The position numbers and the translations under genes were made by a program. A stretch of DNA of 64,000 nucleotides. Origin: an uncultured Ignavibacteria bacterium. GTDB lineage: Bacteria > Zixibacteria > MSB-5A5 > WJJR01. Numbering within the stretch: position 1 is the stretch's first letter; each line of letters opens with the position of its first letter. The notes beneath the pieces were generated by a model that worked only from the letters and a program-made list of their open reading frames with translations, was not told where the DNA came from and did not search any database. The DNA lies in the NCBI GenBank assembly GCA_964593585.1, contig CAZQIZ010000005.1, positions 42,859 through 106,858 of the forward strand, read 5' to 3'. Shown piece after piece: positions 1 to 64,000 of this stretch.

Positions 1-1716
1 GTCCAGAATCTCATAGCGCCCCAGCCGCTTCAGGCCGGAGAGATTCGGGCCGGATTGGGTCGCGAACGCCTCCGGTCCTGACGCCTGCAACTCGACCGGC
101 TCGGGCTGGTCGAGATCAACCGGCTCCGGCGAACTCGTGCGCGTGCTCGTGTGGCCTTCCACCAGCGGGACATCGCCGTCTGTCCCCGGCTCAAAGGTCG
201 GTGTCAGCGTAATGCCGGCGTTGAACTCACCGGCGGGCGCGGTCTCGCGTTGCTCCTTCGACGGGGCAGGGAAAGGGGTGCCGCTTTCCGGCGAAGCGCT
301 CAGGTTGACCGTCGGCGCCGCGGACACCTCTGGCGTGGGCTCCGGCTCGGCCGGCATGACCCGGTAGGCGCCCGATGTCGAAGCCGGCTTTTCGTCCGGG
401 GCAGAGGCCCGCTTGACCGGGCGGGTCAAGGCCACCTTCTCGTTGCTGGGTTTCACAAACGGCGCGAATGCCAAGAACAGCAGGATCTCCAGCGTGGGGT
501 AGAGCGTGTTGGTCACCAGCTTGAGCGATTGATAAAGCACAAAGTTCACGTTCAAGAAGAGCGCCGCGAAGACCATCAGCACGATCATCCGGCTGACCAG
601 ACTCACCCGCGGCAGGACCACGGCCGCAAACACCCCGATCCCAATCAGGATGAGCAAATCGAGAAACGTCGAGAATGTCACCGTGGTGATATAGCGACCG
701 GCGAGAATGTTGGCGGTCACCGTGGCCAGTTTCTCGGCGCGGGGAAAATCATCGGAGGCCGACGTGCGCAGCGTGGTGCCGTAGCCGGAGGCGGTCACAC
801 CCACCACCACGATCTTGTCGGTCAGACCCTGCAGATCATCCGACCCTTCCAGCACCTTCGCCGCCGAAATCGAGCGGCAGGTGCCGGCGGGCCCGCGGTA
901 ATCGATTCGCAGCATGCCGCCCTCATCGGTGGGAATCGCGCGTCCGGCCATCAGGACCGCTTCGCCCGGCTCGATCTTTACCTGCAACCGATCGGCGCCC
1001 GTCGCCGCGCGTGCCAGTTGCAGCGCCATCGACGGATAGTAATGGCCCTCGTAATTGACCACCAGTGGATCGCGGCGCACCTTGCCGTCCACATCCTGCC
1101 AGGTGTTCACATGCCCCAGCCCCCAGGCGGCCCGGCAGGCCTCGGCGTAGGGGAGCGTGGCGTTCAGCGATTGCGGATACGGGAAATCCAACAGCCGCGC
1201 GCCCTCGTCGATCACCACCAGACTCGACTTCGACACATATTCCGGCGCGGTCTGCGTAAAACGGCCGTCCTCCGCCAGCGTAAACCGCAGCGGCAACACC
1301 ACGTTGCCGGCGCGGTGAATCATGTCCGCCAGGAAGAGATTGCCCTGCGGGTCCTCCATCAGATCCGACGGCAGCTCTACATCCAGGCCGATAGCCTTCG
1401 GACGGTACTCGGACAGCATGCCGACCAAATAACCGATTCGTTCGGAATCCCAGGGCCAACGACCCAGTTTGTTCACCGCGTCATCGTCGATGTTGACCAC
1501 CACCACCTCGGTGGGCGGGTCGGTCTTGCGCCCCAGCGACACCATCGTGTCCTGGATGCCCAGCTCCAGCGATGCCAGCCAGTGGTGATTGTCCATGTAG
1601 AGCACGATCACCAGCAGCGTGATCAAGCCATAGAGCATAAACGGCCCGAAACGCCGCAGCAGCGTGTTCTCCTGGCGGAAGTGCATGCCGTTGAATTTGG
1701 ACGGTGCGCTTTTCAT
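1..1716 (-). CDS. CHASE2-domain membrane sensor fused to a Ser/Thr protein kinase (3' end cut by window edge)
   Basis: My translation from the ATG at 1716 stays open to base 1. It shows an N-terminal TM, CHASE2 motifs (VVVNIDDDAVNKLGRWPW, DVDGKVRR, KIVVVG), three TMs and a Pro/Glu-rich linker, then LKRLGRYEILD, the typical start of a Hanks kinase subdomain I. It is absent from the ORF track because it has no stop in the window. Confidence 0.85.
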   Translation of the reverse strand, partial: MKSAPSKFNGMHFRQENTLLRRFGPFMLYGLITLLVIVLYMDNHHWLASLELGIQDTMVSLGRKTDPPTEVVVVNIDDDAVNKLGRWPWDSERIGYLVGMLSEYRPKAIGLDVELPSDLMEDPQGNLFLADMIHRAGNVVLPLRFTLAEDGRFTQTAPEYVSKSSLVVIDEGARLLDFPYPQSLNATLPYAEACRAAWGLGHVNTWQDVDGKVRRDPLVVNYEGHYYPSMALQLARAATGADRLQVKIEPGEAVLMAGRAIPTDEGGMLRIDYRGPAGTCRSISAAKVLEGSDDLQGLTDKIVVVGVTASGYGTTLRTSASDDFPRAEKLATVTANILAGRYITTVTFSTFLDLLILIGIGVFAAVVLPRVSLVSRMIVLMVFAALFLNVNFVLYQSLKLVTNTLYPTLEILLFLAFAPFVKPSNEKVALTRPVKRASAPDEKPASTSGAYRVMPAEPEPTPEVSAAPTVNLSASPESGTPFPAPSKEQRETAPAGEFNAGITLTPTFEPGTDGDVPLVEGHTSTRTSSPEPVDLDQPEPVELQASGPEAFATQSGPNLSGLKRLGRYEILD

Positions 1717-1742
1717 AGGGATGTCCGCGGTTTGGCCTCGTG

Positions 1743-2441
1743 TCAGACGTTGTTGCCGGCGACAAAACGAAACACCGAACGACCGACCTGCAAGATGTCT
1801 CCGTTTTTCAGCGCGACCTTGTCGACCGGCTCGCCGTTGACGCGCGTCTTGTTGCGATGGCCGACGCAGGCGAGCACATAGTGGCCGTTTTCCAGCGCGA
1901 GCGTGGCCTGGATGTCGGGGACAAACCAGCCGGCGACCTTCACATTGCAGAAGCCGGCCTTGCCGAAGGTGAGCGTGCCGCCGGCCAGACGGATCTCATC
2001 GGTCGGCGCGTTCTTCTCGCCCAGCAACACCGCCACGCCGCCGGAGCGGGCGACGATCTCGCGGTCGCGGCGATCGGTCTCCACCTGCTCGCGGTGCTTG
2101 CGGGTGTTGAGCGTCATCGTGCCGTCGAGGTCCGACAACTTGGTCTCCGGCTCGACATTCGGACGGAACACCAGCGAGTACTTGCCGATGGTGATCGTGT
2201 CGCCGTCGTTGAGAATCTCCTCCTCGACCCGCCGGCTGTTGACAAAGGTGCCGTTGAGCGACTCGTTGTCGATGATCACGCAATTGTTGGGATTGATCTC
2301 GATCACCGCGTGCTTGCGCGAGACGCCGCGGTTGTCCAACACGATGTCGTTGTCGGAGTTGCGTCCGACGCTGATGCGCTTCTTTTCGGTGATCACCCGT
2401 TCGATCACCTTGTCCTCGTAGCGGACCACGATTTCCGTCAT
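1743..2441 (-). CDS. Tandem FHA-domain protein
   Basis: FHA1 is canonical (VGRNSDNDIVL, VSRKHA, SLNGTFVN); a second FHA-like domain lies at the C-terminus. SD-like GAGGGGG precedes the ATG at 2441. Confidence 0.9.
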   Translation of the reverse strand: MTEIVVRYEDKVIERVITEKKRISVGRNSDNDIVLDNRGVSRKHAVIEINPNNCVIIDNESLNGTFVNSRRVEEEILNDGDTITIGKYSLVFRPNVEPETKLSDLDGTMTLNTRKHREQVETDRRDREIVARSGGVAVLLGEKNAPTDEIRLAGGTLTFGKAGFCNVKVAGWFVPDIQATLALENGHYVLACVGHRNKTRVNGEPVDKVALKNGDILQVGRSVFRFVAGNNV

Positions 2442-2557
2442 TGCCCCCTCCAACCCAGCCCGGCGGGCGGCTCCGTCGACTCAAAAACCGCCAAACGGCA
2501 GGACTCGCCGGTACGGTTAACTCTTGGCCCGACATTGCCGATCGGGCTGGTGACACC

Positions 2558-2563
2558 TATATT
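2558..2563 (+). promoter_or_regulatory. -10 element TATATT, 7 nt upstream of the dusB ATG (putative leaderless start)
   Basis: TATATT-tctcggc-ATG with no SD motif. Confidence 0.45.
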
Positions 2564-2570
2564 TCTCGGC

Positions 2571-3650
2571 ATGCGGATCGGAAACTTGACCATTGCGGGA
2601 CAGGCCCTGTTGGCCCCGATGGCCGGCATCACCGACGTCGTATTCCGCCGGCTCTGCCGCCGTTTCGGCGCCGCGATCGTCTATTCCGAATTCCTCTCCT
2701 CCGATGGCCTGCTTTTTAACACCATGAGCCAGGAGCACAAACTGGCCTTGGCGGATGACGAGCATCCCGTTGCCTATCAACTATTTGGCGCGCGTGTGCA
2801 GACCTTTGGCCGTGCCGCCCAGATGCTTTCGGCCTACAAACCCGACCTCATCGATCTGAACTTCGGTTGCCCGGTCCGAAAGGTCGTGGGGAAAAACGGC
2901 GGCGCCTCGCTGCTGAAGGACCTCGACTTATTGGCCAGTCTGGTGAAAGAGACCGTTGATGCGGTGCCCCTGCCGGTCACGGTCAAAATGCGTGCCGGGT
3001 GGGATGACAAGACGCTGGTGCACTGCGAAGCGGCCGCGCGCGCGGTCGATGCGGGGGCGCTGGCGGTGACGCTGCATGCGCGGACCCGCGCCGATGGCGC
3101 CTGGGGGCCGAAATATGCCGGTCCCGCCAAATGGGAATACATCGCCGAACTCAAGAGGCATGAGTCGCGAGTGCCGGTCATCGGCAACGGCGATGTCACC
3201 TCCCCCGACACCGCCAAGGCGATGCTCGATCAGACCGGTTGCGACGCGGTGATGATTGGACGCGCCGCTGTGGGACGTCCCTGGATCTTCGCCGAGGTGA
3301 ATCACTTCCTCGCCACCGGTGAACGTCTCCCCGAACCATCTGCCGCCGATGTCCTGACTGTCGCCTGGCATCACATTGCCGAGAAGATCCGCGTGACACC
3401 CGAACCGCCGGCGGTGGTGGTGCGCAGTCTGCGCAAGGTGCTGGCCGCCTACATCAAGGGCTGGCCCGACTCGCACACACTGCGCGATCACCTCATGCGC
3501 ATCGAAGACCCCGAAGAGATTCGCCGCCTCTTTGCCGACTATCTGGCCGGGCACGCCGGCTTGTCGGACAACGCCGACAGCGGTTGGATTGATCAGTATC
3601 TGCCGCTGGACCGCGGCTGGATTCCCAAATCCCGGGCGCTGGTGGCCTGA
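2571..3650 (+). CDS. dusB: tRNA-dihydrouridine synthase DusB
   Basis: LAPMAGITD, DLNFGCPV (catalytic Cys), VTVKMRAGWD, VIGNGDV, VMIGRAA. The ORF-track start at 1740 is an upstream overextension. Confidence 0.95.
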   Translation: MRIGNLTIAGQALLAPMAGITDVVFRRLCRRFGAAIVYSEFLSSDGLLFNTMSQEHKLALADDEHPVAYQLFGARVQTFGRAAQMLSAYKPDLIDLNFGCPVRKVVGKNGGASLLKDLDLLASLVKETVDAVPLPVTVKMRAGWDDKTLVHCEAAARAVDAGALAVTLHARTRADGAWGPKYAGPAKWEYIAELKRHESRVPVIGNGDVTSPDTAKAMLDQTGCDAVMIGRAAVGRPWIFAEVNHFLATGERLPEPSAADVLTVAWHHIAEKIRVTPEPPAVVVRSLRKVLAAYIKGWPDSHTLRDHLMRIEDPEEIRRLFADYLAGHAGLSDNADSGWIDQYLPLDRGWIPKSRALVA

Positions 3651-3653
3651 CCG

Positions 3654-4841
3654 ATGCGCGCGGTCTATTTCGATGGCCAGTCCGGCGCCTCCGGGGACAT
3701 GCTCCTCGGCGCGCTGGTCGATCTGGGCGCCGATCTCGATGCGATCCGGACGGCCCTGCGGCCGATTGTGCCGGCCGAGTTTGCGCTCCATGTCGAGCGC
3801 GTCTCCTCCTATGAGATCGCCGCCGCCCGCGTGACGGTCAACGTCGAAGAGTCGGCCCGGCACCGTCGTTTGGCGGACGTGGAGTCATTGCTCGATGCCG
3901 GCTCGCTGTCGGCGCCGGTGCGAACACAGGCCACCGCCATTTTCCGCCGTCTAGCCGACGCCGAGGCGCGCATCCATTCGACCACCGCCGACAAAGTGCA
4001 TTTCCACGAGGTCGGCGCCAACGATGCGGTCATCGACATTGTCGGATCGCTACTGGCGCTCGAACTGTTGGGTGTCGATCGGGTTTACTGCGCGCCGCTG
4101 GTGCTTGGATCCGGTGTTGGTCGCTCGGCGCACGGCCCGATTCAATTCCCCGCTCCGGCGGTGCTGGAGTTGCTCAAGGATATTCCCGTGCGCCTGGTCG
4201 CCGACTTGGGGGAGACCACCACACCGACCGCCGCCGCCATCCTCGCGGAAGTGGCGGAATTCAGGACCGAACTTGTCCTGCGAGCCGAGCGTATTGGCTA
4301 TGGCGCCGGGCAGAAGACATTCGCCGACCGTCCCAATCTGCTGCGCGCCACTCGGGGCTTTGTCGATGCCTCCTTCGAGCACGACTCGCTCTGGCTTGCC
4401 GCCAGCGACATCGACAACACCTACCCGGAAATCTTCGAATGGGTCGCCGAGAAATTGCGCGAGGCCGGCGCGGTGGATGTCGTCACGTTTCCGCTGATGA
4501 TGAAGAAGGGACGCATCGGCACCCGCATCGAAGCGCTCTGCGCCGATGACGCCCGCGCCGCCGTCGCGGCGGTCATCCTGCGCGAGACCGGCTCGCTGGG
4601 GGTGCGTTGGCAGTCGGTCCACCGTACGAAACTAGCCCGCCGCATCGAGACGATCGCGACGCCGTGGGGCCCGATCCGCGTCAAAGTCGCGGAAACCGCC
4701 GACGGCGCGCGCGCTATCCCGGAGTACGACGACTGCCGCGCCGCGGCGTCAAAACATGCGCTCCCGCTGGTTGAAATCATTGATCGGGTCACCCGCCTGT
4801 ATTACGATCAGACCCCGGGGCGCACCCAGAAGCGAGGATAA
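3654..4841 (+). CDS. larC: Nickel pincer cofactor biosynthesis protein LarC (full length, fused)
   Basis: DGQSGASGDMLLGAL, HFHEVGANDAVIDIVG, TTPTAAAIL, MMKKGR, ETGSLGVR, PEYDDC. Confidence 0.93.
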   Translation: MRAVYFDGQSGASGDMLLGALVDLGADLDAIRTALRPIVPAEFALHVERVSSYEIAAARVTVNVEESARHRRLADVESLLDAGSLSAPVRTQATAIFRRLADAEARIHSTTADKVHFHEVGANDAVIDIVGSLLALELLGVDRVYCAPLVLGSGVGRSAHGPIQFPAPAVLELLKDIPVRLVADLGETTTPTAAAILAEVAEFRTELVLRAERIGYGAGQKTFADRPNLLRATRGFVDASFEHDSLWLAASDIDNTYPEIFEWVAEKLREAGAVDVVTFPLMMKKGRIGTRIEALCADDARAAVAAVILRETGSLGVRWQSVHRTKLARRIETIATPWGPIRVKVAETADGARAIPEYDDCRAAASKHALPLVEIIDRVTRLYYDQTPGRTQKRG

Positions 4842-4842
4842 G

Positions 4843-5829
4843 ATGGCCGGTCTGTCGATTTGGATTTTTGCCCAGCAACGCAACGGCGCGGTGTCATCCG
4901 GCGCCTATGAACTGCTCACCGTGGCGCGTCGTCTGGCCGATGCCGCCGGCGGCACGGTCACCGCGGTGCTGTTCGGGCACGGTGTCGGCGATCATGCCGC
5001 CGCGCTCACCGCGCGCGGCGCCGATCGCGCGTTGGTGGCCGATGATCCGGCGTTGGCGCACTTTGTCGATGATCAATACGCCGACCTGCTCGCACGCTGG
5101 ATCGCCGCCGACAAACCCGATCTGGTCATTGGCAGCGCGACCGTCTATGGACGCGCCCTCTTCGCCCGTCTGGCCGCCCGTCTCGACGCCGGTCTGGTCG
5201 CCGACGCCGGCGGCATTGAGCTGAAGGACGGACTCCCGCATGTGACGAAGGCCACCTATGGCGGCAAGGCCTTCACGGAATACGTCTTCACGGACGCCAA
5301 GCCCTGGCTGGTCACGATGCGCCCAAAGACGTCCGAAGAATCCCAAGCGCGCGAGCCCAAAGGATCAGTCGAGGCTCGTCCCGCCGATGGTCTGGGCGCG
5401 CCGCAGGTGCATGTGGTCGCGGCCGAATCAATCGGCGCCGGCAGCGTGCCATTGACCGAGGCCGATATCATTGTCTCCGGCGGACGCGGTTTGCGCGCGC
5501 CGGAAAACTACAAGATGGTCGAGGAGTTGGCGCAGGTTCTCGGCGCCGCCGCCGGCGCCTCGCGCGCCATCGTCGATGCCGGATGGGTCCCCTACGACAA
5601 GCAGGTCGGCCAGACCGGCAAGACCGTCAATCCCAAACTCTACATCGCCTGCGGGATCTCCGGTGCGATCCAGCATCTGGTCGGCATGCAATCGTCGCGG
5701 GTGATCGTGGCCATCAACAAGGATGCCGACGCCCCGATCTTCAAAGTCGCCAGTTACGGCATCGTCGGCGATGTCTTTGCCTACCTCCCCGAGATCACCC
5801 GCGTGTTCAAGGAAAAGCTCGGCGGGTAG
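4843..5829 (+). CDS. etfA: Electron transfer flavoprotein alpha subunit
   Basis: [60 protein letters not shown]. Confidence 0.96.
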
Positions 5830-5845
5830 CGCGCCGGAAGCCCGC

Positions 5846-6751
5846 ATGCGTGTCGCCGCCATCGATCTGGGCACGTTCTCGGCGCTACTGCTGATTGCCG
5901 AGTTGCGGCGTGGACGATTGCATCCCCTCTGTGAAGAACGTCGGACTGTAGACCTCACTTGCGACCGTCATGGCCGCCTCGCCTCCGAAGCAATACGGCG
6001 CGCGCGGCGTGTGCTTTCGCAATACGAGACGCTGGCGCGTCAACATGACGTCGCTGTCGGTTCGGTGGCCGCCACCGCCGCGGTACGCGCCGCCGTCAAC
6101 CGCGCCGCCGTGGTGGAGCAACTGCGCCCGGCAACGTCGTTTCGGGTGCAGGTGCTGAGCGCCCGGCGCGAAGCCGCGCTCTCGGCGCGAGGCGCGCTGT
6201 TGGGGATTCGCGGCGCAACCGCGCAGCGACTTGTCATCGATCTCGGCGGCGGCTCCACGGAAATCGTCGAGCTCGCCTCCGGCACTTTTCGCGGCCTCAA
6301 GATCGGCGCGGCCCGCGCCACCGACCAATGGATCGCGCTCGCGCCGAAAAACCCGGCCGCGCGCGATTTGTACTACCTCGGCTGCGCCGACCGCGCGCTC
6401 CTGTCGCTGAATCCCGATGTCTTTCATGACTCCCGTGCCATCGTTGGGGTGGGAGGGACTTTGACCGCGCTGGCAGCCCTTGCCGCCGGATTGCGTCGCT
6501 TCGATGCGGGTGCGGTCCATGGCCGTGTCCTCACCGCCGACTGGATTGGCGCCACTGCCGCGACGTTGGCGCGGCTGCCAATGGCGCGTCTCCGAGAACT
6601 CCTGCCCTTTGATCCCTCGCGGGCCCGGGTGATTGTCGCTGGAACTTACCTCTGGGCCGCGGTGTTAAACCGCCTGAGCGCAAGGCGCGTGACGGTCTCC
6701 GCGCGTGGCCTGCGTTGGGGCGTGGCGGCCCAACTCGCCGGCCTGCCGTAG
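5846..6751 (+). CDS. ppx: Ppx/GppA family phosphatase (short form)
   Basis: VAAIDLGT, ATAAVR, REA, IDLGGGSTE, GVGGT, GLRWG. Confidence 0.85.
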   Translation: MRVAAIDLGTFSALLLIAELRRGRLHPLCEERRTVDLTCDRHGRLASEAIRRARRVLSQYETLARQHDVAVGSVAATAAVRAAVNRAAVVEQLRPATSFRVQVLSARREAALSARGALLGIRGATAQRLVIDLGGGSTEIVELASGTFRGLKIGAARATDQWIALAPKNPAARDLYYLGCADRALLSLNPDVFHDSRAIVGVGGTLTALAALAAGLRRFDAGAVHGRVLTADWIGATAATLARLPMARLRELLPFDPSRARVIVAGTYLWAAVLNRLSARRVTVSARGLRWGVAAQLAGLP

Positions 6752-6772
6752 CGGTTGCCGACCCTCAACCGC
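6748..6772 (+). repeat. GTAG-preceded hairpin (REP-like) overlapping the ppx stop
   Basis: GTA-GCGGTTG-ccgaccct-CAACCGC. Confidence 0.4.
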
Positions 6773-6902
6773 GACCAGAAAACCCCTTGACCAACTCCAA
6801 CTTGGGGACGACATTCGCTCCCTTACGATGCGCATGGGGGCGCTTCTGTCAGCCAGACCCGGATGCCACGACGCCTTCGGGTTCCACTTCCACCCAAACG
6901 AC

Positions 6903-9500
6903 ATGATGAGCATCTCACACACACGCACCCGCCGGCTTCGGCCGCTCGTCTGGTTTGTCATGCTGGTTCTGTTCGGGCCGGCCGTAGCATTCGCCGCCGA
7001 CCTGCCGCGCGCCTGGCAAATCGATCCGGCCGAGGACGCCTTGTCCAAACCGGCCGTGTCGACCGACACCGTGCCCGGCTCCAACAACGTCGTCGATATC
7101 ATCCACATCACCCCCGATGTCTGGGCCGCGACCGCCAAGGGACCGAGCCGTCTGACGCTGCCGGGAGAACAGTGGCTGACCTATGACACCACCGATGGCT
7201 TGCCGTCCCTTCAAGTGCCGGCGATGGGCGTCTTTCCCAACGGCGCCTGGTCCGCGACCAGCCATACCGAAGTGCGCGATGGCCGTGTGGTGACCTGGGG
7301 GGATGGCCTTTACCGCTTCAATGAGGTGAGCGAGGAGTGGGAGCGACGGACCCCGTCAAACGATCAGGCCTCCGGACCGTTTCAGTTGGCCTACGATCTG
7401 GCCTATGCGCGCGGCCGTCTGTTCGCCACCTGCTTTGCCGGCGGACTGCTGGTCAGCGACGATGATGGTCTTACGTGGGAAAACATCTTCGCCGACGGCA
7501 CCGCCCGCTCGGATTTCGAGAACAAGACCTTCAACGATCTGAACAATCGCTACTTCGCCGCGGTGGTCGACTCGACCCGTCCCGACTCCCTGGCGCTGTG
7601 GGCGGGAACCGCCTACGGCATCAACAAGATGATTTTCCTGACCGACACGCTCAAGCCGCGCGGCAAGGTCTTTCATGACCTCTATCTCGACGGGGCTCGT
7701 CTGTACGCCGCCACCGACGACGGCATGTCACGCACGCCGGACCGCGGCGGCAGTTGGCGCACCTACAATGCGCTTTACGATGGCTTCCCGTCCGATTACG
7801 TCATCTCAACCGCCGCCAAGGGCGACACCTTCTGGGTCGGTCTAGCCAGTCCTGACAACGATTCCGGATTGGGGCTTGCCTACAGTTTCAACAACGGACG
7901 CGACTGGACGGTCACCCAGCCCTTCCACGCCACCGGCCCGGGGCGACGTCCGCGGGACATCGCGTTGACACCCGGCCGCGTCTGGGTTGCATGCGAGAAC
8001 GGTGGAGTGATCTACGCCGACATGCCCGGTGTTGTGTGGGAAAACGCCCTCGGCATCGACGCGTATTCGCTTCTGCCCGCGCCGCCGGATGATCCGGAGA
8101 CTGTTTTCATCGGCACCGATGTCGGCATCTACGCCTGGCCGGTGGCGGGACCGCCGTTGCCCGGCGCTACCATGCCGATCGGCATCGAAGCCGACTCCAT
8201 CGGACAGAGGGTGATCGGCATGGGATACCAGCAGACGCCCTGCACAACCGCCTTTGATTCCGTGATCTGGGCGCTCTGTGAGCCCGGCAGCAACGGATTC
8301 GGCACCGCGGGGTTTGCGATCAGCGCCGATGGCGGCGAGACTTGGGATGTCTCATCGCGCCGACTCGGTGTGCGCGATGTGGTCTTTGAGGGCTGCCGTT
8401 ATTGGCTGGCCACCGACAGCGGCTTGGCCGAAGGCGACATCCGCAATCTCGACAGTCTCATGTTCACCGCCTCATACAGGAACATGGTCAATAACAAGCG
8501 CATCGGCGCCCAACCGCTGTCGCTGGAAGCCGAGATCGGCGAAGATGACCTGACCGGCGCCGATGTCCTCAAGACCCTCTGGGTCGGCACCGACTCGATG
8601 ATGGCGCGTACGCTGGACAAGGGCATCACCTGGGGCGTGGTCTTCTCCAACCCCAATCCCAACGACTTCGATCTGCTTGAGTTCTTCCGCTATCGCGACG
8701 ATGACACCGCCATCGCCGGGTTCGAGCAACTCTCCGGCAATTTCATCACCGCGATCGGCTTCCAGCCGGGCGGGCGCGGCACCATCTGGGCGGCCACCCA
8801 GGCCACCGGGCAGGGGCGTTTCGCCAACATCTTTACCGGATCGAAGGAGAAAGATGGCCTCTCGGTGACGCGCGATGCGGGACGGACCTGGTCGGTGCCG
8901 CTCACCGGCCATCAGATCTGGAACTTCGCCTTCGATGGCGCCATCGTCTGGGCCGCCTCCTCGCAGGGGCTGCTCTACTCGCCCGATAACGGCGTCTCGT
9001 GGGACACGATCAACACCTTTACCGATCCCGAAACCGGCGCGGTCATCGACTCGACCACCGAGGTCTTCGCGGTCGAACTGGTGGGCAATGAAATCTGGGT
9101 CGGCACCGCCAACGGCATGGCGATCCTGACACGCAACGGTCAGACCAAGGCGGTGCGTCGTGGCTTCAAGTCCGTGCAGCCGGGTGCGGCGGGCGGCGAG
9201 GGAGGGGCGTATGCCACGCCCGTGCCGTATTCGCCCAACATTTCCTCCGGCGGCATCCGCTTCCATTACACGCCGCCGTCCGACGGCCCGGTTACTATCA
9301 AGATTTACGATTACGCCAACAATCTCGTTAAGACCGTCACCGATGGCGCGCTGCGCGAAGGGGCACGGCAATACGACGAGCTCGACATTTGGGATGGACG
9401 CAATGGCGAGGGAGAGGTCGTCGCCGTGGGCACCTACTTCTTTGTCATCGAATACTCCGGCGGCGAGACGCACTGGGGTAAACTGGTGGTGATTCCGTGA
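6903..9500 (+). CDS. Large secreted Asp-box/BNR beta-propeller protein with C-terminal FlgD-Ig / T9SS-CTD-like domain
   Basis: Signal peptide ending AFA-A. Seven Asp-boxes (SDDDGLTW, TPDRGGSW, SFNNGRDW, SADGGETW, TLDKGITW, TRDAGRTW, SPDNGVSW). C-terminus PVPYSPN...VTIKIYD...WDGRNGEGEVVAVGTYFF...WGKLVVIP. Confidence 0.85.
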   Translation: MMSISHTRTRRLRPLVWFVMLVLFGPAVAFAADLPRAWQIDPAEDALSKPAVSTDTVPGSNNVVDIIHITPDVWAATAKGPSRLTLPGEQWLTYDTTDGLPSLQVPAMGVFPNGAWSATSHTEVRDGRVVTWGDGLYRFNEVSEEWERRTPSNDQASGPFQLAYDLAYARGRLFATCFAGGLLVSDDDGLTWENIFADGTARSDFENKTFNDLNNRYFAAVVDSTRPDSLALWAGTAYGINKMIFLTDTLKPRGKVFHDLYLDGARLYAATDDGMSRTPDRGGSWRTYNALYDGFPSDYVISTAAKGDTFWVGLASPDNDSGLGLAYSFNNGRDWTVTQPFHATGPGRRPRDIALTPGRVWVACENGGVIYADMPGVVWENALGIDAYSLLPAPPDDPETVFIGTDVGIYAWPVAGPPLPGATMPIGIEADSIGQRVIGMGYQQTPCTTAFDSVIWALCEPGSNGFGTAGFAISADGGETWDVSSRRLGVRDVVFEGCRYWLATDSGLAEGDIRNLDSLMFTASYRNMVNNKRIGAQPLSLEAEIGEDDLTGADVLKTLWVGTDSMMARTLDKGITWGVVFSNPNPNDFDLLEFFRYRDDDTAIAGFEQLSGNFITAIGFQPGGRGTIWAATQATGQGRFANIFTGSKEKDGLSVTRDAGRTWSVPLTGHQIWNFAFDGAIVWAASSQGLLYSPDNGVSWDTINTFTDPETGAVIDSTTEVFAVELVGNEIWVGTANGMAILTRNGQTKAVRRGFKSVQPGAAGGEGGAYATPVPYSPNISSGGIRFHYTPPSDGPVTIKIYDYANNLVKTVTDGALREGARQYDELDIWDGRNGEGEVVAVGTYFFVIEYSGGETHWGKLVVIP

Positions 9501-9514
9501 GGGGCGCATACGCA

Positions 9515-10525
9515 ATGACTCAGACCCTTGGCACTCGTCGTTGGATCGCCGCATTGACGGCGGCGCTGGCGTTCTGGCCGGTGGGCGTGGCGGCACAGGA
9601 GGACGGCGGCCAGCCGGGCGCGATGCTGGATTGGAGCGTCGGCGCGCGCGCCGTCGCCATGGGCTCGGCCTTCACCGCCACCGCCGAAGGCCCCAGCGGC
9701 TCCTGGTGGAACCCGGCCGGGATCGCGCAGACCCGTCAGGACGCCATCGAAATGGCGCTGCGCAAAATGTCCTTCGACCGGCAGGCCGGATATGTCAACT
9801 ACATCCATCCCTTCGGCCGCGAGGAAGCGGCGATGGGGTTCTCGTGGATCTACGCCGGTGTCGGCGACATCTTCGCCCGCGACATCGACGGCCAGATCGG
9901 CGGTGAGATCTCCGATTACTCCAACGCCTTCGCTTTCACCTTCGCGCGCCGGTTTACCGAACGAACCGCGCCGACCGCCATATCCCTCGGCGTGAATCTG
10001 CGCTATGTCCAGCACAACATCGCCAACATCAGCGCCTACACCGTCGGCTTCGACCTCGGAGCGCAGTTGCGCCACCGCATGCTCAAGCGCGGCATGGCTG
10101 CCGACGCCATCCCCAACGAACTGCGGCTTGGCGTGGCGGTCCAGCGGCTCAACCAGAAATACCCCTGGACCACCAGCGACTATTGGATCGAGGAAGGGGA
10201 ATCAGGGGGATCGTCGTTTGATGAGAAATTTCCGGTGGTGGTGCGCGGCGGAGTGGCGGCGCTTTTGTTCGATGGGCGCGCGCTCGGCGCGGTCGATGTG
10301 AAAGTCGACGCCGACCGCGGTGCGACCGTGCACGTCGGCGCCGAAGGCCGCTTCCGCGAACTGATCGCGGTGCGTGCCGGCGTCGATGACGGCCGTCTCA
10401 CCTTTGGCGGCGGGGTGGAGCCGCGGGCCTCCAGCCGCGTGCGTTTTGTGCTCGACTACGCCTTCGCGGTGCAGCCCGATGAGATTGACGCCGAGCATGT
10501 CTTCTCGCTGGGTGTGCGCTTCTAA
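9515..10525 (+). CDS. PorV/PorQ-family outer-membrane beta-barrel
   Basis: Signal peptide, VGARAVAMGSAFTA, WWNPAG, alternating beta-strands, terminal HVFSLGVRF. Confidence 0.85.
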   Translation: MTQTLGTRRWIAALTAALAFWPVGVAAQEDGGQPGAMLDWSVGARAVAMGSAFTATAEGPSGSWWNPAGIAQTRQDAIEMALRKMSFDRQAGYVNYIHPFGREEAAMGFSWIYAGVGDIFARDIDGQIGGEISDYSNAFAFTFARRFTERTAPTAISLGVNLRYVQHNIANISAYTVGFDLGAQLRHRMLKRGMAADAIPNELRLGVAVQRLNQKYPWTTSDYWIEEGESGGSSFDEKFPVVVRGGVAALLFDGRALGAVDVKVDADRGATVHVGAEGRFRELIAVRAGVDDGRLTFGGGVEPRASSRVRFVLDYAFAVQPDEIDAEHVFSLGVRF

Positions 10526-10540
10526 CGAATGCGGAACGGG

Positions 10541-11467
10541 ATGTCGACGATGCGATCGCTCACACGCTGTGCCGCCGGACTTGTCATTGCGGTCGTTTCA
10601 TTGGTTGCGACGACCCGGAGCGCCGCGGCGCAGTCGAGCGCGACCGACCCCACCGGTTTTCGCTTCCTGACCATCGGCGGCGGCGCCCGCGCGGTGGCGC
10701 TGGCCGAAACGATGGTCGCCGACGCCGAAGATCCCTTCGCCACGGAGTACAATCCCGCCGGATTGGTCGGTATTCCGAAGACCGTCCTCTCGTTTGTCCA
10801 TAACGTCTATTTCCAGGACACCCGCGGCGAATACCTCGCGGTGGCGGTGCCTTGGCAGAAGTGGTCGTTCGGCGCGCGGGTGGCCTACCTGGGCACCGGC
10901 GATATCCCCCGGCGCACCGGCCCCTCGCAGGACCCGATCGGTTACTACGATGCAGCCAGCGGCATCTTCCAGGCCGCGATCGGCCGTATGGTCGATGAGC
11001 GGCTCTCGGTCGGGCTGTCGGCCGCGTATGTGCTCGAGCACATCGAGTCAGAGACCGCGCAAAACGCCATCCTCGGCCTGGGGGCGCGGTACCGAATCCA
11101 TCGCAACTTTCACTTCGGCATCGCCTTCACCAACGTCGGCCCCAAGGCCAAGTTCATCGAGCGCGAGTTCAAGATGCCCAACCGGGTCCACGTCGGCGGC
11201 GCCTGGAGCCGTGAACAACTCTCTCTGCGCGGCGAGTTTTTTGCGGCCGAGGACGAAAACCTGCACTGGCATTTCGGCAGCGAGTACACCCCCGATCCGC
11301 GTCTGGCGCTGCGCGCGGGAGTGCGCCTCGGCTATGACACCCAGACCTTCAGCGCCGGCGCCGGCATTCGCACCGCCGATCAGCGCTTCGGCGTCGATTA
11401 CGCCTTCGCGCCCTACTCCGACGATCTGGGCAGCACCCACCGCTTCGGCCTGACTGTGCGTCCGTAA
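10541..11467 (+). CDS. Second PorV/PorQ-family outer-membrane beta-barrel
   Basis: Signal peptide, FLTIGGGARAVALAE, YNPAGL, LALRAG, DYAFAPYSDDLGSTHRFGL. Alternative starts at 10529 and 10550. Confidence 0.85.
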   Translation: MSTMRSLTRCAAGLVIAVVSLVATTRSAAAQSSATDPTGFRFLTIGGGARAVALAETMVADAEDPFATEYNPAGLVGIPKTVLSFVHNVYFQDTRGEYLAVAVPWQKWSFGARVAYLGTGDIPRRTGPSQDPIGYYDAASGIFQAAIGRMVDERLSVGLSAAYVLEHIESETAQNAILGLGARYRIHRNFHFGIAFTNVGPKAKFIEREFKMPNRVHVGGAWSREQLSLRGEFFAAEDENLHWHFGSEYTPDPRLALRAGVRLGYDTQTFSAGAGIRTADQRFGVDYAFAPYSDDLGSTHRFGLTVRP

Positions 11468-11486
11468 TCGCCCTCCGCCTTTGGTG

Positions 11487-11517
11487 TTGACGCTTCCGGC
11501 GGTTGGCGGTTTATAAC
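11487..11517 (+). promoter_or_regulatory. sigma70-like promoter for the membrane cassette
   Basis: TTGACG (11487-92) and TATAAC (11512-17); the 19-nt spacer is long. The ATG follows 4 nt later with no SD. Confidence 0.4.
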
Positions 11518-11521
11518 CCGC

Positions 11522-12385
11522 ATGCGCCGGCGGCTCCGTGTTCTGACAGCCCTCTCGCTTTGCGGCTTCCCGGCCGTGGCGATGGCCGGGACGCGTGATG
11601 TCACACCGGCGCTGGTCGTTCAGACTCAACGCCTGCCCGAACTCATCGCAATTGTCCTGGTCATCGCCGCGGCCTTCATCGCCGGCCGGCTGGTGAAACG
11701 GCGCGGCGCGCCGGCGCTGCGTCCCCTGCCGCCGCTTGATGCCCTGCCCGATGCTATCGGACGCGCCACCGAAACCGGCACGCCGGTGGTCTACATCACC
11801 GGCTGGGGGGGCGACATGGGACGTCCCACCACCATGGCCTCGATGCAGATTCTCTCGCATGTGGCCCGACAATCCGCGCAGTACAATTGCCGCCTGCTGT
11901 TTCCCAGCCACGATCCGGTGATCGCGCAGGTCGCCGATGACACGATCACGCAGGCGGCCTCGCTGGCGGGACGCCCGGAGTGGAAGGCGCTGACCGCCGC
12001 GACCTTCGTCACACAAAGCCAGTTCGGCTACGCCGCCGCGATCGAGGGAATCGTCGCGCGCGAACATCCCGGCGCGGTCCTGCTTCTGGGCACCTTCGAG
12101 GGCGAGGCGTTGATCCTCGCCGAGGCGGCGCATCGCTCCGGCGCGGTCACCATTGCCGGCACCGATTCGACCATCCAGCTGTCGTTTTTCCTGGTCGCCT
12201 GTGACTACACTCTGATCGGCGAGGAGCTATTCGCGGCCTCGGGTGTTCTCTCCGGCGATGCGCGCACCCTCGGCGCGCTCTGGGCGCAGGACTGGCTGAA
12301 GTACCTCGCGCTGGCCATCCTGCTCTGCGGCGCTCTGGTCCTGCGGCTTGCCGCCTATGACGCCGGTCCGTGGCTGGCGAAATGA
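11522..12385 (+). CDS. DUF6754-like membrane-anchored protein of unknown function
   Basis: N-terminal hydrophobic segments; conserved-looking core (LDALPDAIGRATE, QFGYAAA, EALILAE, QLSFFLVACDYTLIGEELFAA); C-terminal TM. The family name is from recall and needs an HMM check. Confidence 0.75.
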   Translation: MRRRLRVLTALSLCGFPAVAMAGTRDVTPALVVQTQRLPELIAIVLVIAAAFIAGRLVKRRGAPALRPLPPLDALPDAIGRATETGTPVVYITGWGGDMGRPTTMASMQILSHVARQSAQYNCRLLFPSHDPVIAQVADDTITQAASLAGRPEWKALTAATFVTQSQFGYAAAIEGIVAREHPGAVLLLGTFEGEALILAEAAHRSGAVTIAGTDSTIQLSFFLVACDYTLIGEELFAASGVLSGDARTLGALWAQDWLKYLALAILLCGALVLRLAAYDAGPWLAK

Positions 12386-12392
12386 ATCGACG

Positions 12393-13022
12393 ATGAATCT
12401 CCTGCGCGACCGCCTCACCATTCTGACCGCCGCCACCGCCGGTGTCTTCATGGTCGTGCAGTACTTCGTCACATCGCCGGGGATGGATGCGACCTACCGC
12501 GCCATTCTCAACTGGATGCAGGTGATCTTCGCCTGCGCCTTGATGGTCGGCATCGCCGCGGTGGTGAAAAACCACTTCGTCCGCCTCCGACGCCGTCCCG
12601 CCGAACGGCTGTATTCGCTGGTGCTTTTGGCTTCGGTGGCGGCGATGGCGCTGATGGGGTTTTCCGGCGGCATCGATCAGGGCTCGTCGTTTCTTTGGGC
12701 CTTCAATCATCTGCAGGCGCCGATGCAGGCCACGGTCTTTTCGCTTCTGGCCTTCTATGTGACCTCGGCGGCCTTCCGCGGATTCCGCGCCCGCTCGGTG
12801 GAGTCGGCGGTGCTCATCGCCGCCGGGTTGATCGTACTCATCGGGCGAGTCCCATTGGGCGAGCAGATCAGCGCGCAATTGCCGGCGGTGGCCGAGTGGA
12901 TTGTCAATGTGCCGGCGCTGGCCGCCAAACGCGCCATCCTGATCGGTATCGGGCTGGGAATGGTCGCCACCGCCCTGAAAGTCATCGCCGGCGTCGAGCG
13001 CACCTACTTGGGGGGACGGTAG
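12393..13022 (+). CDS. Polytopic membrane protein of unknown function (cassette gene 2)
   Basis: About 5-6 hydrophobic segments; PMQATVFSLLAFYVTSAAFRGFRARS, LIGRVP, KRAILIG. Starts 7 nt after gene 1. Confidence 0.85.
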   Translation: MNLLRDRLTILTAATAGVFMVVQYFVTSPGMDATYRAILNWMQVIFACALMVGIAAVVKNHFVRLRRRPAERLYSLVLLASVAAMALMGFSGGIDQGSSFLWAFNHLQAPMQATVFSLLAFYVTSAAFRGFRARSVESAVLIAAGLIVLIGRVPLGEQISAQLPAVAEWIVNVPALAAKRAILIGIGLGMVATALKVIAGVERTYLGGR

Positions 13023-13023
13023 G

Positions 13024-13824
13024 GTGCGCGCGCGCCGGATCATCTTTGCGCTGCTGGCGATCGTGATGATCGCCGTCATGATTTGGCGGCCGCGGCTGCC
13101 GATCACCGTCACCGATTCCACCCGCGCCGTCTTCGCCATGATCGAAGCGCTCGACTCGAACGCGGTGGTGATGATCTCCTTTGATCACGAGGCCTCCAGT
13201 CTGCCCGAGATCGGTCCGATCGGCGCGGCCATCGCCGATCACTGCTTCCGTCGCGGCATCAAAGTGGTCGGGCTGGCGCTGTTTTCTGAAGGAAATGCCA
13301 TCGGCTATGACCTGCTCTCCCGCCGCGCCATACGGCAGGGGAGAGAGTACGGCGACGACTGGATCTACCTCGGCTTCCGTCCGCAGTACACCGCCGCCAT
13401 CCTCGGAATAGGGGAGAACATCGGCGATGTCTTCGCCACCGACTATCTCGGCGCGCCGCTGTCCCGTCTGCCGCTGGGCGCGCATGTCCGCAACTACGAG
13501 GACATCGATCTGGTGGTCTCGGTCGCCGATGGGTCGATGCCGACCTATTGGATCGAATACGCCGCCAATCGCTACGGTGAAAAGGTCGTCGCGGCGCTCT
13601 CGGCGGTCATGGTAACCTCGTTTACGCCCTATCAGGAATCCGGGCAACTGGCCGGCATCCTCACCGGATTGAAGGGCGCCGCTGAATACGAGCAACTCCT
13701 GCAATCGCCCGCCGCGGGTGTGCGTGGCATGGCGGCGCAGTCGGCCGCGCATGTGCTGATCGCCTTCCTCGTGCTCTGGGGCAACATCGAGGCATGGCGC
13801 TCCCGCAAACGGAGGGCCGCCTGA
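13024..13824 (+). CDS. Membrane-anchored protein of unknown function (cassette gene 3)
   Basis: GTG start 1 nt after gene 2. N- and C-terminal TMs flank a soluble domain (EYGDDWIYLGFRP, SGQLAGILTGLKGAAEYE). Confidence 0.85.
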   Translation: MRARRIIFALLAIVMIAVMIWRPRLPITVTDSTRAVFAMIEALDSNAVVMISFDHEASSLPEIGPIGAAIADHCFRRGIKVVGLALFSEGNAIGYDLLSRRAIRQGREYGDDWIYLGFRPQYTAAILGIGENIGDVFATDYLGAPLSRLPLGAHVRNYEDIDLVVSVADGSMPTYWIEYAANRYGEKVVAALSAVMVTSFTPYQESGQLAGILTGLKGAAEYEQLLQSPAAGVRGMAAQSAAHVLIAFLVLWGNIEAWRSRKRRAA

Positions 13825-13825
13825 G

Positions 13826-14416
13826 ATGTGGTGGGAAACCACGATCACCGCGCTGCTGACGCTGGCCATCTACACCATTCTGGTCGGCGACAATCCGATC
13901 TACAAATTCGCCGAGCATCTCCTGCTGGGTCTGTCGATCGGGTACTCGCTTGTGGTGACGGTCAAATCGATTCTGATCCCGCAGACGATCTCGCCGCTGG
14001 GAGAGGGCCAATGGGCGGCGTTGATCCCGGTGATTCTCGGCTCGGCGATGTTTCTGCGTGTGCATCCCCGCCTGGCCCCCTGGTCGCAGATTCCGCTCGC
14101 GCTCTTGATCGGCGCCGGCGCAGGCGCGGCCATCCCGGCGATGATGCAGGCACGGGTGCTCAAGCAGACCGCCGCCACCATCTCCGGCAGTGGCAGCGTC
14201 GATGGCGTGATCATTTTGTTGGGCGTGCTGGTGACGCTGATGTATTTCGTCTTCACCTGCCGTCACACCGGCGCCTGGGGCCGGGCCGCCGTCGCCGGGC
14301 GGTACTTTATGATGATATTCTTCGGCGCCACCTTTGCGTATACGGTAATGTCACGCATGGCGCTCCTGATCGGGCGTCTCGAGTTCCTACTGTCCGACTG
14401 GCTCGGCGTGATCTGA
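13826..14416 (+). CDS. Polytopic membrane protein of unknown function (cassette gene 4)
   Basis: Starts 1 nt after gene 3; about 6 TMs; TLAIYTILVGDNPIYKFAEHLLLG, MIFFGATFAYTVMSRMALLIGRL. Confidence 0.85.
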   Translation: MWWETTITALLTLAIYTILVGDNPIYKFAEHLLLGLSIGYSLVVTVKSILIPQTISPLGEGQWAALIPVILGSAMFLRVHPRLAPWSQIPLALLIGAGAGAAIPAMMQARVLKQTAATISGSGSVDGVIILLGVLVTLMYFVFTCRHTGAWGRAAVAGRYFMMIFFGATFAYTVMSRMALLIGRLEFLLSDWLGVI

Positions 14417-14439
14417 TCCGATGCACGGAACCCACGACG

Positions 14440-14583
14440 ATGATCTGCCCCCGCTGCCGCCGCGCCATGGTCGAGCAAAAGCGGGTCTTCCACGGACGCC
14501 GCAAATGGATCTGCCCGGTCTGCAAGAAGGTCCGGTTTCAGAGCGTGCGCCCTCCCCGATCGCGCAAGCCCGAGCACGAGTAG
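14440..14583 (+). CDS. 47-aa basic Zn-ribbon microprotein
   Basis: MICPRCRRAMVEQKRVFHGRRKWICPVCKKVRFQ...: two CxxC pairs with Zn-ribbon spacing. Confidence 0.6.
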   Translation: MICPRCRRAMVEQKRVFHGRRKWICPVCKKVRFQSVRPPRSRKPEHE

Positions 14584-15371
14584 CCCGTCGGTATCCGGAG
14601 GTCCGTGTCGGCACCAGCGGCTACTCCTTCGCCGACTGGGTGGGCTCCTACTATCCCGCCGGGATCGCGCGCGGCCGCATGTTCGACCACTACGCCACCG
14701 ATTTCGACACCGTCGAAATCAATTCCACCTACTACGGCATCCCGAGCGCGAAGGTGTTCGCCAACATGGAACGCAAAAGCCCGCTGGCGTTCGAGTTCCT
14801 TGTCAAGACCCACGGCAGCTTCACCCACCAGCGCGACCAGGCCGAAGCCAACATTCCGTCGCTTCTGGAGGCGGTCGCGCCGTTGCGCGAGGCCGGCAAA
14901 CTGCGCGGCCTGCTGGCCCAGTTCCCGTACTCCTTCCGCCATGCCCCCGCCAACCTCGACTATCTGCGTCGCCAGAATGACCGACTGGCGGGAATCCCGC
15001 TGTTCGTCGAATTTCGTCACGACAGTTGGCTGCGTCCGGAAGTGAAGGAGGCGTTGCGTCAGGCGCACATCGGCTACTGCAACGTCGATGAACCGCCCCT
15101 GCCGCATCTGCTGCCCCCCGAAGCCGCGGCCACCACACCGGTGGGGTACATCCGTCTCCATGGACGCAACGCCGCGCAGTGGTGGGAGGGCGGCGCCGAG
15201 CGGTACAACTATCAATACAGCGACGACCAACTGCGCGAATGGGTCGGACGTCTCGACTCCCTGCGCGCCCAGACCGACCGCATCTACGTCTTCTTCAACA
15301 ACTGCCACCTCGGCCGCGCCGTCCGCGACGCCCACCGCTTCCTCGAACTGCTGGGCGAGGAAGACGCGTGA
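14505..15371 (+). CDS. DUF72 (YecE-like) TIM-barrel protein
   Basis: VGTSGYSFADW, FDTVEINSTYY, LAQFPYSF, VEFRHDSW, YIRLHGRN, YNYQYS, YVFFNN. The nearest in-frame ATG is 14505 (also 14421), so the start is uncertain. Confidence 0.88.
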   Translation: MDLPGLQEGPVSERAPSPIAQARARVARRYPEVRVGTSGYSFADWVGSYYPAGIARGRMFDHYATDFDTVEINSTYYGIPSAKVFANMERKSPLAFEFLVKTHGSFTHQRDQAEANIPSLLEAVAPLREAGKLRGLLAQFPYSFRHAPANLDYLRRQNDRLAGIPLFVEFRHDSWLRPEVKEALRQAHIGYCNVDEPPLPHLLPPEAAATTPVGYIRLHGRNAAQWWEGGAERYNYQYSDDQLREWVGRLDSLRAQTDRIYVFFNNCHLGRAVRDAHRFLELLGEEDA

Positions 15372-15393
15372 ACCGATCCTGTCAGAAACGAAG

Positions 15394-15417
15394 AAAAAAC
15401 GCGCACCGCGCCGTTTT
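15394..15417. terminator. Weak, possibly bidirectional terminator-like hairpin
   Basis: AAAAAACGCGC-ACC-GCGCCGTTTT; imperfect stem. Confidence 0.3.
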
Positions 15418-15563
15418 GTCTGCCACGTAAAGTATTGTGCGCCAGCGCGTAATACCGCTAAAGCTAAAGCGCTGATCGAGCCGATAATTACTATTGCGGA
15501 GTGTGGCCATCGCGTATAGGTTACGAAGACCTGCCCACGGGGGGCGGTCTGACGTTGTCCACT

Positions 15564-16499
15564 ATGTCCAAACGGATTTTGATCAGGATCGGTGTCGTAG
15601 TCTGGGCGTTGGCGGCCTTGGTCGTCGGCGTCACCCAGCAGCTGTCGCCCTCGTTGCATCCCGATTCCCCGGCCCCCAAGCCGAAAGACCTGCAGCCGGC
15701 GGCCTGGGTGCCCAAGACCTCGTTTGCCGAACTGAAGTCGATGCCCACTCTGCGCTGCGCGTCGGCCTTCATCCTCGACAATAAGGCCGGGGAGATCATC
15801 CTCGAGAAGAACGCCCACGAGGTGCGCCCGATCGCCTCGATCACCAAGCTGCTGACCTCGCTGGTCTTCCTCGAGTCCGGGATCGACCTGAGCAACACCA
15901 CCACGATCACACCCGAGGATGCCTTCGAGTCCTCGCGGTCGCGACTGCGCCCCGGCGAGGAATACACCGTCCGCGACCTGCTCCACGCCGCGCTGATCTC
16001 CTCCGACAACCGCGCGGCACGGGCGCTGTCGCGTTCGGCGGGCATGACCCAGGCGATGTTCATCGCCCGCATGAACGACAAGGCGCGCGAATTGGATATG
16101 GACTCGACCCATGTCGTCGAGCCGACCGGCCTGTCCAACGAGAACCGCTCCACTGCCCACGATTGCGCCATTCTGGTCAACGCGGCGCTGAAGAATCACC
16201 TGATCCGCCACATCACATCCCTGACCGGCCACACCATCCGGCCGCTCAATCGCCGACGCAACGTGGCGCTCTCGAACACCAACCGACTCCTGCAGACCGA
16301 TTTGCAGTTCCTCGGCGCCAAGACCGGGTATATCAACGACGCCGGCTGGTGCATCGCCGCCCGCGCTCTCTCCGGACAGGGGGACGATGTCACCGCCGTG
16401 GTTCTTGGCGCCCGCACCTCGACCCAGCGCTTCGCCTCGCTGTCCAGCGCGTTGCACTGGGCCTTCGATGTTGTCTCTTCCTCCCTCTCCCGAAACTGA
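15564..16499 (+). CDS. D-Ala-D-Ala carboxypeptidase/endopeptidase (PbpG/DacA-like, peptidase S11)
   Basis: SxxK (ASITK), SxN (SDN) and KTG motifs; N-terminal TM. Alternative GTG start at 15501. Confidence 0.92.
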   Translation: MSKRILIRIGVVVWALAALVVGVTQQLSPSLHPDSPAPKPKDLQPAAWVPKTSFAELKSMPTLRCASAFILDNKAGEIILEKNAHEVRPIASITKLLTSLVFLESGIDLSNTTTITPEDAFESSRSRLRPGEEYTVRDLLHAALISSDNRAARALSRSAGMTQAMFIARMNDKARELDMDSTHVVEPTGLSNENRSTAHDCAILVNAALKNHLIRHITSLTGHTIRPLNRRRNVALSNTNRLLQTDLQFLGAKTGYINDAGWCIAARALSGQGDDVTAVVLGARTSTQRFASLSSALHWAFDVVSSSLSRN

Positions 16500-16512
16500 G
16501 TACCTTTCCCGC

Positions 16513-16764
16513 ATGGGCGCAAGCGGCGACCAGCGTATCGAGGAACTGCTGGGAGTCCTGGACACCAGTCTCCTGGAGTTTGAAGAACTCCTGGGCGAAC
16601 TGGCTGATCAGGCGGAAAAGACCGTGCCCAAACTCGAATCGCTCGCCCGCGAACAGCGCGAATCGCGCGCCGAAATCGCCGAATTGCGCGAGATGATCGA
16701 ATCCCTTACGCAGCGCGTCGAACGGCTCACCTCGATCTTGACCGATTCGCACCGTGAACGGTAG
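16513..16764 (+). CDS. Small acidic coiled-coil protein (83 aa)
   Basis: Leu/Ile heptad pattern, normal GC-rich codon usage, fills the gap after the PBP gene. Confidence 0.6.
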   Translation: MGASGDQRIEELLGVLDTSLLEFEELLGELADQAEKTVPKLESLAREQRESRAEIAELREMIESLTQRVERLTSILTDSHRER

Positions 16765-16889
16765 GCCGCCCGGCCACTCCGGTTGACAACCGCGCGACCG
16801 GCCGCCTAATTGACCCCGTACTCTGTCGGCTGGTGGACCTGGGATTGCCGCCGGGATGATACCCGATGCCTGTTTGTTGGCGGACCATC

Positions 16890-18713
16890 ATGTCGCAACT
16901 CTGGGGCGGCGCCGAGACCGATCCCGCGCTGCGCGAGGAGTTCGAACGTCTCAGCCGCCGTGGGCTGCGCATTGTCGGCTGGGCCGGGATCGCCGTCCCG
17001 GCGCTGCTTGTGATCATGCGTCTGGCGCGCGGGATTCGTCCCGGCTGGACCGATATCCACGGCGTGCAGACCGCCCTCTGGGATGAAGGGGCCGTCGCCC
17101 TGCTCGGCCTGTCCGCGCTCACCCTGGCCCGCTCACCGCGCGGCGCCACCCATGGCCGGCTGATCGTCGCCCTGCTCATGCTCGTCACCGCGGTGATTGT
17201 GATCCTCGATGACGTCGGACGCGGCGGCGCCAGTTTCGCCCCGTTCTATCTAACGCTGTTGACCTTCGTCGCCGTCGGTATCATGCCCTACCGCCCCTGG
17301 CACATCCTTGCCCTCGGGTTGTCGTTCATGGCCATCCATCTGGCGCTGACCACTTGGGGTCCCGCCTGGTTTGGCAGCCCGCCGGTCGAGCATGCGCTCG
17401 ACCACACCGCCTTCCTGATTCTTCTGTCGCTCATCGCTACTTGGATGACGGTCCTCATCTATGGCACCCGGCGGCGGCAGTGGGATTCGCTGCAACGCTC
17501 GCTGGCCTCCGAACGCAAGTACCGCTCGCTGTTCGAGGACTCCCACGAGGCGATCTTCGTGATCGACAACCTCACCGGGACTTTTCGCGAGATCAACGCG
17601 ATCATGGGCGAGATGACCGGCCTCTCCGACGCCGATCTGTCCGCCACGCCGTTCATCGAGGTGATTCATCCCGACGAGCGCGAGCGGGTGTTGGCCATCC
17701 ACCGGGCGCGGGTGCGGGGTGAACCGGCGCCGACGCGTTACACGACCAAGATCCTGCCGCGCCATTCCACCGAGCCGCGTGTGGCCGACATCACCATCCA
17801 CAAACTGCAGGACCCGACCATGACCGCCGGGATCGCGCACGACATGACCGAGTCGATCCGCGCCATGGAGACGGTGCGTGCCTATGCCGCCGAGCTGGAG
17901 GAATCCAACCGCCGTCTGCGCGAGACGCAATTGCAGTTGATTCAGACCGAGAAGATGGCGGCGCTGGGCGATCTGGTCGCCGGGGTCGCCCACGAACTGA
18001 ATACGCCGCTGGCCTCGGTGCACGCTTGCCTGGAAGTCGCCGGACGCGCCTCGAACATGCTCAGCGAGTCGCTGGCGGCCAACCACGAGGATGGCGCCGC
18101 GGGGGACCGTGAGCGGGTCGAACGCGCCCTGCAGGTGCTGGCCGAAGTGGCCGCCACCGGACGCGACGCCGCCCATCGCATCTCTTCGGTGGTGCGCGCC
18201 CTGCGATGCTTTGCCCGTCTCGATGAGGCCGAATTGAAGACGGTCGATCTGCGCCAGGCCCTTGATGACACCCTGCAATTGCTCCAGCACGAGATCGGCC
18301 CCGGCATCCATGTCCGCCGCGATTACGGCGAACTGCCGCCGGTCCACTGCTACGCCAGCCAGATCAACCAGGTGTTCTGGAATTTGCTCCACAACGCCGT
18401 GCAGGCGCTGCACGGCAAAGGCGAATTGCGCATCCGCACCGCCAGCAACAACGGCCGGGTTCGCATCGCGATCGCCGACACCGGCAAGGGCATCCCTGCC
18501 GCCACTTTGGCGCGCATTTTCGATCCGAATTTTGTCCTGAAGGAAGGACGCATTGGCATGGGGCTGGGGCTGCCCGTTAGCTATCGCATCGTGGAGGCCC
18601 ACAACGGCACCCTGCGTATCGACAGCATCGAGGGTCAGGGCACCACTGTGACGGTCGAGATCCCGCTCGCGCAGATTGATCTGCCTCCCGCCCCGATCGA
18701 CATCAGCGCTTAA
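16890..18713 (+). CDS. Membrane PAS histidine kinase
   Basis: Multi-TM N-terminus, PAS (LFEDSHEAIFVID...IHPDER), H-box VAGVAHELNTP, N-box QVFWNLLHNA, G-boxes DTGKGI and GMGLGL. Confidence 0.92.
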   Translation: MSQLWGGAETDPALREEFERLSRRGLRIVGWAGIAVPALLVIMRLARGIRPGWTDIHGVQTALWDEGAVALLGLSALTLARSPRGATHGRLIVALLMLVTAVIVILDDVGRGGASFAPFYLTLLTFVAVGIMPYRPWHILALGLSFMAIHLALTTWGPAWFGSPPVEHALDHTAFLILLSLIATWMTVLIYGTRRRQWDSLQRSLASERKYRSLFEDSHEAIFVIDNLTGTFREINAIMGEMTGLSDADLSATPFIEVIHPDERERVLAIHRARVRGEPAPTRYTTKILPRHSTEPRVADITIHKLQDPTMTAGIAHDMTESIRAMETVRAYAAELEESNRRLRETQLQLIQTEKMAALGDLVAGVAHELNTPLASVHACLEVAGRASNMLSESLAANHEDGAAGDRERVERALQVLAEVAATGRDAAHRISSVVRALRCFARLDEAELKTVDLRQALDDTLQLLQHEIGPGIHVRRDYGELPPVHCYASQINQVFWNLLHNAVQALHGKGELRIRTASNNGRVRIAIADTGKGIPAATLARIFDPNFVLKEGRIGMGLGLPVSYRIVEAHNGTLRIDSIEGQGTTVTVEIPLAQIDLPPAPIDISA

Positions 18714-18755
18714 ACGAATCGGCCGACGACTTCTCCACCCCGCGCGCCTGGGCAT

Positions 18756-18761
18756 TATATT
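18756..18761 (+). promoter_or_regulatory. -10 element TATATT, 6 nt upstream of the mutS2 ATG (putative leaderless start)
   Basis: TATATT-gagccc-ATG. Confidence 0.45.
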
Positions 18762-18767
18762 GAGCCC

Positions 18768-21179
18768 ATGCCCGACACCCCGGTTGCCAATGCCCATACG
18801 CTTTCGGTCCTCGAGTTCGACCGCATCGTTGAATCCACCGCCGGCTTCTGTCTGACGCCGATGGGCGGCGAACGTATCCGTCACCGCCAACCCAGCGCCG
18901 ATCCCGACTGGGTCGACGCCCGTTTTGCCGAACTGCGCGAGATGATGACTCTGGCGGCGACCGGCGGATTCCCGTTGCACCGGCTGCCCGACATTCGGCC
19001 CCATCTCGAAAAGTCGGCCCTCGATGGCGCCTTTCTCGATCCGCCCGAGCTTCTGCAGATCGGCGAGTTCCTGCAGGGCGTCGATGCGCTTCTGGCCTTC
19101 GCCAGAACGTCGCGCGAGTCGGCGCCGCGACTGGAGGAATACCTCGAGTCGCTCTCGGCGATCTACCCGTTGCGCCAGGCGATCAGCCGTTCGATCACCC
19201 CGGAAGGGGAGGTCGCCGATTCCGCCTCGCCGGAGCTGGCCAAGATCCGTCGGGAAAAACGCGGCGCGCGCGACGCGGTGGTCGGACGTCTCGAACGCAT
19301 ACTCGCCCAACGCAAGACCGATCCGTCGCGCATGGATGACCTCGTCACCCTGCGCAACGACCGGTTTGTCATCCCGGTGCGCGAGGGCGATCCCGCCGCC
19401 AGCGAAGGCATTATCCAGGATCGCTCCTCCTCCGGCGCGACGCTCTATGTCGAACCCATGGCGGTGGTGGAGCTGAACAACCGGTTGCAACGGCTCGGCT
19501 TGGAAGAGGCGCGCGAAGTGCGCCGCATCCTCCTGGCTCTCACCGAGCAGGTCCGCGACAACCGCGATCCGCTTGCCGATGATGTCGACTCAATCGGCGC
19601 GCTCGACGCTGTCCACGCGCTCGCCCGGTTCGGTATGCATATCGACGGGATTGTGCCGCAGCGGATCGCCAGCGCGTCGATTACCCTGCGGCTGGCGCGT
19701 CATCCGCTTCTGGTGCTCAAGGCGGCGCGTCTGCCGAAGTCCGAGCGCGCGCCGGTGGTGCCGATGAGTCTTGCCATCGGCGATCAGCACACCGCGATCA
19801 TCGTCACCGGGCCGAACACGGGCGGCAAGACCGTCGCGCTGAAAACCGTCGGGCTTTTGACCCTCATGGCGCAGGCGGGCTGGCCGTTGCCGGTCGCCGA
19901 CGGCACCGCCATCGGGTTGTTTGATCATGTGATCGCCGACATCGGCGATGAGCAATCGATCGAATCGTCGCTTTCGACCTTTTCGTCGCACCTGATGCGC
20001 ATCAACGACGCGCTCGCGCGCGCCAACGACCGCACGCTCGTCCTGCTCGACGAGCTGGGCGCCGGCACCGACCCGAAGGAGGGCGCGGCGCTGGGCGAGG
20101 CGATCATCGGCGAATTGACCGAACGCGGCACCCGGTTGGTGGTCACCACCCACCACTCGGCGCTCAAGACGCTCTCCCAGCACGATCCCCGCATCGAGAA
20201 CGCGTCGCTGGTCTTCGATGTGAAGACGCTCTCGCCGACCTACCAATTCCGCGTCGGGCTGCCCGGCGCCTCCTATGCCATCGACATCGCCCGCTGGCTG
20301 GGGGTGTCGCAGACGGTCATTGACCGCGCCATGTCATTGGTCGATGCGCAGGAACGCGACCTCACCAGTTTGCTCAATGAACTTGATGAACGCCTCGAAA
20401 CTCTGCGCGCGCAGCAGGAGGATCTGGAGGAAAAGCAGCGCGCCGCCGCCTCGCTGGAGGAATTGTACAAGGCCCGTGTGGCCACGCTGGAGAAGTCGGC
20501 CAGCGAGCGCAAGCAGGAGGCGTTGGCCGAGGCCGAACGAATCGTCGAGGGCACCCGCCGCGAAATGGAAAACCTGGTGCGCGAAATCCGCGAAACCCAG
20601 GCGGAGAAGGACAAGGTGAAGCAATCGCACCACACCATCACCGCCCGCCTCGAGGACATCCGCGAACGCAAACGCGAACTGGCCCCGACACCCGCCGCGC
20701 CGGAGAAGCTCGAAGGCCCGCTGGCGGTCGGCGACAAAGTCTGGATCGAGGCCTTCCGCAAGGAAGGCGAGGTGATCGACCTCGACACCGGCCGCAGCAA
20801 GCTCAAAGTCCGCATCGGCGATTTCCTCTATGCGCTCGACCGCTCGGCGGTCACCCGGGTCAAGGGCGCCGCAGCGTCCGAATCCGCCAAACCGGTGACC
20901 CGGATCCGTGTGCAATCGACCACCGAGACCGGCCCCGAACTCTCGCTGCGCGGCGAAACCGCCGAGGACGCGCTGATCCTGCTTGATCGGTACCTCGACG
21001 ACGCGATCCTCGCCGGCTGGCAGGAGGTGCGCATCGTGCACGGCAAGGGAGAAGGCATCCTCCGCCGCGCCGTGACCGAGTTCCTCGCCAAGGACAAGCG
21101 CGTCGAATCGCGCCGCCTCGGCGAATGGAACGAAGGCGCCGATGGGGTGACGATCGCGAAACTGCGATCGAGTGCGTGA
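18768..21179 (+). CDS. mutS2: Endonuclease MutS2
   Basis: TGPNTGGKT, DIGDEQSIESSLSTFSSH, LLDELGAGTDP, Smr domain with IVHGKGEGIL. Confidence 0.96.
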   Translation: MPDTPVANAHTLSVLEFDRIVESTAGFCLTPMGGERIRHRQPSADPDWVDARFAELREMMTLAATGGFPLHRLPDIRPHLEKSALDGAFLDPPELLQIGEFLQGVDALLAFARTSRESAPRLEEYLESLSAIYPLRQAISRSITPEGEVADSASPELAKIRREKRGARDAVVGRLERILAQRKTDPSRMDDLVTLRNDRFVIPVREGDPAASEGIIQDRSSSGATLYVEPMAVVELNNRLQRLGLEEAREVRRILLALTEQVRDNRDPLADDVDSIGALDAVHALARFGMHIDGIVPQRIASASITLRLARHPLLVLKAARLPKSERAPVVPMSLAIGDQHTAIIVTGPNTGGKTVALKTVGLLTLMAQAGWPLPVADGTAIGLFDHVIADIGDEQSIESSLSTFSSHLMRINDALARANDRTLVLLDELGAGTDPKEGAALGEAIIGELTERGTRLVVTTHHSALKTLSQHDPRIENASLVFDVKTLSPTYQFRVGLPGASYAIDIARWLGVSQTVIDRAMSLVDAQERDLTSLLNELDERLETLRAQQEDLEEKQRAAASLEELYKARVATLEKSASERKQEALAEAERIVEGTRREMENLVREIRETQAEKDKVKQSHHTITARLEDIRERKRELAPTPAAPEKLEGPLAVGDKVWIEAFRKEGEVIDLDTGRSKLKVRIGDFLYALDRSAVTRVKGAAASESAKPVTRIRVQSTTETGPELSLRGETAEDALILLDRYLDDAILAGWQEVRIVHGKGEGILRRAVTEFLAKDKRVESRRLGEWNEGADGVTIAKLRSSA

Positions 21180-21188
21180 TTATGATCT

Positions 21189-21261
21189 GCAGGGTGCGTG
21201 CGCTCTTTGCACGCACCGCTTTTGGTCGGAAGGGTGCGTGCAAAGAGCGCACGCACCCTAC
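21189..21261. repeat. REPIN-like doublet: two inverted palindromic REP units
   Basis: GGGTGCGTGCGCTCTTTGCACGCACC (21192-21217) and its exact reverse complement (21233-21258). The right unit reads GTAG-GGTGCGTGC... on the minus strand. Confidence 0.85.
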
Positions 21262-21284
21262 AATCCGTATATTGACTTGCCAAT

Positions 21285-23075
21285 ATGCCCGACGATGCCA
21301 TCAAAGATCAGGTCAAGGAAGCCACCGACATTGTCGCGGTGATCGGCCAGTATGTCACGCTGCGCCGACGCGGCGCCAACCTGATCGGCCTCTGTCCGTT
21401 CCACACGGAGAAGACGCCGTCGTTTACGGTCCATGCCGACCGGCAGTTTTTCCACTGCTTCGGCTGCGGCAAGGGCGGCGATGTCTTCACGTTCCTGATG
21501 GAGCATGAGGGATGGTCGTTTCCCGAGGCGCTCAAGTACTGCGCCGAGAAGGCCGGCATCACACTGCCGGAGCGCCGCGAACGCGATGACCCGCAGTCGC
21601 GACTTCGCGACGAAATGTCAGCGGCGCTCGAACTGGCCGACAAGATATTCCGGCACACCCTTTTCACGCCGGTCGGCAAGCATGCGCTCGATTATCTGAA
21701 AAACCGTGGCTTCCAGGAACAGACGCTCAAGCGCGCCGGGATCGGTTATGCGCCCCCGGGCTACGAAACCGTGCTGAAGACCGCCGAAGCGCGCGGCATC
21801 ACCCGCAAGACGTTGGAAGCGGCCGGGCTGATCACGCATTCGGCCAAGGGCGGCAATCCCTACGACCGCTTCCGCAACCGCGTCACCTTTCCCATCGTCA
21901 ACCTCTCCGGCAAGACCGTCGGCTTCGGCGCCCGCGCCCTCTCCGATGAGGATCAACCCAAGTACCTGAACTCCCCCGAGACCGCGCTCTATCAGAAAGG
22001 CCGCCTGCTTTATGGGCTTGTGGTCGCCCGCGACGCGATCCGTCGCGAGAATCGCGCGATCCTGGTCGAAGGGTACATGGACTGGCTGACAATGGTCGAA
22101 GCTGGCATCGAAAACGTGGTGGCGGTCTCCGGCACGGCGCTGACCGACATGCAGGCCAAACTGCTGTCGCGCTTCTGCGAGCGGGTGACCATGATGTTCG
22201 ACGCCGATGCCGCCGGCCAGCGCGCCGCGCTGCGCGGTATCGACATCGCCTACAACGCCGCCCTCGGTGTCGACATCGCGGTGCTGCCCAAAGGCGAAGA
22301 CCCCGACAGTCTGATCCGCAAGCAGGGCGGCGAGGCCCTGCGCCGGGTGTTAAACGCGGCGGTTGGCATCGTTGAGTACCGGGTCGAAAACGAGCGCGCC
22401 AAGGCGCCCGGAGGCCGGTTGGATTTCCTCGCGCAGGAAAAACTGATCAAGGAGTTCGGCGAACTGGCGGCGAAACTGGCCGACCCAACCCGGCGCGAGG
22501 CCTTCCTCGCCGAAGTCGCCGCCACGGTCGGCGTGGAGATGTCGGTGGTGCGTCAGGCGCTGAAACTTGCGCCGGCCCCGCGTCCGCCAAAGGCGGAGGC
22601 GCCGCCGCGCGAACTGCTGAGCGGCCACGCCGGCTTCCTGCGCCTGTTGCTCGAATCGCCCGACTATGTCGCCCGTGCCCGTGTGGCGGTGCTCGCCGAT
22701 GATTTCGACCACCCGCTTTTGCGCGCGATGTATCAGGCGCTGCTCGACAAGACCGCCGATGGATCCTGGCCAACCACGCCGCAGGAGCTGGGCGCCACGT
22801 CGGAGGAAGTCGAGCATTGGTCGCGTCTGATGACCCACGGTGTCGATCCCGCCACGCGCGACCGCGCCTTTGAGGATGGCTTGCGGGATTTTGCGCAACG
22901 ACGGCGTCCGGCGCCGCAGTTGCGCCAGTTGATCGCGCAGGCGGAGCGCGCGGGCGAGACCGCCAAGGCGCGCGAACTGACCGAAAAACTCGCTGACGAA
23001 CTGCGTCTCGATAAGACGGAACCTGCTGAGGGAAAAGCGGGTAAAGGAGATCACGGCGGGGGAAAAATCCCTTGA
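21285..23075 (+). CDS. dnaG: DNA primase
   Basis: CPFH...CFGC Zn finger, DRFRNR, PKYLNSPET, LVEGYMD, TOPRIM FDADAAG, EDPD. Confidence 0.97.
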   Translation: MPDDAIKDQVKEATDIVAVIGQYVTLRRRGANLIGLCPFHTEKTPSFTVHADRQFFHCFGCGKGGDVFTFLMEHEGWSFPEALKYCAEKAGITLPERRERDDPQSRLRDEMSAALELADKIFRHTLFTPVGKHALDYLKNRGFQEQTLKRAGIGYAPPGYETVLKTAEARGITRKTLEAAGLITHSAKGGNPYDRFRNRVTFPIVNLSGKTVGFGARALSDEDQPKYLNSPETALYQKGRLLYGLVVARDAIRRENRAILVEGYMDWLTMVEAGIENVVAVSGTALTDMQAKLLSRFCERVTMMFDADAAGQRAALRGIDIAYNAALGVDIAVLPKGEDPDSLIRKQGGEALRRVLNAAVGIVEYRVENERAKAPGGRLDFLAQEKLIKEFGELAAKLADPTRREAFLAEVAATVGVEMSVVRQALKLAPAPRPPKAEAPPRELLSGHAGFLRLLLESPDYVARARVAVLADDFDHPLLRAMYQALLDKTADGSWPTTPQELGATSEEVEHWSRLMTHGVDPATRDRAFEDGLRDFAQRRRPAPQLRQLIAQAERAGETAKARELTEKLADELRLDKTEPAEGKAGKGDHGGGKIP

Positions 23076-23157
23076 CTGAAATGGCAAAAATCGGCCATAA
23101 TGAGGGTTACGACCGCGCAAGCGGCGGCGAGTTTGCAGCAGATTTCGGCTCTACGCA

Positions 23158-23233
23158 GGGCCCATAGCTCAGCGGTTAGAGCTGCTGACTCATAATCAGT
23201 AGGTCCCAGGTTCGAGTCCTGGTGGGCCCACCA
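23158..23233 (+). tRNA. tRNA with CAT anticodon, most likely tRNA-Ile2 (lysidine)
   Basis: Full cloverleaf; loop CTCATAA; acceptor GGGCCCA/TGGGCCC with C4-G69 and C5-G68 (TilS determinants in E. coli); encoded CCA. It is not an initiator tRNA. Confidence 0.9.
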
Positions 23234-23314
23234 CGGGGGAAAGGACAGGGCCAGGTCCCGCAAGGGGTCGCGCCGCAAGGCAGGTCGAACCGGGACTGGT
23301 CGAATGGATACGGC

Positions 23315-23391
23315 GGGCGATTAGCTCAGTTGGTTAGAGCGTTCGGTTCACATCCGAAAGGTCACTGGTTCAAGTCCAGTATTGCCCACCA
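23315..23391 (+). tRNA. tRNA-Val(CAC)
   Basis: Acceptor GGGCGAT/ATTGCCC; anticodon arm TTCGG-TTCACAT-CCGAA; T-loop TTCAAGT; encoded CCA. Confidence 0.93.
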
Positions 23392-23562
23392 CTGAAAGCT
23401 CTACGATGGCTGTGACCGATATACTGACAACGCGTTTTGCTCACGCTCTTGCGCCGCGGGCCGCCTACGGTCCGGGCCGCGTCTGCCGCGCGCACCATCC
23501 CGGTGCGCGCGTTTTCGTTTCCGTCCCCCTCCATGACACCGACTATGGCGACTAAAGCGACC

Positions 23563-24273
23563 ATGCACGAAGCCGTGGACCTGCTGCTCAAACTGCAGGG
23601 CCTCGACTACCAGCTCGGCGAACTCGAACGCTCCAAGGAATACCTCCCCGATATGATCGGCACCCTCGAAGGGGAGATCAAACAGGCCCTGCAGGAACTG
23701 GCCAACGCCAAAGACCAGCTCGAGGCCACCCGCCTGGAGAACAAACGGCTCGAACTGCGCGTCAAGGAAAAGACGGTCGAGCTCGAGCGGCTGCAAAAGC
23801 AGATGATGGTCATCAAGACCAACAAGGAATACGACGCCCTGGCCCGCGAGATCGATCACGTCAAAGCCGACATCACCGCCAGCGAGGAAGGCATCCTCTC
23901 CACCCTCGAGCGCATCGAGGCGCTCCAGAACGAGATCAAGGAGAAGGAAGAGCGCACGCAGCAGGTGCAGACCGCCAATGGCGCCCAACTTTCCTCGATC
24001 AAGGGCGAGATGGACTCGGTCGGCGATAAGATCCGCATCAAGGAAGACGAGCGCAAAAACATCATCGTGCGCCTCGATGACGCCATGGTGGCCATCTACG
24101 AGCGCGTGCGCCGCGGCAAGGGCGGCGGCGCCATCGTGCACATCCGCCACGGCGCCTGTTCGGGGTGCTTCAAGCGGATGCCGCCGCAATTGGTGCAGGA
24201 GATCCGCCGCGCCGAGCGCCTGATCACCTGCGACTCCTGCGGACGCATCCTGATCTGGTCCGACGACGAATAG
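23563..24273 (+). CDS. Coiled-coil protein with C-terminal C4 Zn ribbon (CT398/HP0958-like)
   Basis: LLKLQGLD start, long coiled coil, KTNKEYDAL, CSGC...CDSCGRIL. Alternative starts at 23533 and 23545. Confidence 0.9.
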   Translation: MHEAVDLLLKLQGLDYQLGELERSKEYLPDMIGTLEGEIKQALQELANAKDQLEATRLENKRLELRVKEKTVELERLQKQMMVIKTNKEYDALAREIDHVKADITASEEGILSTLERIEALQNEIKEKEERTQQVQTANGAQLSSIKGEMDSVGDKIRIKEDERKNIIVRLDDAMVAIYERVRRGKGGGAIVHIRHGACSGCFKRMPPQLVQEIRRAERLITCDSCGRILIWSDDE

Positions 24274-24336
24274 CGCAGCGGCGCCAACACGCCGCCCCGA
24301 TCGCCGTATCAGAGGCCAAATGAGACCGGGACACAC

Positions 24337-24375
24337 CAGACAGCGCGCGGGGGGGAACCTCCCACGCGCTGTCTG
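24337..24375. other. Strong hairpin upstream of guaB
   Basis: CAGACAGCGCG...CGCGCTGTCTG forms an 11-bp perfect stem plus an inner GGGGG/CTCCC stem. Confidence 0.55.
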
Positions 24376-24405
24376 CGTTGACGGACCAAACGCGAGGACC
24401 GACCG

Positions 24406-25935
24406 ATGAACGCAGTGAGCAGCGCCGCGAACCAGACCACCGCACGGCCCGTCATGACCCCGGACACCGTCGCCCCGCGCGACCGCATCCTAGCCGTGGC
24501 GCTCACCTTCGACGATGTCCTGCTGGTGCCCGCCAAGTCCGAGGTGATGCCGCGCGAGACCGATGTCTCCACCCGCATCGGCCCGATCCACCTGCCGATG
24601 CCGATCATCTCGGCCGCCATGGACACGGTGACCGAATCACGCCTGGCGATCGCGCTGGCCCGGTTGGGCGGTATCGGCACGATTCATCGCAACATGTCGA
24701 TCGACCGTCAGGCCGCCGAGGTCGAACGGGTCAAGCGGTCCGAAAGCGGAATGATCAACAACCCGATCACGCTCGCCCCCGACCGGCCGATCCGCGACGC
24801 CCTCGAGGTCATGCGCCGTTACGCGATCTCCGGCATTCCAATTACCGACAACGGCCGTCTGGTCGGCATCATCACCAACCGCGACCTGCGCTTCCAGCAG
24901 GACCCGTCGGTGGCCATCAGCGAGGTGATGACCAAGGCGCCGCTGATCACCGCGCCCGAGGGGACCGACCTGGCCGCGGCGCAGGAAATCCTGCACCAGA
25001 ATCGCATCGAAAAACTGCTGATCGTGGACAGCGCCGGCAATCTGCGCGGCATGATCACGGTCAAGGACATCATCAAGAAGGGACAATACCCTGACGCCTG
25101 CAAGGATGAGCGCGGCCGTCTGCGCGTGCTGGGCGCGGTCGGCGTGGGCGAGCAGGAGGGCCTGGCGCGGGCGCAGGCGCTGGTCGATGCCGGCGTCGAT
25201 GGCATCTGCATCGACACCTCGCACGGCCACACCCGTTCGGTCATGGACACCGCCGCGAAATTGCGCGCCCGGTATCCGCAGGTGCTCTTGATTGTCGGCA
25301 ATGTCGCCACCCGTGAAGGGGCGCATGACTTGATCGCCGCCGGCGCCGATGTGATCAAAGTCGGCATCGGGCCCGGCTCGATCTGCACCACCCGCATCGT
25401 GACCGGCGCGGGCCTGCCGCAGTTGACCGCCATCATGGACTGCTGCGAGGAAGCCGCCAAGACCAACACCGCCGTCGTCGCCGACGGTGGGATCAAATAC
25501 TCCGGCGACATCACCAAGGCGCTGGCCGCCGGCGCCTCGGCGGTCATGATCGGCTCGCTGTTTGCCGGCACCGAGGAAGCCCCGGGCGAAAAGGTCCTCC
25601 TCGAAGGTCGCTCCTTCAAGGTCTACCGCGGCATGGGCTCGATCGGCGCGATGACCCAGGGCGCGCGCGACCGCTACTACCAGGCCGAAGAGGAACTGTC
25701 AAAACTGGTGCCGGAGGGTATCGAAGGACGTGTCGCCTACAAGGGCGAACTGGCCGAGACCATCCACCAACTGATCGGCGGCGTGCGCGCCGGCATGGGC
25801 ATCTGCGGCGCGCCCGATTTGGAGACCCTGCGACGCACCGCGCGGTTTGTGCGGGTCACCGCCGCGGGGTTGCGCGAAAGCCACCCGCACGATGTGGCGA
25901 TCACCAAGGAAGCGCCGAACTATCCGCGGGCGTAA
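24406..25935 (+). CDS. guaB: IMP dehydrogenase with CBS pair
   Basis: [36 protein letters not shown] (catalytic Cys), YRGMGS, VPEGIEG. Confidence 0.98.
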
Positions 25936-25988
25936 ACTGTGCGCGTAAAGTGAATGCGAGCAGGCCGGCACGCCTTCACCAAAGCGAC

Positions 25989-26471
25989 TTAGAGCGGATC
26001 GGCGACATAGAGGTTGACGCCGAAGCCCGCGGACCCGTCGGTAGCCCCGTCGCCGTCCTCATCCACCAGCAATTTCACGGTGTAATGCCCAATGCCGATT
26101 TCGGCGTTGGTCTTGCCATCAAAGTGCAGCGACAGGAATTGCACCGTGATGTCCACGGAATTGTCGCCGGCGCTGCCCGGATAGGCAAACACCGGGTCGG
26201 TGCCCTGCACCGCGCCCTTGGACTTGGGGTTGTAACCGCGCAGGGAGACGCCGTCGAACTCCACCGTGCCCGTGGCGCTCCAGGTCACGGTGAACGTCAC
26301 CGGCGCGCCCTCGGTGTAGTTGGTGTCCGCGAATCCCGACGACCAGGTGACTTCGTTGGTGCCCAGCGTGTCGGTGGAGGTCTCCACCACCGCCGGCTGC
26401 GCATCCGCGCTGCTGGCGATCAGGGGCACAATCAGGATGGCCACTGCCACGATCCATAATGCCAGACGCAT
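25989..26471 (-). CDS. Secreted beta-rich protein of unknown function (160 aa)
   Basis: Strong SD AAGGAGG, signal peptide ending ADA-Q, Thr/Val/Gly-rich strands, acidic DEDGDGATD loop. Confidence 0.8.
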   Translation of the reverse strand: MRLALWIVAVAILIVPLIASSADAQPAVVETSTDTLGTNEVTWSSGFADTNYTEGAPVTFTVTWSATGTVEFDGVSLRGYNPKSKGAVQGTDPVFAYPGSAGDNSVDITVQFLSLHFDGKTNAEIGIGHYTVKLLVDEDGDGATDGSAGFGVNLYVADPL

Positions 26472-26967
26472 GCCGTTCCTCCTTCTTGCGTTGAGTGTCT
26501 CGCTGACTTGCTGCGACAGACGGTGGTACATGGTGCCGGCCTGACTCGCACTCTTCTCTTCGGCGCGCACCGGCGGCAAACTTGAGAGCGATCCACGATG
26601 CCGCGAAAAAAACCGCGCTCGACACCCGTCGCGTTGATCAGGAATTAAACTGAGCAACTTCCGCGATCCGTCCCGGCCGGATCAGCGGCAATCAGCCAGA
26701 GGAGTTAGCCGTGCGATATCGAGATTCCGGATTTGACGTGTTCGAAAAACTCCTGAACAACGGATCCGTGACGCGGGCGCCGCGACGCCGGGGCCGTCTG
26801 GCGGGCGATCCGGGCGGTGGAGCGCCAGACAGTTTCGACTTTTCCGCCGGCGATTCCGTACTATATTGTCAGAGAGTTGCCCGGGCGTGAGTCCACCGCC
26901 CTTTAGACGCGCAAGTTATTGTTGTTTGGTCATATAACCTCAAGCATAGAGTGAGAGAGGAGAACGA

Positions 26968-27374
26968 CGGATCGGTAGGTGAGGCGGCCGCGTCCGCAGC
27001 GCCCCTGGGCGCCGGCGGATGAGGAAAGTCCGGGCTCCACAGAGCAGGGTGCCAGCTAACGGCTGGGCGGAGCAATCCGACGGAAAGTGCGACAGAGAAT
27101 TACCGCCCCGTCCCGCGCAAGCAGGATGGAGCAAGGGTGAAAAGGTGGTGTAAGAGACCACCGGCGTCGCGGGCAACCGTGGCGGCCGTGTAAACCCCAC
27201 CCGGAGCAAGGCCAAGCAGGGAAGAGGAGTCGCTCGCTCCGATTGATTCCCGGGTCGGCTGCATGACCGTACTGGCGACAGGACGGCTCAGATCAATGGC
27301 CGCCATTCCCCGTCGGCGGCGGGCTTGCCCGCCGCAGCGGTGACACAGAACCCGGCTTACCGCCTGCCGATCCG
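26968..27374 (+). ncRNA. rnpB: RNase P RNA (bacterial type A)
   Basis: GAGGAAAGTCCGGGC (27021), GGTGTAAGAG, GTAAACCCC, GAGCAAG, ACAGAACCCGGCTTA; the ends CGGATCGGTAGG / CCTGCCGATCCG pair as P1. Confidence 0.96.
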
Positions 27375-27406
27375 CGCTTATTCTTCTCATTCGACACAGG
27401 TCACAC

Positions 27407-29113
27407 TTGCTACCAGTTCAGTGGGAGTTTTCCGGCTCGCCGAACGGGGATGAAGCGCGCCATCTGGCCCAGGCCAGCAATCTTCCCCTGCCGATCGCCC
27501 GTCTGCTGTTGTCCCGTCATGTCGACACTCCCGAGCGGGTGCGGCAGTTTTTCGAACCGCGCCTGGGGGAACTGGCCGATCCCTTCATGCTTACCGGCAT
27601 GGACCAGGCCGTCGAACGCCTCGTCCGCGCCATGCGCGAGCGCGAACGCGTCATGGTTTACGGCGACTACGATGTCGACGGGATCACATCGACCTCGCTG
27701 CTTTATCTCGTGCTCAACCGTCTCGGCGCCGAAGTCATCTACTACCTGCCCAACCGTCTGATCGAGGGCTATGGGCTCTCCCCGGACGGCATCGACTACG
27801 CCGTCGACAACGGCGTGGGCGTGATCCTGACCGTCGACTGCGGCATCACCGCCGTCGAGGAGGTCGAATACGCCCGCTCCAAGGGAATCGAGGTCATCGT
27901 CGCCGATCACCATCAGCCCGGTCCGCAACTGCCCGCGGCGGCGGCGATCATCAATCCCAAACTCCTTCCGCCCGGCACCCCCATCGATGATCTCTGCGGT
28001 GTGGGCGTCTCGTTCAAGCTCGCGCAGGCGCTCTACCGCGCTCTGTCGCAGGATGAAAGCGAACTGGAGGAGCACCTCGATCTGGTCGCGCTCGGCACCG
28101 CCGCCGATATAGTGCCGCTGACCGGCGAAAACCGCATCGTCACCAAGTATGGCCTGCGCCAGATCGAACGCTCCAGCAAGCCGGGACTCAAATCGCTCTG
28201 TTTTGTCGCCAGTCTCATGGGACGGCCGATCACCACCGGACAGATTGTGTTCGTGCTGGCGCCGCGCATCAACGCGGTCGGACGTCTCGGCGACGCCAAG
28301 CAGGCGGTGCGCCTGTTGACAACCCGCGACGAAAGCGTCGCCACCGACATCGCCCATCACCTCGAACGGGAAAACCAGAAGCGCAAGAAACTCGACGAGG
28401 AGACGCTCACCCAGGCGCTGCGGCAGGTCAAGCAGCAGTTCGATCCCGACCGCGACCGCGCCATCGTGCTCGCCTCGCCCGGCTGGCATCAGGGCGTGAT
28501 TGGGATTGTCGCCTCACGGCTGGTCGAGCGTTTCCATGTGCCCACGGTGATGATCGCCATCGACGGCAACGAGGGCAAAGGGTCGGCGCGCTCGATTGCC
28601 GCGTTCGACCTCTACGACGCCTTCCGCGAGTGCAGCGATCTGGTGCTGCGCTTTGGCGGGCACAAGTACGCCGCCGGCATGTCGATCGCCAAGGATAAGA
28701 TTCCGGCCTTCATCGAGCGCTTCAAACGCGTCGCGATCGACCGGCTCACCAGCGACGACATGGTGCCGAAGTTGTCCATCGACTCGCGGCTCGATCCCGA
28801 TGCGCTCACCGAGGAGTTCATGGACATCCTCGAGGGGTTCGCCCCGTTCGGGCCGCAGAACACGCGCCCCGTCTTCGTGACCGACAACATCCAACTGGCG
28901 GGCAACCCATTCATCGTCGGCAACAACCACCTGAAATTCCGCATCCGGCGCAACGGTCAGGTCTTCGATTGCATCGGGTTCAACATGGGCGACCGTCTCG
29001 GCTCGCTCGCATCGCACACCGGCACGATTGACTTGGTCTACGTCCCGGAACGCACCGAGTGGGACAACAACAAGAGATTGCAGTTGCGCATCAAAGATTT
29101 CCGGCTGTCGTAA
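27407..29113 (+). CDS. recJ: ssDNA exonuclease RecJ
   Basis: GDYDVDG, TVDCG, DHH, APRINAVGRL, GSARS, FGGH; TTG start. Confidence 0.96.
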   Translation: MLPVQWEFSGSPNGDEARHLAQASNLPLPIARLLLSRHVDTPERVRQFFEPRLGELADPFMLTGMDQAVERLVRAMRERERVMVYGDYDVDGITSTSLLYLVLNRLGAEVIYYLPNRLIEGYGLSPDGIDYAVDNGVGVILTVDCGITAVEEVEYARSKGIEVIVADHHQPGPQLPAAAAIINPKLLPPGTPIDDLCGVGVSFKLAQALYRALSQDESELEEHLDLVALGTAADIVPLTGENRIVTKYGLRQIERSSKPGLKSLCFVASLMGRPITTGQIVFVLAPRINAVGRLGDAKQAVRLLTTRDESVATDIAHHLERENQKRKKLDEETLTQALRQVKQQFDPDRDRAIVLASPGWHQGVIGIVASRLVERFHVPTVMIAIDGNEGKGSARSIAAFDLYDAFRECSDLVLRFGGHKYAAGMSIAKDKIPAFIERFKRVAIDRLTSDDMVPKLSIDSRLDPDALTEEFMDILEGFAPFGPQNTRPVFVTDNIQLAGNPFIVGNNHLKFRIRRNGQVFDCIGFNMGDRLGSLASHTGTIDLVYVPERTEWDNNKRLQLRIKDFRLS

Positions 29114-29158
29114 CTGCCACCGGGAGATCCCACTGTGGCAACCAGAGTCTCAAACTGC

Positions 29159-29236
29159 GTAGACGCGGCTCTTGAGCCGCGGGAGCGCAAGGAAACTCCT
29201 ATCCGCAATCGGCGTAGTGGCGGCGTTTGAGCCGCC
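29159..29236 (+). repeat. Two direct copies of a GTAG-family REP
   Basis: GTAG-AC-GCGGCTCTTGAGCCGC (29159) and GTAG-TG-GCGGCGTTTGAGCCGC (29214). A third copy lies at 54643. Confidence 0.75.
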
Positions 29237-29260
29237 GGTCGCCCAACCATGAGGAAACGC

Positions 29261-29677
29261 ATGTCCGAAAACACCCCCCGCGTCACCGGCATCGGCGGCG
29301 TCTTTCTGAAGGTTAAAGACCCCGCCGCAATGATGGAGTGGTACCGCGAACACCTGGGATTCCCCGCCGCCGGCAGCGATCCCTGGCAGGGGGACAGCTA
29401 CATTGCCTTCCGCTGGCGCGATGACAAAGACCCCGACAAACCCGGTACCACTGTCTGGTCGGTCATGCCGCAGGACTCGGACTACTTCGCGCCCAGCAAA
29501 TCCGCGACGATGCTGAACTACCGCGTTGCCGACCTTCACGCCGTCCTTGCCGCCCTGCGCGCCGAAGGTGTCTGGGTGGCCGACAAGGTCGATGAGTCGG
29601 AGCTGGGCAAGTTCGGATGGATCATGGATCCTGAAGGCAACAAGATCGAGTTGTGGGAACCACCGGCGGGGGCGTGA
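29261..29677 (+). CDS. VOC/glyoxalase family protein
   Basis: RVTGIGGVFLK, MLNYRVADL, GKFGWIMDPEGNKIELWEP; GAGG SD before 29261. Confidence 0.9.
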   Translation: MSENTPRVTGIGGVFLKVKDPAAMMEWYREHLGFPAAGSDPWQGDSYIAFRWRDDKDPDKPGTTVWSVMPQDSDYFAPSKSATMLNYRVADLHAVLAALRAEGVWVADKVDESELGKFGWIMDPEGNKIELWEPPAGA

Positions 29678-29703
29678 GCAGTAGTTTCAACAAGAGGCAC
29701 GAA

Positions 29704-29780
29704 GAGCGGGCTCCGCAGAAGCGTCGCCCTCCTAGGAACTGGAATGAGTTGGGAGGGCGAGGCTTCCGTTGAGCCTGCTC
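29704..29780. repeat. Long REPIN-like hairpin followed by a short U-tract
   Basis: The left arm GAGCGGGCTCCGCAGAAGCGTCGCCCTCC pairs with the right arm GGGAGGGCGAGGCTTCCGTTGAGCCTGCTC; CTTTTCT follows. Confidence 0.7.
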
Positions 29781-29801
29781 CTTTTCTGTGGTACGGAGAG
29801 A

Positions 29802-29853
29802 GTCAAATTTGACAATTGTCTGGTAGCGGCGGCGCAGTCGCCGCCTTTTCTTT
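29802..29853 (+). promoter_or_regulatory. Overlapping palindromes around a TTGACA, then a terminator-like hairpin just before meaB
   Basis: GTCAAATTTGAC and GACAATTGTC are both perfect palindromes; GGCGGCG-CAGT-CGCCGCC-TTTTCTTT ends 9 nt before the ATG. Confidence 0.45.
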
Positions 29854-29862
29854 GCCTGCACG

Positions 29863-30825
29863 ATGACCCTCCTCGACCGCTTCTTTGCCGGCGACCGTGT
29901 GGCTTTGGCCCGCATCATCACCCATGTCGAAAACCGTGCCCCCGGCTACCACGAGGTGCTCTCGCGCATCTTTGCGCACCGCCATGGCGCCTATCGGGTC
30001 GGGTTGACCGGCCCGCCCGGCGCCGGAAAATCGTCGCTGGTCAACCAGCTGGCGCTGATGCTGGCCGGCGAGGGGCACAATGTCGGGGTGATCGCGGTCG
30101 ATCCCTCCAGCCCGTTTACCGGCGGCGCGCTTCTGGGTGACCGGGTGCGCATGAAGTCGCTCTATGGCATCGAGAATGTCTTCATCCGCAGCATGGCCAC
30201 ACGCGGTTCCTCCGGCGGGCTGGCCGCCGCCACGAAAGATGTCTGTGTGGTCATGGAAGGTTTCGGCTTCGACATCGTGTTGATCGAAACTGTCGGCGTC
30301 GGCCAGATCGAACTCGACATCGCCGCCGTCTGCGACACCGTGGCCGTGGTCTTCGTGCCCGAATCGGGCGATGCCATCCAGGCGATGAAATCGGGCCTGA
30401 TGGAAATCGCCGATGTCTTCTGCCTGAACAAGAGCGACCGTCCCGGTTCCGATCGCATCAAGGCCGAACTGGAATCTATCCTTGAAGTGCGCCGCGAGGT
30501 CCGCAAGTCGCTGGGCACATTCTCCGATTGGCACCCGCCGGTGACAATGTCGGTGGCGACCTCGGGGCAGGGGATTCCCGCGCTCTGGGACTCCATCCAG
30601 AAGCACCGTGCCTACCGGGAGCAACGCGACCCGGCCGGGCATTTGCGGCTGCGTGTGCGTTCCGATCTCATCCTGGCGCTGCTTGAGCTGGCGCGTCGCG
30701 AGCTGGATGCCGACCTGCTCGAATCGCCGCGACTCGAGCAGGCGGTCGATCAGATTGTTTCCCGCCACGCCGACCCGTACACGATGGCGCAGAAGCTCTT
30801 CGCCGACTGGCGCGTTCGGGCATAA
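29863..30825 (+). CDS. meaB: MeaB/ArgK G-protein chaperone of B12 mutases
   Basis: GPPGAGKSS, VDPSSPFTGGALLGDRVRM, ETVGVGQ, NKSD. Confidence 0.96.
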   Translation: MTLLDRFFAGDRVALARIITHVENRAPGYHEVLSRIFAHRHGAYRVGLTGPPGAGKSSLVNQLALMLAGEGHNVGVIAVDPSSPFTGGALLGDRVRMKSLYGIENVFIRSMATRGSSGGLAAATKDVCVVMEGFGFDIVLIETVGVGQIELDIAAVCDTVAVVFVPESGDAIQAMKSGLMEIADVFCLNKSDRPGSDRIKAELESILEVRREVRKSLGTFSDWHPPVTMSVATSGQGIPALWDSIQKHRAYREQRDPAGHLRLRVRSDLILALLELARRELDADLLESPRLEQAVDQIVSRHADPYTMAQKLFADWRVRA

Positions 30826-30982
30826 CGCGGTAGCCGCCGAGTGTGCCGCCGCCGGCAACAATATGACAGCCGCGGCGGTATAAACCATTGGACAACATGG
30901 CCCAAGGGGACCATATTTATTCGGTTCAGTTCCGCGCTCGCGTGCGTCGATCTACCCCGAAAAGACAGAGGATGAATCACCC

Positions 30983-32698
<1,716 letters not shown>

Positions 32699-32705
32699 GT
32701 CCTCC

Positions 32706-32785
32706 GTGGCAGCCACAAGTCTGCCGCCCACTTGCCGTCGCACATCCCCTCTCCCCGGAAGGGGAAGAGGGTGGGGTTGTGAGGG
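32706..32785. repeat. REP-like palindromes after the mutase gene
   Basis: GTGGCAGCCACAAGTCTGCCGCCCAC and CCCCTCTCCCC-GGAA-GGGGAAGAGGG-TGGGGTTGTGAGGGG. Confidence 0.55.
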
Positions 32786-32823
32786 GCTAAGACTGACGAT
32801 TTAATTGAAGCCGAACTGACGTG

Positions 32824-33570
32824 ATGGATCAACTGACCTCATACGCATTCTACGGCGGACTGGCGCTGGCGGTCATCGCCTGGGCCATCCACTTCGCCTA
32901 CCATCGCGGGCGCAAGCGAGGAGTCTCCGAGGCCGAGGGGTCGATGGCCGATCTGCCCGAGGTCAAGTGGCTCAACGGTGAGGATTCGCCCACCGGCCGG
33001 CGCTGTCTGGACTGCCGCGCTTACGCCTTAGGCGTTCAGTTGGTCACGCAGGACAAGGAAGCCCTCGAACGATTCAGCGAGAACTGCGCCTCCGACGGCA
33101 GCGAGATTGAGGGGAAGTCGCCCGACAACGCCTGGCTGGTCGCGGTCGACTGGAGTTTTGATTTCGAGCAGGCCGAAGCGATCACCGGGGGGATGCGTCC
33201 GCAGGTCGCCGAAGACATGTGGATGATCGACTGCATCGGCGCGCGCATCTACTTCCGCCGGAGCTGGTCCGGGCAACTGGTCTTCATGTCCAATTTCTCG
33301 CGTATACCGTCGGCTGGCGCCCGGATCACGCGTCTCTGGGTTCCGGGCGTAGAGCCGTTCGACCAGCAGACTCCCGAGTATCTGGCCGCGTATGTGCGCC
33401 ATCTGGTCGACACGCATTTGTTGGGCACCCTGACACCCTTCCCGATTCCGCTCGATTTTTCCGGCGACGATGAGAAGATTGCCCAGTTCGTCTTCCACTC
33501 CGTCGGACGGCGCGGCTGGCTGGCGGAGTACTTCAAACCCGACGAGCATGCCAAGGACATACACGAGTAG
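32824..33570 (+). CDS. Membrane-anchored hypothetical protein
   Basis: N-terminal TM; CLDCRAY motif; C-terminal [10 protein letters not shown]...[13 protein letters not shown] segment; normal codon usage. Confidence 0.75.
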
Positions 33571-33574
33571 CCCT

Positions 33575-33988
33575 ATGCAGAAAATCCGCATCCTCCTCGC
33601 CAAGCCCGGCCTCGATGGCCATGATCGCGGCATCAAGGTGATCGCCGCCGCCCTCCGTGACGCCGGCTTTGAAGTGATCTACACCGGCCTGCGCCAGACC
33701 CCCGAACGCATCGTCGAAGCCGCCATCCAGGAGGATGTCGACTTCATCGGCATGTCGATTCTCTCCGGGGCGCACATGACGCTTTTCCCCGAAGTCCAGC
33801 GCCTGCTGAAGGAATGCGGCGCCGCCGACATTCACCTCTTCGGCGGCGGGATCATTCCCGACCAGGAAGCGGCGGAACTCGAGCGGCAGGGGATCGGCAA
33901 GTTGTTCGGGCCGGGGACCACCACGCAGGACATCATCGCCTATATCAAGAAGGTCGCCGCCGGGCGCAAACCCGAATCGGTGATGTAG
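33575..33988 (+). CDS. Cobalamin-binding small subunit of acyl-CoA mutase
   Basis: [11 protein letters not shown] (DxHxxG), [30 protein letters not shown]. Confidence 0.96.
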
Positions 33989-34003
33989 CCCCCCACAACA
34001 GAC

Positions 34004-36751
34004 TTACGTCTCGGCGAGGATGGCCACCGCCTCGCCGAGGTCGGCGTTCATCAGCAAATCCAATGTGTGACCGCCCGAGGCGCGGCGGACATCGATGAGA
34101 CGCACCGTTCCGGCCAGGCGCTCGTAGTCGGGCAGCACCTTGGTGAGGAAGTTCTGCGAGCCGGTGAAGAATTCCTCTTTCCAGGCGTTGTCGGGTTCAT
34201 CCGGGTACAGCGGCAGGTAGTGGATCCCGGCTTCGACAAGGTCTTGGAAGAAATGGGTGCCGTAGGAGACCTCCGGCACATAGTCGCCGGTGCGGCGCGC
34301 GATTTCGATCAGCGCCGCGGTGTTGTTGATGTCGGAATAGGTGACGCTGACGCCCAGACGGATGTCGCCGCGGCTGCCCCAGCGGCCCGGTCCGATCAGG
34401 ATGAACTTGCGGCGGGGGAGACGCTCGTTGAGCATGCCGACCACCCGCCCGACCGCCAACAAGTCGCTGCGATCCGACAGCCGCTGGTATTGCTGCGGAT
34501 CCACGTAGACAATATGGGTGATCCCGTTGATCTGACCGTTGGGCACATGGCGCCGCGCCGAGAAAATCACCCTGCCGGGCGCGATATCCTTGGGGATTTC
34601 GGCCGCGGTGAACGCCGCCGGGGAACTCTGCGCCCGGCATTGCAGGATGTAGAGGTCCTTGCCGTCGGAGGCGAACTCGATGTCGATCGGCGTTCCGATC
34701 ACTTCTTCCAGCGTGCGCAGGGTCGCGCCGATGCGGCGGACGAAGTCGGAGCGTTCGCTTAAGCCAAGAAAAGTGACGGCGAAGTCTCCCTGGCTGATGT
34801 CGACATGGAAACCGGGCGGACGCAGCATCCCGGCCGGGTCGACGATCGACACGATCTGGTCGAAGGCGGGAATGTCGTCGGCATAGCGACGAAACAGCGG
34901 CGCCAGGGGCACAGTCTCGAAGGAGTTGGATTCGAGGTTGATCAAGTCGATGTGCTTCGGCGAATAGCGCAGCGCCTCATCGACCGAGACATTGGCGCGG
35001 ATGCGCGGCTGGCCGGGAGCGATCAGAATCGGGTAGTCGTCGCTGAGACGGTCCACTGCGCGGGTTCCCAGCCCCGGCACGATGCGGACCAGTCCGTCCT
35101 CGCGCCGGATGCGCGGCGACCAGCGGAATTCGTTGCGGCTGAAGGCCACCCCCGCATAGGCGGGCAGGAAGTAGGGCCCGATCTTTGTCCCGACCACCTC
35201 CTGGAGAATGATCCCCATCTCCTCGGAGAAATCGATCAGCCCGCGCTCGATCCGGTACTCGATCGGATCGGGGCCGAACGTGGACGCATAGACTTCGGCG
35301 ATCGCATCGGTGAGCGCTTTCATCCGCTCCTGCTTGGTGCCCTGGTTGGCCAGAAACAGACTCTTGTACTTGCCGGCGAAGGCCGCCCCCATCCGGTCTT
35401 CCAAAAGACTCGAACTGCGCACGATCAGCGGCTTGTCGCCGAAATCATCCAGCGCCATCGACAACCCCTTGAGCACATCGGGCGGGAAGGGCGATTGGCG
35501 GAACAACTGGACCACGTGCGGGTACTCCTGGCGAATCTGATCGAGGTCCTTGTACTTCTGCTCGACCAGGTCATCGAGATCATTGTAGTGCATGAAATGG
35601 AGGATCAGATCCGACGTCAGATGCCAGGTCTTGGGAATGCGGATGCCCGCCAGCAGGCCCGTTGGATCCGGCGAACGCTTCAGGATGCCGGCGGCCAGGT
35701 AGAGCCCCGCGCTCTTGCCGCCGAGACGACCATGGCTGTCGGTCGAGAAGACCAGCCGCGAAAGAAGGTCATGGAAATCCGCTAACTCCATGTAGCGCTT
35801 GGCGCAGTTGATGTACTCCAACTGTTCTGAGAGGAAACGCCGGATCAGCGCCACCTCGACCCCGCGCTTGGTCGTCGAGGATTCCGACGGCGCCGGGGAG
35901 GCCAGCAACTGGTACCGACGGATCGCGTCGGCCACCGCCGGCAACGGGACCTGCCGGCTGATGATCATCGACAAGACGCTCAGTTTGTCTTCCTGGATCC
36001 AGCGGCGCAGATCGGCGAGCAGCTCTTCCTCGGGCTGGTAACGCGCCGCGATCGCAAACAATTCGTCGCTCATCTCGCTTAAGCGGTGCGGCGAGGGAAC
36101 CGCGCGCTGCGGGCGGTTGGGATCGTCATCGGCGGTGGCCTCCGTGCCGGCCTGCAGACGGCGGCGCAGCTCGTCGGCCTCGGGAATACCGGCCAATGCC
36201 AGACGTGTCAGCATGCGACGGCAGACGCGCAGGTGCAGATCGCGGTCGGTCTGCCGCAAGAGTTCGAGCACCACATGCCACTCCGGCTGCGTTTGCGCGG
36301 AGGCCGTGGGCGCCGTGTCGGCCCCGGCGGCCGTGCGCCGCGCCTCCCGGTGTCCAAGATGCTGCCCCAGCCGCTCGGCGATCACCTGCAGCAGCCGCGA
36401 CTCCTCCGGCAGAAACGGCGCGTCCTCCGTCCCCGGCGCGGACTGCATGTAGAAGATTTGCAGCGCGCCGGCCGGACGACCGTTGATCAGGATTGGCGCT
36501 TCCAGTTTCCATGGCGTGTCATCGAACTCGCGATCCTGATAGGTCTGCTTGTCCAGCACAACACGCGCGCGGCACAGGTCGGGGAATTGCCACCCGGCCG
36601 GGATGGTCTTCACCAACCGCCGGCAGATCCCGGCGGCGTCCAATTCATCATGCCGCAGGATCTCCTCGACGTCATACAGGCAGTTGAGTTCCTTGGCCCG
36701 CTCGCGCAGGGCATCCAGCAGTCGTTCTGTCGAAGGATTGGGGTCGCTCAT
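34004..36751 (-). CDS. GAF-like + PEP/pyruvate-binding (PPDK_N ATP-grasp) protein lacking a pyruvate-binding barrel
   Basis: N-terminal RERAKELNCLY sensory-type region; LGGKSAG, PLIVRSSSLLED, FAGKYKS, YILQCR; C-terminal GPGRWGS...SYGTHFFQDL. Confidence 0.85.
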   Translation of the reverse strand: MSDPNPSTERLLDALRERAKELNCLYDVEEILRHDELDAAGICRRLVKTIPAGWQFPDLCRARVVLDKQTYQDREFDDTPWKLEAPILINGRPAGALQIFYMQSAPGTEDAPFLPEESRLLQVIAERLGQHLGHREARRTAAGADTAPTASAQTQPEWHVVLELLRQTDRDLHLRVCRRMLTRLALAGIPEADELRRRLQAGTEATADDDPNRPQRAVPSPHRLSEMSDELFAIAARYQPEEELLADLRRWIQEDKLSVLSMIISRQVPLPAVADAIRRYQLLASPAPSESSTTKRGVEVALIRRFLSEQLEYINCAKRYMELADFHDLLSRLVFSTDSHGRLGGKSAGLYLAAGILKRSPDPTGLLAGIRIPKTWHLTSDLILHFMHYNDLDDLVEQKYKDLDQIRQEYPHVVQLFRQSPFPPDVLKGLSMALDDFGDKPLIVRSSSLLEDRMGAAFAGKYKSLFLANQGTKQERMKALTDAIAEVYASTFGPDPIEYRIERGLIDFSEEMGIILQEVVGTKIGPYFLPAYAGVAFSRNEFRWSPRIRREDGLVRIVPGLGTRAVDRLSDDYPILIAPGQPRIRANVSVDEALRYSPKHIDLINLESNSFETVPLAPLFRRYADDIPAFDQIVSIVDPAGMLRPPGFHVDISQGDFAVTFLGLSERSDFVRRIGATLRTLEEVIGTPIDIEFASDGKDLYILQCRAQSSPAAFTAAEIPKDIAPGRVIFSARRHVPNGQINGITHIVYVDPQQYQRLSDRSDLLAVGRVVGMLNERLPRRKFILIGPGRWGSRGDIRLGVSVTYSDINNTAALIEIARRTGDYVPEVSYGTHFFQDLVEAGIHYLPLYPDEPDNAWKEEFFTGSQNFLTKVLPDYERLAGTVRLIDVRRASGGHTLDLLMNADLGEAVAILAET

Positions 36752-36932
36752 AGGGGTCGCCGACCGAATGCGACGCCGAACAATCGGCGCGCGCAAACGG
36801 CATTTCAAGATAAGAGGTCGGAACCGGCGCGGCGAGTCTCAAGCGGTGACCGGCGCGCTTTTGTCGGACACAGAAAGCGGCCGGAACGGTGGTCCCGTTC
36901 CGGCCGTGTCGTCCTGGACCTGAAAGTCGATC

Positions 36933-38219
36933 CTACACCCAGCCACGGGCGCGGCAGGCGTCGGCCACGCGGCTGATGGCGATGAAGTAGGCCGCGTCGC
37001 GCATGTACAGTTTCTTCTTACGCGCCAGCTCGCTCACCGCCAGATAGGCCGCGGTCATCGTCGTGTCCAGCTTCGCGAGGACCTCGTCCTTCTGCCAGAA
37101 GTAGTTCATGTTGCATTGGACCTGCTCGAAATAGCTGCAGGTCACGCCGCCGGCATTGGCCAGAAAATCGGGTATCACGAAGATGCCCCGCTGCGCCAGC
37201 ACCGCGTCGGCGTCCGGCGTCGTCGGGCCGTTGGCGCCCTCGGCCACCAACTTCACCTGCTTGGAAATCCGTCCGACGTTGTCGCCGGTGACCTGGTTTT
37301 CCATCGCCGACGGGAAGAGGATGTCGACATCCTGCGCGATCCAGGCGTCGCCCTCGAGGACTTCGTATCCGAGTTTCTGTGCCTGGGCCTTGTCGATGCC
37401 GCCGAACCGGTCAGTGATGCCCAAAAGCTCGTCGAGGTTGATTCCCGAATTCCGGCGGAAACCGAACGCCTTCTGCGACGATTGGTCCCAGCAAGCGACA
37501 CAGATGACCTTGCCGCCGAGTTGCTGATACAACTTGATGGCGAACTGCCCGACGTTGCCGAAGCCCTGCACGCTGGCGGTGGTCTTCTCGATTGGGATGC
37601 CCAGTTCGCGCAACGCCTCGCGCACGGTGTAAACGACGCCATAGCCGGTGGCTTCGGCGCGGCCGAGCGAGCCGCCCATGCCCACCGGTTTGCCGGTGAT
37701 CATCCCCGGGCGCCGTTCGCCGACGATTGTTTCGTATTCATCCAGCATCCACAGCATGTGCTGGGCGTTGGTCATGACATCGGGCGCCGGCACATCGCGA
37801 TTCGGTCCGACGTCGTGGGCCATCTGACGCATCCAGCCGCGGCAAATGCGCTCCTGCTCGCGGTCGGACAGATGATGGGGATCGCAGATCACGCCGCCCT
37901 TGCTGCCGCCCAACGGGATATTGACCACCGCGCACTTCCATGTCATCCACATCGACAGCGCGCGCACCGTGTCGATTGTCTCATGCGGATGGAAGCGCAG
38001 TCCGCCCTTGCCCGGGCCGCGCGCGTCGTTGTGCTGCACCCGGAATCCCTTGAAGACCCGCACCGTGCCGTCGTCCATGCGCACCGGAATGCTGAAGTGG
38101 TACTCGCGCAACGGCTCGCGCAACAGCGCGCGGGTGGACGCGTCCAGCCCCAGGGCGTCGGCGGCCTTGTCGAATTGCGCCTGCGCCATGGCGAACGCGT
38201 TGAATGGCTTTGTGCTCAT
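36933..38219 (-). CDS. gdhA: Glu/Leu/Phe/Val dehydrogenase (glutamate dehydrogenase-like)
   Basis: GPGKGGLRFHP, MTWKCAV, GGSKGG, DVPAPDV, ITGKP, QGFGNVG, EGANGP, ANAGGVTCSYFE. Confidence 0.95.
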   Translation of the reverse strand: MSTKPFNAFAMAQAQFDKAADALGLDASTRALLREPLREYHFSIPVRMDDGTVRVFKGFRVQHNDARGPGKGGLRFHPHETIDTVRALSMWMTWKCAVVNIPLGGSKGGVICDPHHLSDREQERICRGWMRQMAHDVGPNRDVPAPDVMTNAQHMLWMLDEYETIVGERRPGMITGKPVGMGGSLGRAEATGYGVVYTVREALRELGIPIEKTTASVQGFGNVGQFAIKLYQQLGGKVICVACWDQSSQKAFGFRRNSGINLDELLGITDRFGGIDKAQAQKLGYEVLEGDAWIAQDVDILFPSAMENQVTGDNVGRISKQVKLVAEGANGPTTPDADAVLAQRGIFVIPDFLANAGGVTCSYFEQVQCNMNYFWQKDEVLAKLDTTMTAAYLAVSELARKKKLYMRDAAYFIAISRVADACRARGWV

Positions 38220-38390
38220 GATCGGTTTCTCCTCGCGGGATTCCCCCTGAATCCCGCCCCCAAGGATACGATGTGCTGCGCCGGGAGTGTACCCTTCTCC
38301 AAGTCTCCGTGACACCCGGCACCCGAATTTGACACGCTGTGCCATGAGGGCCCCTGCGCACGTGTCCGGCGACGAAAATGGGACATTGTC

Positions 38391-38405
38391 GCAGTGTTTT
38401 TGCCA
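38391..38405 (-). promoter_or_regulatory. Putative sigma54 -24/-12 site upstream of gdhA
   Basis: The minus strand reads TGGCAAAAACACTGC (GG-N10-GC). Confidence 0.35.
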
Positions 38406-38635
38406 TTGTATTCATCGTCGGGATACATGCCCACACCGAAGCGTCCACCTTGCCACTGACCGTGATTGCTCCGCCAATTGTCATTTGTCCGCGGCGCGTT
38501 GTCGGCAAATCCCTGATCCTGAATGACATAAACATTCCGCGCCCGCTCGGCCGCGCTTGATTTTGACTTCCGCAAATCTTAGCATGCGACTCTTCGCCGC
38601 GTGGGGCGGCAGACGACAGACGGAGGGATAAACGC

Positions 38636-39799
38636 ATGTATCGTTTCAACGTCGATGACCGCCAGCAGCCGATCCGCGATATGGTCCGCGCCTTCGCGGA
38701 AAAGGAAATCACGCCCGTCGCGGCCGCACTCGATCGTATGCCCGATCCCATCAAGTTCCCGGTTGACTACTACCGCAAGCTCGCCAAACAGGGCTTCATC
38801 GGATTCCCGCTGCCCAAGGAGTATGGCGGCACCGGTCATTCCTCGATCGAATACTGCACCCTTTGCGAAGAACTGACCTTCTGGGATCCTCCGACCTGCC
38901 TGTTGGCGGCCGTCGCCGTGCTGGCGACCGAGCCGATCTGGCACTTCGCCAATGAGGAACAAAAGAAGAAGTACATCCCCCGCATCGTGACCGGCGAGAT
39001 CATTCCCGCTTTCGCGCTGACCGAGCCCAACGCCGGCTCCGACGCGGCCAATCAGAGCACCGAGGCGGTGCTCGACAACGGCGAGTGGGTCATCAACGGC
39101 GAGAAGATCTTCATCATGCACGGCGACGTGGCCAACCTCTACGTCGTCTTCGGCAAGATCAACGAGCCGGGCGTGCGCCACAAAATTTCCGCCTGGATCG
39201 TCGAGGACAACGGCCACAACGGCATCCGCAAGGAAGTGCTCCAATACAAGATGGGCATGCGCGCGGCGACCACCGGACGCGTCTGGTTCAACAACACGCG
39301 CGTGCCGCAGTCGGCCCTGCTGGGCGAAGTCGACAAGGGCTTCCGCTACGCGATGGCGACGCTCGATTCGGCCCGCATCGGGGTCGCGGCGCAGGGGTTG
39401 GGCATCGCCGAGCGCGCGCTCGAGGAGTCGATCAACTACGCCAAGTCGCGCAAGGTCTTCGGCGAGCCGTTGGCCTCGAAGCAGGCGATCCAGTGGATGA
39501 TCGCCGACATGCAGACGCGCACCGAAGCCGCCCGCGGGTTGGCCTACCGCGCCGCCATGCTCCAGGATAAGGGCGCCAAGTTCGGGCTGGAGGCCTCGAT
39601 GGCGAAGTTGTACTGCACCGAGACCGCCAACTTCTGCGTCGATCGCGCCATGCAGATCCACGCCGGCTACGGGTACATCGGTGAGTTCTCGATGATCGAG
39701 AAATTGTATCGCGACCAGCGGATCACCGAAATCTATGAAGGCACGTCGGAAATCCAGCGCCTGGTCATCGCCGCCGCGATGCTGCGCGATCCGGCGTAG
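38636..39799 (+). CDS. Acyl-CoA dehydrogenase 1
   Basis: FALTEPNAGSDA, NGEKIFI, KMGMRA, RKVFG, ITEIYEGTSEIQR. Confidence 0.95.
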   Translation: MYRFNVDDRQQPIRDMVRAFAEKEITPVAAALDRMPDPIKFPVDYYRKLAKQGFIGFPLPKEYGGTGHSSIEYCTLCEELTFWDPPTCLLAAVAVLATEPIWHFANEEQKKKYIPRIVTGEIIPAFALTEPNAGSDAANQSTEAVLDNGEWVINGEKIFIMHGDVANLYVVFGKINEPGVRHKISAWIVEDNGHNGIRKEVLQYKMGMRAATTGRVWFNNTRVPQSALLGEVDKGFRYAMATLDSARIGVAAQGLGIAERALEESINYAKSRKVFGEPLASKQAIQWMIADMQTRTEAARGLAYRAAMLQDKGAKFGLEASMAKLYCTETANFCVDRAMQIHAGYGYIGEFSMIEKLYRDQRITEIYEGTSEIQRLVIAAAMLRDPA

Positions 39800-39816
39800 C
39801 GGTCAGTGAGGTTGCT

Positions 39817-40704
39817 ATGACGGCGGAGGCCGGTCCACAGCTGCAGTCGATCCGTCTGGGCGATTGGGAAGTCGCCGGGTTTGTCGAACGCCGCTTCGCG
39901 CTCGACGGCGGCACCATGTTCGGCGTCGTGCCGCGCATGATGTGGCAGAAGCTGATCCCGCCCGACGACGAAAACCGCGTGCCGCTGCAGGCCAATCTGT
40001 TCGTGGTCAAGACCGGCACGGCCATGGTCCTGCTCGACGCCGGTCTCGGCGACGCCCTCTCGAAATTCGATACCCGCCTCTACGATCCCCGCGGGCCGTC
40101 GCGGATCAACGAATCGCTGGCGGCCCTCGGCGTTCATCCCACGGAAGTGACGCACGTTATCTTCACGCACCTGCATACCGATCACTCCAACGGCGCCTTC
40201 GCCGGCGATCCCGATGCCCCGCTCCTCCGTTTCCCAAACGCCGACTTCTTTGTCCAGCGCGACGAGTGGGAAGACGCGACCCACCCCGACGAACGCACCA
40301 GTGCCGTCTACATTCAGCATCGCCTGCGCGCGCTGGAGGACTCGGGCCAGTTGCACCTGCTGGATGGCGACATCGACATCATCCCCGGCATTCGTGTGGT
40401 GAAGACGGGCGGGCACACCCGCGGTCATCAGGGCGTGCGCGTGACACGCGGCGACGATCGCTTCTTCTACTACGCCGATATCATCCCGTCGCGCTTCCAT
40501 CTCAAGGGCGCCTATGTCGCGGCCGTCGACATGTTTCCGATGGACACGATGAAGGCCAAAAAGAAACTGCTGGCCGACGCGCTCGATCCGCGCACGATCA
40601 TCGGCTTTGACCACGACACGACGATCATGTTCGGACGTCTGGTACAGAAAGAGAAATGGCTGGACGTCGAGCCTATTCCGGGTTCATCCAATCCCAGCGC
40701 GTGA
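39817..40704 (+). CDS. Metallo-beta-lactamase-fold hydrolase (YtnP-like)
   Basis: [30 protein letters not shown]. Confidence 0.92.
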
Positions 40705-40730
40705 CATTCTTCCGAATGGGAGTCATACCC

Positions 40731-42281
40731 ATGAGCAAACCCACACCGATCGAACGGCTTCACCAGATGCGGGCGCTGGCGGCGGAGCCCGGCGGCGCGC
40801 CGCGCGCCGCGGCGCAGCGCGCCAAAGGCAAATTGCTGGCCCGCGAACGGCTCGAGATCCTCCTCGATGAAGGCAGCTTCGAAGAGCTCGATCGGTTTGT
40901 CACCCACCGCTCCACCGATTTCGGCCTGGCCGACCAGCGCCCCTTGGGCGATGGGGTCGTGACCGGCTCGGGACGGATCGAGGGACGGCCCGTCTATGTC
41001 TTCAGTCAGGATTTCACCGTCTTCGGCGGCACCCTGGCCGAAGGTCACGCGCGGAAAATCTGCAAGATCATGGACATGGCGCTGAAGACCGGCGTGCCGG
41101 TCATCGGCCTCAATGATTCCGGCGGCGCACGCATTCAGGAAGGCGTGGTCTCGCTCGGCGGTTACGCCGACATCTTTCTGCGCAACACTCTTTGTTCGGG
41201 GGTCATCCCGCAGATCTCACTCATCATGGGCCCTTGCGCCGGCGGCGCGGTCTACTCGCCGGCAATCACCGACTTCATTCTGATGGTGCGCGGCACCTCC
41301 TACATGTTTGTGACCGGGCCGAATGTCGTGAAAACCGTCACCCATGAGGAAATCGATTTCGAGGGACTCGGCGGCGCGCAGGTGTGCGCCGAAAAAAGCG
41401 GCATCGCCCACATGGTCGCCGACAACGACGCCGAGGTCCTGCTCCTGACGCGCAAGTTGTTCAGTTTCCTGCCGCAGAACAACCTCGACACGCCGCCACG
41501 CCGCAAGTCCGATGATCCGCCCGACCGCGCCGACGCCGAACTCGACAACGTCGTGCCGCTGGATCCCAACAAGCCCTACGACATCAAGGAAGTCATCACC
41601 CGCGTGGTCGATGACGGCGAGTTCCTCGAGATCCAGCCAGATTACGCGGGCAACATCGTGGTGGGCTATGCCCGCCTGGCCGGACGCGCCGTCGGCATCG
41701 TTGCGAATCAGCCCGCCGTCCTCGCCGGTGTGCTCGACATCGCCTCGTCGATCAAGGGCGCGCGCTTTGTGCGCACCTGCGACGCCTTCAACATCCCGCT
41801 GGTCGTCTTCGAAGACGTCCCTGGGTTCCTGCCGGGCGTCTCCCAGGAGCACGGCGGGATTATCAAGCACGGCGCCAAGCTGCTGTTTGCCTTCTGCGAG
41901 GCGACGGTGCCCAAGGTCACCGTGATCACCCGCAAGGCCTATGGCGGCGCCTACGATGTCATGAACTCGAAGCATGTGCGCGGCGATTACAACGTCGCCT
42001 GGCCGACGGCCGAAATCGCGGTCATGGGCCCCAAGGGCGCCGCCGAGATCATCTTTCGCAAGGAAATCGCCGCGGCCAAAGACCCCGCGGCCGAGACCGA
42101 GCGCCTGGCCGAAGAGTACCGCGCCAAGTTCGCCAACCCGTATGTCGCGGCCCAGTATGGCTACATCGATGACGTCATCGAGCCGCGGGAGACCCGGTCA
42201 CGCCTGATTCGCGCCCTGGATATCATCGAAACCAAGCGCGACCAGAATCCGCCGAAGAAGCACGGCAACATTCCGCTGTGA
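40731..42281 (+). CDS. pccB: Acyl-CoA (propionyl-CoA) carboxylase carboxyltransferase subunit
   Basis: [48 protein letters not shown]. Confidence 0.95.
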
Positions 42282-42385
42282 TGACGGCGTCGCGCGGGCG
42301 GATCGCCGGTAACGTCCCGCGGCCCGAGGCGCCCGTGCGCCGCTGACCGGCTGCTGAAAGCAGTTGATCCAACTGGGGAGACATC

Positions 42386-43909
42386 ATGCGCCGTGTGCTG
42401 ATTGCCAACCGTGGAGAGATCGCCGTCCGCGTCATCCGCGCCTGCCGCCGCTATGGCATCGAGTCGGTGGCGGTCTATTCCAATGCCGACCGTGCCGCCC
42501 TCCACGTGCGCATGGCCGATCACGCCTACCATCTGGGCGCGCCGCCGCCCAGCGAAAGCTACCTGAACGTCGACAAGATCATCGCCACCGCCAAGAAGTC
42601 CGGCGCCGATGCGATCCACCCCGGCTATGGGTTCCTGTCGGAGAATGCGGCCTTCGCCCAGCGGGTGGTCGATGAGGGGCTGATCTGGATCGGCCCGCCG
42701 CCCTCGGCGATCGCATTAATGGGCGACAAGATCGCCGCCCGGCGCCTGATGCGGCACTCGGGCGTGCCGGTTGTTCCCGGTTCCGATGCGCCGATCGAGG
42801 ATCCGGCGCAGGCGTTGCGCGTCGCGCAGCAGGCCGGCTTCCCGATCCTGCTGAAGGCCGTGGCCGGCGGCGGCGGCAAGGGCATGCGCATGGTCGAGCG
42901 TCCCGAGGACTGGAACGACGCCTTCGAGGGCGCCAGCCGGGAAGCCCGGCGCGCCTTCGGCGATGGACGCATGTTCTGGGAGAAATACGTCCAGCGCCCC
43001 CACCACGTCGAAATCCAGGTGCTCGGCGGGCCGTATGGACGCGCCATCTCGCTGTTTGAGCGCGAATGTTCGATCCAACGACGGCATCAGAAGGTGATCG
43101 AGGAATCGCCGTCGCCGCTGATGACCGATGATCTGCGCGCCCGTATGTCGCGCGCGGCGGTGGCCGCCGCCGAGGCCTGCGGCTATGTCAGCGCCGGCAC
43201 CGTCGAGTTCCTCGTCGACAACGACCGCAATTTCTATTTCCTCGAGATGAACACCCGTCTGCAGGTCGAACACCCGGTCACCGAAGCCGTCACCGGCGTC
43301 GATCTGGTGATCGAGCAGTTCCGCATCGCCTCGGGGGTGAAATGGACTCCGCCCGCGATACCGGAGCGGCCGTTCGGGCACGCCATGGAGTTTCGCATTT
43401 ACGCCGAAGATCCGGAAAACAACTTCCTGCCGACGCCGGGACGGCTGGCGGTCTACCGTCAACCGCAGGGGCCGGGTGTGCGGGTCGACTCCGGCGTCTA
43501 TTGGGGCTATACAGTTCCCATCTACTATGACCCGATGATCTCGAAACTGGTGGTCTGGGGGCGCGACCGCGAGGAGACCATGGCGCGCGCCTCGGCGGCG
43601 CTGGAGGAGTATCAGATTGTCGGCGTGGTTTCGACCATCGAGTTCCACCGCCGCATCCTGGAACACCCCGAATTCCGCAAGGGTAACACGACCACCGACT
43701 TCATCTCCCGATACCTTGACGAATTCAAGCCGGTGCAGACCCATTCCGATGGAGTCGCCAACGCCATCGCGCTGGCCGCCGCGCTCTATTCGCGCAAGAA
43801 GGCGGAGCGGCACGCCCCGCTCCACCGCGACGGCGGTGGGGTGGAGGCATCCAACTGGCTGCGGCAGGGACGGGTTGAATCAACCCTGCGCTGGCCCATG
43901 GCGCACTAG
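42386..43909 (+). CDS. accC: Biotin carboxylase subunit
   Basis: LIANRGEIAVR, HPGYGFLSEN, GGGGKGMR, RECSIQRRHQK, EMNTRLQVEHPVTE. Confidence 0.96.
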   Translation: MRRVLIANRGEIAVRVIRACRRYGIESVAVYSNADRAALHVRMADHAYHLGAPPPSESYLNVDKIIATAKKSGADAIHPGYGFLSENAAFAQRVVDEGLIWIGPPPSAIALMGDKIAARRLMRHSGVPVVPGSDAPIEDPAQALRVAQQAGFPILLKAVAGGGGKGMRMVERPEDWNDAFEGASREARRAFGDGRMFWEKYVQRPHHVEIQVLGGPYGRAISLFERECSIQRRHQKVIEESPSPLMTDDLRARMSRAAVAAAEACGYVSAGTVEFLVDNDRNFYFLEMNTRLQVEHPVTEAVTGVDLVIEQFRIASGVKWTPPAIPERPFGHAMEFRIYAEDPENNFLPTPGRLAVYRQPQGPGVRVDSGVYWGYTVPIYYDPMISKLVVWGRDREETMARASAALEEYQIVGVVSTIEFHRRILEHPEFRKGNTTTDFISRYLDEFKPVQTHSDGVANAIALAAALYSRKKAERHAPLHRDGGGVEASNWLRQGRVESTLRWPMAH

Positions 43910-43929
43910 CGATCGACTGTGAGGAGTGT

Positions 43930-44436
<507 letters not shown>

Positions 44437-44452
44437 AACAAGACGGATTTGT

Positions 44453-45352
44453 ATGCGCATCTTTGTCACCGGCGCCACCGGATACATCGGCATAAACGTC
44501 GCGCTCGCGCTGCGGCGCGCCGGCCATGAGGTCTGGGGGTTGGTGCGTTCAGCGGAGAAGGGCGTCAAGCTGACCCGGCATGAGATTCACCCTGTCGTCG
44601 GCGCCCTCGACAACATCCCCGGCTTCCTCGACGCCGTCACCCGCTGTTCGGTCATCGTGCACGCCGCCGAAGACAAGACCGACAATGAGCGCCTCGATCG
44701 CCAGTGCCTCGAGGCATTCCTCCAGATCGCCGGTAAGGGGCCGCAACCCAAGACCCTGGTCTACACCAGCGGTGTCTGGGTCTACGGCGACACCGGCAAC
44801 GCGCTGATCGATGAGACCGCGCCGCTCAATCCGGTCAAACTCAAACCGTGGCGCCCGGCCCATGAGGACATGGTGCTCAAGGCTGGTAAGATGCGCGGCA
44901 TCGTCATCCGTCCGGGGTGTGTCTATGGGCGCCAGGGGGGAATGACCGGATTCTGGTTCAAAGGACCCTCAGAGGGCAAACCGCCGCTGGTCGTCGGCGA
45001 CGGACGCAACCACTGGGCGATGATCCATGTCGACGATGTCGCTTTCGGTTATGTAAAGGCCGTGGAAAGCGGGCGTTCGTCGGAGATCTTCAACCTGACC
45101 GACCGCTCGCGCCACACCGTGCTGGAACTGGCGACCGCCGCGGCGCGCGCCGCTGGTTATCAGGGGCCGGTTCCGACCATGCCGATGGAGGAGGCGCGCG
45201 CCAAGTTCGGCCTGTTTGCCGACTGTCTCGCGCTGGACCAGCACATCGACTCGCGCAAGGCCGTGCGTGTGCTCGGCTGGCATCCGCGCCACGGCGGTTT
45301 CCTCGATGCTGTCAGCACCTATTACCAGGCCTGGAAGGCCTATCAGGGTTGA
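44453..45352 (+). CDS. NAD-dependent epimerase/dehydratase (atypical SDR)
   Basis: TGATGYIG, YTSGVWVYG, IRPGCVYG, IHVDDVA. Confidence 0.88.
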   Translation: MRIFVTGATGYIGINVALALRRAGHEVWGLVRSAEKGVKLTRHEIHPVVGALDNIPGFLDAVTRCSVIVHAAEDKTDNERLDRQCLEAFLQIAGKGPQPKTLVYTSGVWVYGDTGNALIDETAPLNPVKLKPWRPAHEDMVLKAGKMRGIVIRPGCVYGRQGGMTGFWFKGPSEGKPPLVVGDGRNHWAMIHVDDVAFGYVKAVESGRSSEIFNLTDRSRHTVLELATAAARAAGYQGPVPTMPMEEARAKFGLFADCLALDQHIDSRKAVRVLGWHPRHGGFLDAVSTYYQAWKAYQG

Positions 45353-45361
45353 GCGCCATCC

Positions 45362-46957
45362 ATGGACGATAAGCCAAAAGCCCCGCCGGTCACTTCTTCA
45401 GGAATTCCGATAGCGCCGCTGTATGATCGCTGGCCCGACGGTTTCGATCCATCGCGCGACCTCGGCGCCCCCGGCCATTACCCCTTCACGCGCGGCGTCT
45501 ACGAGGGAATGTACACCCGGCGCCTGTGGACCATGCGCCAGTACGCCGGATTTGGCACCGCGCGCGAATCCAACGCCCGCTATCGCCACCTGCTTGCGCA
45601 GGGGCAGACCGGGCTGTCAGTGGCCTTTGATCTGCCCACCCAGATGGGCTACGATTCCGACCACCGCCTGGCGCGCGGCGAAGTCGGCCGCACCGGCGTC
45701 GCCATCGACGGACTCTGGGACATGGAGGTCCTCCTCGACCAGATTCCGCTCGAACAGGTGTCGATCTCGATGACCATCAACGCGACCGCCGCTATCCTGC
45801 TGGCCCTGGTGGTCGCGGTCGCCAAACGGCGGGGAGTGCCCCTCGATGGGCTCTCCGGCACCATCCAGAACGACATTCTGAAAGAATACATCGCCCGCGG
45901 CACCTACATCTATCCGCCGAAGCCGTCGATGCGGCTGATTGCCGACACGATCCGTTACTGCCATGCGACCCTGCCGCGCTGGAATCCGATTTCGATTTCC
46001 GGCTACCATATCCGCGAGGCCGGCTCGACCGCCGCGCAAGAGATCGCCTTCACGTTGGCCAATGGCATCGCCTACGTCGACAATGCGCGCGCCGCCGGGC
46101 TGCACGTCGACGATTTCGCCCCGCGGCTCTCGTTCTTCCTGAACGTGCACAACAATCTGTTCGAGGAGATTGCCAAGTTCCGCTGCGCCCGCCGCCTCTG
46201 GGCTCGGATCATGAAGGAACGCTACGGCGCGCAGAAGGCCGAGTCGATGCGCTTCCGCTTCCACACGCAGACCGCCGGCTCCACGCTCACCGCCCAGCAG
46301 CCGCTGGTCAATGTTCCGCGCGTCACGCTGCAGGCGCTGGCGGCCGTCCTCGGCGGCACCCAGTCGCTGCACACCAACGCCTACGACGAAGCGCTGGCGC
46401 TGCCGACCGCCGAATCGGCCGAGCTGGCGTTGCGCACCCAGCAAATCATCGCCTATGAATCCGGCGCCGTCGAGACCGCCGATCCGCTCGCCGGCTCGTT
46501 CTTCATCGAATCGCTGACCAACGAACTCGAAACGCGGGTGACCGCCCTGCTCGACGCGGTCGATAAACTCGGCGGCGCGGTTGCCGCCGTCGAAAAGGGA
46601 TACTTCGCCCGCGAAATCGAACGCTCCGCCGTCGACTACCAGCGACGCATCGAAAAAGGGGAGATGACCGTCGTCGGGGTCAATCGCTTCGTCAAAGACG
46701 CGACCGCGACGGTTGCCATCGCCCATCTGGATCCGGCGCTGGAGCGCGAGCAATGCTCGCGTCTGGCCGCCGCCCGCGCGGGCCGCGATGCGGCGCAGGT
46801 TGCCGGCGCGCTGGCGCAACTGGAGACACTGGCGCGCGGCGACGGCCATCTCATGCCGCAGATCGTCGCCTGCGTCGAGGCACAGGCCACTCTCGGCGAG
46901 ATCGCCGACACTCTCCGCGCAGTCTGGGGAGAATACCAACGCGCCCAGGGCGGTTGA
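45362..46957 (+). CDS. B12 methylmalonyl-CoA mutase large subunit
   Basis: WTMRQYAGF (Tyr) and EYIARGTY (Arg) form the MCM signature; [19 protein letters not shown]. Confidence 0.92.
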
Positions 46958-47012
46958 CCGCCGACCCCGTCTGTCAAACCCGACCGTCCGTCATTTCTGG
47001 AAGGAGACCAGG

Positions 47013-47423
47013 ATGCTTAAGAAGATCGCCCATATCTCGATTGCCGTCACCAACCTCGATCGCGCCTGCGCCTTCTACCACGATGTCATGGGCGGCGAGA
47101 TCACCGACCGTCACCGTGTCGACGACCAGAAAGTGGAGGTGGCCTTCGTCAACTTCTCCGCCGGTACCAAGATCGAGTTGATCGCGCCCACCCAGGAGGA
47201 TTCGCCGGTCGGACGGTTCCTTGCCAAGCATGGCCCCGGCATCCACCACATCTGCTTCGAGACCGACAACATCGAAAAGCAAATGGCCTTCCTGTCCGAT
47301 CATGGCGTGAAACTGATCGACGCCGCCCCCCGTCGCGGGGCCGAGCACGACAAGATCGCGTTTGTGCACCCGTCCTCGGCGCTCGGCACGCTGATTGAAT
47401 TGTCCGAGCCGCTGAAGAAATAG
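47013..47423 (+). CDS. mce: Methylmalonyl-CoA epimerase
   Basis: AHISIAV, KIELIAP, GPGIHHICF, FVHP, LIEL; AGGAG SD. Confidence 0.93.
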   Translation: MLKKIAHISIAVTNLDRACAFYHDVMGGEITDRHRVDDQKVEVAFVNFSAGTKIELIAPTQEDSPVGRFLAKHGPGIHHICFETDNIEKQMAFLSDHGVKLIDAAPRRGAEHDKIAFVHPSSALGTLIELSEPLKK

Positions 47424-47558
47424 GTGACCCGCCCCTCCCCCGCAGGCACGACGGTCAAACTCGGCCGTCGGGTTTTCACTTTGTGTCAAACTGTCCTCTG
47501 ATGGGTTGATTTCGCCCGTTGTGCTCCTGTATCTTCCTCGGCTCTGAGGGATGAGACG

Positions 47559-48263
47559 ATGAGCAAAGTCGTTGCCGATGCCCGCGAGGCGCTGTCGAAA
47601 GTTGATCTACGCGACGGAATGACCATCATGGCCGGCGGATTCGGCCTTTGCGGCATTCCGGAAAACCTGATCGCCGCCTTGCGCGATTCCGGCATCAAGA
47701 ACCTCACCGTCATCAGCAACAACGCCGGCGTCGACGATTTCGGTCTGGGTTTGCTTTTGCAAACACGACAGATCCGCAAGATGATCTCCACCTATGTCGG
47801 CGAGAACGCGATTTTCGAGCAGCAATACTTGAAGGGCGAATTGGAGATCGAATTCGTCCCGCAGGGCACCTTCGCCGAACGCATCCGCGCCGGCGGCGCC
47901 GGGATTCCGGGGTTTTACACTCCCACCGGTGTCGGCACGTTGGTGGCCGAAGGGAAGGAGACGAGGGTCATCGACGGGCGTGAGTATGTTCTTGAGCGCG
48001 GCCTGACCGCCGACCTGTCGCTGGTCAAGGCCTGGCGCGGCGATCCGCTCGGCAATCTGGTCTACCGCAAGACCGCGCGCAATTTCAACCCGATGATGGC
48101 CACCGCCGGACGCATCACGCTGGCGGAGGTCGAGGAAATGGTGCCGGTCGGCGCGATCGATCCGGACCACGTGCACACACCCGGCATCTACGTTCACCAT
48201 CTTTTCCAGGGTGCGCGCTACGAAAAGCGCATCGAACAGCGCACGACGCGTCCCCGTCCCTGA
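47559..48263 (+). CDS. scoA: 3-oxoacid CoA-transferase subunit A
   Basis: GGFGLCGIPENLI, SNNAG, PQGTFAERIRAGG, TARNFNP, VHTPGIYV. Confidence 0.95.
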   Translation: MSKVVADAREALSKVDLRDGMTIMAGGFGLCGIPENLIAALRDSGIKNLTVISNNAGVDDFGLGLLLQTRQIRKMISTYVGENAIFEQQYLKGELEIEFVPQGTFAERIRAGGAGIPGFYTPTGVGTLVAEGKETRVIDGREYVLERGLTADLSLVKAWRGDPLGNLVYRKTARNFNPMMATAGRITLAEVEEMVPVGAIDPDHVHTPGIYVHHLFQGARYEKRIEQRTTRPRP

Positions 48264-48269
48264 GCCGCC

Positions 48270-48929
48270 ATGCCGACCAATCCGCAGGATCGCATCATCC
48301 GCCGCGCCGCGCAGGAACTGCGCGACGGCTACTACGTCAATCTCGGCATCGGGATGCCGACCCTCGTGGCCAACCACATCCCGCCGGGCGTGAACATTGT
48401 TCTGCAATCAGAGAATGGCCTGCTCGGCATTGGTCCGTTCCCGTATCCCGGCGAAGAAGATCCGGACTTGATCAACGCCGGCAAGCAAACCATCACGGAG
48501 ATTCCGGGTTCATCCTACTTCTCTTCGGCCGATTCATTCGCCATGATCCGCGGCGGCCATGTCGACATCACCATCCTCGGTGCGATGCAAGTCTCGCAGT
48601 ACGGCGATCTGGCCAACTGGATGATTCCCGGCAAACTGATCAAAGGGATGGGCGGCGCGATGGACCTGGTGGCCGGTGCCCGGCATGTCATCGTCACGAT
48701 GACCCATACCGCCAAGGACGGCTCGCACAAGATTCTCAAAGAGTGCAATCTGCCGCTGACCGGACGGCGGTGTGTCGACATGATCATCACCGAGTATGCC
48801 GTCTTCGATGTGGACGCGCAGAACGGGCTTCTGTTGAAGGAAAAGACCGCCGACGTCACGCTGGAACAGCTCGCGCAGATGACCGGTTGTGACTTCGCGG
48901 TGGCCAACGAGTTGAGAACCCTCACGTGA
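48270..48929 (+). CDS. scoB: 3-oxoacid CoA-transferase subunit B
   Basis: [12 protein letters not shown] (catalytic Glu), [14 protein letters not shown]. Confidence 0.95.
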
Positions 48930-48987
48930 CGGCGGGCCAAAGACCCGTCCCGCAAGGCGCAAAGGCGGGTGACAACCCCGCCTCTAC
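48927..48987. repeat. Inverted pair of REP-like hairpins
   Basis: Left GTGAC-GGCGGG-CCAAAGA-CCCGTC; the right unit on the minus strand reads GTAG-AGGCGGG-GTTGTCA-CCCGCCT. Confidence 0.55.
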
Positions 48988-49010
48988 ATGGCAAGCAAAC
49001 GAGGTGCACA

Positions 49011-50207
49011 ATGCCGAACCCCCAGAATGAAGCCGTCATCCTCTCCGCCTGCCGCACGGCGATCGGCGCCTACCAGGGCGGGCTGTCGAACTTCAGCGCG
49101 ACGCAATTGGGCGCGGTCGCCATCCGCGAGGCGGTCCGTCGCGCCGGCATCGGCGACGATGATATCGATGAAGTGATCATGGGCCAGGTGGTGCAGGCGG
49201 GCGTCGGTCAGGCCCCGGCGCGCCAGGCGGCCATCCACGGCGGCGTGCCGTCGGCGGTCGGCTGCATGACCATCAACAAGGTTTGCGGTTCCGGTCTCAA
49301 GGCCGTCATGCTCGCCGCCCAGTCGATCCGCGCCGGCGATCAGAAATTGATCGTCGCCGGCGGCATGGAGTCGATGTCCAACACGCCGTTCGTTCTGCAC
49401 GGCGCCAAGAAGGGGCTGAAGTTCGGCGATCAGATCATGAAGGACTCCATGGTCCTCGATGGCCTCTGGGACTCGTTCAACAACTTTCACATGGGCAACG
49501 CCGCCGAACTGACGGCGAAGAAGTCGAACATCACCCGCCGCGACCAGGACGAGTACGCCGCCGGCTCGCACGCCAAGGCGCTGGCCGCCATCGCATCCGG
49601 CAAGTTCGCCGCTGAAATCGTGCCGGTCGAAGTCCCGCAGCGCAAGGGCGATCCCATCAAGTTTGAAAAGGACGAGTGCCCCCGTCCCGGCACTACCGTC
49701 GACACGCTCGCCAATCTCAAGCCGGCATTCCAGAAGGACGGCACTGTCACCGCGGGCAATGCGCCCGGCCTCAACGATGGCGCCAGCGCGCTCATCGTCG
49801 CCTCGCGCGCCTATGCGCAGACGCACAACATCAAGCCGCTGGCCCGCGTCATCGACTACGCCGTCGCCGGCACCGACCCCGAATTGCTCTTTTACTCGCC
49901 CATCTATGCGGTGCGCAAGCTGATGCAGAAACTGAACGTCGAGATCAACCACTGGGACCTAATCGAAGCCAACGAGGCCTTCGCGGCGCAGTGCATCGCC
50001 GATGGCCGTGAATTGGGCTGGGACTGGGACCGGGTCAATGTTCACGGCGGTGCGATTGCCCTCGGGCATCCGATCGGCGCCTCCGGGGCGCGCATCCTCA
50101 CCACGCTCATCTACGCGCTCAAGGACCGCAACAAGTCCCGGGGCTTGGCCACTCTCTGCCTCGGCGGCGGTAACGCGGTCGCCCTGGCCATCGAAATCGA
50201 GAACTGA
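49011..50207 (+). CDS. Acetyl-CoA C-acetyltransferase (thiolase)
   Basis: [41 protein letters not shown]. Confidence 0.97.
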
Positions 50208-50215
50208 GGAACATC

Positions 50216-51085
50216 ATGAGCGCTTCCGCACACATCAGGAATGTCGCCGTCCTCGGAGCCGGCACCATGGGCAATGGAATTGCTCACGTCTTCGCGCAGA
50301 GCGGTTTTGCCGTCACGCTGATCGACACGACTCCCGAGATCCTCTCCCGCGCGCTGGCCACCATCACCGCCAACCTCGATCGTCAGGTGAAAAAGGGCGT
50401 CCTCACCGACGCCGACAAGGCCGCCGCCCTTGCCCGGCTCAAAACCAGCAACATCACCGCCGACGTCGCCGGCTGCGAACTGGCCATCGAGGCAATCTTC
50501 GAGAATCTCGAGGTCAAACGCGACCTGTTGGGGAAGGTCGATCGCGCCTTGGGGGAGAAAGCGATCATCGCCACCAACACTTCGTCATTGCCGATCACGC
50601 TGCTGGCGGCCGCCACCGGACGTCCCGACCGGTTTGTCGGGATGCATTTCATGAATCCGGTCCCGGTGATGAAACTGGTGGAGATCATCCGCGGGCATCG
50701 CACCTCCGACGAAACGATGGCGGTCATCGTCGACCTCTGCGCGCGGCTGGGCAAGACCGGCGTCAGCGTCAACGACTACCCCGGCTTTGTCTCCAACCGC
50801 GTGCTGATGCCGCTCATCAACGAAGCGATTTTCTGCCTGATGGAGGGCGTTGCCGAAGCGCCGGCGATCGATGAAGTGATGAAGCTGGGCATGAATCACC
50901 CGATGGGCCCGCTGACGCTGGCCGACTTCATCGGGCTGGATGTCTGTCTCGATATCATGAATGTGCTCCATACCGGATTGGGCGATCCCCGCTACCGACC
51001 CTGCCCGTTGCTGAAAAAGATGGTGCAGGCCGGGCATCTCGGACGCAAGAGCGGCCGGGGATTTTACGACTACGCCAAAGCCTAA
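50216..51085 (+). CDS. hbd: 3-hydroxybutyryl-CoA dehydrogenase
   Basis: [50 protein letters not shown]. Confidence 0.96.
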
Positions 51086-51133
51086 CGGGAGCGTGGACTA
51101 ACCAGTCGCCGCGTCCACTGAGGAAGAGACACC

Positions 51134-52282
51134 GTGTTTGACCACACACTGACCGACGAACAGAAGATGCTGCGCGATGCCGCGCGCGAGTTTTGCGACA
51201 AACGCGTCCGACCCAATGTTGAGGCCTGGGACCACGCCGAACGTGTCCCCGATGAGATCTTCAAGGAGATGGTCGAGCTTGGCTACTTCAGTCTGCTCTG
51301 CCCGGAGGAATACGGGGGCATGGGGCTGGATGCGGTCTCCTATGCCGTCATGCACGAGGAGTTCAATCGCGCCTCGGCCGGCCTGGGGATCATCATGTCG
51401 GTGCACAACTCGCTGGTCGGCGGGGCGATCCGGCACTTCGGCAGCGAGGAGCAGCGCCGCCAGTGGCTGCCGGCCATGTGCGCCGGCAAACTGGGCGCCT
51501 ATTGTCTCTCCGAGCCGCATTCGGGCACCGATGCGGGCGCCCTGCGGCTCTCGGCGAAGTCCGACGGCGATTCGTATGTCCTCAACGGCGAGAAGATGTT
51601 TGTCACCAACGCCGACTACGCCAGTTTCTACCTGGTCTTCTGCCGCACCGACGTCAACGCCGGCACCCGCGGCATCAGCGCCGTGTTGGTCGACCGTCAC
51701 ACTGCCGGAGTTGCCGTGGGCAAACCCGAGCGCAAGATGGGTATCAAGTGCTCCGACACCCGCTCGGTCTCCTTCGTCGATGTGCGCGTTCCCAAAGCCA
51801 ACCGTCTGGGCGAAGAAGGGCAGGGGTTCAAAGTCGCGCTGTCGCAACTGGATCATGGCCGCATCGGGGTCGCGATCCAGGCGCTGGCCATCGGCGAGGC
51901 CGCCTATGAGGAGGCGCTAAAGTACTCCAAAGTCCGCGAGCAGTTCGGCAAGCCGATCTGCGAGTTCCAGGCCATCGCCTTCAAACTGGCTGACATGCGG
52001 ATGAGGCTGGACGCGACCCGGCTGATGGTCGACCATGCCGTCCGCCGTATGGGCGCCGGCGAGAAAGTCACCCGTGAGGCCTCCGAGGCCAAGCTCTTCG
52101 CCTCGGAGACCGCCAACTGGGTCGCCGATCAGGCCGTGCAGATTCACGGCGGCTACGGGTACATGAAGGAGTACGCGGTCGAGCGTTACTTCCGCGATGC
52201 CCGCATCACCGAAATCTACGAAGGCACCTCCGAAGCGCAGCGCATCGTCATTTCAAGGGCCATCCTTGCGGAGCAAAAGTAG
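51134..52282 (+). CDS. Acyl-CoA dehydrogenase 2
   Basis: GTG start; YCLSEPHSGTDA, KMGIK, REQFG, ITEIYEGTSE. Confidence 0.95.
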   Translation: MFDHTLTDEQKMLRDAAREFCDKRVRPNVEAWDHAERVPDEIFKEMVELGYFSLLCPEEYGGMGLDAVSYAVMHEEFNRASAGLGIIMSVHNSLVGGAIRHFGSEEQRRQWLPAMCAGKLGAYCLSEPHSGTDAGALRLSAKSDGDSYVLNGEKMFVTNADYASFYLVFCRTDVNAGTRGISAVLVDRHTAGVAVGKPERKMGIKCSDTRSVSFVDVRVPKANRLGEEGQGFKVALSQLDHGRIGVAIQALAIGEAAYEEALKYSKVREQFGKPICEFQAIAFKLADMRMRLDATRLMVDHAVRRMGAGEKVTREASEAKLFASETANWVADQAVQIHGGYGYMKEYAVERYFRDARITEIYEGTSEAQRIVISRAILAEQK

Positions 52283-52284
52283 AC

Positions 52285-53436
52285 ATGTGGTGGGATCCCA
52301 AAGTCGAAGAGTTCCGATGCCAGGTCCGCGAGTTTGCCGAAACGGTTGTGGCGCCCGCCGGCGACCGGATGGATCAGGCCGCCGAGTTTGAGCCGGCTCT
52401 CCTGCAGGAACTGAAGAACCGCAAGCTCCTCAGTCTGCTCTGCCCGCGCGAGTTCGGAGGGCCGGGTTCCGACACGCTCTCGTACGCGGTCGCCGTCGAG
52501 GAGCTCTCTCGGGTCTGCGGCTCGACCGGAATCACCGTCGCCGCCGCCAATTCGCTGGGTGTTTATCCCATCGATGTCTTCGGCAATGCCGAGCAGCGTC
52601 GCCGGGTTCTCACCGGCGTGGCCGACAAGGGCGACATGATCGTCTTCGGCCTCACCGAACCGGGCGCCGGTTCCGATGCCTCCGGCACCAAGACCACCGC
52701 GGTGCGCGACGGCAACGATTGGGTCATCAATGGCGGCAAGTGCTTCATCACCAACCCGCATTTCGCCGAATGGGTGATCTGCACCGCCGTCACCCGGCCC
52801 GGCATCGGCGCCAAGGGGATTTCGTCCTTCCTCCTGCACAAGAGCACGCCCGGCTTCTCGGTGGGGAAGAAGGAAAACAAGATGGGGCTGCGCGGCTCCG
52901 ACACCGCGACGCTTCACTTCGATAATGTGCGCGTCTCGAACGATCAGATGCTCGGCCCGGAAGGGGAGGGGTTCAAGCAGTTCATGAAGACCCTCGATGG
53001 CGGTCGCATCTCGATCGGCGCCATGGCCCTCGGTCTGGCGCAAGGGGCATATGAAATCGCCGCGCGCTATGCCAAGACGCGCATCCAGTTCGGCAAACCG
53101 ATCGCCGAGCATCAGGCCATCCAGTTCAAACTGGCCGACATGGGCACACAGATCGAAGCCGCGCGCCATCTGGTCTACCATGCCGCCTGGCTGAAGGATC
53201 AGGGCAAGCCCTTCGCCAAGCAGTCGGCGATGGCCAAGTTGTTTGCCTCCGAAATCGGCCATCAATGCGCCTACCAGGCGATCCAGGTCCTCGGCGGCCA
53301 TGGCTACATTACCGCCAACCGGGTCGAACGTCACTTCCGCGACGTGAAACTCTGCGAGATCGGCGAAGGCACTTCGGAAATCCAACGCATTGTCATTTCC
53401 CGTTATATCCTGCGTGAGTTTGACAACGTGGTTTAA
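52285..53436 (+). CDS. Acyl-CoA dehydrogenase 3
   Basis: FGLTEPGAGSDA, KMGLRGSDT, RIQFG, LCEIGEGTSEIQR. Confidence 0.95.
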   Translation: MWWDPKVEEFRCQVREFAETVVAPAGDRMDQAAEFEPALLQELKNRKLLSLLCPREFGGPGSDTLSYAVAVEELSRVCGSTGITVAAANSLGVYPIDVFGNAEQRRRVLTGVADKGDMIVFGLTEPGAGSDASGTKTTAVRDGNDWVINGGKCFITNPHFAEWVICTAVTRPGIGAKGISSFLLHKSTPGFSVGKKENKMGLRGSDTATLHFDNVRVSNDQMLGPEGEGFKQFMKTLDGGRISIGAMALGLAQGAYEIAARYAKTRIQFGKPIAEHQAIQFKLADMGTQIEAARHLVYHAAWLKDQGKPFAKQSAMAKLFASEIGHQCAYQAIQVLGGHGYITANRVERHFRDVKLCEIGEGTSEIQRIVISRYILREFDNVV

Positions 53437-53569
53437 GTCCCGATGCATGTTTCACGCGCCGGCGGCCATAGGCCTGCAACGTTTCCCTGCCGCGGGGCGT
53501 AGAACACATGGGTCGTGTCAGACCCGTCGCGATCGCCGGCGACCCTGACAATTTCGGGGCGGAAACCGC

Positions 53570-53597
53570 TTGAAATCGCCGCGCGGGATGTTATGAT
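53570..53597 (+). promoter_or_regulatory. sigma70-like promoter for ilvE
   Basis: TTGAAA-N16-TATGAT with an extended TGn. Confidence 0.55.
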
Positions 53598-53666
53598 AGG
53601 TTGTCGTCGCTGGTTTGCGGACGTGGACGAAACGGCACTCACACTCCCACCCCCCGGGGAGGTCGT

Positions 53667-54620
53667 ATGGCGTTGGAGAAGGTCGACAAGATCTGGATGA
53701 ACGGCGAGTTCGTCGACTGGGACGATGCCCGCATCCATATCCTCTCGCACGTTGTCCACTACGGTTCATCCGTGTTCGAGGGGCTGCGCTGTTACAAGAA
53801 CGCCCGCGGCTCCGCCATCTTCCGGTTGCAGGACCACACCAAGCGCCTGTTCAACTCCGCCAAGATCTACCGGATGGAGGTGCCGTACACCCCCGACGAG
53901 ATCAACGCCGCCACCATCGAGTTGATCTCGCTGAACAACCTCGAAGAATGCTACATCCGCCCGGTGATCTACCGCGGCTACGGCTCGATGGGTGTCAATC
54001 CCGCCGGCTGCCCGGTCGATGTCGCCATCGCGGTCTGGAACTGGGGCAAGTACCTGGGGCCGGAGGCGCTGGAAAACGGCGTCGATGTCTGCGTCTCGTC
54101 GTGGAACCGGATGGCCCCGAACACATTCCCCGCCCTGGCCAAGACCGCCGCCAACTACATGAATTCGCAGTTGATCAAGATGGAGGCCATCGCCAACGGC
54201 TATGCCGAAGGCATCGCTCTCGACACCGCCGGATACATATCCGAAGGGTCGGGCGAAAACGTCTTCCTCGTCCACAACGGCGTCCTCTCCACGCCGCCGG
54301 TTGCCTCCTCGGTGCTCTCCGGGATCACCCGCGACACGGTGATGCGGCTGGCCGAAGAGATGGGAATCAAGGTGCTCGAGGAGCGGCTCCCGCGCGAGGC
54401 GCTCTACACCGCCGACGAGGTCTTTCTGTCCGGATCGGCAGCCGAGATTACCCCGATCGCCTCGGTGGACCGCATTCCAATCGGCAACGGCCGTCGCGGC
54501 CCGATCACCAAGCGTCTCCAGGAGCGCTATTTTGCCATCATCGGCGGCGAGGCGCCCGACAACTATGGCTGGCTGACCCCGGTCACTATCAAACGCCCGC
54601 AGCCGGTCGGCGCCCGCTGA
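53667..54620 (+). CDS. ilvE: Branched-chain amino acid aminotransferase
   Basis: [22 protein letters not shown] (PLP Lys), [18 protein letters not shown]; GGAGG SD. Confidence 0.97.
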
Positions 54621-54642
54621 TCCGATTCCATCAGAGAAACCC

Positions 54643-54668
54643 GTAGAGGCGGCTCTCGAGCCGCCTCT
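54643..54668 (+). repeat. GTAG-family REP (third copy of the 29159 family)
   Basis: GTAG-AGGCGGCTC-TC-GAGCCGCCTCT. Confidence 0.75.
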
Positions 54669-54814
54669 GGCGCATTAGAGCCGATCGCAGATCCCAGAAT
54701 CCACCGCCCGGCCCCGTCACAATCCTTCCAGACCCACTTGTTAAGTCCCGCAATCTTTGCTATCTCACCTCCGGTGTGTCCCTTGCGGACACACCCCGAC
54801 CAGGAGATGCTGCC

Positions 54815-56077
54815 ATGTCCGCCCTTGCCCAGACCGACCCCGAACTGTTCAACGCCATCCTCGGCGAAACGCACCGTCAGGCCGAAAAACTTGAACTGAT
54901 CGCCTCGGAGAACTTCGTCTCCGAAGCGGTGCTCGAGGCGATGGGCGGGGTGATGACCAACAAGTACGCCGAGGGATACCCCGGTAAGCGGTACTATGGC
55001 GGCTGCGAATATGTGGACGTGGCCGAGAATCTGGCCCGTGAGCGGGCCAAGGCGCTCTTCGGCTGCGAGCACGCCAACGTCCAGCCGCACTCCGGATCGC
55101 AGGCCAACATGGGCGTCTATTTCACCGTGCTCAAGCCGGGTGACAAGATCATGGGGCTGAATCTCTCCCATGGCGGTCACTTGACCCATGGCCATCCGCT
55201 CAACTTCTCCGGGTTTCTTTTCAAAGTCTACGACTACGGCGTCACGCGCGAGACCGAGACCATCGATTACGATGCGATGATCGCCAAGGCGAAGGAGGTC
55301 AAGCCAAAGATGATCGTCGCCGGCGCCTCGGCTTATCCGCGCATTCTCGACTTCGCCAAATTCCGCGAAGCCGCCGATGCCTGCGGGGCCTATCTCATGG
55401 TCGACATCGCCCACATTGCCGGACTGATCGTCGCCGGTCTGCATCCCTCGCCGGTCCCGTATGCCGATTTCGTCACCACCACCACCCACAAAACCCTGCG
55501 CGGCCCGCGCGGCGGGATGATCATGTGCAAGGAGAAGTACGCCAAGGATCTCGACCGCACCGTGATGCCGGGCATCCAGGGCGGGCCGCTCATGCATGTG
55601 ATTGCGGCCAAGGCGGTGGTCTTCAAGGAAGCTCTGCAGCCGGAGTTCAAGACCTACCAGAAGCAAATCGTCGCCAACGCCAGGTCCATGGCCGAACGGC
55701 TCAAGTCGCACGGCTACCACATCGTCTCTGGCGGCACCGACACCCACCTGATGCTGGTCTCGTTCATCGAGAAGGGCATCACCGGCAAGGCGGTCGAAGA
55801 GGCGCTCGACCGCGCCCGCATCACCGTGAACAAGAACTCGGTCCCGTTCGACCCGGCCAAGCCGCTGGTTACCTCCGGCATCCGCATCGGCACGCCGGCG
55901 GTCACTACCCGCGGGATGAAGGAAGCCGAGATGATCCAGATTGCCGACATGATCCACCAGGTGATCGCCGATTTGGGCAATTCCTCGATCGAGCAGAAGG
56001 TCGCCGACGAGGTCATGGCCCTCTGCGCCCGTTTCCCGCTCTACGCGGCGCGTCTGCGCCAGCCGGCGGTCCGCTGA
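54815..56077 (+). CDS. glyA: Serine hydroxymethyltransferase
   Basis: [46 protein letters not shown]. Confidence 0.98.
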
Positions 56078-56082
56078 CAGCC

Positions 56083-56412
56083 ATGCATCCGCTGCGTCAC
56101 GAATACGCCGTCGTGCTCTCGACCTGCGCCTCGAAAAGCGAGGCGGAACGCATCGCCGAGCGTTTGGTCGGCGATGGCGCCGCCGCCTGTGTCAACATCG
56201 TCGAGAAAGTCACGTCCATCTACCGCTGGCAGGGGAAAGTGCACAAGGACACCGAATGCCTGCTGGTGATCAAGACCCGCTTTGATCTGACCGACCGGGT
56301 CGAGGGAACGATCAAGGGATTCTCATCCTACGAGTGCCCGGAGGTAATCGTCCTGCCGATCACCGACGGTTCGGCCGATTATCTGCGCTGGCTCGACGAG
56401 TCCACACAGTAG
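56083..56412 (+). CDS. cutA: Divalent cation tolerance protein CutA
   Basis: ACVNI, SIYRWQG, SYECPEVI, YLRWL. Confidence 0.93.
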   Translation: MHPLRHEYAVVLSTCASKSEAERIAERLVGDGAAACVNIVEKVTSIYRWQGKVHKDTECLLVIKTRFDLTDRVEGTIKGFSSYECPEVIVLPITDGSADYLRWLDESTQ

Positions 56413-56435
56413 AACCATCGCAAGTAACAAGTCAG

Positions 56436-56610
56436 GAGGTCAGACATTCCTGTCTGACCTGCCATCCCCGATTGAGGGGCGCTCTTTGCCCCTCGATCGG
56501 GGATGGCATCTGGCGGGAGGGTCGCCCTGCCGCGTGTATCGCCTCGTTCGGGGGGTCCCAAGTGCGGACCCACCTCACGAGGCGATGGACAGACAAGAAT
56601 GTCCGTCCTC
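56436..56610. repeat. REPIN-like element with nested hairpins
   Basis: GAGGTCAGACATTCCTGTCTGACC at 56436 is inverted relative to GGACAGACAAGAATGTCCGTCCTC at 56587. The spacer holds a 21-bp stem (56460-56508) and further stems. Confidence 0.8.
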
Positions 56611-56738
56611 TTAAGAACAAAGATTCCAAGCCGGTCGCGGCACAGAGCGCCGCGACCAGGTTTGAATGACGATCGCTGCCTGCGTCCGCGGCGAAAATTC
56701 GCGTGGCGTGGCATCCCGGCGCATGGCAGATTGCTCCT

Positions 56739-57530
56739 GTGACGCGCCCGCTCATCACCCTGACAACCGATTTCGGCTATGCCGATGGGACCGTCGGCGC
56801 CATGCTCGGCGTGATCAAGTCCATCTGCGCCGACGCCGCAGTGGTCAGCATCGCCCACGACATCCCGCCCCATGACATCGTCCACGGCGCCTGGGCCCTC
56901 TATCAGGCCGCGCCCTTCTTTCCCGAGGGGAGCATTCACATCGGCGTGGTCGATCCCGGGGTCGGCACCCGCCGGCGCGCAATCTTAATCGAGACCGAAC
57001 GGGGCTTTCTGCTCGGACCGGACAACGGAATGCTGGTCTGGGCGGCACAGGCGATGACGCCCCGTCGCTATTTTGCCATCGAGAATACCGCCTACCGTCT
57101 CGGCCCGCCGGGCCTTACATTCGATGGGCGCGATCTGTTCGCGCCGGTCGCGGCGCATTTGGCCTGCGGTGTCCAGCCCGATGCGATCGGCGAGGAAGTT
57201 CCCGCGGTGGTCGATCTGGCCTGGCCGGAGCCGGAGGTCGGACGCGGACGGATCGAAGGCGAAGTGTTGCTGGTGGACCGCTTCGGCAACCTGATCAGCA
57301 ACATTCCGGTCGCGGTGGTTGCCGCGACCTTCGCCGACCATGATGTGTTGATCGCGCTCAAGGGTCGTCCCGTCGGCGGACTCTCGCGCGGCTACGCCGC
57401 CATTCACGGACCGCTGGGCGCGGTGATCAACGGAACCGGACTGGTGGAAATCGCCGCTCCCGAATCCTCGGCCGCCGGGTTGACCGGCGCCGAACGCGGC
57501 GACAAGGTGATCGTAACCGGACAGGTCTAG
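56739..57530 (+). CDS. DUF62 family SAM hydrolase / SAM-dependent halogenase-like protein
   Basis: LTTDFG, VVDPGVGT, GPDNG, TFDGRDLFAP, VDRFGNL; GTG start. Confidence 0.92.
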   Translation: MTRPLITLTTDFGYADGTVGAMLGVIKSICADAAVVSIAHDIPPHDIVHGAWALYQAAPFFPEGSIHIGVVDPGVGTRRRAILIETERGFLLGPDNGMLVWAAQAMTPRRYFAIENTAYRLGPPGLTFDGRDLFAPVAAHLACGVQPDAIGEEVPAVVDLAWPEPEVGRGRIEGEVLLVDRFGNLISNIPVAVVAATFADHDVLIALKGRPVGGLSRGYAAIHGPLGAVINGTGLVEIAAPESSAAGLTGAERGDKVIVTGQV

Positions 57531-57535
57531 ACTCT

Positions 57536-57985
57536 ATGCGCTGCCCCTTTTGTGGATTTGAAGAAGACCGCGTCGTCGACTCCCGCTCCGTGCGGGAGGG
57601 GAGAGGTGTCCGCCGCCGCCGCGAATGCCTGCGCTGCAACGAACGCTTCACGACCTACGAGTATGTCGAGAAGGTCGAACTGATGGTCATCAAGAACGAT
57701 GGCCGTCAGGAACCCTACGACCGCAGCAAGCTGATCGAGGGACTGCGGCTGGCCTGTAATAAGCGTCCCATCGACCAGAAGAAGATCGAGGCGATCGTCG
57801 ACGAGGTCGAAAAACGGCTCTACGCCCTCTCCAAGGGAGAGGTGGCCTCGAAGTTCATTGGTGAGACGGTGATGGATATCCTCAAGGCGACCGACGAGGT
57901 GGCCTATGTCCGCTTCGCCTCGGTCTACCGCAAATTCCAGGACAAGACGGAGTTCGTCGAGGAACTCCGGCGCATGCTCGGATAG
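57536..57985 (+). CDS. nrdR: Transcriptional repressor NrdR
   Basis: MRCPFC...RRRRECLRC..RFTTYE, ATP cone, VAYVRFASVY. Confidence 0.98.
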   Translation: MRCPFCGFEEDRVVDSRSVREGRGVRRRRECLRCNERFTTYEYVEKVELMVIKNDGRQEPYDRSKLIEGLRLACNKRPIDQKKIEAIVDEVEKRLYALSKGEVASKFIGETVMDILKATDEVAYVRFASVYRKFQDKTEFVEELRRMLG

Positions 57986-58006
57986 CCCGTCCGCTCCGCC
58001 CCGTCC

Positions 58007-58720
58007 ATGCCCGCCGAAACCGATAGCCGCGAAATGTCCTTCCTCGAGCACCTCGAGGAATTGCGCTGGCGGCTGGTCAAGTCGGCCGCCTCGATCCTGC
58101 TTTTTTCCATCGTCGCCTACTTCTTCACCGACCACATCCTCAACTTCCTGACACGGGACATCGGCGCGGTGTACTTCAACGCGCCGACCGAGGCCTTCTC
58201 CGTCCGCATCAAGCTGTCGATCATCACCGGCCTGCTGGCGGCATTGCCGGTGGTCTTCTGGCAGATCTGGCAGTTTGTGGTCCCGGGACTATACCGCAAC
58301 GAGGCCCGGCTGGTGATCCCGGTGGTGATTCTGGCGACCATCGCCTTTATCGGCGGCGCGGCTTTCTGCTTTTTCCTCGTGCTGCCGGTCGGGATGCAAT
58401 TCCTGCTGGGATTCGGGACTGAAAAGATCCAGCCGCTGATCAGCGTTGGACGCTACATCAGCTTTGTCTCCTGGATGTGCCTGGGGTTCGGGGCGGTGTT
58501 TGAACTGCCGATCGTCTCGTTTTTCCTCGGACGTATCGGCTTGATTGACAGCGGGATGCTCAAACGCGGACGACGCTACGCCGTGGTCGGTATCCTGGTG
58601 GTCGCCGCGGCAATTACCCCCTCGCCGGATGTTTTTTCCCAGCTTATGCTGGCCGGACCGCTCTATTTCCTCTACGAACTCTCGATTGTCATTGTCAGAA
58701 TGACTGGCCGGCGAGGCTGA
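58007..58720 (+). CDS. tatC: Twin-arginine translocase subunit TatC
   Basis: MSFLEHLEELRWRL, PTEAF, PGLY..E, FELP, ITPSPD, LYE. Confidence 0.96.
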   Translation: MPAETDSREMSFLEHLEELRWRLVKSAASILLFSIVAYFFTDHILNFLTRDIGAVYFNAPTEAFSVRIKLSIITGLLAALPVVFWQIWQFVVPGLYRNEARLVIPVVILATIAFIGGAAFCFFLVLPVGMQFLLGFGTEKIQPLISVGRYISFVSWMCLGFGAVFELPIVSFFLGRIGLIDSGMLKRGRRYAVVGILVVAAAITPSPDVFSQLMLAGPLYFLYELSIVIVRMTGRRG

Positions 58721-59026
58721 AATTCATCTCCACCTGACAGGAACTGTCACTGTCTCCTGTATAGATTCCTGTTAACAGCGGGAATCGCGTATGTATTTTG
58801 GAGGTGATCGTTCCAGGCCCCAATACCGCTGTGTGAAAACCCGTGCTCCTTCTCGTCCCTCGGAGCAGTGCTATTGCTGTCGGCTCCGGGAGGCAAAAAA
58901 TCGGGTGATTTTGCTTCTTGCCGTGTGTCAAACGTGGGTGGCGTCGGTGCTGGCTGCCACGGATGTACAGGCCGTTGATAACCGTTCCAAGGCATTAACG
59001 TTCAACGGCGAAAGGTGGTGACGCAG

Positions 59027-59248
59027 TTGCCGGAAGGAAACGTGAAATGGTTCAACGACGCCAAGGGGTACGGTTTCATCCGCCAGGATGGCGACAACCG
59101 GGACGTGTTTGTCCACTACTCCGCGATTCATGGCGACGGATTCAAAACCCTGAAAGAGGGTGAGCGCGTCTACTTTGAAGTCGTCCAGGGCCCCAAGGGG
59201 CTTCAGGCGGCGACAGTACAGCGGGGCGGGGCTCCCCAGGCGCAGTAG
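59027..59248 (+). CDS. Cold-shock domain protein
   Basis: [35 protein letters not shown] start is chosen from the SD-like AAAGGTGG spacing; GTG starts at 59015/59018 are alternatives. Confidence 0.95.
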
Positions 59249-59274
59249 AATCCAATTCCGACCATGAGAACCAG

Positions 59275-59302
59275 AAAAGGGCGCGCCAGCCGCGCCCTTT
59301 TT
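59275..59302. terminator. Intrinsic terminator after csp
   Basis: AAAAGGGCGCG-CCAGC-CGCGCCCTTTTT. Confidence 0.85.
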
Positions 59303-59441
59303 ATTTGTTGTCCCGCATCTAGTTACGCGCCTATCCTGCATTTTTTCTTCAAGGCAGCGTTAATTGATTGCCTCCGGCTGCCGGCGGCAGAATATAGTCC
59401 CTGTCCCCGGGTGGACAGCGGAGCCAAACCGGCCGAAATCT

Positions 59442-59472
59442 GGTTATATGGGGTGGATTCCACACTATAACC
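59442..59472. promoter_or_regulatory. Inverted repeat upstream of the lon-like gene
   Basis: GGTTATA-N17-TATAACC with an inner GTGGA/TCCAC stem. Confidence 0.4.
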
Positions 59473-59499
59473 CGGCCCGCTGTATGGCGGCAAAGGCAG

Positions 59500-62016
59500 A
59501 TGTACGTGGACGAACAACGGCCCCCTGAGCAGACCGGCGAGCGCGCCGGCGCGGTTACCTTGCCCTGCATCCCGTTGCAGGCCGAGGTGCCCTTCCCGCT
59601 GGCCGTGGTCTCCGCGGTTCTGCGCTTTTCGTATGCCTACGAGGTCGTTTCGCGCGCTCACGAGGGCGAGCAGTTCTGGATCTACTGGACCCACGATGAT
59701 GCCGACCCCCGACGCGCGCCGCAAAACCTCCCTGACATCGGCGTGGTCTGCCGGCTTCTGTCTCTGCGCGAACTCGGACCGGGACAATTGCGGGTCGACC
59801 TGGAAGGCCTCTATCGCGGGCAGCGTCTGGCGATCATCGGCGAAGAGACGGCCGTACGGCTCATGGTGCGTCCGGTCGAGGAACTGACCGTCCCCGCGCC
59901 GACGTGGCAGGAGAAAATCGACCTTTGCGCCGGTCTTCTCGCCACCCTGGTCAATCGCTCCGAGCAGTACCCGGCGGAACTTCTGAAGATTGCCGAATTG
60001 GCGCGCGACCGCGCCGACCATTTCGCCGACCGGATCGCCGCGGCGGTTCACTTCCCGCAGGAAGAGAAGTGGCGCCTGGCGCAACTGGCCGATCCGGGAG
60101 CGCGTCTCGACTTACTGGCCGATCTGCTGCGGGGCGAGGTGGAGGAAGCGGGACGTCGCGCTGATCTGGCGCGTCGTGTCCGCGCCTCCAACGAGCGCCG
60201 GCAAAAAGCCGAGATGCTCCGCTCCGAACTGACCGCGTTGCGCAAGGAGCTGGAGTCGCTGGAGCCGGGCGCCAATGAACACGACCAGTTGGCCGAGCAG
60301 ATCGCCGCGGCCGGACTGCCGGTCTCGGTGGCACGTCGCGCCCGCAACGAACTCGAGCGCCTGCGCATGATCTCGACCGCCTCGGCGGAATACACGGAAA
60401 TCCGCAACTACATCGACTGGCTGATCCATATTCCCTGGACCGCGCTGGCCCATGAGCGCACCGACGGCGACGAAATCCGTCACATTCTCGATGGCCAGTT
60501 TTACGGCCAGAAGCGCGCCAAGGACCGGCTCTGCGAATACCTGGCGGTCATGCACCGCACCGGACGGCCTGCGCCCAATGTCCTCTGCCTGACCGGCGCC
60601 TCCGGTATCGGCAAGACGCAACTGGCCAAAGGCATCGCCAAGGCGTTGCGCCGTCCGATGATCACACTCAACCTCGGCCTGTTGCGCTCGGAGGGTGTGC
60701 TCAAGGGGAATCGCCGCACCTTTCCCGGCGCGATGCCAGGACGCATCATCCGCCAACTGCGCGCCGTCGAGGTGGTCAACCCCATCTGCCTGCTGGAAGA
60801 CGTGGACCGTCTCGGCACCGAAAACAACCGTCCCGACCTTTCGGCGGTCCTCTTGGAGGCGGTCGATCCGGAGATCAATAGCGAATTCTGGGACTACTAC
60901 CTCGAATTCCCGTATGATCTCTCCAAGATCCTCTACATCTGCACCGCGACCGACCCGGAGAGCGTGCCGGAGATGCTGGCCGAGCATCTTGAGTTTATCG
61001 ATCTGCCCGGCTATCTGCTCGAAGAGAAAATCGAGATCACCTTCAACTATCTCTGGCCGCGTCAATTGGCCCAGCACAATCTCCCGGCCGAGGAGTTTAC
61101 GCTGACCGTGGCGGCGGTGCAGAAGATCATCCGCGAGTACACGCTCGAAGCCGGGCTTTCGAATTTGAACAAGTACCTCGAGGTCATCTGCCGACACTTG
61201 GCCGGCCAGCGCGCCGCCGGGCAGCGCGGCTTCGTCCGGGTCGGAGTTCAGCACATCGAGCGACTTTTGGGTACTCCCATTTTCATCCCGGAAAAAGCCG
61301 AGATGAAGCCCGAAATCGGCGTGGCGATGGGCGTCGCCTGGACCCAGACCGGCGGCGACATCATGCTGATCGAGGCGCTCAAGATGCGGGGCTCCGGACA
61401 GGTGATCTCGACTGGCTCGCTGGGCGACGTCATGCGCGAGTCGATCCAGGCGGCGCATTCCTATGTTCGCTCCCGCGCCGACTGGCTGGGTATTCCCCAC
61501 TCCGACTTCGCCAGTTACGACATCCATGTCCACTTCCCCTCGGGCGCCATCCCCAAGGATGGCCCCTCCGCCGGCGTCACCGTCTCCGTGGTCATCGCGT
61601 CGGTGATGTCCGAACGGCCGATCCGCAATGACTACGCCATGACCGGCGAGGTCTCCCTGCGCGGCAAGGTGCTGCCGGTGGGGGGGATCAAGGAGAAGGT
61701 GGCTGCCGCGCACCGGGTGGGAATTCACAAGATCATCGTCCCCAAGCAGAATGTGAAGGACCTCCAGGATGTCCCGCGCCGGATCGCCAAGGAGATGACC
61801 TACATCCCGGTGGAGACCGTCGATGAGGTCTTCGAGGCGGTTTTGCTTGATTTTGATCCGGCCAAGGCCAGTTTGGAGAAACTTTTGCGGATGGAAATGG
61901 TACGTAAGCATACCGCCCGCCGGCAGCGCGCCGCGGCGCGGGGCAAGGCCCGCGCCCGGGCCAAGAACCGGCGCGGTGAGAAAAAACGCGCCACCGGACG
62001 ACGTCGAAGCCGATGA
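59500..62016 (+). CDS. lon: LonA-type protease with degenerate AAA+ motifs
   Basis: LON-N-like domain, AAA+ region, protease domain with PKDGPSAG (Ser) and GGIKEK (Lys). Confidence 0.92.
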
Positions 62017-62112
62017 TCCCACGTAAGAGAATCCTTGTTATCCGGCTTTCCAGGCCGGATTTTCATTTGATGAACGCCGCGTCCATTCAGTCCTGATTCC
62101 GGGGAGGGGTAA

Positions 62113-63828
62113 GTGAGAAAAGTCGTCTGTGTTGCCATTGTCTGTCTGATCACGCTGATGGAATCCGCGGTCGGCCAGGGACGCGCCGCCGACGGCGATC
62201 CGCTGCTGCAGGCCCTGCAAAGCGAGATGGGTCGTTCTGTGGCCCGTCTGCGGCTGGACGACTACGAGCCTCCGTATTTCATCTCGTACCGGCTGACCGA
62301 TGTCCGCTCCGTTGATTATCGTGCCAGCTACGGCGCCCTCACCTCAGCCGGCGGCGATCGCTACCGCGCCCTGGCCGTCGATGTGCGCGTCGGCGACTAT
62401 ATCGACGACAACACCTCCGACGACGACGGCTTCTATTTCGACCCGCGCGATTCCGATTCCTACATGTACTCGCGCCGGTACGCGCCGATCGACAACGACA
62501 CCGCCGCGTTGCGGCAGGACCTCTGGTTACTGACCGATTTCCGCTACAAGACCGCGCTGGAGACCTTCATTGGCGAGCGCGGCCGGCGGGTGCAAAAGGT
62601 GGACAAACCCGACCGTCCCGATGACTTCTCGCCGGCGCCGAAGGTCGAACGGCTCGAACCGATCGACACGCTGGCCATTGACCGCAAACGCTGGGAGGGG
62701 TTGGTCCGCGCCATCTCCGCCCGCTTCCGCGTCCATCCGCTCATTCATTCCTCCGATGTCGACTTCATGGCCAGTTCGCAGATGCGCTACCTTTTGACGT
62801 CCGAGGGAACGAAACTGCGCACCAATCTCCATAACTTCTCCATTTCCATCGCGGCCGAGACCCGCGCCGATGACGGCATGCCGATTTCATTGGAGACTGT
62901 CTGGAAGACTCACCGTGCCGATGGACTGCCCGATTCCGTCGCATTAGCCCGTGCCGCCGATTCGCTGGCCGGTCTGCTCCTGCAGTTGCGTGAGGCGCCG
63001 GTGATGGAGCCCTACACCGGCCCGGCCATCATCAAAAGCGGCGCCTCTGGCGTCTTTTTCCATGAGGCGCTCGGGCACCGTCTCGAAGGCCACCGCACCC
63101 GGCGCGAATCGGAGGGACACACCTTCAAGCAGAAGATGAACCAGCGCATCATCCCCGACTTCCTCGATGTCTACGACGACCCGACGGCGACCCACGCCGC
63201 CGGGACTGAATTGTATGGTCATTATGCGTATGACGATGAGGGGGTGGCCGCGCAACGCACCTCGTTGGTCGAAAACGGCGTTCTGACCGGATTCCTGATG
63301 TGCCGCACGCCGATCAAGGACATCAAGACCTCCAACGGGCACGGCCGCAGCGATATGTGGAGCGAACCGGTCAGCCGCATGGGCTCGCTGTTTGTCTCCA
63401 CCGACGCGCCGGTCTCCTACGATTCCCTGCGCGCGCTGCTTTTGGCCGAGTGCCGCAAGGAGGGCAAGGACTACGGCCTCATTTTCGAGGACATTGCCGC
63501 CGGCGAGACTAACACGTCATCGTATGGCGTCCAGACGCTGCGGGTCCGTCCACGTGTGGTCAAGAAGGTCTATGTCGCCGATGGCCGCGAAGAACTGGTG
63601 CGCGGCGTCGAACTGATCGGCACGCCGCTGGCGGTGCTGGAGAGCATCCAGTCGGCCGGCAATGATCCGGGCGTATTCAACGGTGTCTGCGGCGCCGAAT
63701 CGGGGTGGGTGCCGGTGTCCGCCATCGCGCCGAGCGTGCTGGTCGGCGAAGTGGAAGTCCAGCGCATGGACCGCAATCTCAAGCGCGGCCCGATTCTCCC
63801 GCCGCCGCTGCATGATCCCGGCACCTGA
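62113..63828 (+). CDS. TldD/PmbA-family metalloprotease with predicted signal peptide
   Basis: GVFFHEALGHRLEG (HExxGH), YDDEG, SNGHGR, FNGVCG (third Zn ligand Cys); N-terminal MRKVVCVAIVCLITLMESAVG; GTG start. Confidence 0.88.
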   Translation: MRKVVCVAIVCLITLMESAVGQGRAADGDPLLQALQSEMGRSVARLRLDDYEPPYFISYRLTDVRSVDYRASYGALTSAGGDRYRALAVDVRVGDYIDDNTSDDDGFYFDPRDSDSYMYSRRYAPIDNDTAALRQDLWLLTDFRYKTALETFIGERGRRVQKVDKPDRPDDFSPAPKVERLEPIDTLAIDRKRWEGLVRAISARFRVHPLIHSSDVDFMASSQMRYLLTSEGTKLRTNLHNFSISIAAETRADDGMPISLETVWKTHRADGLPDSVALARAADSLAGLLLQLREAPVMEPYTGPAIIKSGASGVFFHEALGHRLEGHRTRRESEGHTFKQKMNQRIIPDFLDVYDDPTATHAAGTELYGHYAYDDEGVAAQRTSLVENGVLTGFLMCRTPIKDIKTSNGHGRSDMWSEPVSRMGSLFVSTDAPVSYDSLRALLLAECRKEGKDYGLIFEDIAAGETNTSSYGVQTLRVRPRVVKKVYVADGREELVRGVELIGTPLAVLESIQSAGNDPGVFNGVCGAESGWVPVSAIAPSVLVGEVEVQRMDRNLKRGPILPPPLHDPGT

Positions 63829-63852
63829 GGGCAGCATCTTTTAGCCATTCCG

Positions 63853-63886
63853 ACGGCCCGCCATGGAGGCGGGCCGTTGTCGTTTT
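63853..63886 (+). terminator. Putative intrinsic terminator after the TldD-like gene
   Basis: ACGGCCCGCC-ATGGA-GGCGGGCCGT followed by TGTCGTTTT. Confidence 0.65.
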
Positions 63887-64000
63887 GAACTTGTCAAAAT
63901 CCGTCCACAGTTGCCTCCGGGCCAAAATCGCCGCCGGGAACTTCACTGCCGCTGCTTATCTTACGATATGTGGTGCGGGGCCTCCGGCCCCCGGTCCTGC

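Follow-up and report, generated by a model that had tools for sequence, protein, structure and literature searches.

The Rnf and Na+-NQR complexes contain two subunits of about 200 residues with six transmembrane (TM) helices each (RnfA/E or NqrD/E), which are inserted in the membrane in opposite orientations. GldG-type auxiliary proteins of ABC transporters and Wzz-type polysaccharide co-polymerases have a cytoplasmic N-terminus, a TM helix, a periplasmic domain, a second TM helix and a cytoplasmic C-terminus. The predicted membrane topology of the locus described here recalls both arrangements, and one of the four genes of this locus encodes a protein of the Pfam family DUF6754 (PF20539), an entry which covers this gene product alone and gives no function. 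No paper on DUF6754, PF20539 or PF13941 was found in the literature, a broader search for 'GlmL' or 'actin-like' gave nothing relevant, and all source proteins are named 'hypothetical' or 'DUF6754 domain-containing', in agreement with the preliminary description of the locus as a gene set without assigned function.

The window, i.e. the whole 64-kb stretch of DNA analysed, includes a cassette of four co-oriented genes, g1-g2-g3-g4, spanning positions 11522-14416 (Table 1). The term four-gene cassette is used for homologues of g1, g2, g3 and g4 which lie adjacent, on one strand and in that order, as is the case in the window. The intergenic gaps read from the sequence are 7 nt (g1/g2), 1 nt (g2/g3) and 1 nt (g3/g4), the values given previously, and the family alignment placed the start of g2 at the ATG at 12393, not at the TTG at 12348. 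About 16 TM helices are predicted in total, two each in g1 and g3 and about six each in g2 and g4; the 2+2 architecture proposed in the preliminary description was recovered in the AlphaFold2 models of g1 and g3 and in the hydropathy of g2 and g4. A motif scan of the four window proteins detected no Walker A (GxxxxGK[ST]), CxxCH, CxxC, GxGxxG or [ST]GA[ST] motif, which confirmed the reported absence of ATPase, Fe-S and heme motifs. With four genes in 2.9 kb and with neither an ectodomain nor accessory genes, the window copy is the smallest version of the cassette.

Table 1. Positions and features of the four-gene cassette and of the element preceding it.
Feature	Position	Strand	Size and start	Description
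Promoter-like element	11487-11517	+		TTGACG, then 17 nt and TTTATA or 19 nt and TATAAC
g1	11522-12385	+	287 aa	DUF6754 protein; Pfam PF20539 match
g2	12393-13022	+	209 aa	Polytopic membrane protein, ~6 TM helices
g3	13024-13824	+	266 aa, GTG start	Rossmann-like domain between N- and C-terminal TM helices
g4	13826-14416	+	196 aa	Polytopic membrane protein, ~6 TM helices

The promoter-like element upstream of g1 begins with TTGACG at 11487-11492. Its pattern occurs once in the 64 kb, compared to 0.03 occurrences expected, and the ATTGACGC and GTTTATA blocks, together with their spacing to the start codon, are kept in three diverged relatives (L001, L002 and L062). To this extent the earlier claim that the cassette has its own promoter holds; the standard sigma-70 scan called 0 sites at the element, which failed the criteria of the tool. 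The end of the -10 element is so near the ATG of g1 (about 5-6 nt) that a leaderless g1 transcript is plausible. The gap of 54 nt between the co-oriented PorV-like gene upstream and the cassette makes read-through transcription from that gene possible.

The g1 protein is a full-length member of DUF6754 (E=1.4e-74, 250.9 bits against a cut-off of 27, model positions 6-247 of 257), which established for this gene the family assignment made previously. A signal-peptide-like N-terminus and a short periplasmic stretch precede a TM helix (residues ~38-58), which is followed by a Rossmann-like domain (~70-245), predicted to be cytoplasmic by the positive-inside rule, and by a C-terminal TM helix (~257-279); on family average 4.9 Lys and Arg residues occur within the 15 residues after the first TM helix. 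In the AlphaFold2 model (pLDDT 88, pTM 0.83) the first TM helix was followed by one more helix, six beta-alpha units and a long TM helix at the C-terminus. Invariant polar residues are located at the C-terminal ends of strands, in the segments GRATE, HDP, SQFGYAAA, LAETG, AGT and CDYTLIGEEL. The mean column identity of the cytoplasmic domain was 54%, compared to 37-41% for g2-g4.

The g1 protein of the window is the minimal form of its family. Most relatives contain a signal peptide and a long, variable periplasmic extension ahead of the TM helix, so that the median length of the DUF6754 representatives is 536 aa and 138 out of 147 exceed 350 aa. The DUF6754 domain is always C-terminal among them, behind extensions of 100-1000 aa, some of which are FN3-like (fn3 was found in P0366, and NCBI lists P0368 as an FN3 protein). 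The long forms outscore the window protein on the Pfam model, with E about 1e-115. By joining variable N-terminal extracytoplasmic regions to an invariant C-terminal module the family resembles the autotransporters; however, the DUF6754 module is an inner-membrane, helical and Rossmann-like one with three partners rather than an outer-membrane beta-barrel, and the g1 protein of the window carries no passenger.

The g3 protein is composed of an N-terminal TM helix, an alpha/beta domain predicted to be periplasmic by the positive-inside rule, a C-terminal TM helix and a strongly basic cytoplasmic tail (RSRKRRAA). Its AlphaFold2 model (pLDDT 94.5, pTM 0.89) showed the same succession of elements as that of g1, the soluble part being a compact six-stranded Rossmann-like fold. 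Two alignments and the model placed the conserved segments SFDHEASSLPE, GFRPQ, SVADG and GLKGAAEYE at the C-terminal ends of the strands. The predicted membrane topology is that of the GldG and Wzz types, but the g3 relatives have no ABC_transp_aux, Wzz or GNVR assignment and the fold differs as described. No Pfam or NCBIfam family was matched by the window protein, and no Pfam family by its relatives above noise; ILEI, found for 16 of 70 relatives, was rejected since the match covered ~30 residues at ~15 bits against a cut-off of 27. Foldseek comparison of the g1 and g3 models with the PDB gave generic Rossmann folds, with weak likeness to FtsZ, RCK, SDR/LDH, LOG/Moco-carrier proteins and GT-B halves; the best E value was about 2e-3 (2.4e-3 for g3), and the TM-scores were at most 0.54, or 0.38 when normalised to the query.

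Both g2 and g4 proteins contain conserved motifs, namely PMQATxFSLLAFFVASAAYRGFRAR and GIERTYLGG in the alignment of 63 g2 orthologues, and LYRDNPxYKFAEH and GATFGYTVMSRxSLLIGR in that of 68 g4 orthologues. Conserved acidic residues within the TM helices are few, and each protein has one non-conserved Cys. According to the positive-inside rule alone, g2 is predicted to be N-in/C-in (family averages of 10.8 Lys and Arg inside versus 4.2 outside) and g4 to be N-out/C-out (8.1 versus 4.8), i.e. opposite to g2. Neither protein had a Pfam, NCBIfam or PDB sequence match, and no transporter family, repeat or signature was found in them by Pfam, NCBIfam, PDB profiles and half-protein comparisons. The matches to TMD0_ABC and Acyl_transf_3, each obtained for 11 of the 63 g2 relatives, were taken as hydrophobic noise. 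The 859 homologues of g4 are unnamed except for two with the JGI label 'lipoprotein signal peptidase', an identity which was rejected, Peptidase_A8 being matched by none of the 68 g4 relatives.

The preliminary description had raised the question of paralogy between the first and third and between the second and fourth genes. None was detectable: BLASTP gave E values of at least 3 for both pairs, the hhalign probabilities obtained with two independent alignment sets were 4.6% and 0.6% for g1 and g3 and 0.6% for g2 and g4, and comparison of the halves of g2 and g4 did not show homology. The order of the secondary-structure elements is identical in the g1 and g3 models.

Comparison with characterised transporters, which had been proposed as a check, gave no match for any of the four proteins (Pfam, NCBIfam, PADLOC and PDB profiles; Foldseek for g1 and g3), and PDB sequence searches, run with each protein singly and with a profile of each of the four families, gave chance matches or none. 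The cassette resembles the ABC and ECF importers in having two different subunits of about six TM helices together with two alpha/beta domains, one predicted to be cytoplasmic and the other periplasmic. It differs from them in that Walker A and B, the ABC signature, ABC_tran and any other P-loop family (Pfam, NCBIfam) are absent, and in that the alpha/beta subunits are each anchored by two helices, with just one of the pair predicted to be on the cytoplasmic side. BPD_transp, ABC2_membrane, EcfT/CbiQ and ECF-S gave scattered noise and no consistent match among the 63 g2 and 68 g4 relatives at E<=0.1. No Pfam or NCBIfam match of g1-g4 was obtained to the components of TRAP (DctQ, DctM, DctP or TAXI) or TTT (TctA, TctB, TctC) transporters, nor to those of the Mrp antiporters (MrpA/D-like and small subunits), for which the sizes of ~200 aa and the number of subunits are also unsuitable. 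None of the PADLOC defence families was matched by g1-g4.

Co-conservation of the four genes, another point put forward for checking, was confirmed, the order 1-2-3-4 on one strand being complete in 123 of the 127 loci of judgeable length (72/74 from genomes and 51/53 from metagenomes). The cassette occurs in several, at least eight, mostly uncultured bacterial phyla, the hosts including Zixibacteria, MAGs labelled "Ignavibacteria", Latescibacteria, WOR-3/Stahlbacteria, Poribacteria, Planctomycetota and Armatimonadota. The order holds also in Brocadiia, Armatimonadota and Poribacteria, and the HMMs built on Zixibacteria scored 229-268 bits for g2 and g4 and 312-350 bits for g3 on distant loci. 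Occurrence in archaea, mentioned in the preliminary description, was not seen among the 164 loci or in any named match. The cassette is often present in two or three tandem copies, and this duplication of whole cassettes indicates that the subunits co-evolve as sets.

The genes adjoining the cassette vary between phyla. In 18 of the 48 loci with upstream room the cassette directly follows genes for a barrel-sandwich protein (g0) and for an ATPase of the actin fold (GlmL/MutL type); the window and most loci lack g0, and a weak tblastn match of it in the window (5656-5814) was discarded because the reading frame resembles electron-transfer flavoprotein alpha. Genes for sugar-ABC substrate-binding proteins and permeases lie divergently upstream in 49 loci, NTP_transferase genes are found upstream in WOR-3, and in some phyla there are sugar-nucleotide, GFO/IDH/MocA oxidoreductase, sulfatase and polyprenyl synthase genes. 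Some neighbourhoods include an OmpA-like protein, ExbB/ExbD, Tll0287-like sensor-type heme proteins or a SpoIIE-like phosphatase. Only the nearest relatives (L001, L002, L062 and partly L003) have the PorV pair and the BNR protein next to the cassette, and a link to type IX secretion, suggested by the PorV/T9SS-like genes upstream, was therefore rejected. No riboswitch was detected by Rfam around the cassette, either in the window or in 10 distant loci.

It is well supported by these genetic data that g1-g4 are subunits of one inner-membrane complex, that the cassette is a self-contained evolutionary unit and that its family is widespread and uncharacterised, the window copy being the minimal form. 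The charge distribution predicts a two-sided topology, with the Rossmann-like domains of g1 and g3 on the cytoplasmic and periplasmic face, respectively. That this complex acts as a transport or translocation device is possible, although it should be taken as a guess. The 12 helices of g2 and g4 would then make up the membrane core, with coupling or regulation by g1 from the cytoplasmic side. On the periplasmic side g3 would handle a ligand, as suggested by its conserved acidic and polar residues, which occupy the crest where ligands usually bind in this fold. A simple ion is less likely as this ligand than a molecule of the envelope or of glycan type, in view of the variable and in some cases FN3-like extensions of most g1 relatives, the sugar-ABC and sugar-nucleotide neighbours and the paucity of conserved acidic residues within the membrane. 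No energy module is recognisable in the window cassette; in other lineages the upstream actin-fold ATPase and barrel-sandwich protein may supply energy or regulation. Both the ectodomain and the accessory ATPase are lacking in the window copy, to which the clues drawn from them may therefore not apply. The lack of a transporter signature in g2 and g4, the change of neighbours from phylum to phylum and the absence of a riboswitch pointing to a ligand speak against transport, and a conserved membrane base bearing long variable ectodomains is no less typical of anchors or sensors than of transporters.

A function of the latter kind would make the C-terminal module of g1 together with g2-g4 the membrane base of an envelope anchor, scaffold or trans-membrane signalling platform, whose task would be to hold or position the variable periplasmic domains of g1 and that of g3, or to report on them, and to relay their state to the cytoplasmic domain of g1 without moving a substrate. 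The highly variable extensions, up to ~1000 aa, behind which DUF6754 always stands are in favour of it, as is the fact that the ectodomains differ among tandem cassettes and orphan g1 paralogues; the strong conservation of the g1 cytoplasmic domain would fit a docking surface, and the OmpA-like, ExbB/ExbD, Tll0287-like and SpoIIE-like neighbours point the same way. Yet the window copy and its entire clade keep all four genes in spite of having no ectodomain, which indicates that the core function is independent of it, an output domain (kinase, cyclase, HTH) is neither fused to the cassette nor a consistent neighbour, and the ~12 polytopic helices of g2 and g4 are excessive for a simple anchor, so that we consider such a platform rather unlikely. 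The invariant polar residues at the strand ends of g1 and of g3 (SFDHE, GFRPQ, ADG and KGAAEYE) could instead belong to a membrane-bound complex with enzymatic activity on a lipid or glycan intermediate of the envelope, with one or both Rossmann-like domains catalytic or cofactor-binding. The weak Foldseek likeness to nucleotide-binding Rossmann folds and the sugar-nucleotide, oxidoreductase, sulfatase and polyprenyl synthase neighbours are consistent with this. The structural scores are nevertheless low, neither a catalytic signature nor GxGxxG is present, and the wider family does not keep the glycine-rich loop (GWGGD) that follows beta-1 in g1; an enzymatic role is accordingly judged improbable.

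The predicted likeness to Rnf and Na+-NQR could also mean that the cassette is a cofactor-poor relative or analogue of these ion-translocating complexes. The predicted opposite insertion of g2 and g4, with sizes near those of NqrD/E or RnfA/E, would suit it, together with one bitopic periplasmic and one bitopic cytoplasmic subunit; in some lineages g0 adds a peripheral protein with an NqrA/RnfC-like barrel-sandwich N-terminus, although its matches to RnfC_N and NQRA_N are weak (19-23 bits against cut-offs of about 25), and Tll0287-like heme-c proteins are inserted in some operons. However, Pfam Rnf-Nqr was matched at E<=0.1 neither by the window proteins nor by any of the 131 relatives (0/63 for g2 and 0/68 for g4), g2 and g4 lack the conserved cysteines for a 2Fe-2S centre, g1-g4 contain no flavinylation motif ([ST]GA[ST]), Fe-S cluster or heme motif, and an NqrB/RnfD-like subunit is missing, as is g0 in most loci. 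Such a relationship is thus very improbable. It is equally hard to believe that the four products form no complex and are merely syntenic membrane proteins with separate roles. The orphan g1 genes (L081, L124 and L144) and two loci with g1-g2 and no recognisable g3 or g4 (L058 and L069) would be explained in this way, but not the order and adjacency retained almost without exception over several phyla while every flanking gene changes, the duplication of whole cassettes or the gaps of 1-7 nt.

It is tempting to speculate that the cassette is the core of an undescribed class of bacterial inner-membrane machine. Such a class would comprise four families unrelated to each other and to known ones, Rossmann-like domains on both faces of the membrane, two opposed 6-TM subunits, interchangeable periplasmic domains and, in many lineages, an actin-fold (GlmL/MutL-type) rather than a P-loop ATPase, and might represent a new way of moving or sensing envelope or glycan molecules in bacteria of the FCB, PVC and Armatimonadota type. 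Co-evolving sets of four proteins of unknown family with an almost unbroken gene order usually signal a basic cellular machine. The g1 family alone includes 2386 clusters at 50% identity, distributed over several poorly known phyla abundant in sediments and groundwater, and many genomes of these phyla carry one to three copies of the cassette. The window copy, being the smallest version, lends itself to co-expression, cryo-EM and topology mapping. Should the cassette encode a transporter or transducer of new architecture, the known membrane machines would be extended by a class, and the handling of polymers or of the envelope in these uncultured lineages would become easier to explain.

The four genes, g1 to g4, are collected with the other features of the window in the table. 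The gaps of 7, 1 and 1 nt between these co-oriented genes, as given in the preliminary description, are those of the sequence itself, and the start of g2 at ATG 12393 coincides with the beginning of a 63-sequence family alignment, the ORF list also containing an alternative TTG at 12348. The G+C content is even over the cassette region (0.64-0.66) and therefore does not suggest a foreign insert; the closest homologues of the encoded proteins carry the names Zixibacteria (Zixiibacteriota) or plain 'bacterium', which makes a Zixibacteria-like MAG the probable origin of the window. The proposed DUF6754 link of g1 was established by its match to Pfam DUF6754 (PF20539; E=1.4e-74). No matches were found for g2, g3 and g4 in Pfam or NCBIfam, and the PDB, searched with sequences and with profiles, yielded no match to g1, g2, g3 or g4. 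Walker A, CxxCH, CxxC, GxGxxG and [ST]GA[ST] motifs are absent from all four proteins, in agreement with the lack of recognizable motifs noted before.

Features of the cassette and its surroundings (positions in the window)
Feature	Position	Strand	Remarks
BNR/sortilin-like protein and two PorV/PorQ-family barrels	6705-11467	+	931-aa BNR/sortilin-like protein first; directly upstream of the cassette
PorV/PorQ-family outer-membrane barrel	9497-10525	+	NCBIfam PorV_fam, 96.6 bits
PorV/PorQ-family outer-membrane barrel	10529-11467	+	NCBIfam PorV_fam, 131.8 bits
Promoter-like element	11487-11492 (TTGACG)	+	then 17 nt and TTTATA, or 19 nt and TATAAC
g1	11522-12385	+	ORF, 287 aa
g2	12393-13022	+	ORF, 209 aa, ATG start
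g3	13024-13824	+	ORF, 266 aa, GTG start
g4	13826-14416	+	ORF, 196 aa
Zinc-ribbon ORF	14440-14583	+	47 aa, MICPRCRRAM...CPVCKK, basic tail; unlisted, between g4 and DUF72
tRNA gene	23158-23230		
tRNA gene	23315-23388		
RNase P RNA, bacterial class A	26972-27374		257 bits

The co-conservation of the four genes was read from two scans. The first covered one genome per GTDB species with the g1 alignment as query, the best 80 loci of 542 relatives being inspected for cassette completeness by tblastn, BLASTP and HMM searches. Together with four exact protein look-ups, it gave the complete order g1-g2-g3-g4 on a single strand in 72 of 74 judgeable loci, the cassette being incomplete in loci L058 and L069. 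By their record titles, the carriers were Zixibacteria, uncultured 'Ignavibacteria', GN15, Latescibacteria, WOR-3, Stahlbacteria and Poribacteria, and look-ups of representative proteins located the full cassette likewise in Ca. Brocadiia (Planctomycetota) and Armatimonadota. A second, independent scan, in which long-form g1 sequences were the queries against metagenome contigs (80 loci kept of 591 relatives), showed the full cassette in 51 of the 53 loci long enough to judge and an orphan g1 in two. Both scans thus bear out the conservation and order of the four genes (complete in 123/127 loci long enough to judge), and it is well supported that they constitute a co-evolving unit. The occurrence in archaea suggested in the preliminary description was not recovered, no archaeal record being present among the loci of either scan. 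Searched against 1.84 billion representative proteins, the g1 profile matched 2386 clusters at E<=1e-3, a number that falls to 933 at E<=1e-30.

Many loci (L067, L070, L073, L077, L078, L079, L132, L153 and others) carry two or three head-to-tail copies of the complete cassette, among which g1 varies chiefly in the length of its N-terminal extension; the Brocadiia locus L081 carries a second, orphan g1 of 1276 aa behind an OmpA-like gene. Additional sequence of 0.3-0.5 kb occurs at the g2/g3 junction in L037, L049, L053 and L061, and in one locus (L040:8543-9724) a membrane-anchored protein, SpoIIE/PP2C-phosphatase-like by eye, lies between g2 and g3. In two Stahlbacteria/WOR-3 loci (L066:1144-3066, L068:3678-5606) the g3 region is the C-terminal part of a stop-free frame of ~640 aa overlapping g2, and ~100 residues of charged helix-like AEYQ/KYAGEE repeats, which may be an insertion in the g3 periplasmic domain, precede the conserved C-terminal half. 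Two WOR-3 loci (L069:1-1061, L080:1-651) contain partial 16S rRNA genes on the minus strand, at ~5-6 kb from the cassette, which could serve to place both genomes phylogenetically.

Throughout the wider family, DUF6754 is invariably C-terminal. Of 147 newly retrieved representatives, 138 are longer than 350 aa, and the median length is 536 aa; the N-terminal extensions start with signal peptides and are highly variable. One extension contains fn3 (Pfam), another belongs to an FN3 protein by NCBI name, and that of the 1272-aa relative P0451 appears by eye as a series of CBM-like beta-sandwich repeats, for which Pfam and PDB searches gave no match. The window g1, which retains a signal-peptide-like start with only ~17 periplasmic residues, is a minimal form of the family. 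Invariant throughout are GRATEMG, SQF.Y, ESLILAETG, GAIQIAGT and QLPFF..ACDYTLIGEEL.AAS, the glycine-rich loop GWGGD behind beta-1 being confined to the window's clade.

The AlphaFold2 models of g1 (91 sequences; pLDDT 88.0, pTM 0.83) and g3 (101 sequences; pLDDT 94.5, pTM 0.89) have one order of elements in common, in which a TM helix and a further single helix are followed by six beta-alpha units and, at the C-terminus, a long TM helix, so that each protein is modelled as a three-layer Rossmann-like domain with a membrane helix on either side. A Foldseek comparison with the PDB returned only generic Rossmann folds, including FtsZ, RCK domains and LOG-like TM1055 for g1 and SDR, LDH, Moco-carrier proteins and GT-B halves for g3; no match reached E<=1e-3 (best ~2e-3), the TM-scores being at most 0.38 when normalised to the query and 0.54 when normalised to the target. 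The suspected paralogy of g1 with g3 and of g2 with g4 was not detected by BLASTP (E>=3) or by hhalign, with probabilities of 4.6% and 0.6% for g1/g3 (two alignment sets) and 0.6% for g2/g4, and the comparison of half-proteins of g2 and g4 detected neither internal nor cross repeats. By sequence, the four proteins represent separate families; a very remote kinship of g1 and g3 is possible, since the order of their modelled secondary-structure elements is identical.

The membrane topology was predicted from the positive-inside rule alone, using K+R counts averaged across the family alignments. For g1, 4.9 K+R within the 15 residues following TM1, together with the signal peptide and long extension ahead of TM1 in its relatives, point to an N-out protein whose domain is cytoplasmic and whose tail is C-out. 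The N-terminus of g3 is basic and its final 9 residues contain 4.0 K+R, from which an N-in/C-in protein with a periplasmic domain is predicted. The six-helix g2 is predicted N-in, from 10.8 K+R on the loops that would then be cytoplasmic vs 4.2 on the remaining loops, and g4 N-out (8.1 vs 4.8). These topologies would therefore place the Rossmann-like domains of g1 and g3 on opposite membrane faces and make g2 and g4 antiparallel.

The claim that the cassette has its own promoter held in part. A single occurrence of TTGAC-N17-21-TATAA was found in the 64 kb vs 0.03 expected. Three diverged relatives (L001, L002, L062) conserve the blocks ATTGACGC and GTTTATA and their distance to the start codon, the spacer around them being unconserved; the sigma-70 rule, however, gave no site in the element upstream of g1. 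Since the -10 block stops ~6 nt short of the g1 ATG, a leaderless mRNA is plausible. Read-through from the upstream gene is also possible, because it ends 54 nt before the cassette and every gene from 1740 onward has the same direction.

Across the loci only g1-g4 are constant and the flanking genes change. In 49 loci labelled Zixibacteria or Ignavibacteria, genes for a sugar-ABC binding protein and a pair of MalFG-type permeases are located upstream in divergent orientation, and DUF72, an ABC ATPase, an ABC-2 permease and an S11 carboxypeptidase downstream; the window retains DUF72 and the S11 peptidase, and such ABC genes are absent from its 64 kb. In WOR-3 loci the cassette is preceded by acyl-CoA dehydrogenases and NTP_transferases and followed by DUF4388, several unknown genes and ExbB/ExbD, and in the remaining phyla the neighbours are unrelated. 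A longer operon was found in 18 of 48 loci with upstream room, Brocadiia and Armatimonadota included, in the order small membrane protein, ~130-aa protein, GlmL/MutL-type actin-fold ATPase (PF13941, E ~1e-124), g0, none to two Tll0287-like heme-c proteins (CxxCH), and g1-g4, a Memo-like gene following in a few loci. The ~375-aa g0 combines an N-terminal biotinyl/lipoyl-like barrel-sandwich with a KOW-like C-terminus and matches RnfC_N and NQRA_N weakly. The ATPase and g0 precede the cassette on the same strand, often overlapping, in many non-Zixibacteria lineages (L082, L096 (520-3506), L104, L114, L153 and others). No accessory gene of this operon was found in the window, nor any riboswitch or PADLOC match for the cassette.

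Counterparts of the zinc-ribbon ORF with 50-74% identity are present in more than 20 related loci; the one in L060 adjoins DUF72 and not g4. In the window, the long ORF 14421-15371 has an N-terminal extension that overlaps the zinc-ribbon ORF in a different frame, so that the real DUF72 start probably lies near 14600; within the long ORF, the Pfam match starts at residue 78. The BNR/sortilin-like protein ends in a FlgD_ig/CHU_C-like (T9SS-type) domain, and it accompanies the cassette with the two barrels only in the nearest relatives (L001, L002, L062). The rest of the window has the appearance of ordinary chromosomal housekeeping sequence.

The cassette is real and unexplained by any known system detectable here, the model-based comparison covering g1 and g3. 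Features required for membership in the ABC/ECF, TRAP, TTT and Mrp systems were each looked for in the cassette and none was found. The four genes almost certainly encode one inner-membrane complex outside every characterised family; with their order intact in nearly all judgeable loci, that the products form no complex is very improbable. The predicted architecture resembles that of Rnf/Nqr, but every testable hallmark of those systems is absent from g1-g4, and a cofactor-free analogue is very improbable. A membrane-bound enzyme is unlikely; generic Rossmann folds stand beside the missing GxGxxG motif. A role in anchoring, scaffolding or signalling that serves variable periplasmic domains deserves more weight, though still as a minority reading: the extensions of g1 relatives vary strongly, but the window g1 has almost none.

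We tentatively favour a transport or translocation complex, in which g2 and g4 would form the membrane core, g3 would be the handling domain on the periplasmic side and g1 the coupling domain on the cytoplasmic side, the ligand being probably of envelope or glycan type. Rossmann-like domains on opposite faces combined with antiparallel polytopic subunits, as predicted here, would represent an unusual layout.

What the first reader, a model, noticed from the sequence alone, without database searches (positions are those of the whole stretch)
34004..38219. GAF-like/PPDK_N protein paired with glutamate dehydrogenase: candidate new phospho-signalling system
Seen: a ~915-aa protein directly downstream of gdhA on the same strand. 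It has a sensory-type N-terminus (ERAKELNCLY), the ATP-grasp domain of PEP synthase/PPDK (GGKSAG, RSSSLLED, LQCR) and a C-terminal SYGTHFFQ with a His at 34253-55. It lacks the pyruvate/PEP-binding barrel and the canonical TSHAAI loop. Known: in PEPS/PPDK the ATP-grasp domain phosphorylates a swivel-domain His. From recall, this gene type sits beside gdhA in several anaerobic lineages and is usually mis-annotated as PEP synthase. Inference: a ligand-gated dikinase-type regulator that autophosphorylates on His and modifies or binds GDH.
Basis: partly seen in the sequence, partly recalled or inferred. Interest (0 to 1): 0.75.

Follow-up and report, generated by a model that had tools for sequence, protein, structure and literature searches.

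The report
GDH-linked ATP-grasp regulator, new domain
A large, unstudied protein that keeps the ATP-using half of PEP synthase but swaps the rest for a sensor and a domain of unknown fold sits next to glutamate dehydrogenase in about 93% of the related genomes sampled, bacterial and archaeal, so it is probably an undescribed ATP-driven controller of that enzyme, though nothing here shows what it does biochemically.

Summary
A 915-aa ORF (34004-36751, minus strand) lies 181 nt downstream of a 428-aa glutamate dehydrogenase (GDH). It carries one Pfam domain, PPDK_N (E 7e-57), with all ATP-grasp catalytic motifs intact. It has no swivel-His domain and no PEP/pyruvate barrel. The N-terminus is weakly GAF-like. 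The C-terminal 200 aa give a confident model with no Pfam, PDB or hhalign relative, and 13 residues, including His833, are invariant in 69/69 homologs.

The gdh linkage holds: gdh lies upstream on the same strand in 68 of 73 evaluable orthologous loci, in 5 of 6 members of a distant Thermodesulfobacteriota subfamily (the sixth sits beside GlnE), and in 3 of 3 close relatives without the C-terminal extension.

The window carries the minimal form, gdh plus the long protein only.

Best reading: an ATP-driven post-translational regulator of GDH, analogous to VadK. His phosphorylation and any action on GDH are inferred, not shown. No prior description was found.

The parts
36933..38219 (-). gdh: 428-aa hexameric-type glutamate dehydrogenase, first gene of the pair
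   Evidence: Pfam ELFV_dehydrog_N + ELFV_dehydrog. Best solved relatives are Thermococcus, Pyrococcus and Thermotoga GDH, E 1e-119.
36878..36906 (-). Terminator-like hairpin (12-bp stem, 10 G-C pairs, then CTTTCTGTGT) 27 nt after the gdh stop, inside the 181-nt spacer
   Evidence: Consensus scan and sequence. Function was not tested. The scan found 2 such sites in the region, against 3.2 expected in shuffles.
34004..36751 (-). Target CDS, 915 aa plus stop: GAF-like sensor, helical region, PPDK-type ATP-grasp and a novel C-domain
36314..36751 (-). N-terminal GAF-like alpha/beta domain (residues 1-146) with the ERAKELNCLY helix. Cys24 and Cys60 are conserved in at least 90% of homologs, Cys43 in at least 60%.
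   Evidence: Pfam GAF E 0.016. Foldseek GAF hits 3p01, 3w2z and 8jrc. Conservation.
35759..36283 (-). All-helical region (residues 157-331), no known family
   Evidence: DSSP on the AF2 model. No Pfam hit.
34607..35728 (-). PPDK_N ATP-grasp nucleotide-binding domain (residues 342-715). Catalytic motifs: GGKSAG 35705-35722, RSSSLLED 35396-35419, DIEF...LQCR 34634-34684.
   Evidence: Pfam E 6.9e-57. Foldseek matches RPH 5hv3 at E 3e-13, 5hv6 at TMt 0.73, PEPS 2ols and HpeI 9goj. The motifs are invariant.
34007..34603 (-). Novel C-domain (residues 717-915), an alpha/beta fold with no known relative
   Evidence: AF2 pLDDT 90.9, pTM 0.90. No PDB fold match better than E 0.06. No Pfam hit. No BFVD match.
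34364..34393 (-). Invariant GPGRWGSRGD loop (residues 787-796), which follows strand 783-788
   Evidence: 69/69 invariant. Conserved as GxGRWGS in the short paralogs.
34232..34267 (-). Invariant S-Y-G-T-H-F-F-Q-D-L-V-E (residues 829-840). His833 is the codon 34253-34255 and sits at the N-cap of helix 833-841.

Best explanation
The gene encodes the minimal form of a widespread, uncharacterised family that is genetically tied to glutamate dehydrogenase. I read it as an ATP-driven post-translational regulator of GDH, built on the nucleotide half-reaction of PEP synthase and PPDK.

Proposed steps:
1. The N-terminal GAF-like domain, with its conserved cysteines, senses a metabolite or redox signal. 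This is inferred.
2. The ATP-grasp domain keeps every residue needed for the PPDK/PEPS nucleotide partial reaction, so it probably cleaves ATP. That the residues are kept is shown. That it is active is inferred.
3. The phosphoryl group goes to an acceptor in the novel C-domain, which is tethered by a flexible linker of about 20 residues. The best candidate is the invariant His833, at the N-cap of a helix in an invariant Arg/Asp/Ser/Thr/Glu-rich site. This is inferred.
4. The charged protein then phosphorylates the GDH hexamer or binds it, and so gates the entry of glutamate into catabolism. This rests on gene linkage only.

In most relatives the same core works together with a short PPDK_N + C-domain paralog, a C-terminal Pol-beta nucleotidyltransferase domain and a convergent metallophosphoesterase. 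That looks like a writer/eraser elaboration. The window organism has lost it.
For: Linkage. gdh is immediately upstream on the same strand in 68/73 evaluable loci, which span Zixibacteria, Ignavibacteria, Gemmatimonadota, Krumholzibacteriota and a Thermoplasmata archaeon. The 91 loci fall into 55 clusters at 70% identity. The linkage also holds in 5/6 members of a Thermodesulfobacteriota subfamily with a different N-terminus; the sixth lies beside GlnE. It holds in 3/3 close relatives that lack the extension. In the window, gdh and the target form an isolated same-strand pair flanked by opposite-strand genes.

Catalytic competence. GGK, RSSSLLED, DxEF and LQxR are invariant in 69 long forms and kept in 48 short paralogs. 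The nearest folds are the ATP-grasp domains of RPH, PEPS, HpeI and PPDK.

Candidate acceptor. R790, W791, S793, R794, D796, Y805, E816, S829, T832, H833, Q836, D837 and E840 are invariant in 69/69. The His is kept in paralogs that are only 27-30% identical. It sits at a helix N-cap, and the two invariant loops have lower pLDDT than the rest of a confident domain.

Regulator-like character. The protein has a sensor-type N-terminus. It has no substrate barrel. One relative sits next to the enzyme-modifying regulator GlnE. Relatives carry NTase and phosphoesterase modules of the kind found in covalent-modification cycles. Short and long forms are fused in single chains.

Precedent. VadK is a truncated PPDK that autophosphorylates on His and binds the neighbouring methylcitrate-cycle enzymes (PMC13400623).
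Against: There is no biochemical or transcript evidence; only DNA metagenomes hold the locus.

The C-domain has no detectable homology to the phosphohistidine swivel domain by Pfam, PDB profile, hhalign or Foldseek. The only resemblance is a 9/55 His-anchored pattern.

Gene linkage fits a shared pathway or regulon as well as direct action on GDH.

5 of 73 loci have no adjacent same-strand gdh. The terminator-like hairpin after gdh may uncouple expression of the two genes.

The role of the NTase, paralog and phosphoesterase in relatives is not explained by a simple His-kinase model.
Confidence: 0.4

Rival explanations
1. It is a small-molecule dikinase or ATP-dependent enzyme of glutamate, 2-oxoglutarate or nitrogen metabolism. 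Like RPH, HpeHI or phenylphosphate synthase, it would phosphorylate a metabolite, and it would sit with gdh because both act in one pathway, not because it regulates GDH.
For: Apart from VadK, every characterised PPDK_N enzyme acts on small molecules. The best structural matches are RPH and HpeI. The C-domain has an active-site-like set of invariant residues. Both the long and short forms keep catalytic residues. Two-component small-molecule dikinases exist (PMC12167813).
Against: No domain resembles a known substrate-binding module. No plausible phosphorylated intermediate is known at the GDH step. The N-terminal modules vary between subfamilies (GAF-like, unrelated, or absent) while the gdh linkage is kept, which is typical of interchangeable sensor inputs. 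The GlnE neighbour and the NTase and phosphoesterase add-ons look regulatory.
Confidence: 0.25
2. It regulates nitrogen or glutamate metabolism, but its direct target is not GDH. It might act on another enzyme or a PII-type protein, or (in the NTase-bearing forms) make a signalling nucleotide that a phosphodiesterase degrades. gdh would only be co-regulated with it.
For: One subfamily member sits beside GlnE, GltD-like and CPSase genes instead of gdh. Glutamate-synthase-domain genes lie next to the cassette in L098 and L099. The combination of a Pol-beta NTase, a metallophosphoesterase and a GAF-like domain recalls nucleotide second-messenger circuits.
Against: The adjacency to gdh specifically is about 93%, with gaps of 17-280 bp. 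That is tighter than usual for mere co-regulation. The window form has no NTase or phosphoesterase yet keeps gdh.
Confidence: 0.15
3. It is a non-covalent allosteric adaptor. It would bind ATP or AMP and a ligand and dock on GDH, as the APRT homolog does on Thermus thermophilus GDH (from my own knowledge, not checked here), with no phosphotransfer.
For: The gene linkage fits equally well. Accessory sensor subunits for GDH are known from the literature. The canonical His domain is absent.
Against: The Mg2+ and phosphate-binding catalytic residues of the ATP-grasp are strictly invariant, as is a His/Arg/Asp-rich site in the C-domain. That argues for chemistry rather than binding alone.
Confidence: 0.1
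4. It is a genuine PEP synthase, PPDK or rifampin phosphotransferase, as the public annotations say.
For: Database names such as 'pyruvate, phosphate dikinase' and 'pyruvate, water dikinase'. PPDK_N is present.
Against: PF00391 and PF02896 are absent. NCBIfam PEPS and RPH equivalogs score 21-64 bits against cut-offs of 598-1700. There is no RIF-binding or swivel domain.
Confidence: 0.02

Closest known systems
VadK (Rv1127c) of Mycobacterium tuberculosis, a PPDK-derived regulatory histidine (di)kinase (PMC13400623)
   Same: A PPDK-type ATP-grasp that has lost the PEP/pyruvate barrel. Its gene lies beside the metabolic enzymes it is thought to control. The proposed logic is the same: ATP-dependent autophosphorylation followed by protein-protein regulation of flux.
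   Different: VadK keeps the canonical central swivel domain with its catalytic His422. The window protein has an unrelated 200-aa C-domain, a GAF-like sensor and a helical region. Its relatives add a paralog, an NTase and a phosphoesterase. The partner enzyme is GDH, not methylcitrate-cycle enzymes. The two are not close in sequence.
Rifampin phosphotransferase (RPH-Lm; PDB 5hv1, 5hv3, 5hv6)
   Same: Best structural match for the ATP-grasp (E 3e-13; TMt 0.73 to the isolated domain). In both, the ATP-grasp is followed by a tethered C-terminal domain that carries a His.
   Different: There is no RIF-binding domain and no PEP-utilizers swivel fold. The NCBIfam RPH score is 41 bits against a cut-off of 999.
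PEP synthase and pyruvate phosphate dikinase
   Same: The PPDK_N domain has all the nucleotide-site motifs (GGK, RSS..ED, DxE, LQxR).
   Different: The protein lacks both other defining domains, the phosphohistidine swivel and the PEP/pyruvate TIM barrel.
Two-component dikinases HpeHI and phenylphosphate synthase (PMC12167813)
   Same: The ATP-grasp works with a second polypeptide. In relatives a second family member is encoded next door and is sometimes fused.
   Different: In HpeHI the partner carries the swivel and substrate domains. Here the partner is a second full ATP-grasp + C-domain protein, and the window has no partner at all.
GlnE/GlnD with glutamine synthetase, and AceK with isocitrate dehydrogenase (from my own knowledge)
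   Same: Dedicated enzyme-modifying regulators of central carbon and nitrogen enzymes. Relatives of the window protein carry an NTase plus a metal phosphoesterase, which parallels the NTase + HD pair in GlnD. One relative is encoded next to glnE.
   Different: There is no sequence relationship. The window protein has no NTase. No modification of GDH has been shown.

Membership tests
PEP synthase / PPDK (pyruvate dikinases) | PPDK_N ATP-grasp nucleotide-binding domain with its catalytic Lys, Arg, Asp/Glu and Gln/Arg residues | tested here: met
   PF01326 E 6.9e-57. The motifs are invariant.
PEP synthase / PPDK (pyruvate dikinases) | PEP-utilizers mobile (swivel) domain with a G-G-x-T-S/C-H-A-A-I phosphohistidine loop | tested here: not met
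   No PF00391 hit even at E<=10. hhalign against E. coli PpsA aligns only the tail of the ATP-grasp. The C-domain model gave no swivel-domain match among the best 50 Foldseek hits listed, and none of the 627 matches reached E 0.001.
PEP synthase / PPDK (pyruvate dikinases) | PEP/pyruvate-binding TIM barrel (PEP-utilizers_C) | tested here: not met
   No PF02896 hit. The protein ends at residue 915, straight after the C-domain.
PEP synthase / PPDK (pyruvate dikinases) | Reaches the NCBIfam equivalog score | tested here: not met
   Best score 63.5 bits against a cut-off of 883.
Rifampin phosphotransferase | ATP-grasp, RIF-binding domain and C-terminal swivel His domain; NCBIfam NF041857 | tested here: not met
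   Only the ATP-grasp matches structurally. The score is 41.4 bits against a cut-off of 999.
VadK-like PPDK-derived regulatory kinase | ATP-grasp plus the canonical central His domain, with no pyruvate domain | tested here: not met
   The ATP-grasp is present and the barrel is absent, but the canonical His domain is also absent.
VadK-like PPDK-derived regulatory kinase | ATP- and Mg-dependent autophosphorylation on His, and binding to neighbouring enzymes | not testable with these tools
   Needs biochemistry. Only the invariance of His833 and the gene linkage are shown.
GAF domain sensors | GAF fold recognised by a profile or by structure | tested here: inconclusive
   Pfam GAF E 0.016, 16 bits against a cut-off of 22.4. 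Foldseek GAF hits have probability about 0.92-1.0 but E 0.24-0.38 and TMt about 0.4-0.5. The model has only 4 strands.
Pol-beta / MNT-type nucleotidyltransferase | hG[GS]x9-13Dh[DE]h motif; PF01909 | tested here: not met
   Absent from the window protein and from the whole 64-kb window. Present as an extra C-terminal domain in 78 of 84 orthologs.
Glutamate dehydrogenase (ELFV family), the upstream gene | ELFV_dehydrog_N and ELFV_dehydrog domains, close to solved hexameric GDHs | tested here: met
   NCBIfam GdhA_Arch gives 467 bits against an equivalog cut-off of 750, so it is GDH-type but not that equivalog.
Anti-phage defence systems (PADLOC) | Match to any defence-system model | tested here: not met
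   No hit for the window protein.

The most novel reading that the evidence does not exclude
The family is the writer of a previously unknown covalent-modification cycle on glutamate dehydrogenase. A sensor-gated PPDK-type ATP-grasp would load a new kind of phospho-carrier domain and modify GDH. In the full systems, a nucleotidyltransferase domain and a metallophosphoesterase would act as a second writer and an eraser. This would be a GDH counterpart of GlnE with glutamine synthetase or AceK with isocitrate dehydrogenase, spread across many anaerobic bacterial phyla and some archaea.
Probability: 0.25. Interest if true: 0.85.

Novelty: new variant of a known kind. Interest (0 to 1): 0.7.

Why it matters
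GDH sits at the junction of carbon and nitrogen metabolism. No dedicated enzyme-modifying regulator comparable to GlnE or AceK is known for bacterial or archaeal GDH, to my knowledge and in the literature searched here.

The family is large: 880 representative clusters at E<=1e-30 in a 50%-identity library. It spans several phyla of uncultured anaerobes and at least one archaeal lineage. It is uniformly mis-named PEP synthase or PPDK, which corrupts metabolic reconstructions of those MAGs. Its conserved 200-aa domain has no known fold relative.

If the model holds, it would extend the recently discovered idea of PPDK-derived regulatory kinases (VadK) from one actinobacterial lineage to a broad, mechanistically distinct system. 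It would also define a new phospho-carrier or catalytic domain.

It is directly testable. Cultured carriers exist (Desulfacinum hydrothermale, Desulfosoma caldarium; Caldithrix abyssi also appears among the homologs).

Tried and rejected
- Full-length search for homologous proteins timed out twice. Partial queries worked instead.
- I first suspected that the C-domain motif GS-x12-SDINN marked a degenerate Pol-beta NTase. I rejected this: Pfam found no NTase there, Foldseek gave no NTase match, and the genuine NTase of relatives is a separate domain further downstream.
- I tested whether the C-domain is a divergent swivel phosphohistidine domain. Pfam at E<=10 on one and then 28 members, a PDB sequence profile, hhalign against E. 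coli PpsA and Foldseek against the PDB were all negative. What remains is a His-anchored local pattern with 9/55 identities, which is a lead only.
- The BFVD fold search of the C-domain gave only non-significant, scattered calcineurin-like/Mre11 hits, all with probability below 0.45. I did not use them.
- A defence-system reading was rejected (PADLOC). A riboswitch or other RNA element around gdh was rejected (Rfam at E<=0.1).
- A co-transcription test was impossible because only DNA metagenomes hold the locus.
- I searched the 64-kb window for a short paralog, an NTase or a metallophosphoesterase. None is present.
- Seven literature searches combining GDH with PPDK_N, PEP synthase or NTase terms found no prior description.
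- I could not measure the distance from His833 to the ATP site because model coordinates are not exposed to the scripting tool.

Full report
OBSERVATION

On the minus strand, an ORF runs from 36808 (TTG) or 36751 (ATG) to the stop at 34004-34006. The ATG version, 915 aa, is the one that homologs align to from residue 1. It is also the one public gene callers chose (P0271). After a 181-nt spacer upstream lies a 428-aa ORF, 36933-38219, with both ELFV dehydrogenase domains. Its closest solved relatives are the hexameric GDHs of Thermococcus, Pyrococcus and Thermotoga, at E about 1e-119.

These are ERAKELNCLY, GGKSAG, RSSSLLED, LQCR and SYGTHFFQ, and His833 is the codon 34253-34255. On the organism's own 125-kb contig, gdh and the target are the only two genes on their strand. 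Opposite-strand genes flank them on both sides. A strong terminator-like hairpin at 36906-36878 follows the gdh stop. Its effect is untested.

ANATOMY OF THE PROTEIN

Pfam finds only PPDK_N, at residues 342-715 (E 6.9e-57). Every NCBIfam model for PEP synthase, PPDK, rifampin phosphotransferase or PigC/RedH scores 21-64 bits, against cut-offs of 500-1700.

An AlphaFold2 model built from a 69-sequence alignment has mean pLDDT 82.7 and pTM 0.70. It shows five parts:
- Residues 1-146: an alpha/beta module. Its Pfam GAF hit is sub-threshold (E 0.016). Its Foldseek hits to GAF domains are low-significance but consistent: 3p01, 3w2z and NifA GAF 8jrc, with probability about 0.92-1.0 and E 0.24-0.38. 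Cys24 and Cys60 are conserved in at least 90% of homologs.
- Residues 157-331: an all-helical region with no known family.
- Residues 342-715: the ATP-grasp. Its best structural relatives are rifampin phosphotransferase (5hv3, E 3e-13; isolated ATP-binding domain 5hv6, TMt 0.73), PEP synthase 2ols, HpeI 9goj and PPDK.
- Residues 708-727: an unstructured linker.
- Residues 717-915: a C-domain.

The nucleotide-site motifs are invariant across the alignment: G344, K346, R445-S448, E451, D452, D690, E692, Q704 and R706. By established knowledge of C. symbiosum PPDK mutagenesis, these are the residues required for the ATP partial reaction.

THE C-DOMAIN

Modelled alone, it is confident (pLDDT 90.9, pTM 0.90). 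It has no relative that I could detect:
- Pfam at E<=10 on the window sequence, and at E<=5 on 28 family members, gives nothing consistent.
- A profile search of PDB sequences gives nothing in the domain proper.
- hhalign against E. coli PpsA aligns only the tail of the ATP-grasp.
- Foldseek against the PDB gives no hit better than E 0.06 or probability 0.47.
- Foldseek against BFVD gives nothing significant.

So it is not recognisably the swivel phosphohistidine domain of the dikinases, and it is not a Pol-beta nucleotidyltransferase.

It does carry an active-site-like constellation that is invariant in 69/69 sequences: R790, W791, S793, R794 and D796 in the GPGRWGSRGD loop after a beta-strand; Y805 and E816; and S829, T832, H833, Q836, D837 and E840. 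His833 sits at the N-cap of helix 833-841. The same signatures, GxGRWGS and S-Q-G-[ST]-H-F-F, survive in 48 short paralogs that are only 27-30% identical.

Anchored on the His, the real PpsA loop and this one share V-x3-D-[MI] at -30 to -25 and H-x6-E-x-G-I. That is 9 identities in 55 positions. It is a lead and not evidence of homology.

LINKAGE TO gdh

A genome scan returned 11 loci and a metagenome scan returned 80, at 41-56% identity. They fall into 84 clusters at 90% identity and 55 at 70%. Of these, 73 have enough upstream sequence to judge:
- 26 have gdh directly upstream on the same strand, with gaps of 17-280 bp.
- 38 have gdh, then a short paralog, then the long form.
- 4 have gdh slightly farther upstream.
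- 1 has gdh divergent.
- 4 have no gdh.

That makes 68 of 73.

The lineages include Zixibacteria, Ignavibacteria/Melioribacteraceae, Gemmatimonadota, Krumholzibacteriota and a Thermoplasmata archaeon. Homolog annotations add Latescibacterota, Calditrichia, Acidobacteriota and others.

A distant subfamily of about 770 aa occurs in Thermodesulfobacteriota, including cultured Desulfacinum hydrothermale and Desulfosoma caldarium. It has an unrelated N-terminus. It is directly downstream of a GDH in 5 of 6 look-ups. The sixth lies directly downstream of glnE, next to gltD-like and carbamoyl-phosphate synthase genes.

Three of three evaluable close relatives without the C-terminal extension are also gdh-linked.

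It belongs to the PPDK_N + C-domain core rather than to any particular N-terminal module.

THE LARGER SYSTEM SEEN IN RELATIVES

Most orthologs are about 1060 aa. They carry an extra C-terminal Pol-beta/MNT-type nucleotidyltransferase domain: PF01909 with a GS...DIDL motif. It is present in 78 of 84 evaluable long forms.

In more than half of the loci, a 585-606-aa paralog made only of PPDK_N + C-domain lies between gdh and the long form. It keeps its catalytic motifs. In some genomes the short and long forms are fused into chains of 1520-1650 aa with two PPDK_N domains.

A calcineurin-like metallophosphoesterase of about 285 aa lies convergent to the long form and almost abutting it. It is present in 38 of 71 loci with enough downstream sequence:
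- 29 of 40 loci that have the short paralog,
- 3 of 19 loci where gdh directly precedes the long form,
- 0 of 5 loci whose long form lacks the extension.

All 45 paralog-type loci with an evaluable extension keep the canonical NTase motif. Several gdh-long loci keep the extension but have lost its catalytic aspartates, making them pseudo-NTases.

The window has no paralog, no NTase and no phosphoesterase anywhere in its 64 kb. The stop codon of its protein is genuine, because the convergent neighbouring gene ends 15 bp away. The window therefore holds the end-member of a reductive series: gdh plus the sensor, ATP-grasp and C-domain core.

HOW IT MOST LIKELY WORKS

Shown:
- a catalytically intact PPDK-type ATP-grasp;
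- an invariant His/Arg/Asp-rich site in a tethered novel domain;
- a sensor-like N-terminus;
- tight, cross-phylum gene linkage to gdh.

Inferred:
- the ATP-grasp (pyro)phosphorylates an acceptor in the C-domain, with His833 the best candidate;
- the N-terminal module gates this step;
- the output is phosphorylation of GDH, or phospho-dependent binding to it.

I give this about 0.4.

The closest precedent is VadK, a truncated PPDK that autophosphorylates on His422 and binds the neighbouring methylcitrate-cycle enzymes (PMC13400623). VadK keeps the canonical His domain, so the window protein is not a member of that family.

Rivals and rough weights:
- a small-molecule dikinase in glutamate or nitrogen metabolism (0.25);
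- a nitrogen-metabolism regulator whose direct target is not GDH (0.15);
- a non-covalent allosteric adaptor (0.1);
- a genuine PEPS, PPDK or RPH (0.02, excluded at the domain level).

NOVELTY

Seven full-text searches found no description of a GDH-linked PPDK_N protein. Public names are generic or wrong: 'pyruvate, phosphate dikinase' and 'PEP/pyruvate-binding domain-containing protein'. The family is large, with 880 50%-identity representatives at E<=1e-30.

I rate it a new variant of a known kind. The known kind is PPDK-type ATP-grasp phosphotransfer proteins, including regulatory derivatives. What is new is an undescribed domain, an undescribed partner enzyme and, in relatives, an undescribed multi-component architecture.

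LIMITS

- There are no transcript data and no biochemistry.
- Model coordinates could not be interrogated.
- The 80 metagenome loci are the best-scoring relatives of 598 candidates, so the linkage statistics describe the orthologous group plus the sampled subfamilies, not every PPDK_N + C-domain protein.

Noticed in passing
L002:9192-10046(-), L010:9130-9987(-) and 36 further loci; absent from the window: A calcineurin-like metallophosphoesterase of about 285 aa lies convergent to the long form and almost abuts it (gap -13 to +63 bp in 32 of 38 loci). It co-occurs with the short paralog and an intact NTase, which makes it a candidate eraser of the system.
   Followed up: partly
L002:4172-5992(+), L005:4251-6008(+), L102:3250-5004(+); fusions P0122, P0123, P0127: A short paralog made only of PPDK_N + C-domain lies between gdh and the long form in 38 of the 73 evaluable loci. 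Some genomes fuse the short and long forms into one chain of 1520-1650 aa with two ATP-grasp domains.
   Followed up: partly
L038, L040, L048, L052, L057, L074 (C-terminal extension of the long form): In loci where gdh directly precedes the long form, the NTase extension is kept but its catalytic Asp residues are replaced (for example DSKIHLL, GSPIKLA, DPIRMVF). These look like pseudo-NTases on the way to the loss seen in the window.
   Followed up: partly
window 36878-36906 (-): A strong terminator-like hairpin (12-bp stem, 10 G-C pairs, U-rich tail) lies 27 nt after the gdh stop. It could attenuate read-through into the regulator gene. The spacer in other gdh-long loci ranges from 17 to 280 bp, so the hairpin is not universal.
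   Followed up: no
L010:10233-11567, and L019, L020, L023, L031, L036, L046, L050, L055, L080: A second, divergent ELFV-family dehydrogenase (33-35% identical to the cassette GDH; 45% in L050) lies within a few kb of the cassette in about ten loci.
   Followed up: no
L096:4066-6819 (+): In one Thermodesulfobacteriota genome the family member is directly downstream of glnE (the glutamine synthetase adenylyltransferase) instead of gdh. gltD-like and carbamoyl-phosphate synthase genes are nearby.
   Followed up: no
L095:9335-9964, L098:8469-9116, L099:8484-9128: In the Thermodesulfobacteriota subfamily, a gene of about 210 aa with no Pfam match follows the PPDK_N gene on the same strand. It may be a subfamily-specific partner.
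   Followed up: no
window 36572-36574, 36623-36625, 36680-36682 (Cys60, Cys43, Cys24 of the target): The GAF-like domain has two cysteines conserved in at least 90% of homologs and a third in at least 60%. This hints at a redox, metal or cofactor-linked sensor.
   Followed up: no
window 29863-33988 and 38636-42281 (+ strand); L012: The gdh pair is embedded among methylmalonyl-CoA pathway genes: MeaB, the MCM large subunit, the B12-binding subunit, acyl-CoA dehydrogenase, carboxyltransferase, biotin carboxylase and an epimerase-type glyoxalase. This fits glutamate or amino-acid catabolism to propionate.
   Followed up: no
window 32821-33570 (+): A 249-aa ORF with no Pfam match on record is wedged between the MCM large-subunit gene and the B12-binding subunit gene.
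   Followed up: no
L104:2377-3474 (+); L101:3186-3500 (+): In L104 a TIR_2-domain gene is inserted between gdh and the long form. In L101 the NTase is a separate, overlapping 104-aa ORF, either a split gene or a frameshift, and the convergent phosphoesterase follows it.
   Followed up: no

Follow-up and report, generated by a model that had tools for sequence, protein, structure and literature searches.

LonA is among the most conserved AAA+ machines, and the catalytic residues of its ATPase are almost never altered: in an exhaustive HMMER scan of LonA representatives outside the lineage described here, 133/140 keep all five of the Walker B Asp, the catalytic Glu, the sensor-1 Asn, the arginine finger and the sensor-2 Arg. 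The 64-kb window (the whole stretch of DNA that was analysed) contains a lon-like gene in which these residues are replaced and the Ser-Lys protease dyad is present. This raises the question of whether the encoded protein is still an ATP-dependent protease with an unusual active site, a protease that has given up its motor, or something else altogether. A preliminary description of this DNA had proposed an ATP-independent peptidase, a nucleotide-gated but non-translocating Lon, or a regulatory subunit of a canonical Lon.

A full-length protein of LonA architecture

The lon-like gene starts with ATG and runs uninterrupted for 838 codons, and the encoded protein contains the LON N-domain and helical region, a Walker A motif of the form GxxGxGK[ST] and an S16 protease domain with its dyad (Table 1). 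The catalytic ATPase residues (LLED, T484, H496 and S554) depart from LonA. The protein scores 614.2 bits against TIGR00763 (endopeptidase La; cutoff 608.05) and 497.6 bits against PRK10787 (cutoff 891), and aligns end to end with LonA at 36-41% identity (E ~1e-148). In its AlphaFold2 model (mean pLDDT 81.6) the N-domain is beta-rich and long helices span 199-310; the structures that match the model best are those of full-length LonA (7p6u, 7fd4 and 7ypk). The order of N-domain, helical region, AAA+ alpha/beta subdomain, lid and S16 protease is shared with LonA of E. coli, Y. pestis, M. taiwanensis and T. thermophilus (6u5z, 6on2, 7fd4, 7p6u). The lon-like protein descends from LonA. Its fastest-evolving part is the N-terminal region (24-33% identity within the clade of close relatives), with similar values in canonical Lons.

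Two other Lon-related families were considered and rejected. For LonB, the archaeal membrane Lon, which lacks an N-domain, there is no transmembrane insertion in the AAA+ module, and the TIGR00764 match of 115 bits (cutoff 517) covers the protease domain only. For BrxL, the Lon-like protein of BREX systems, the TIGR02653 match (40.8 bits; cutoff 628) is likewise confined to the protease domain, and the neighbours of the gene are housekeeping genes.

Table 1. Features of the lon-like gene and its flanks, in window coordinates.
Feature	Position	Strand	Basis or detail
Intrinsic terminator after the upstream cold-shock gene	59274..59302	+	12-bp stem, 7 GC pairs, T-run
lon-like CDS, 838 aa, full LonA architecture	59500..62016	+	ORF, domain profiles, alignments
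LonA N-terminal substrate-binding domain and long helical region (aa 20-320)	59557..60459	+	PF02190 E=1.2e-13, aa 20-210
AAA+ alpha/beta subdomain (aa 321-502), remodelled catalytic site	60460..61005	+	PF00004
Walker A GASGIGKT, fits GxxGxGKT	60595-60618	+	translation
Pore loop 1 RRTFPG (canonical RRTY[IV]G)	60712-60729	+	translation
Walker B LLED (canonical hhDE): Asp to Glu, catalytic Glu to Asp	60790-60801	+	alignment, translation
Sensor-1 position, T484 in TAT(D) (canonical Asn, E. coli N473)	TAT(D) 60943-60954; T484 60949..60951	+	alignment, translation
Arg-finger position, H496 in AEHLEF (canonical Arg, E. coli R484)	AEHLEF 60979-60996; H496 60985..60987	+	alignment, translation
AAA+ lid / small alpha subdomain (aa 503-580)	61006..61239	+	PF22667 E=1.1e-10
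Sensor-2 position, S554 (canonical Arg, E. coli R542)	61159-61161	+	alignment
Lon S16 protease domain (Lon_C)	61267..61854	+	PF05362 E=1.6e-81
PKDGPSAG, LonA-type consensus with catalytic Ser690 (61567-61569)	61552-61575	+	translation
GGIKEKV with catalytic Lys733 (61696-61698)	61681-61701	+	translation
Clade-specific C-terminal extension: conserved helix, then Lys/Arg-rich tail	61855..62013	+	sequence comparison
Intrinsic terminator directly 3' of the lon-like stop codon	62040..62060	+	9-bp stem, then TTTTCATTT

An intact P-loop in a remodelled ATP site

To place the substitutions, residue correspondence was set by alignment to the solved LonA structures of T. thermophilus (7p6u) and E. coli (6u5z), and the motif strings were checked by translation at their exact coordinates. 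The roles of residues D423, E424, N473, R484, R542 and Y398/I399 in LonA have been described (PMC7239648, PMC8503904), those of Y398/I399 in the pore loop in PMC7239648. Compared with LonA, the lon-like protein has ED for DE in Walker B, Thr for Asn at sensor-1, His for Arg at the finger and Ser for Arg at sensor-2, so that four hydrolysis elements deviate. Pore loop 1 carries a Phe-Pro pair where LonA has Tyr followed by Ile or Val. The Walker A motif, by contrast, conforms to GxxGxGK[ST] with Lys372 and Thr373 in place, and therefore carries no lesion; in alignment A1, K372 is invariant and T373 nearly so. Given this conserved P-loop, the protein probably retains nucleotide binding.

Approximately 35 relatives, 48-99% identical and from Zixibacteria MAGs, have the same altered site, except for the His at the arginine finger. 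The first acidic position of Walker B is Glu in 34/35 clade sequences. The catalytic-Glu position varies between D, E, G, Q and A across the clade, and even close relatives (>80% overall identity) have D, E or G there. Many members read LLEE and so still have a Glu at the catalytic position; Gln at this position is the classic hydrolysis-trap substitution. Sensor-1 is Thr in 33/35 members, compared with Asn in 136/140 LonA representatives outside the superclade, and the sensor-2 residue is Ser, Gly, Thr or Ala, never Arg. In pore loop 1, the Phe is kept in 32/35 and the Pro in 35/35 sequences; the hydrophobic residue of pore loop 2 is not conserved, although some canonical Lons vary there too. 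The PGY motif is retained along with the Walker A Lys-Thr. The finger position behaves differently: only the closest subclade (P0001-3, 5, 7-9) has His, most of the clade has Arg, and the loss is recent.

The preliminary description, which regarded the ATPase as dismantled within an intact 838-codon frame, was right about the frame, the pore loop and the change from TAN to TAT at sensor-1. Its Walker B change also stands, with refined coordinates: the positions it gave, 60796-60801, cover E433-D434, the second half of LLED. The arginine-finger loss that it reported applies to the lon-like protein itself and does not extend to the clade. Walker A, which it had counted among the damaged elements, is not one of them, and the sensor-2 substitution was overlooked.

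Selection rather than decay

Could the altered site simply reflect a decaying gene or an assembly error? One related MAG copy (L004) does have an in-frame TAA at approximately codon 755. However, the frame in the window is intact, an identical protein is present on two contigs, a 99% identical relative comes from an independent run, and approximately 35 members of the clade and 120 of a sister clade are full length. Moreover, dN/dS is approximately 0.02 (range 0.02-0.1), with values of 0.00-0.13 for the AAA core. The window gene and its 99% relative (L011) differ by 91 synonymous and 6 non-synonymous changes, of which 17 and 0, respectively, are in the AAA core; for the pair L006 and L008, the AAA core has 30 synonymous and 2 non-synonymous differences. 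Clade conservation and dN/dS effectively refute a pseudogene or an assembly or sequencing artefact. Since the substitutions are shared by the clade and are maintained under low dN/dS, there is strong support for selection and against decay, as the preliminary description had argued, and the substitutions are not private to this assembly. The strong purifying selection on the AAA core indicates that the module is still used, and the rarity of such changes among other LonA representatives shows that they did not arise by chance.

The nearest sequences form a wider, mostly Zixibacteria group with one representative from Eisenbacteria; in every member the ATP site is remodelled and a C-terminal tail rich in Lys and Arg is conserved. 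In a neighbour-joining tree, a sister Zixibacteria clade groups with the query. Bootstrap support for monophyly of the wider degenerate group (the core superclade) is only 64%, and drops to 13% with the Eisenbacteria sequence added; long-branch attraction may contribute to this grouping. The sister clade (n = 120; P0267 type, e.g., complete genome CP070674.1) belongs to the same phylum and shares the architecture, the Ser-Lys dyad and the basic tail, and its Walker B is also ED and its sensor-2 Arg also lost. However, it is only approximately 40% identical to the query and has a consistent but different site, with GKA in Walker A (Thr lost), a fixed ED, Arg at sensor-1, Leu at sensor-2 and the finger Arg kept. 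The genes around it are different as well, with ExbBD/TonB and a DEAD-type helicase upstream.

A rewired ATPase is unlikely

A genuine ATP-dependent Lon might be preserved in this lineage if the Glu at the first Walker B position, the Thr at sensor-1 and a neighbouring residue had taken over catalysis, with translocation via the aromatic pore loop. The purifying selection on the AAA core, the intact Walker A and the near-invariant Glu at the Asp position, which could have assumed the catalytic role, are in line with this, as is the conserved Phe of the pore loop, which is expected of a translocating machine. Some other AAA+ ATPases are active with Thr as their sensor-1 residue. Together with the LLEE found in many members and the Arg finger kept in most of the clade, this leaves room for a slow or unconventional ATPase, and the TIGR00763 match, albeit barely above its cutoff, points the same way.

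Several observations nevertheless make such rewiring unlikely. The catalytic-Glu position drifts, the sensor-2 Arg is lost clade-wide and the window protein lacks the finger Arg as well, while none of these changes is tolerated in the 133/140 other LonA representatives. In Y. pestis Lon, E424Q alone removes approximately 90% of the ATPase activity (PMC7239648). In addition, the AAA core is less tightly conserved than the protease domain: identity within the clade reaches 75-88% in the protease domain, the highest of any domain, compared to 53-69% in the AAA core, which is the opposite of canonical Lons (55-60% and 60-71%, respectively).

An invariant protease dyad and a basic tail

Ser690 and Lys733 align with E. 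coli S679 and K722, and this dyad, within the LonA-type PKDGPSAG consensus and GGIKEKV, is invariant in the clade, in agreement with the intact protease site of the preliminary description. That description missed the clade-specific C-terminal extension, an additional feature relative to LonA in which a conserved helix is followed by a Lys/Arg-rich tail of approximately 35 residues. The last 35 residues of the lon-like protein contain 17 Lys or Arg, and the conserved tail has 15-17; it is present in the sister Zixibacteria clades, too. AlphaFold2 models residues 787-819 as a helix, with low confidence, and the end of the chain as disordered. Such tails are missing from most canonical Lons but occur in 8/133 fully canonical LonA representatives, and the tail is thus not specific to a chaperone or polyanion function.

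The tail bears on the proposal that the protein is a nucleotide-independent holdase or chaperone, or a factor associated with nucleic acid or polyphosphate, with proteolysis being secondary. RNA-remodelling neighbours would suit such a role: a cold-shock (CSD) gene lies upstream in the query clade, and a DEAD/Suv3-like helicase gene lies upstream in the sister clade. LonC offers a precedent as a dual chaperone-protease, with chaperone activity shown by its heptamers (PMC13069640). However, a terminator separates the lon-like gene from the CSD gene, and the protease domain and dyad are the most strongly conserved parts of the protein, so that proteolysis is clearly under selection. We therefore regard a primarily non-proteolytic role as improbable.

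No partner Lon in the window or related loci

If the lon-like protein were a regulatory or structural subunit of mixed hexamers, adding protease sites or substrate or polyanion binding without a motor, a canonical LonA should be encoded elsewhere. Mixed AAA+ rings do tolerate hydrolysis-dead subunits, as in the m-AAA and FtsH hetero-oligomers, and the finger Arg kept in most of the clade suggests that inter-subunit sensing still matters. However, tblastn with canonical Lon found no second lon within the 64-kb window, and in 12 related loci, covered to a distance of 10 kb from the gene, it returned the degenerate gene only. Likewise, among 20 representatives whose clusters were looked up, no canonical Lon bore a Zixibacteria label. 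Two candidates were discarded: the nearest canonical match (P0036) is from Gemmatimonadaceae, and P0117, considered as the canonical Lon of the P0005 genome, belongs to another sample and sits in a tig-clpX-lon arrangement that we take to be typical of Bacillota.

The gene is also monocistronic, with its own terminators; the one following the cold-shock gene makes it its own transcription unit. Finally, at approximately 37% identity to canonical Lons and with a divergent N-domain, a shared ring interface is less likely, and we know of no documented mixed LonA hexamers in bacteria. A role as a subunit of a canonical Lon ring, the third proposal of the preliminary description, is thus, judged from the loci and representatives covered, very unlikely.

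A probable LonA counterpart of LonC

A non-hydrolysing Lon has a precedent in LonC, whose Walker B, sensor and finger motifs are degenerate. The LonC hexamer binds six nucleotides but lacks ATPase activity, and it degrades substrates that are unfolded, not those that are folded (PMC3391209, PMC13069640). LonC clusters with LonB and not with LonA, and is defined by the absence of the LonA N-domain and by protease-domain insertions (CX3GLX[G/E] and an insertion at helix alpha5) (PMC3391209). Like LonC (MtaLonC and T. thermophilus TTC1975; 4fw9), the lon-like protein would join a Lon protease ring to a degenerate AAA-like module without the Walker B Glu, the sensors and the Arg finger. However, it has the LonA N-domain, its best full-length matches are LonA, and it resembles TTC1975 over the protease domain only (aa 641-755, E = 1.7e-5). 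Membership of LonC was rejected on these grounds, and by sequence the resemblance is convergent, not homologous at the subfamily level. When the literature was searched for LonA proteins described as degenerate, pseudo-ATPase or paralogous, or for Zixibacteria Lon, it returned only the LonC papers and structural papers on canonical Lon.

We consider it probable that the lon-like protein represents a LonA-derived protease, mainly of Zixibacteria, in which the AAA+ module binds nucleotide with little or no ATP hydrolysis, functionally convergent with LonC. Both an ATP-independent peptidase and a nucleotide-gated, non-translocating Lon, as put forward in the preliminary description, would fit its anatomy: Walker A is intact, the catalytic Glu drifts, and no part is better conserved than the protease domain. 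Against this reading, evidence of expression was looked for, and RNA runs were listed neither for the window gene nor for the L001 orthologue.

The subunits probably still form a LonA-type ring, since no domain is missing and the predicted fold is confidently LonA-like, and the conserved P-loop probably still binds ATP or ADP. With the Walker B Glu, the sensor-1 Asn, the sensor-2 Arg and, here, the finger Arg gone, hydrolysis is expected to be absent or very slow, since these are the residues that activate water and sense the gamma-phosphate in LonA; hand-over-hand translocation would then be absent or very slow as well. Nucleotide binding may instead serve assembly, or open the Ser-Lys protease allosterically. 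The only substrates would be those able to diffuse through an axial channel, namely peptides and proteins that are unfolded or intrinsically disordered; the conserved aromatic Phe-Pro loop presumably still lines this channel. More speculatively, the Lys/Arg-rich tail could tether the enzyme to a polyanion such as nucleic acid, polyphosphate or an acidic partner. The LonC solution would thus have been reached independently from a LonA ancestor.

A broader scenario, which we put forward tentatively and hold to be somewhat doubtful, is that Zixibacteria have replaced the universal ATP-dependent LonA by a non-hydrolysing derivative that is their sole Lon. This would be a ligand-gated, polyanion-tethered protease gate, an independent, LonA-based version of the LonC strategy, realised in two clades with different non-catalytic chemistries of the nucleotide site (E-x and Thr in one; GKA, ED and Arg in the other).

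Implications

A lineage that spans a phylum has kept the LonA body in full, with its protease domain strongly conserved, and has left the catalytic Glu to drift. It is thereby a natural experiment on what an AAA+ ring contributes beyond hydrolysis, i.e., assembly, gating and allosteric protease activation, and on the change from motor to pseudo-ATPase. The conserved basic tail provides an entry to studies of polyanion-directed proteolysis. Should the loss of ATPase activity prove true, Lon proteolysis without ATP would have at least two origins, one in LonC and one in the LonA-derived lineage of Zixibacteria, and 'Endopeptidase La' annotations in genomes of this lineage would be functionally misleading. 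The lineage would then also offer a compact LonA scaffold for studying nucleotide-gated, motor-less proteolysis.

Architecture and ATP-site motifs of the Lon-like protein

The lon-like gene is an uninterrupted frame of 838 codons with an ATG start, and Pfam finds the whole LonA domain set in its product (hereafter the query). The score for the NCBIfam endopeptidase La model TIGR00763 narrowly exceeds the cutoff (614 versus 608 bits), and that for the E. coli-type model PRK10787 fails (498 versus 891 bits). Against the solved LonA structures of T. thermophilus (7p6u, E=3e-148) and E. coli (6u5z), the query can be aligned over its full length, with 36-41% identity. An AlphaFold2 model built from a 34-sequence alignment is confident inside the domains (mean pLDDT 81.6), with the full-length LonA chains 7p6u, 7fd4 and 7ypk as top structural matches (E ~1e-65). 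Since terminator-like hairpins flank it on both sides, the gene looks like its own transcription unit.

Features of the lon-like gene, its product and other genes discussed
Feature	Position	Canonical LonA (E. coli numbering)	Remark
lon-like gene	window 59500-62016 (+)
Intrinsic-terminator-like hairpin	window 59274-59302		strong; one side of lon-like gene
Intrinsic-terminator-like hairpin	window 62040-62060		strong; other side
LON_substr_bdg	query aa 20-210		Pfam
AAA	query aa 362-494		Pfam
Lon_lid	query aa 525-575		Pfam
Lon_C	query aa 581-782		Pfam, E=1.6e-81
Pore loop 1	query F408-P409	Y398-I399
Walker B	query E433-D434	D423-E424	LLED
Sensor-1	query T484	N473
Arg finger	query H496	R484
cis sensor-2	query S554	R542	Arg lost
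Catalytic dyad	query S690 / K733	S679 / K722	intact
P0267-type example	L013 10001-12478		CP070674.1; clade P0414-P0532
CspA-like gene	window 59015-59248 (+)
TldD/PmbA-like gene	window 62113-63828 (+)
M1 peptidase, He_PIG	L012 14515-16728
BshC-like, GT4, PIG-L genes	L012 19427-22517
Mutase large subunits	window 30983-32698 (+), 45362-46957 (+)
MeaB GTPase	window 29863-30825 (+)
Dus ORF	window 1740-3650 (+)
ORFs lacking Pfam match	window 9497-10525, 12348-14416, 32821-33570 (+)
BNR/FlgD_ig protein	window 6705-9500

Residue correspondences were fixed by alignment to E. coli and T. thermophilus Lon, and residue roles were drawn from PMC7239648 and PMC8503904. In LonA, water is activated by the Walker B Glu, whose replacement in E424Q costs approximately 90% of the ATPase activity, and the gamma-phosphate is held in position by sensor-1 and sensor-2; hydrolysis critically requires the trans Arg finger, and Y398/I399 grip the substrate (PMC7239648, PMC8503904). 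Translation at the exact coordinates bore out every motif string of the preliminary description. It calls for two corrections: Walker A (GASGIGKT) is no lesion, as it retains both Lys and Thr and fits GxxGxGK[ST], and the loss of the sensor-2 Arg had been overlooked. The pore-loop-2 hydrophobic residue is not kept either, a position that is variable in canonical Gemmatimonadota Lons too.

When 1.84 billion cluster representatives were scanned exhaustively with HMMER, 150 LonA-like sequences were returned. Outside the query lineage, Asp, Glu, sensor-1 Asn, finger Arg and sensor-2 Arg are all kept in 133 of 140 LonA representatives, and an aromatic pore-loop residue is likewise present in 133/140. 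These positions are therefore near-invariant in LonA, and the four concurrent departures in the query are not background noise. Beyond the group of basic-tailed relatives described below, seven representatives deviate (P0303, P0319, P0344 and P0384, of 772-830 aa, and P0270, P0271 and P0279), suggesting that ATPase decay within LonA is rare, yet recurrent. P0270, P0271 and P0279 are 1,090-1,379 aa long, with Trp at sensor-2 and ASA replacing PSA at the protease site; some of the seven have Arg for the Walker A Lys.

A conserved clade under purifying selection

In a word-indexed search, the query falls in a discrete clade of approximately 35 proteins (48-99% identical to it), beyond which the score falls abruptly, 828 bits giving way to 572 once the first canonical Lon is reached. 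Named members and genome-collection matches are Zixibacteria MAGs, one labelled Ignavibacteria. The identical protein also occurs on a 125.7-kb JGI contig, and the source organism is recurrent in freshwater and sediment metagenomes. Neither the lon-like gene nor its L001 orthologue had RNA runs on record.

Within this clade, Walker A reads GxxGxGKT in 34/35 sequences (the exception, P0026, has GKV), pore loop 1 (RRTFPG) is nearly invariant, sensor-1 is Thr in 33/35, sensor-2 is S, G, T or A and never Arg, and the Ser-Lys dyad is invariant. The Arg finger is kept in most members, with His only in the closest subclade, which includes the query. At Walker B, Glu replaces Asp at the first position in 34/35, and the residue at the catalytic-Glu position drifts (D, E, G, Q or A), differing between sequences more than 80% identical overall (E in P0006, G in P0007, D in P0008). 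A rewired but still active ATPase would account for the fixed first Glu, the many members that read EE and the conserved pore loop; we regard it as unlikely.

Compared with L011, a locus from an independent run encoding a 99%-identical relative, the lon-like gene has 91 synonymous and 6 non-synonymous differences (dN/dS 0.02), of which 17 and 0, respectively, lie in the AAA alpha/beta core. Between two further loci, L006 and L008, the AAA core has 30 synonymous and 2 non-synonymous differences, and more distant pairs give dN/dS of 0.04-0.13 in AAA and 0.02-0.05 in the protease. Identity within the clade is highest in the protease domain (75-88%) and lower in the AAA core (53-69%), whereas comparably diverged canonical Lons show the reverse order (AAA 60-71%, protease 55-60%). 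Together, these data indicate that the AAA module is still needed and that its constraint is other than catalysis. With changes common to the clade, not private to this assembly, and so low a dN/dS, the selection proposed in the preliminary description is supported; that the gene is an artefact or pseudogene is exceedingly improbable.

The orthologous gene at L004 (MAG JBKKDE01, swi_bin.70) has an in-frame TAA at ~4229-4231 (~codon 755), where relatives carry Lys (in KQNVKDL). It would cut off the last ~85 residues and could be a sequencing error, strain variant or genuine truncation.

Wider family and gene neighbourhood

The exhaustive scan also found P0265-69, P0272, P0273, P0276 and P0277, missed by the word-indexed search. 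With approximately 40% identity to the query, they outscore all canonical Lons. Their source names are Zixibacteria, plus one Eisenbacteria. All have remodelled ATP sites (Walker B EG, DD, ED or DN; sensor-1 H, E, R, S or T; sensor-2 usually lost) and share with the query clade a conserved C-terminal helix, LLDF.P....LE.LL, and, after it, a ~35-residue tail in which 13-17 positions are Lys/Arg. A primary role that is chaperone-like or polyanion-associated seems improbable to us. By neighbour joining (NJ), the degenerate sequences with the basic tail group together as one clade. Its core has a bootstrap value of only 64%, compared with 100% for the query clade, and long-branch attraction is possible.

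P0267, as a profile search showed, typifies a large clade within Zixibacteria that has members in closed genomes, CP070674.1 among them. Its ATP site (n=120) is fixed and non-canonical (Walker A GxxGTGKA, Walker B hhED, sensor-1 Arg, sensor-2 Leu), with the Arg finger and aromatic pore loop kept and the dyad invariant, which suggests a conserved alternative chemistry or ligand, not simple decay. No closed genome with the P0267 type is among the query-clade matches, and no genome of the query-clade top matches listed was seen among the P0267-type matches listed. Gene neighbourhoods also differ, although in both an M1 peptidase carrying He_PIG can lie close by. The two types thus appear to be rapidly diverging equivalents, each in its own part of Zixibacteria, not co-resident paralogues.

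In every query-clade locus (the window, L001, L002, L011 and L012), the gene immediately upstream of lon-like is a cold-shock-domain (CspA-like) one, with a terminator between the two; in the P0267-type sister clade (L013/L014), the upstream gene encodes a 900-aa DEAD/Suv3-like helicase. Both products are RNA-remodelling and may relate to the basic tail. Downstream, a gene for a TldD/PmbA-like protein, which has a signal-like hydrophobic segment at its N terminus, is followed by one for an M1 peptidase that contains He_PIG; this order is syntenic in L001, L002 and L012, and such an M1 peptidase is near the sister-clade gene in L014 too. In L012, 7-10 kb downstream and outside the window, consecutive genes for a BshC-like protein, a GT4 glycosyltransferase and a PIG-L deacetylase suggest that this Zixibacteria genome has a cluster for bacillithiol biosynthesis.

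Elsewhere in the window, the genes around two methylmalonyl-CoA-mutase-family large subunits and MeaB are those for acyl-CoA dehydrogenase, carboxylase, thiolase and 3-hydroxyacyl-CoA dehydrogenase, a setting that suggests acyl-CoA or branched-chain catabolism. In a 636-aa ORF that starts with GTG, the Dus (dihydrouridine synthase) domain is confined to residues 290-594, reflecting either an over-extended 5' end in the ORF call or an unannotated N-terminal extension. Several ORFs lack Pfam matches at E<=1e-5 although their coding signal is strong (GC3 ~0.82); they adjoin a DUF6754 gene and a large BNR/FlgD_ig protein.

Proposed mechanism

With the P-loop kept, the catalytic Glu drifting, and sensor-2 and the finger lost, the most likely behaviour of the query is nucleotide binding with slow hydrolysis or none. 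Lacking hydrolysis, it would perform neither hand-over-hand translocation nor unfolding. Nucleotide binding could serve ring assembly or protease activation, and the conserved aromatic pore loop might line a passive channel. We consider it reasonably probable that the query is a LonA derivative of this kind acting on unfolded or disordered proteins.

LonC, which has degenerate motifs, binds six nucleotides per hexamer, shows no ATPase activity and, with no requirement for ATP, degrades unfolded substrates while sparing folded ones; ATP-gamma-S favours closed hexamers with an active protease loop (PMC3391209, PMC13069640). The behaviour proposed for the query is, by analogy, exactly that of LonC. 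However, the query has a LonA N-domain and LonA-type consensus, and its TTC1975 match is weak and limited to the protease domain. We therefore rejected its assignment to LonC, and the resemblance is, by these features, convergent.

No canonical LonA was found in the window or 12 related loci. The nearest canonical Lon match, considered as a second lon of this genome, belongs to Gemmatimonadaceae; the contig of another has a tig-clpX-lon arrangement, which we take to be typical of Bacillota. Among 20 representatives looked up by cluster, none was a canonical Lon with a Zixibacteria label. That the query is a subunit of mixed rings with canonical Lon strikes us as a shade less probable still than the chaperone-like role. 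The openly available literature searched does not describe the lineage. On balance, we favour a LonA with a retired motor, fixed across a candidate phylum, whose function we infer.
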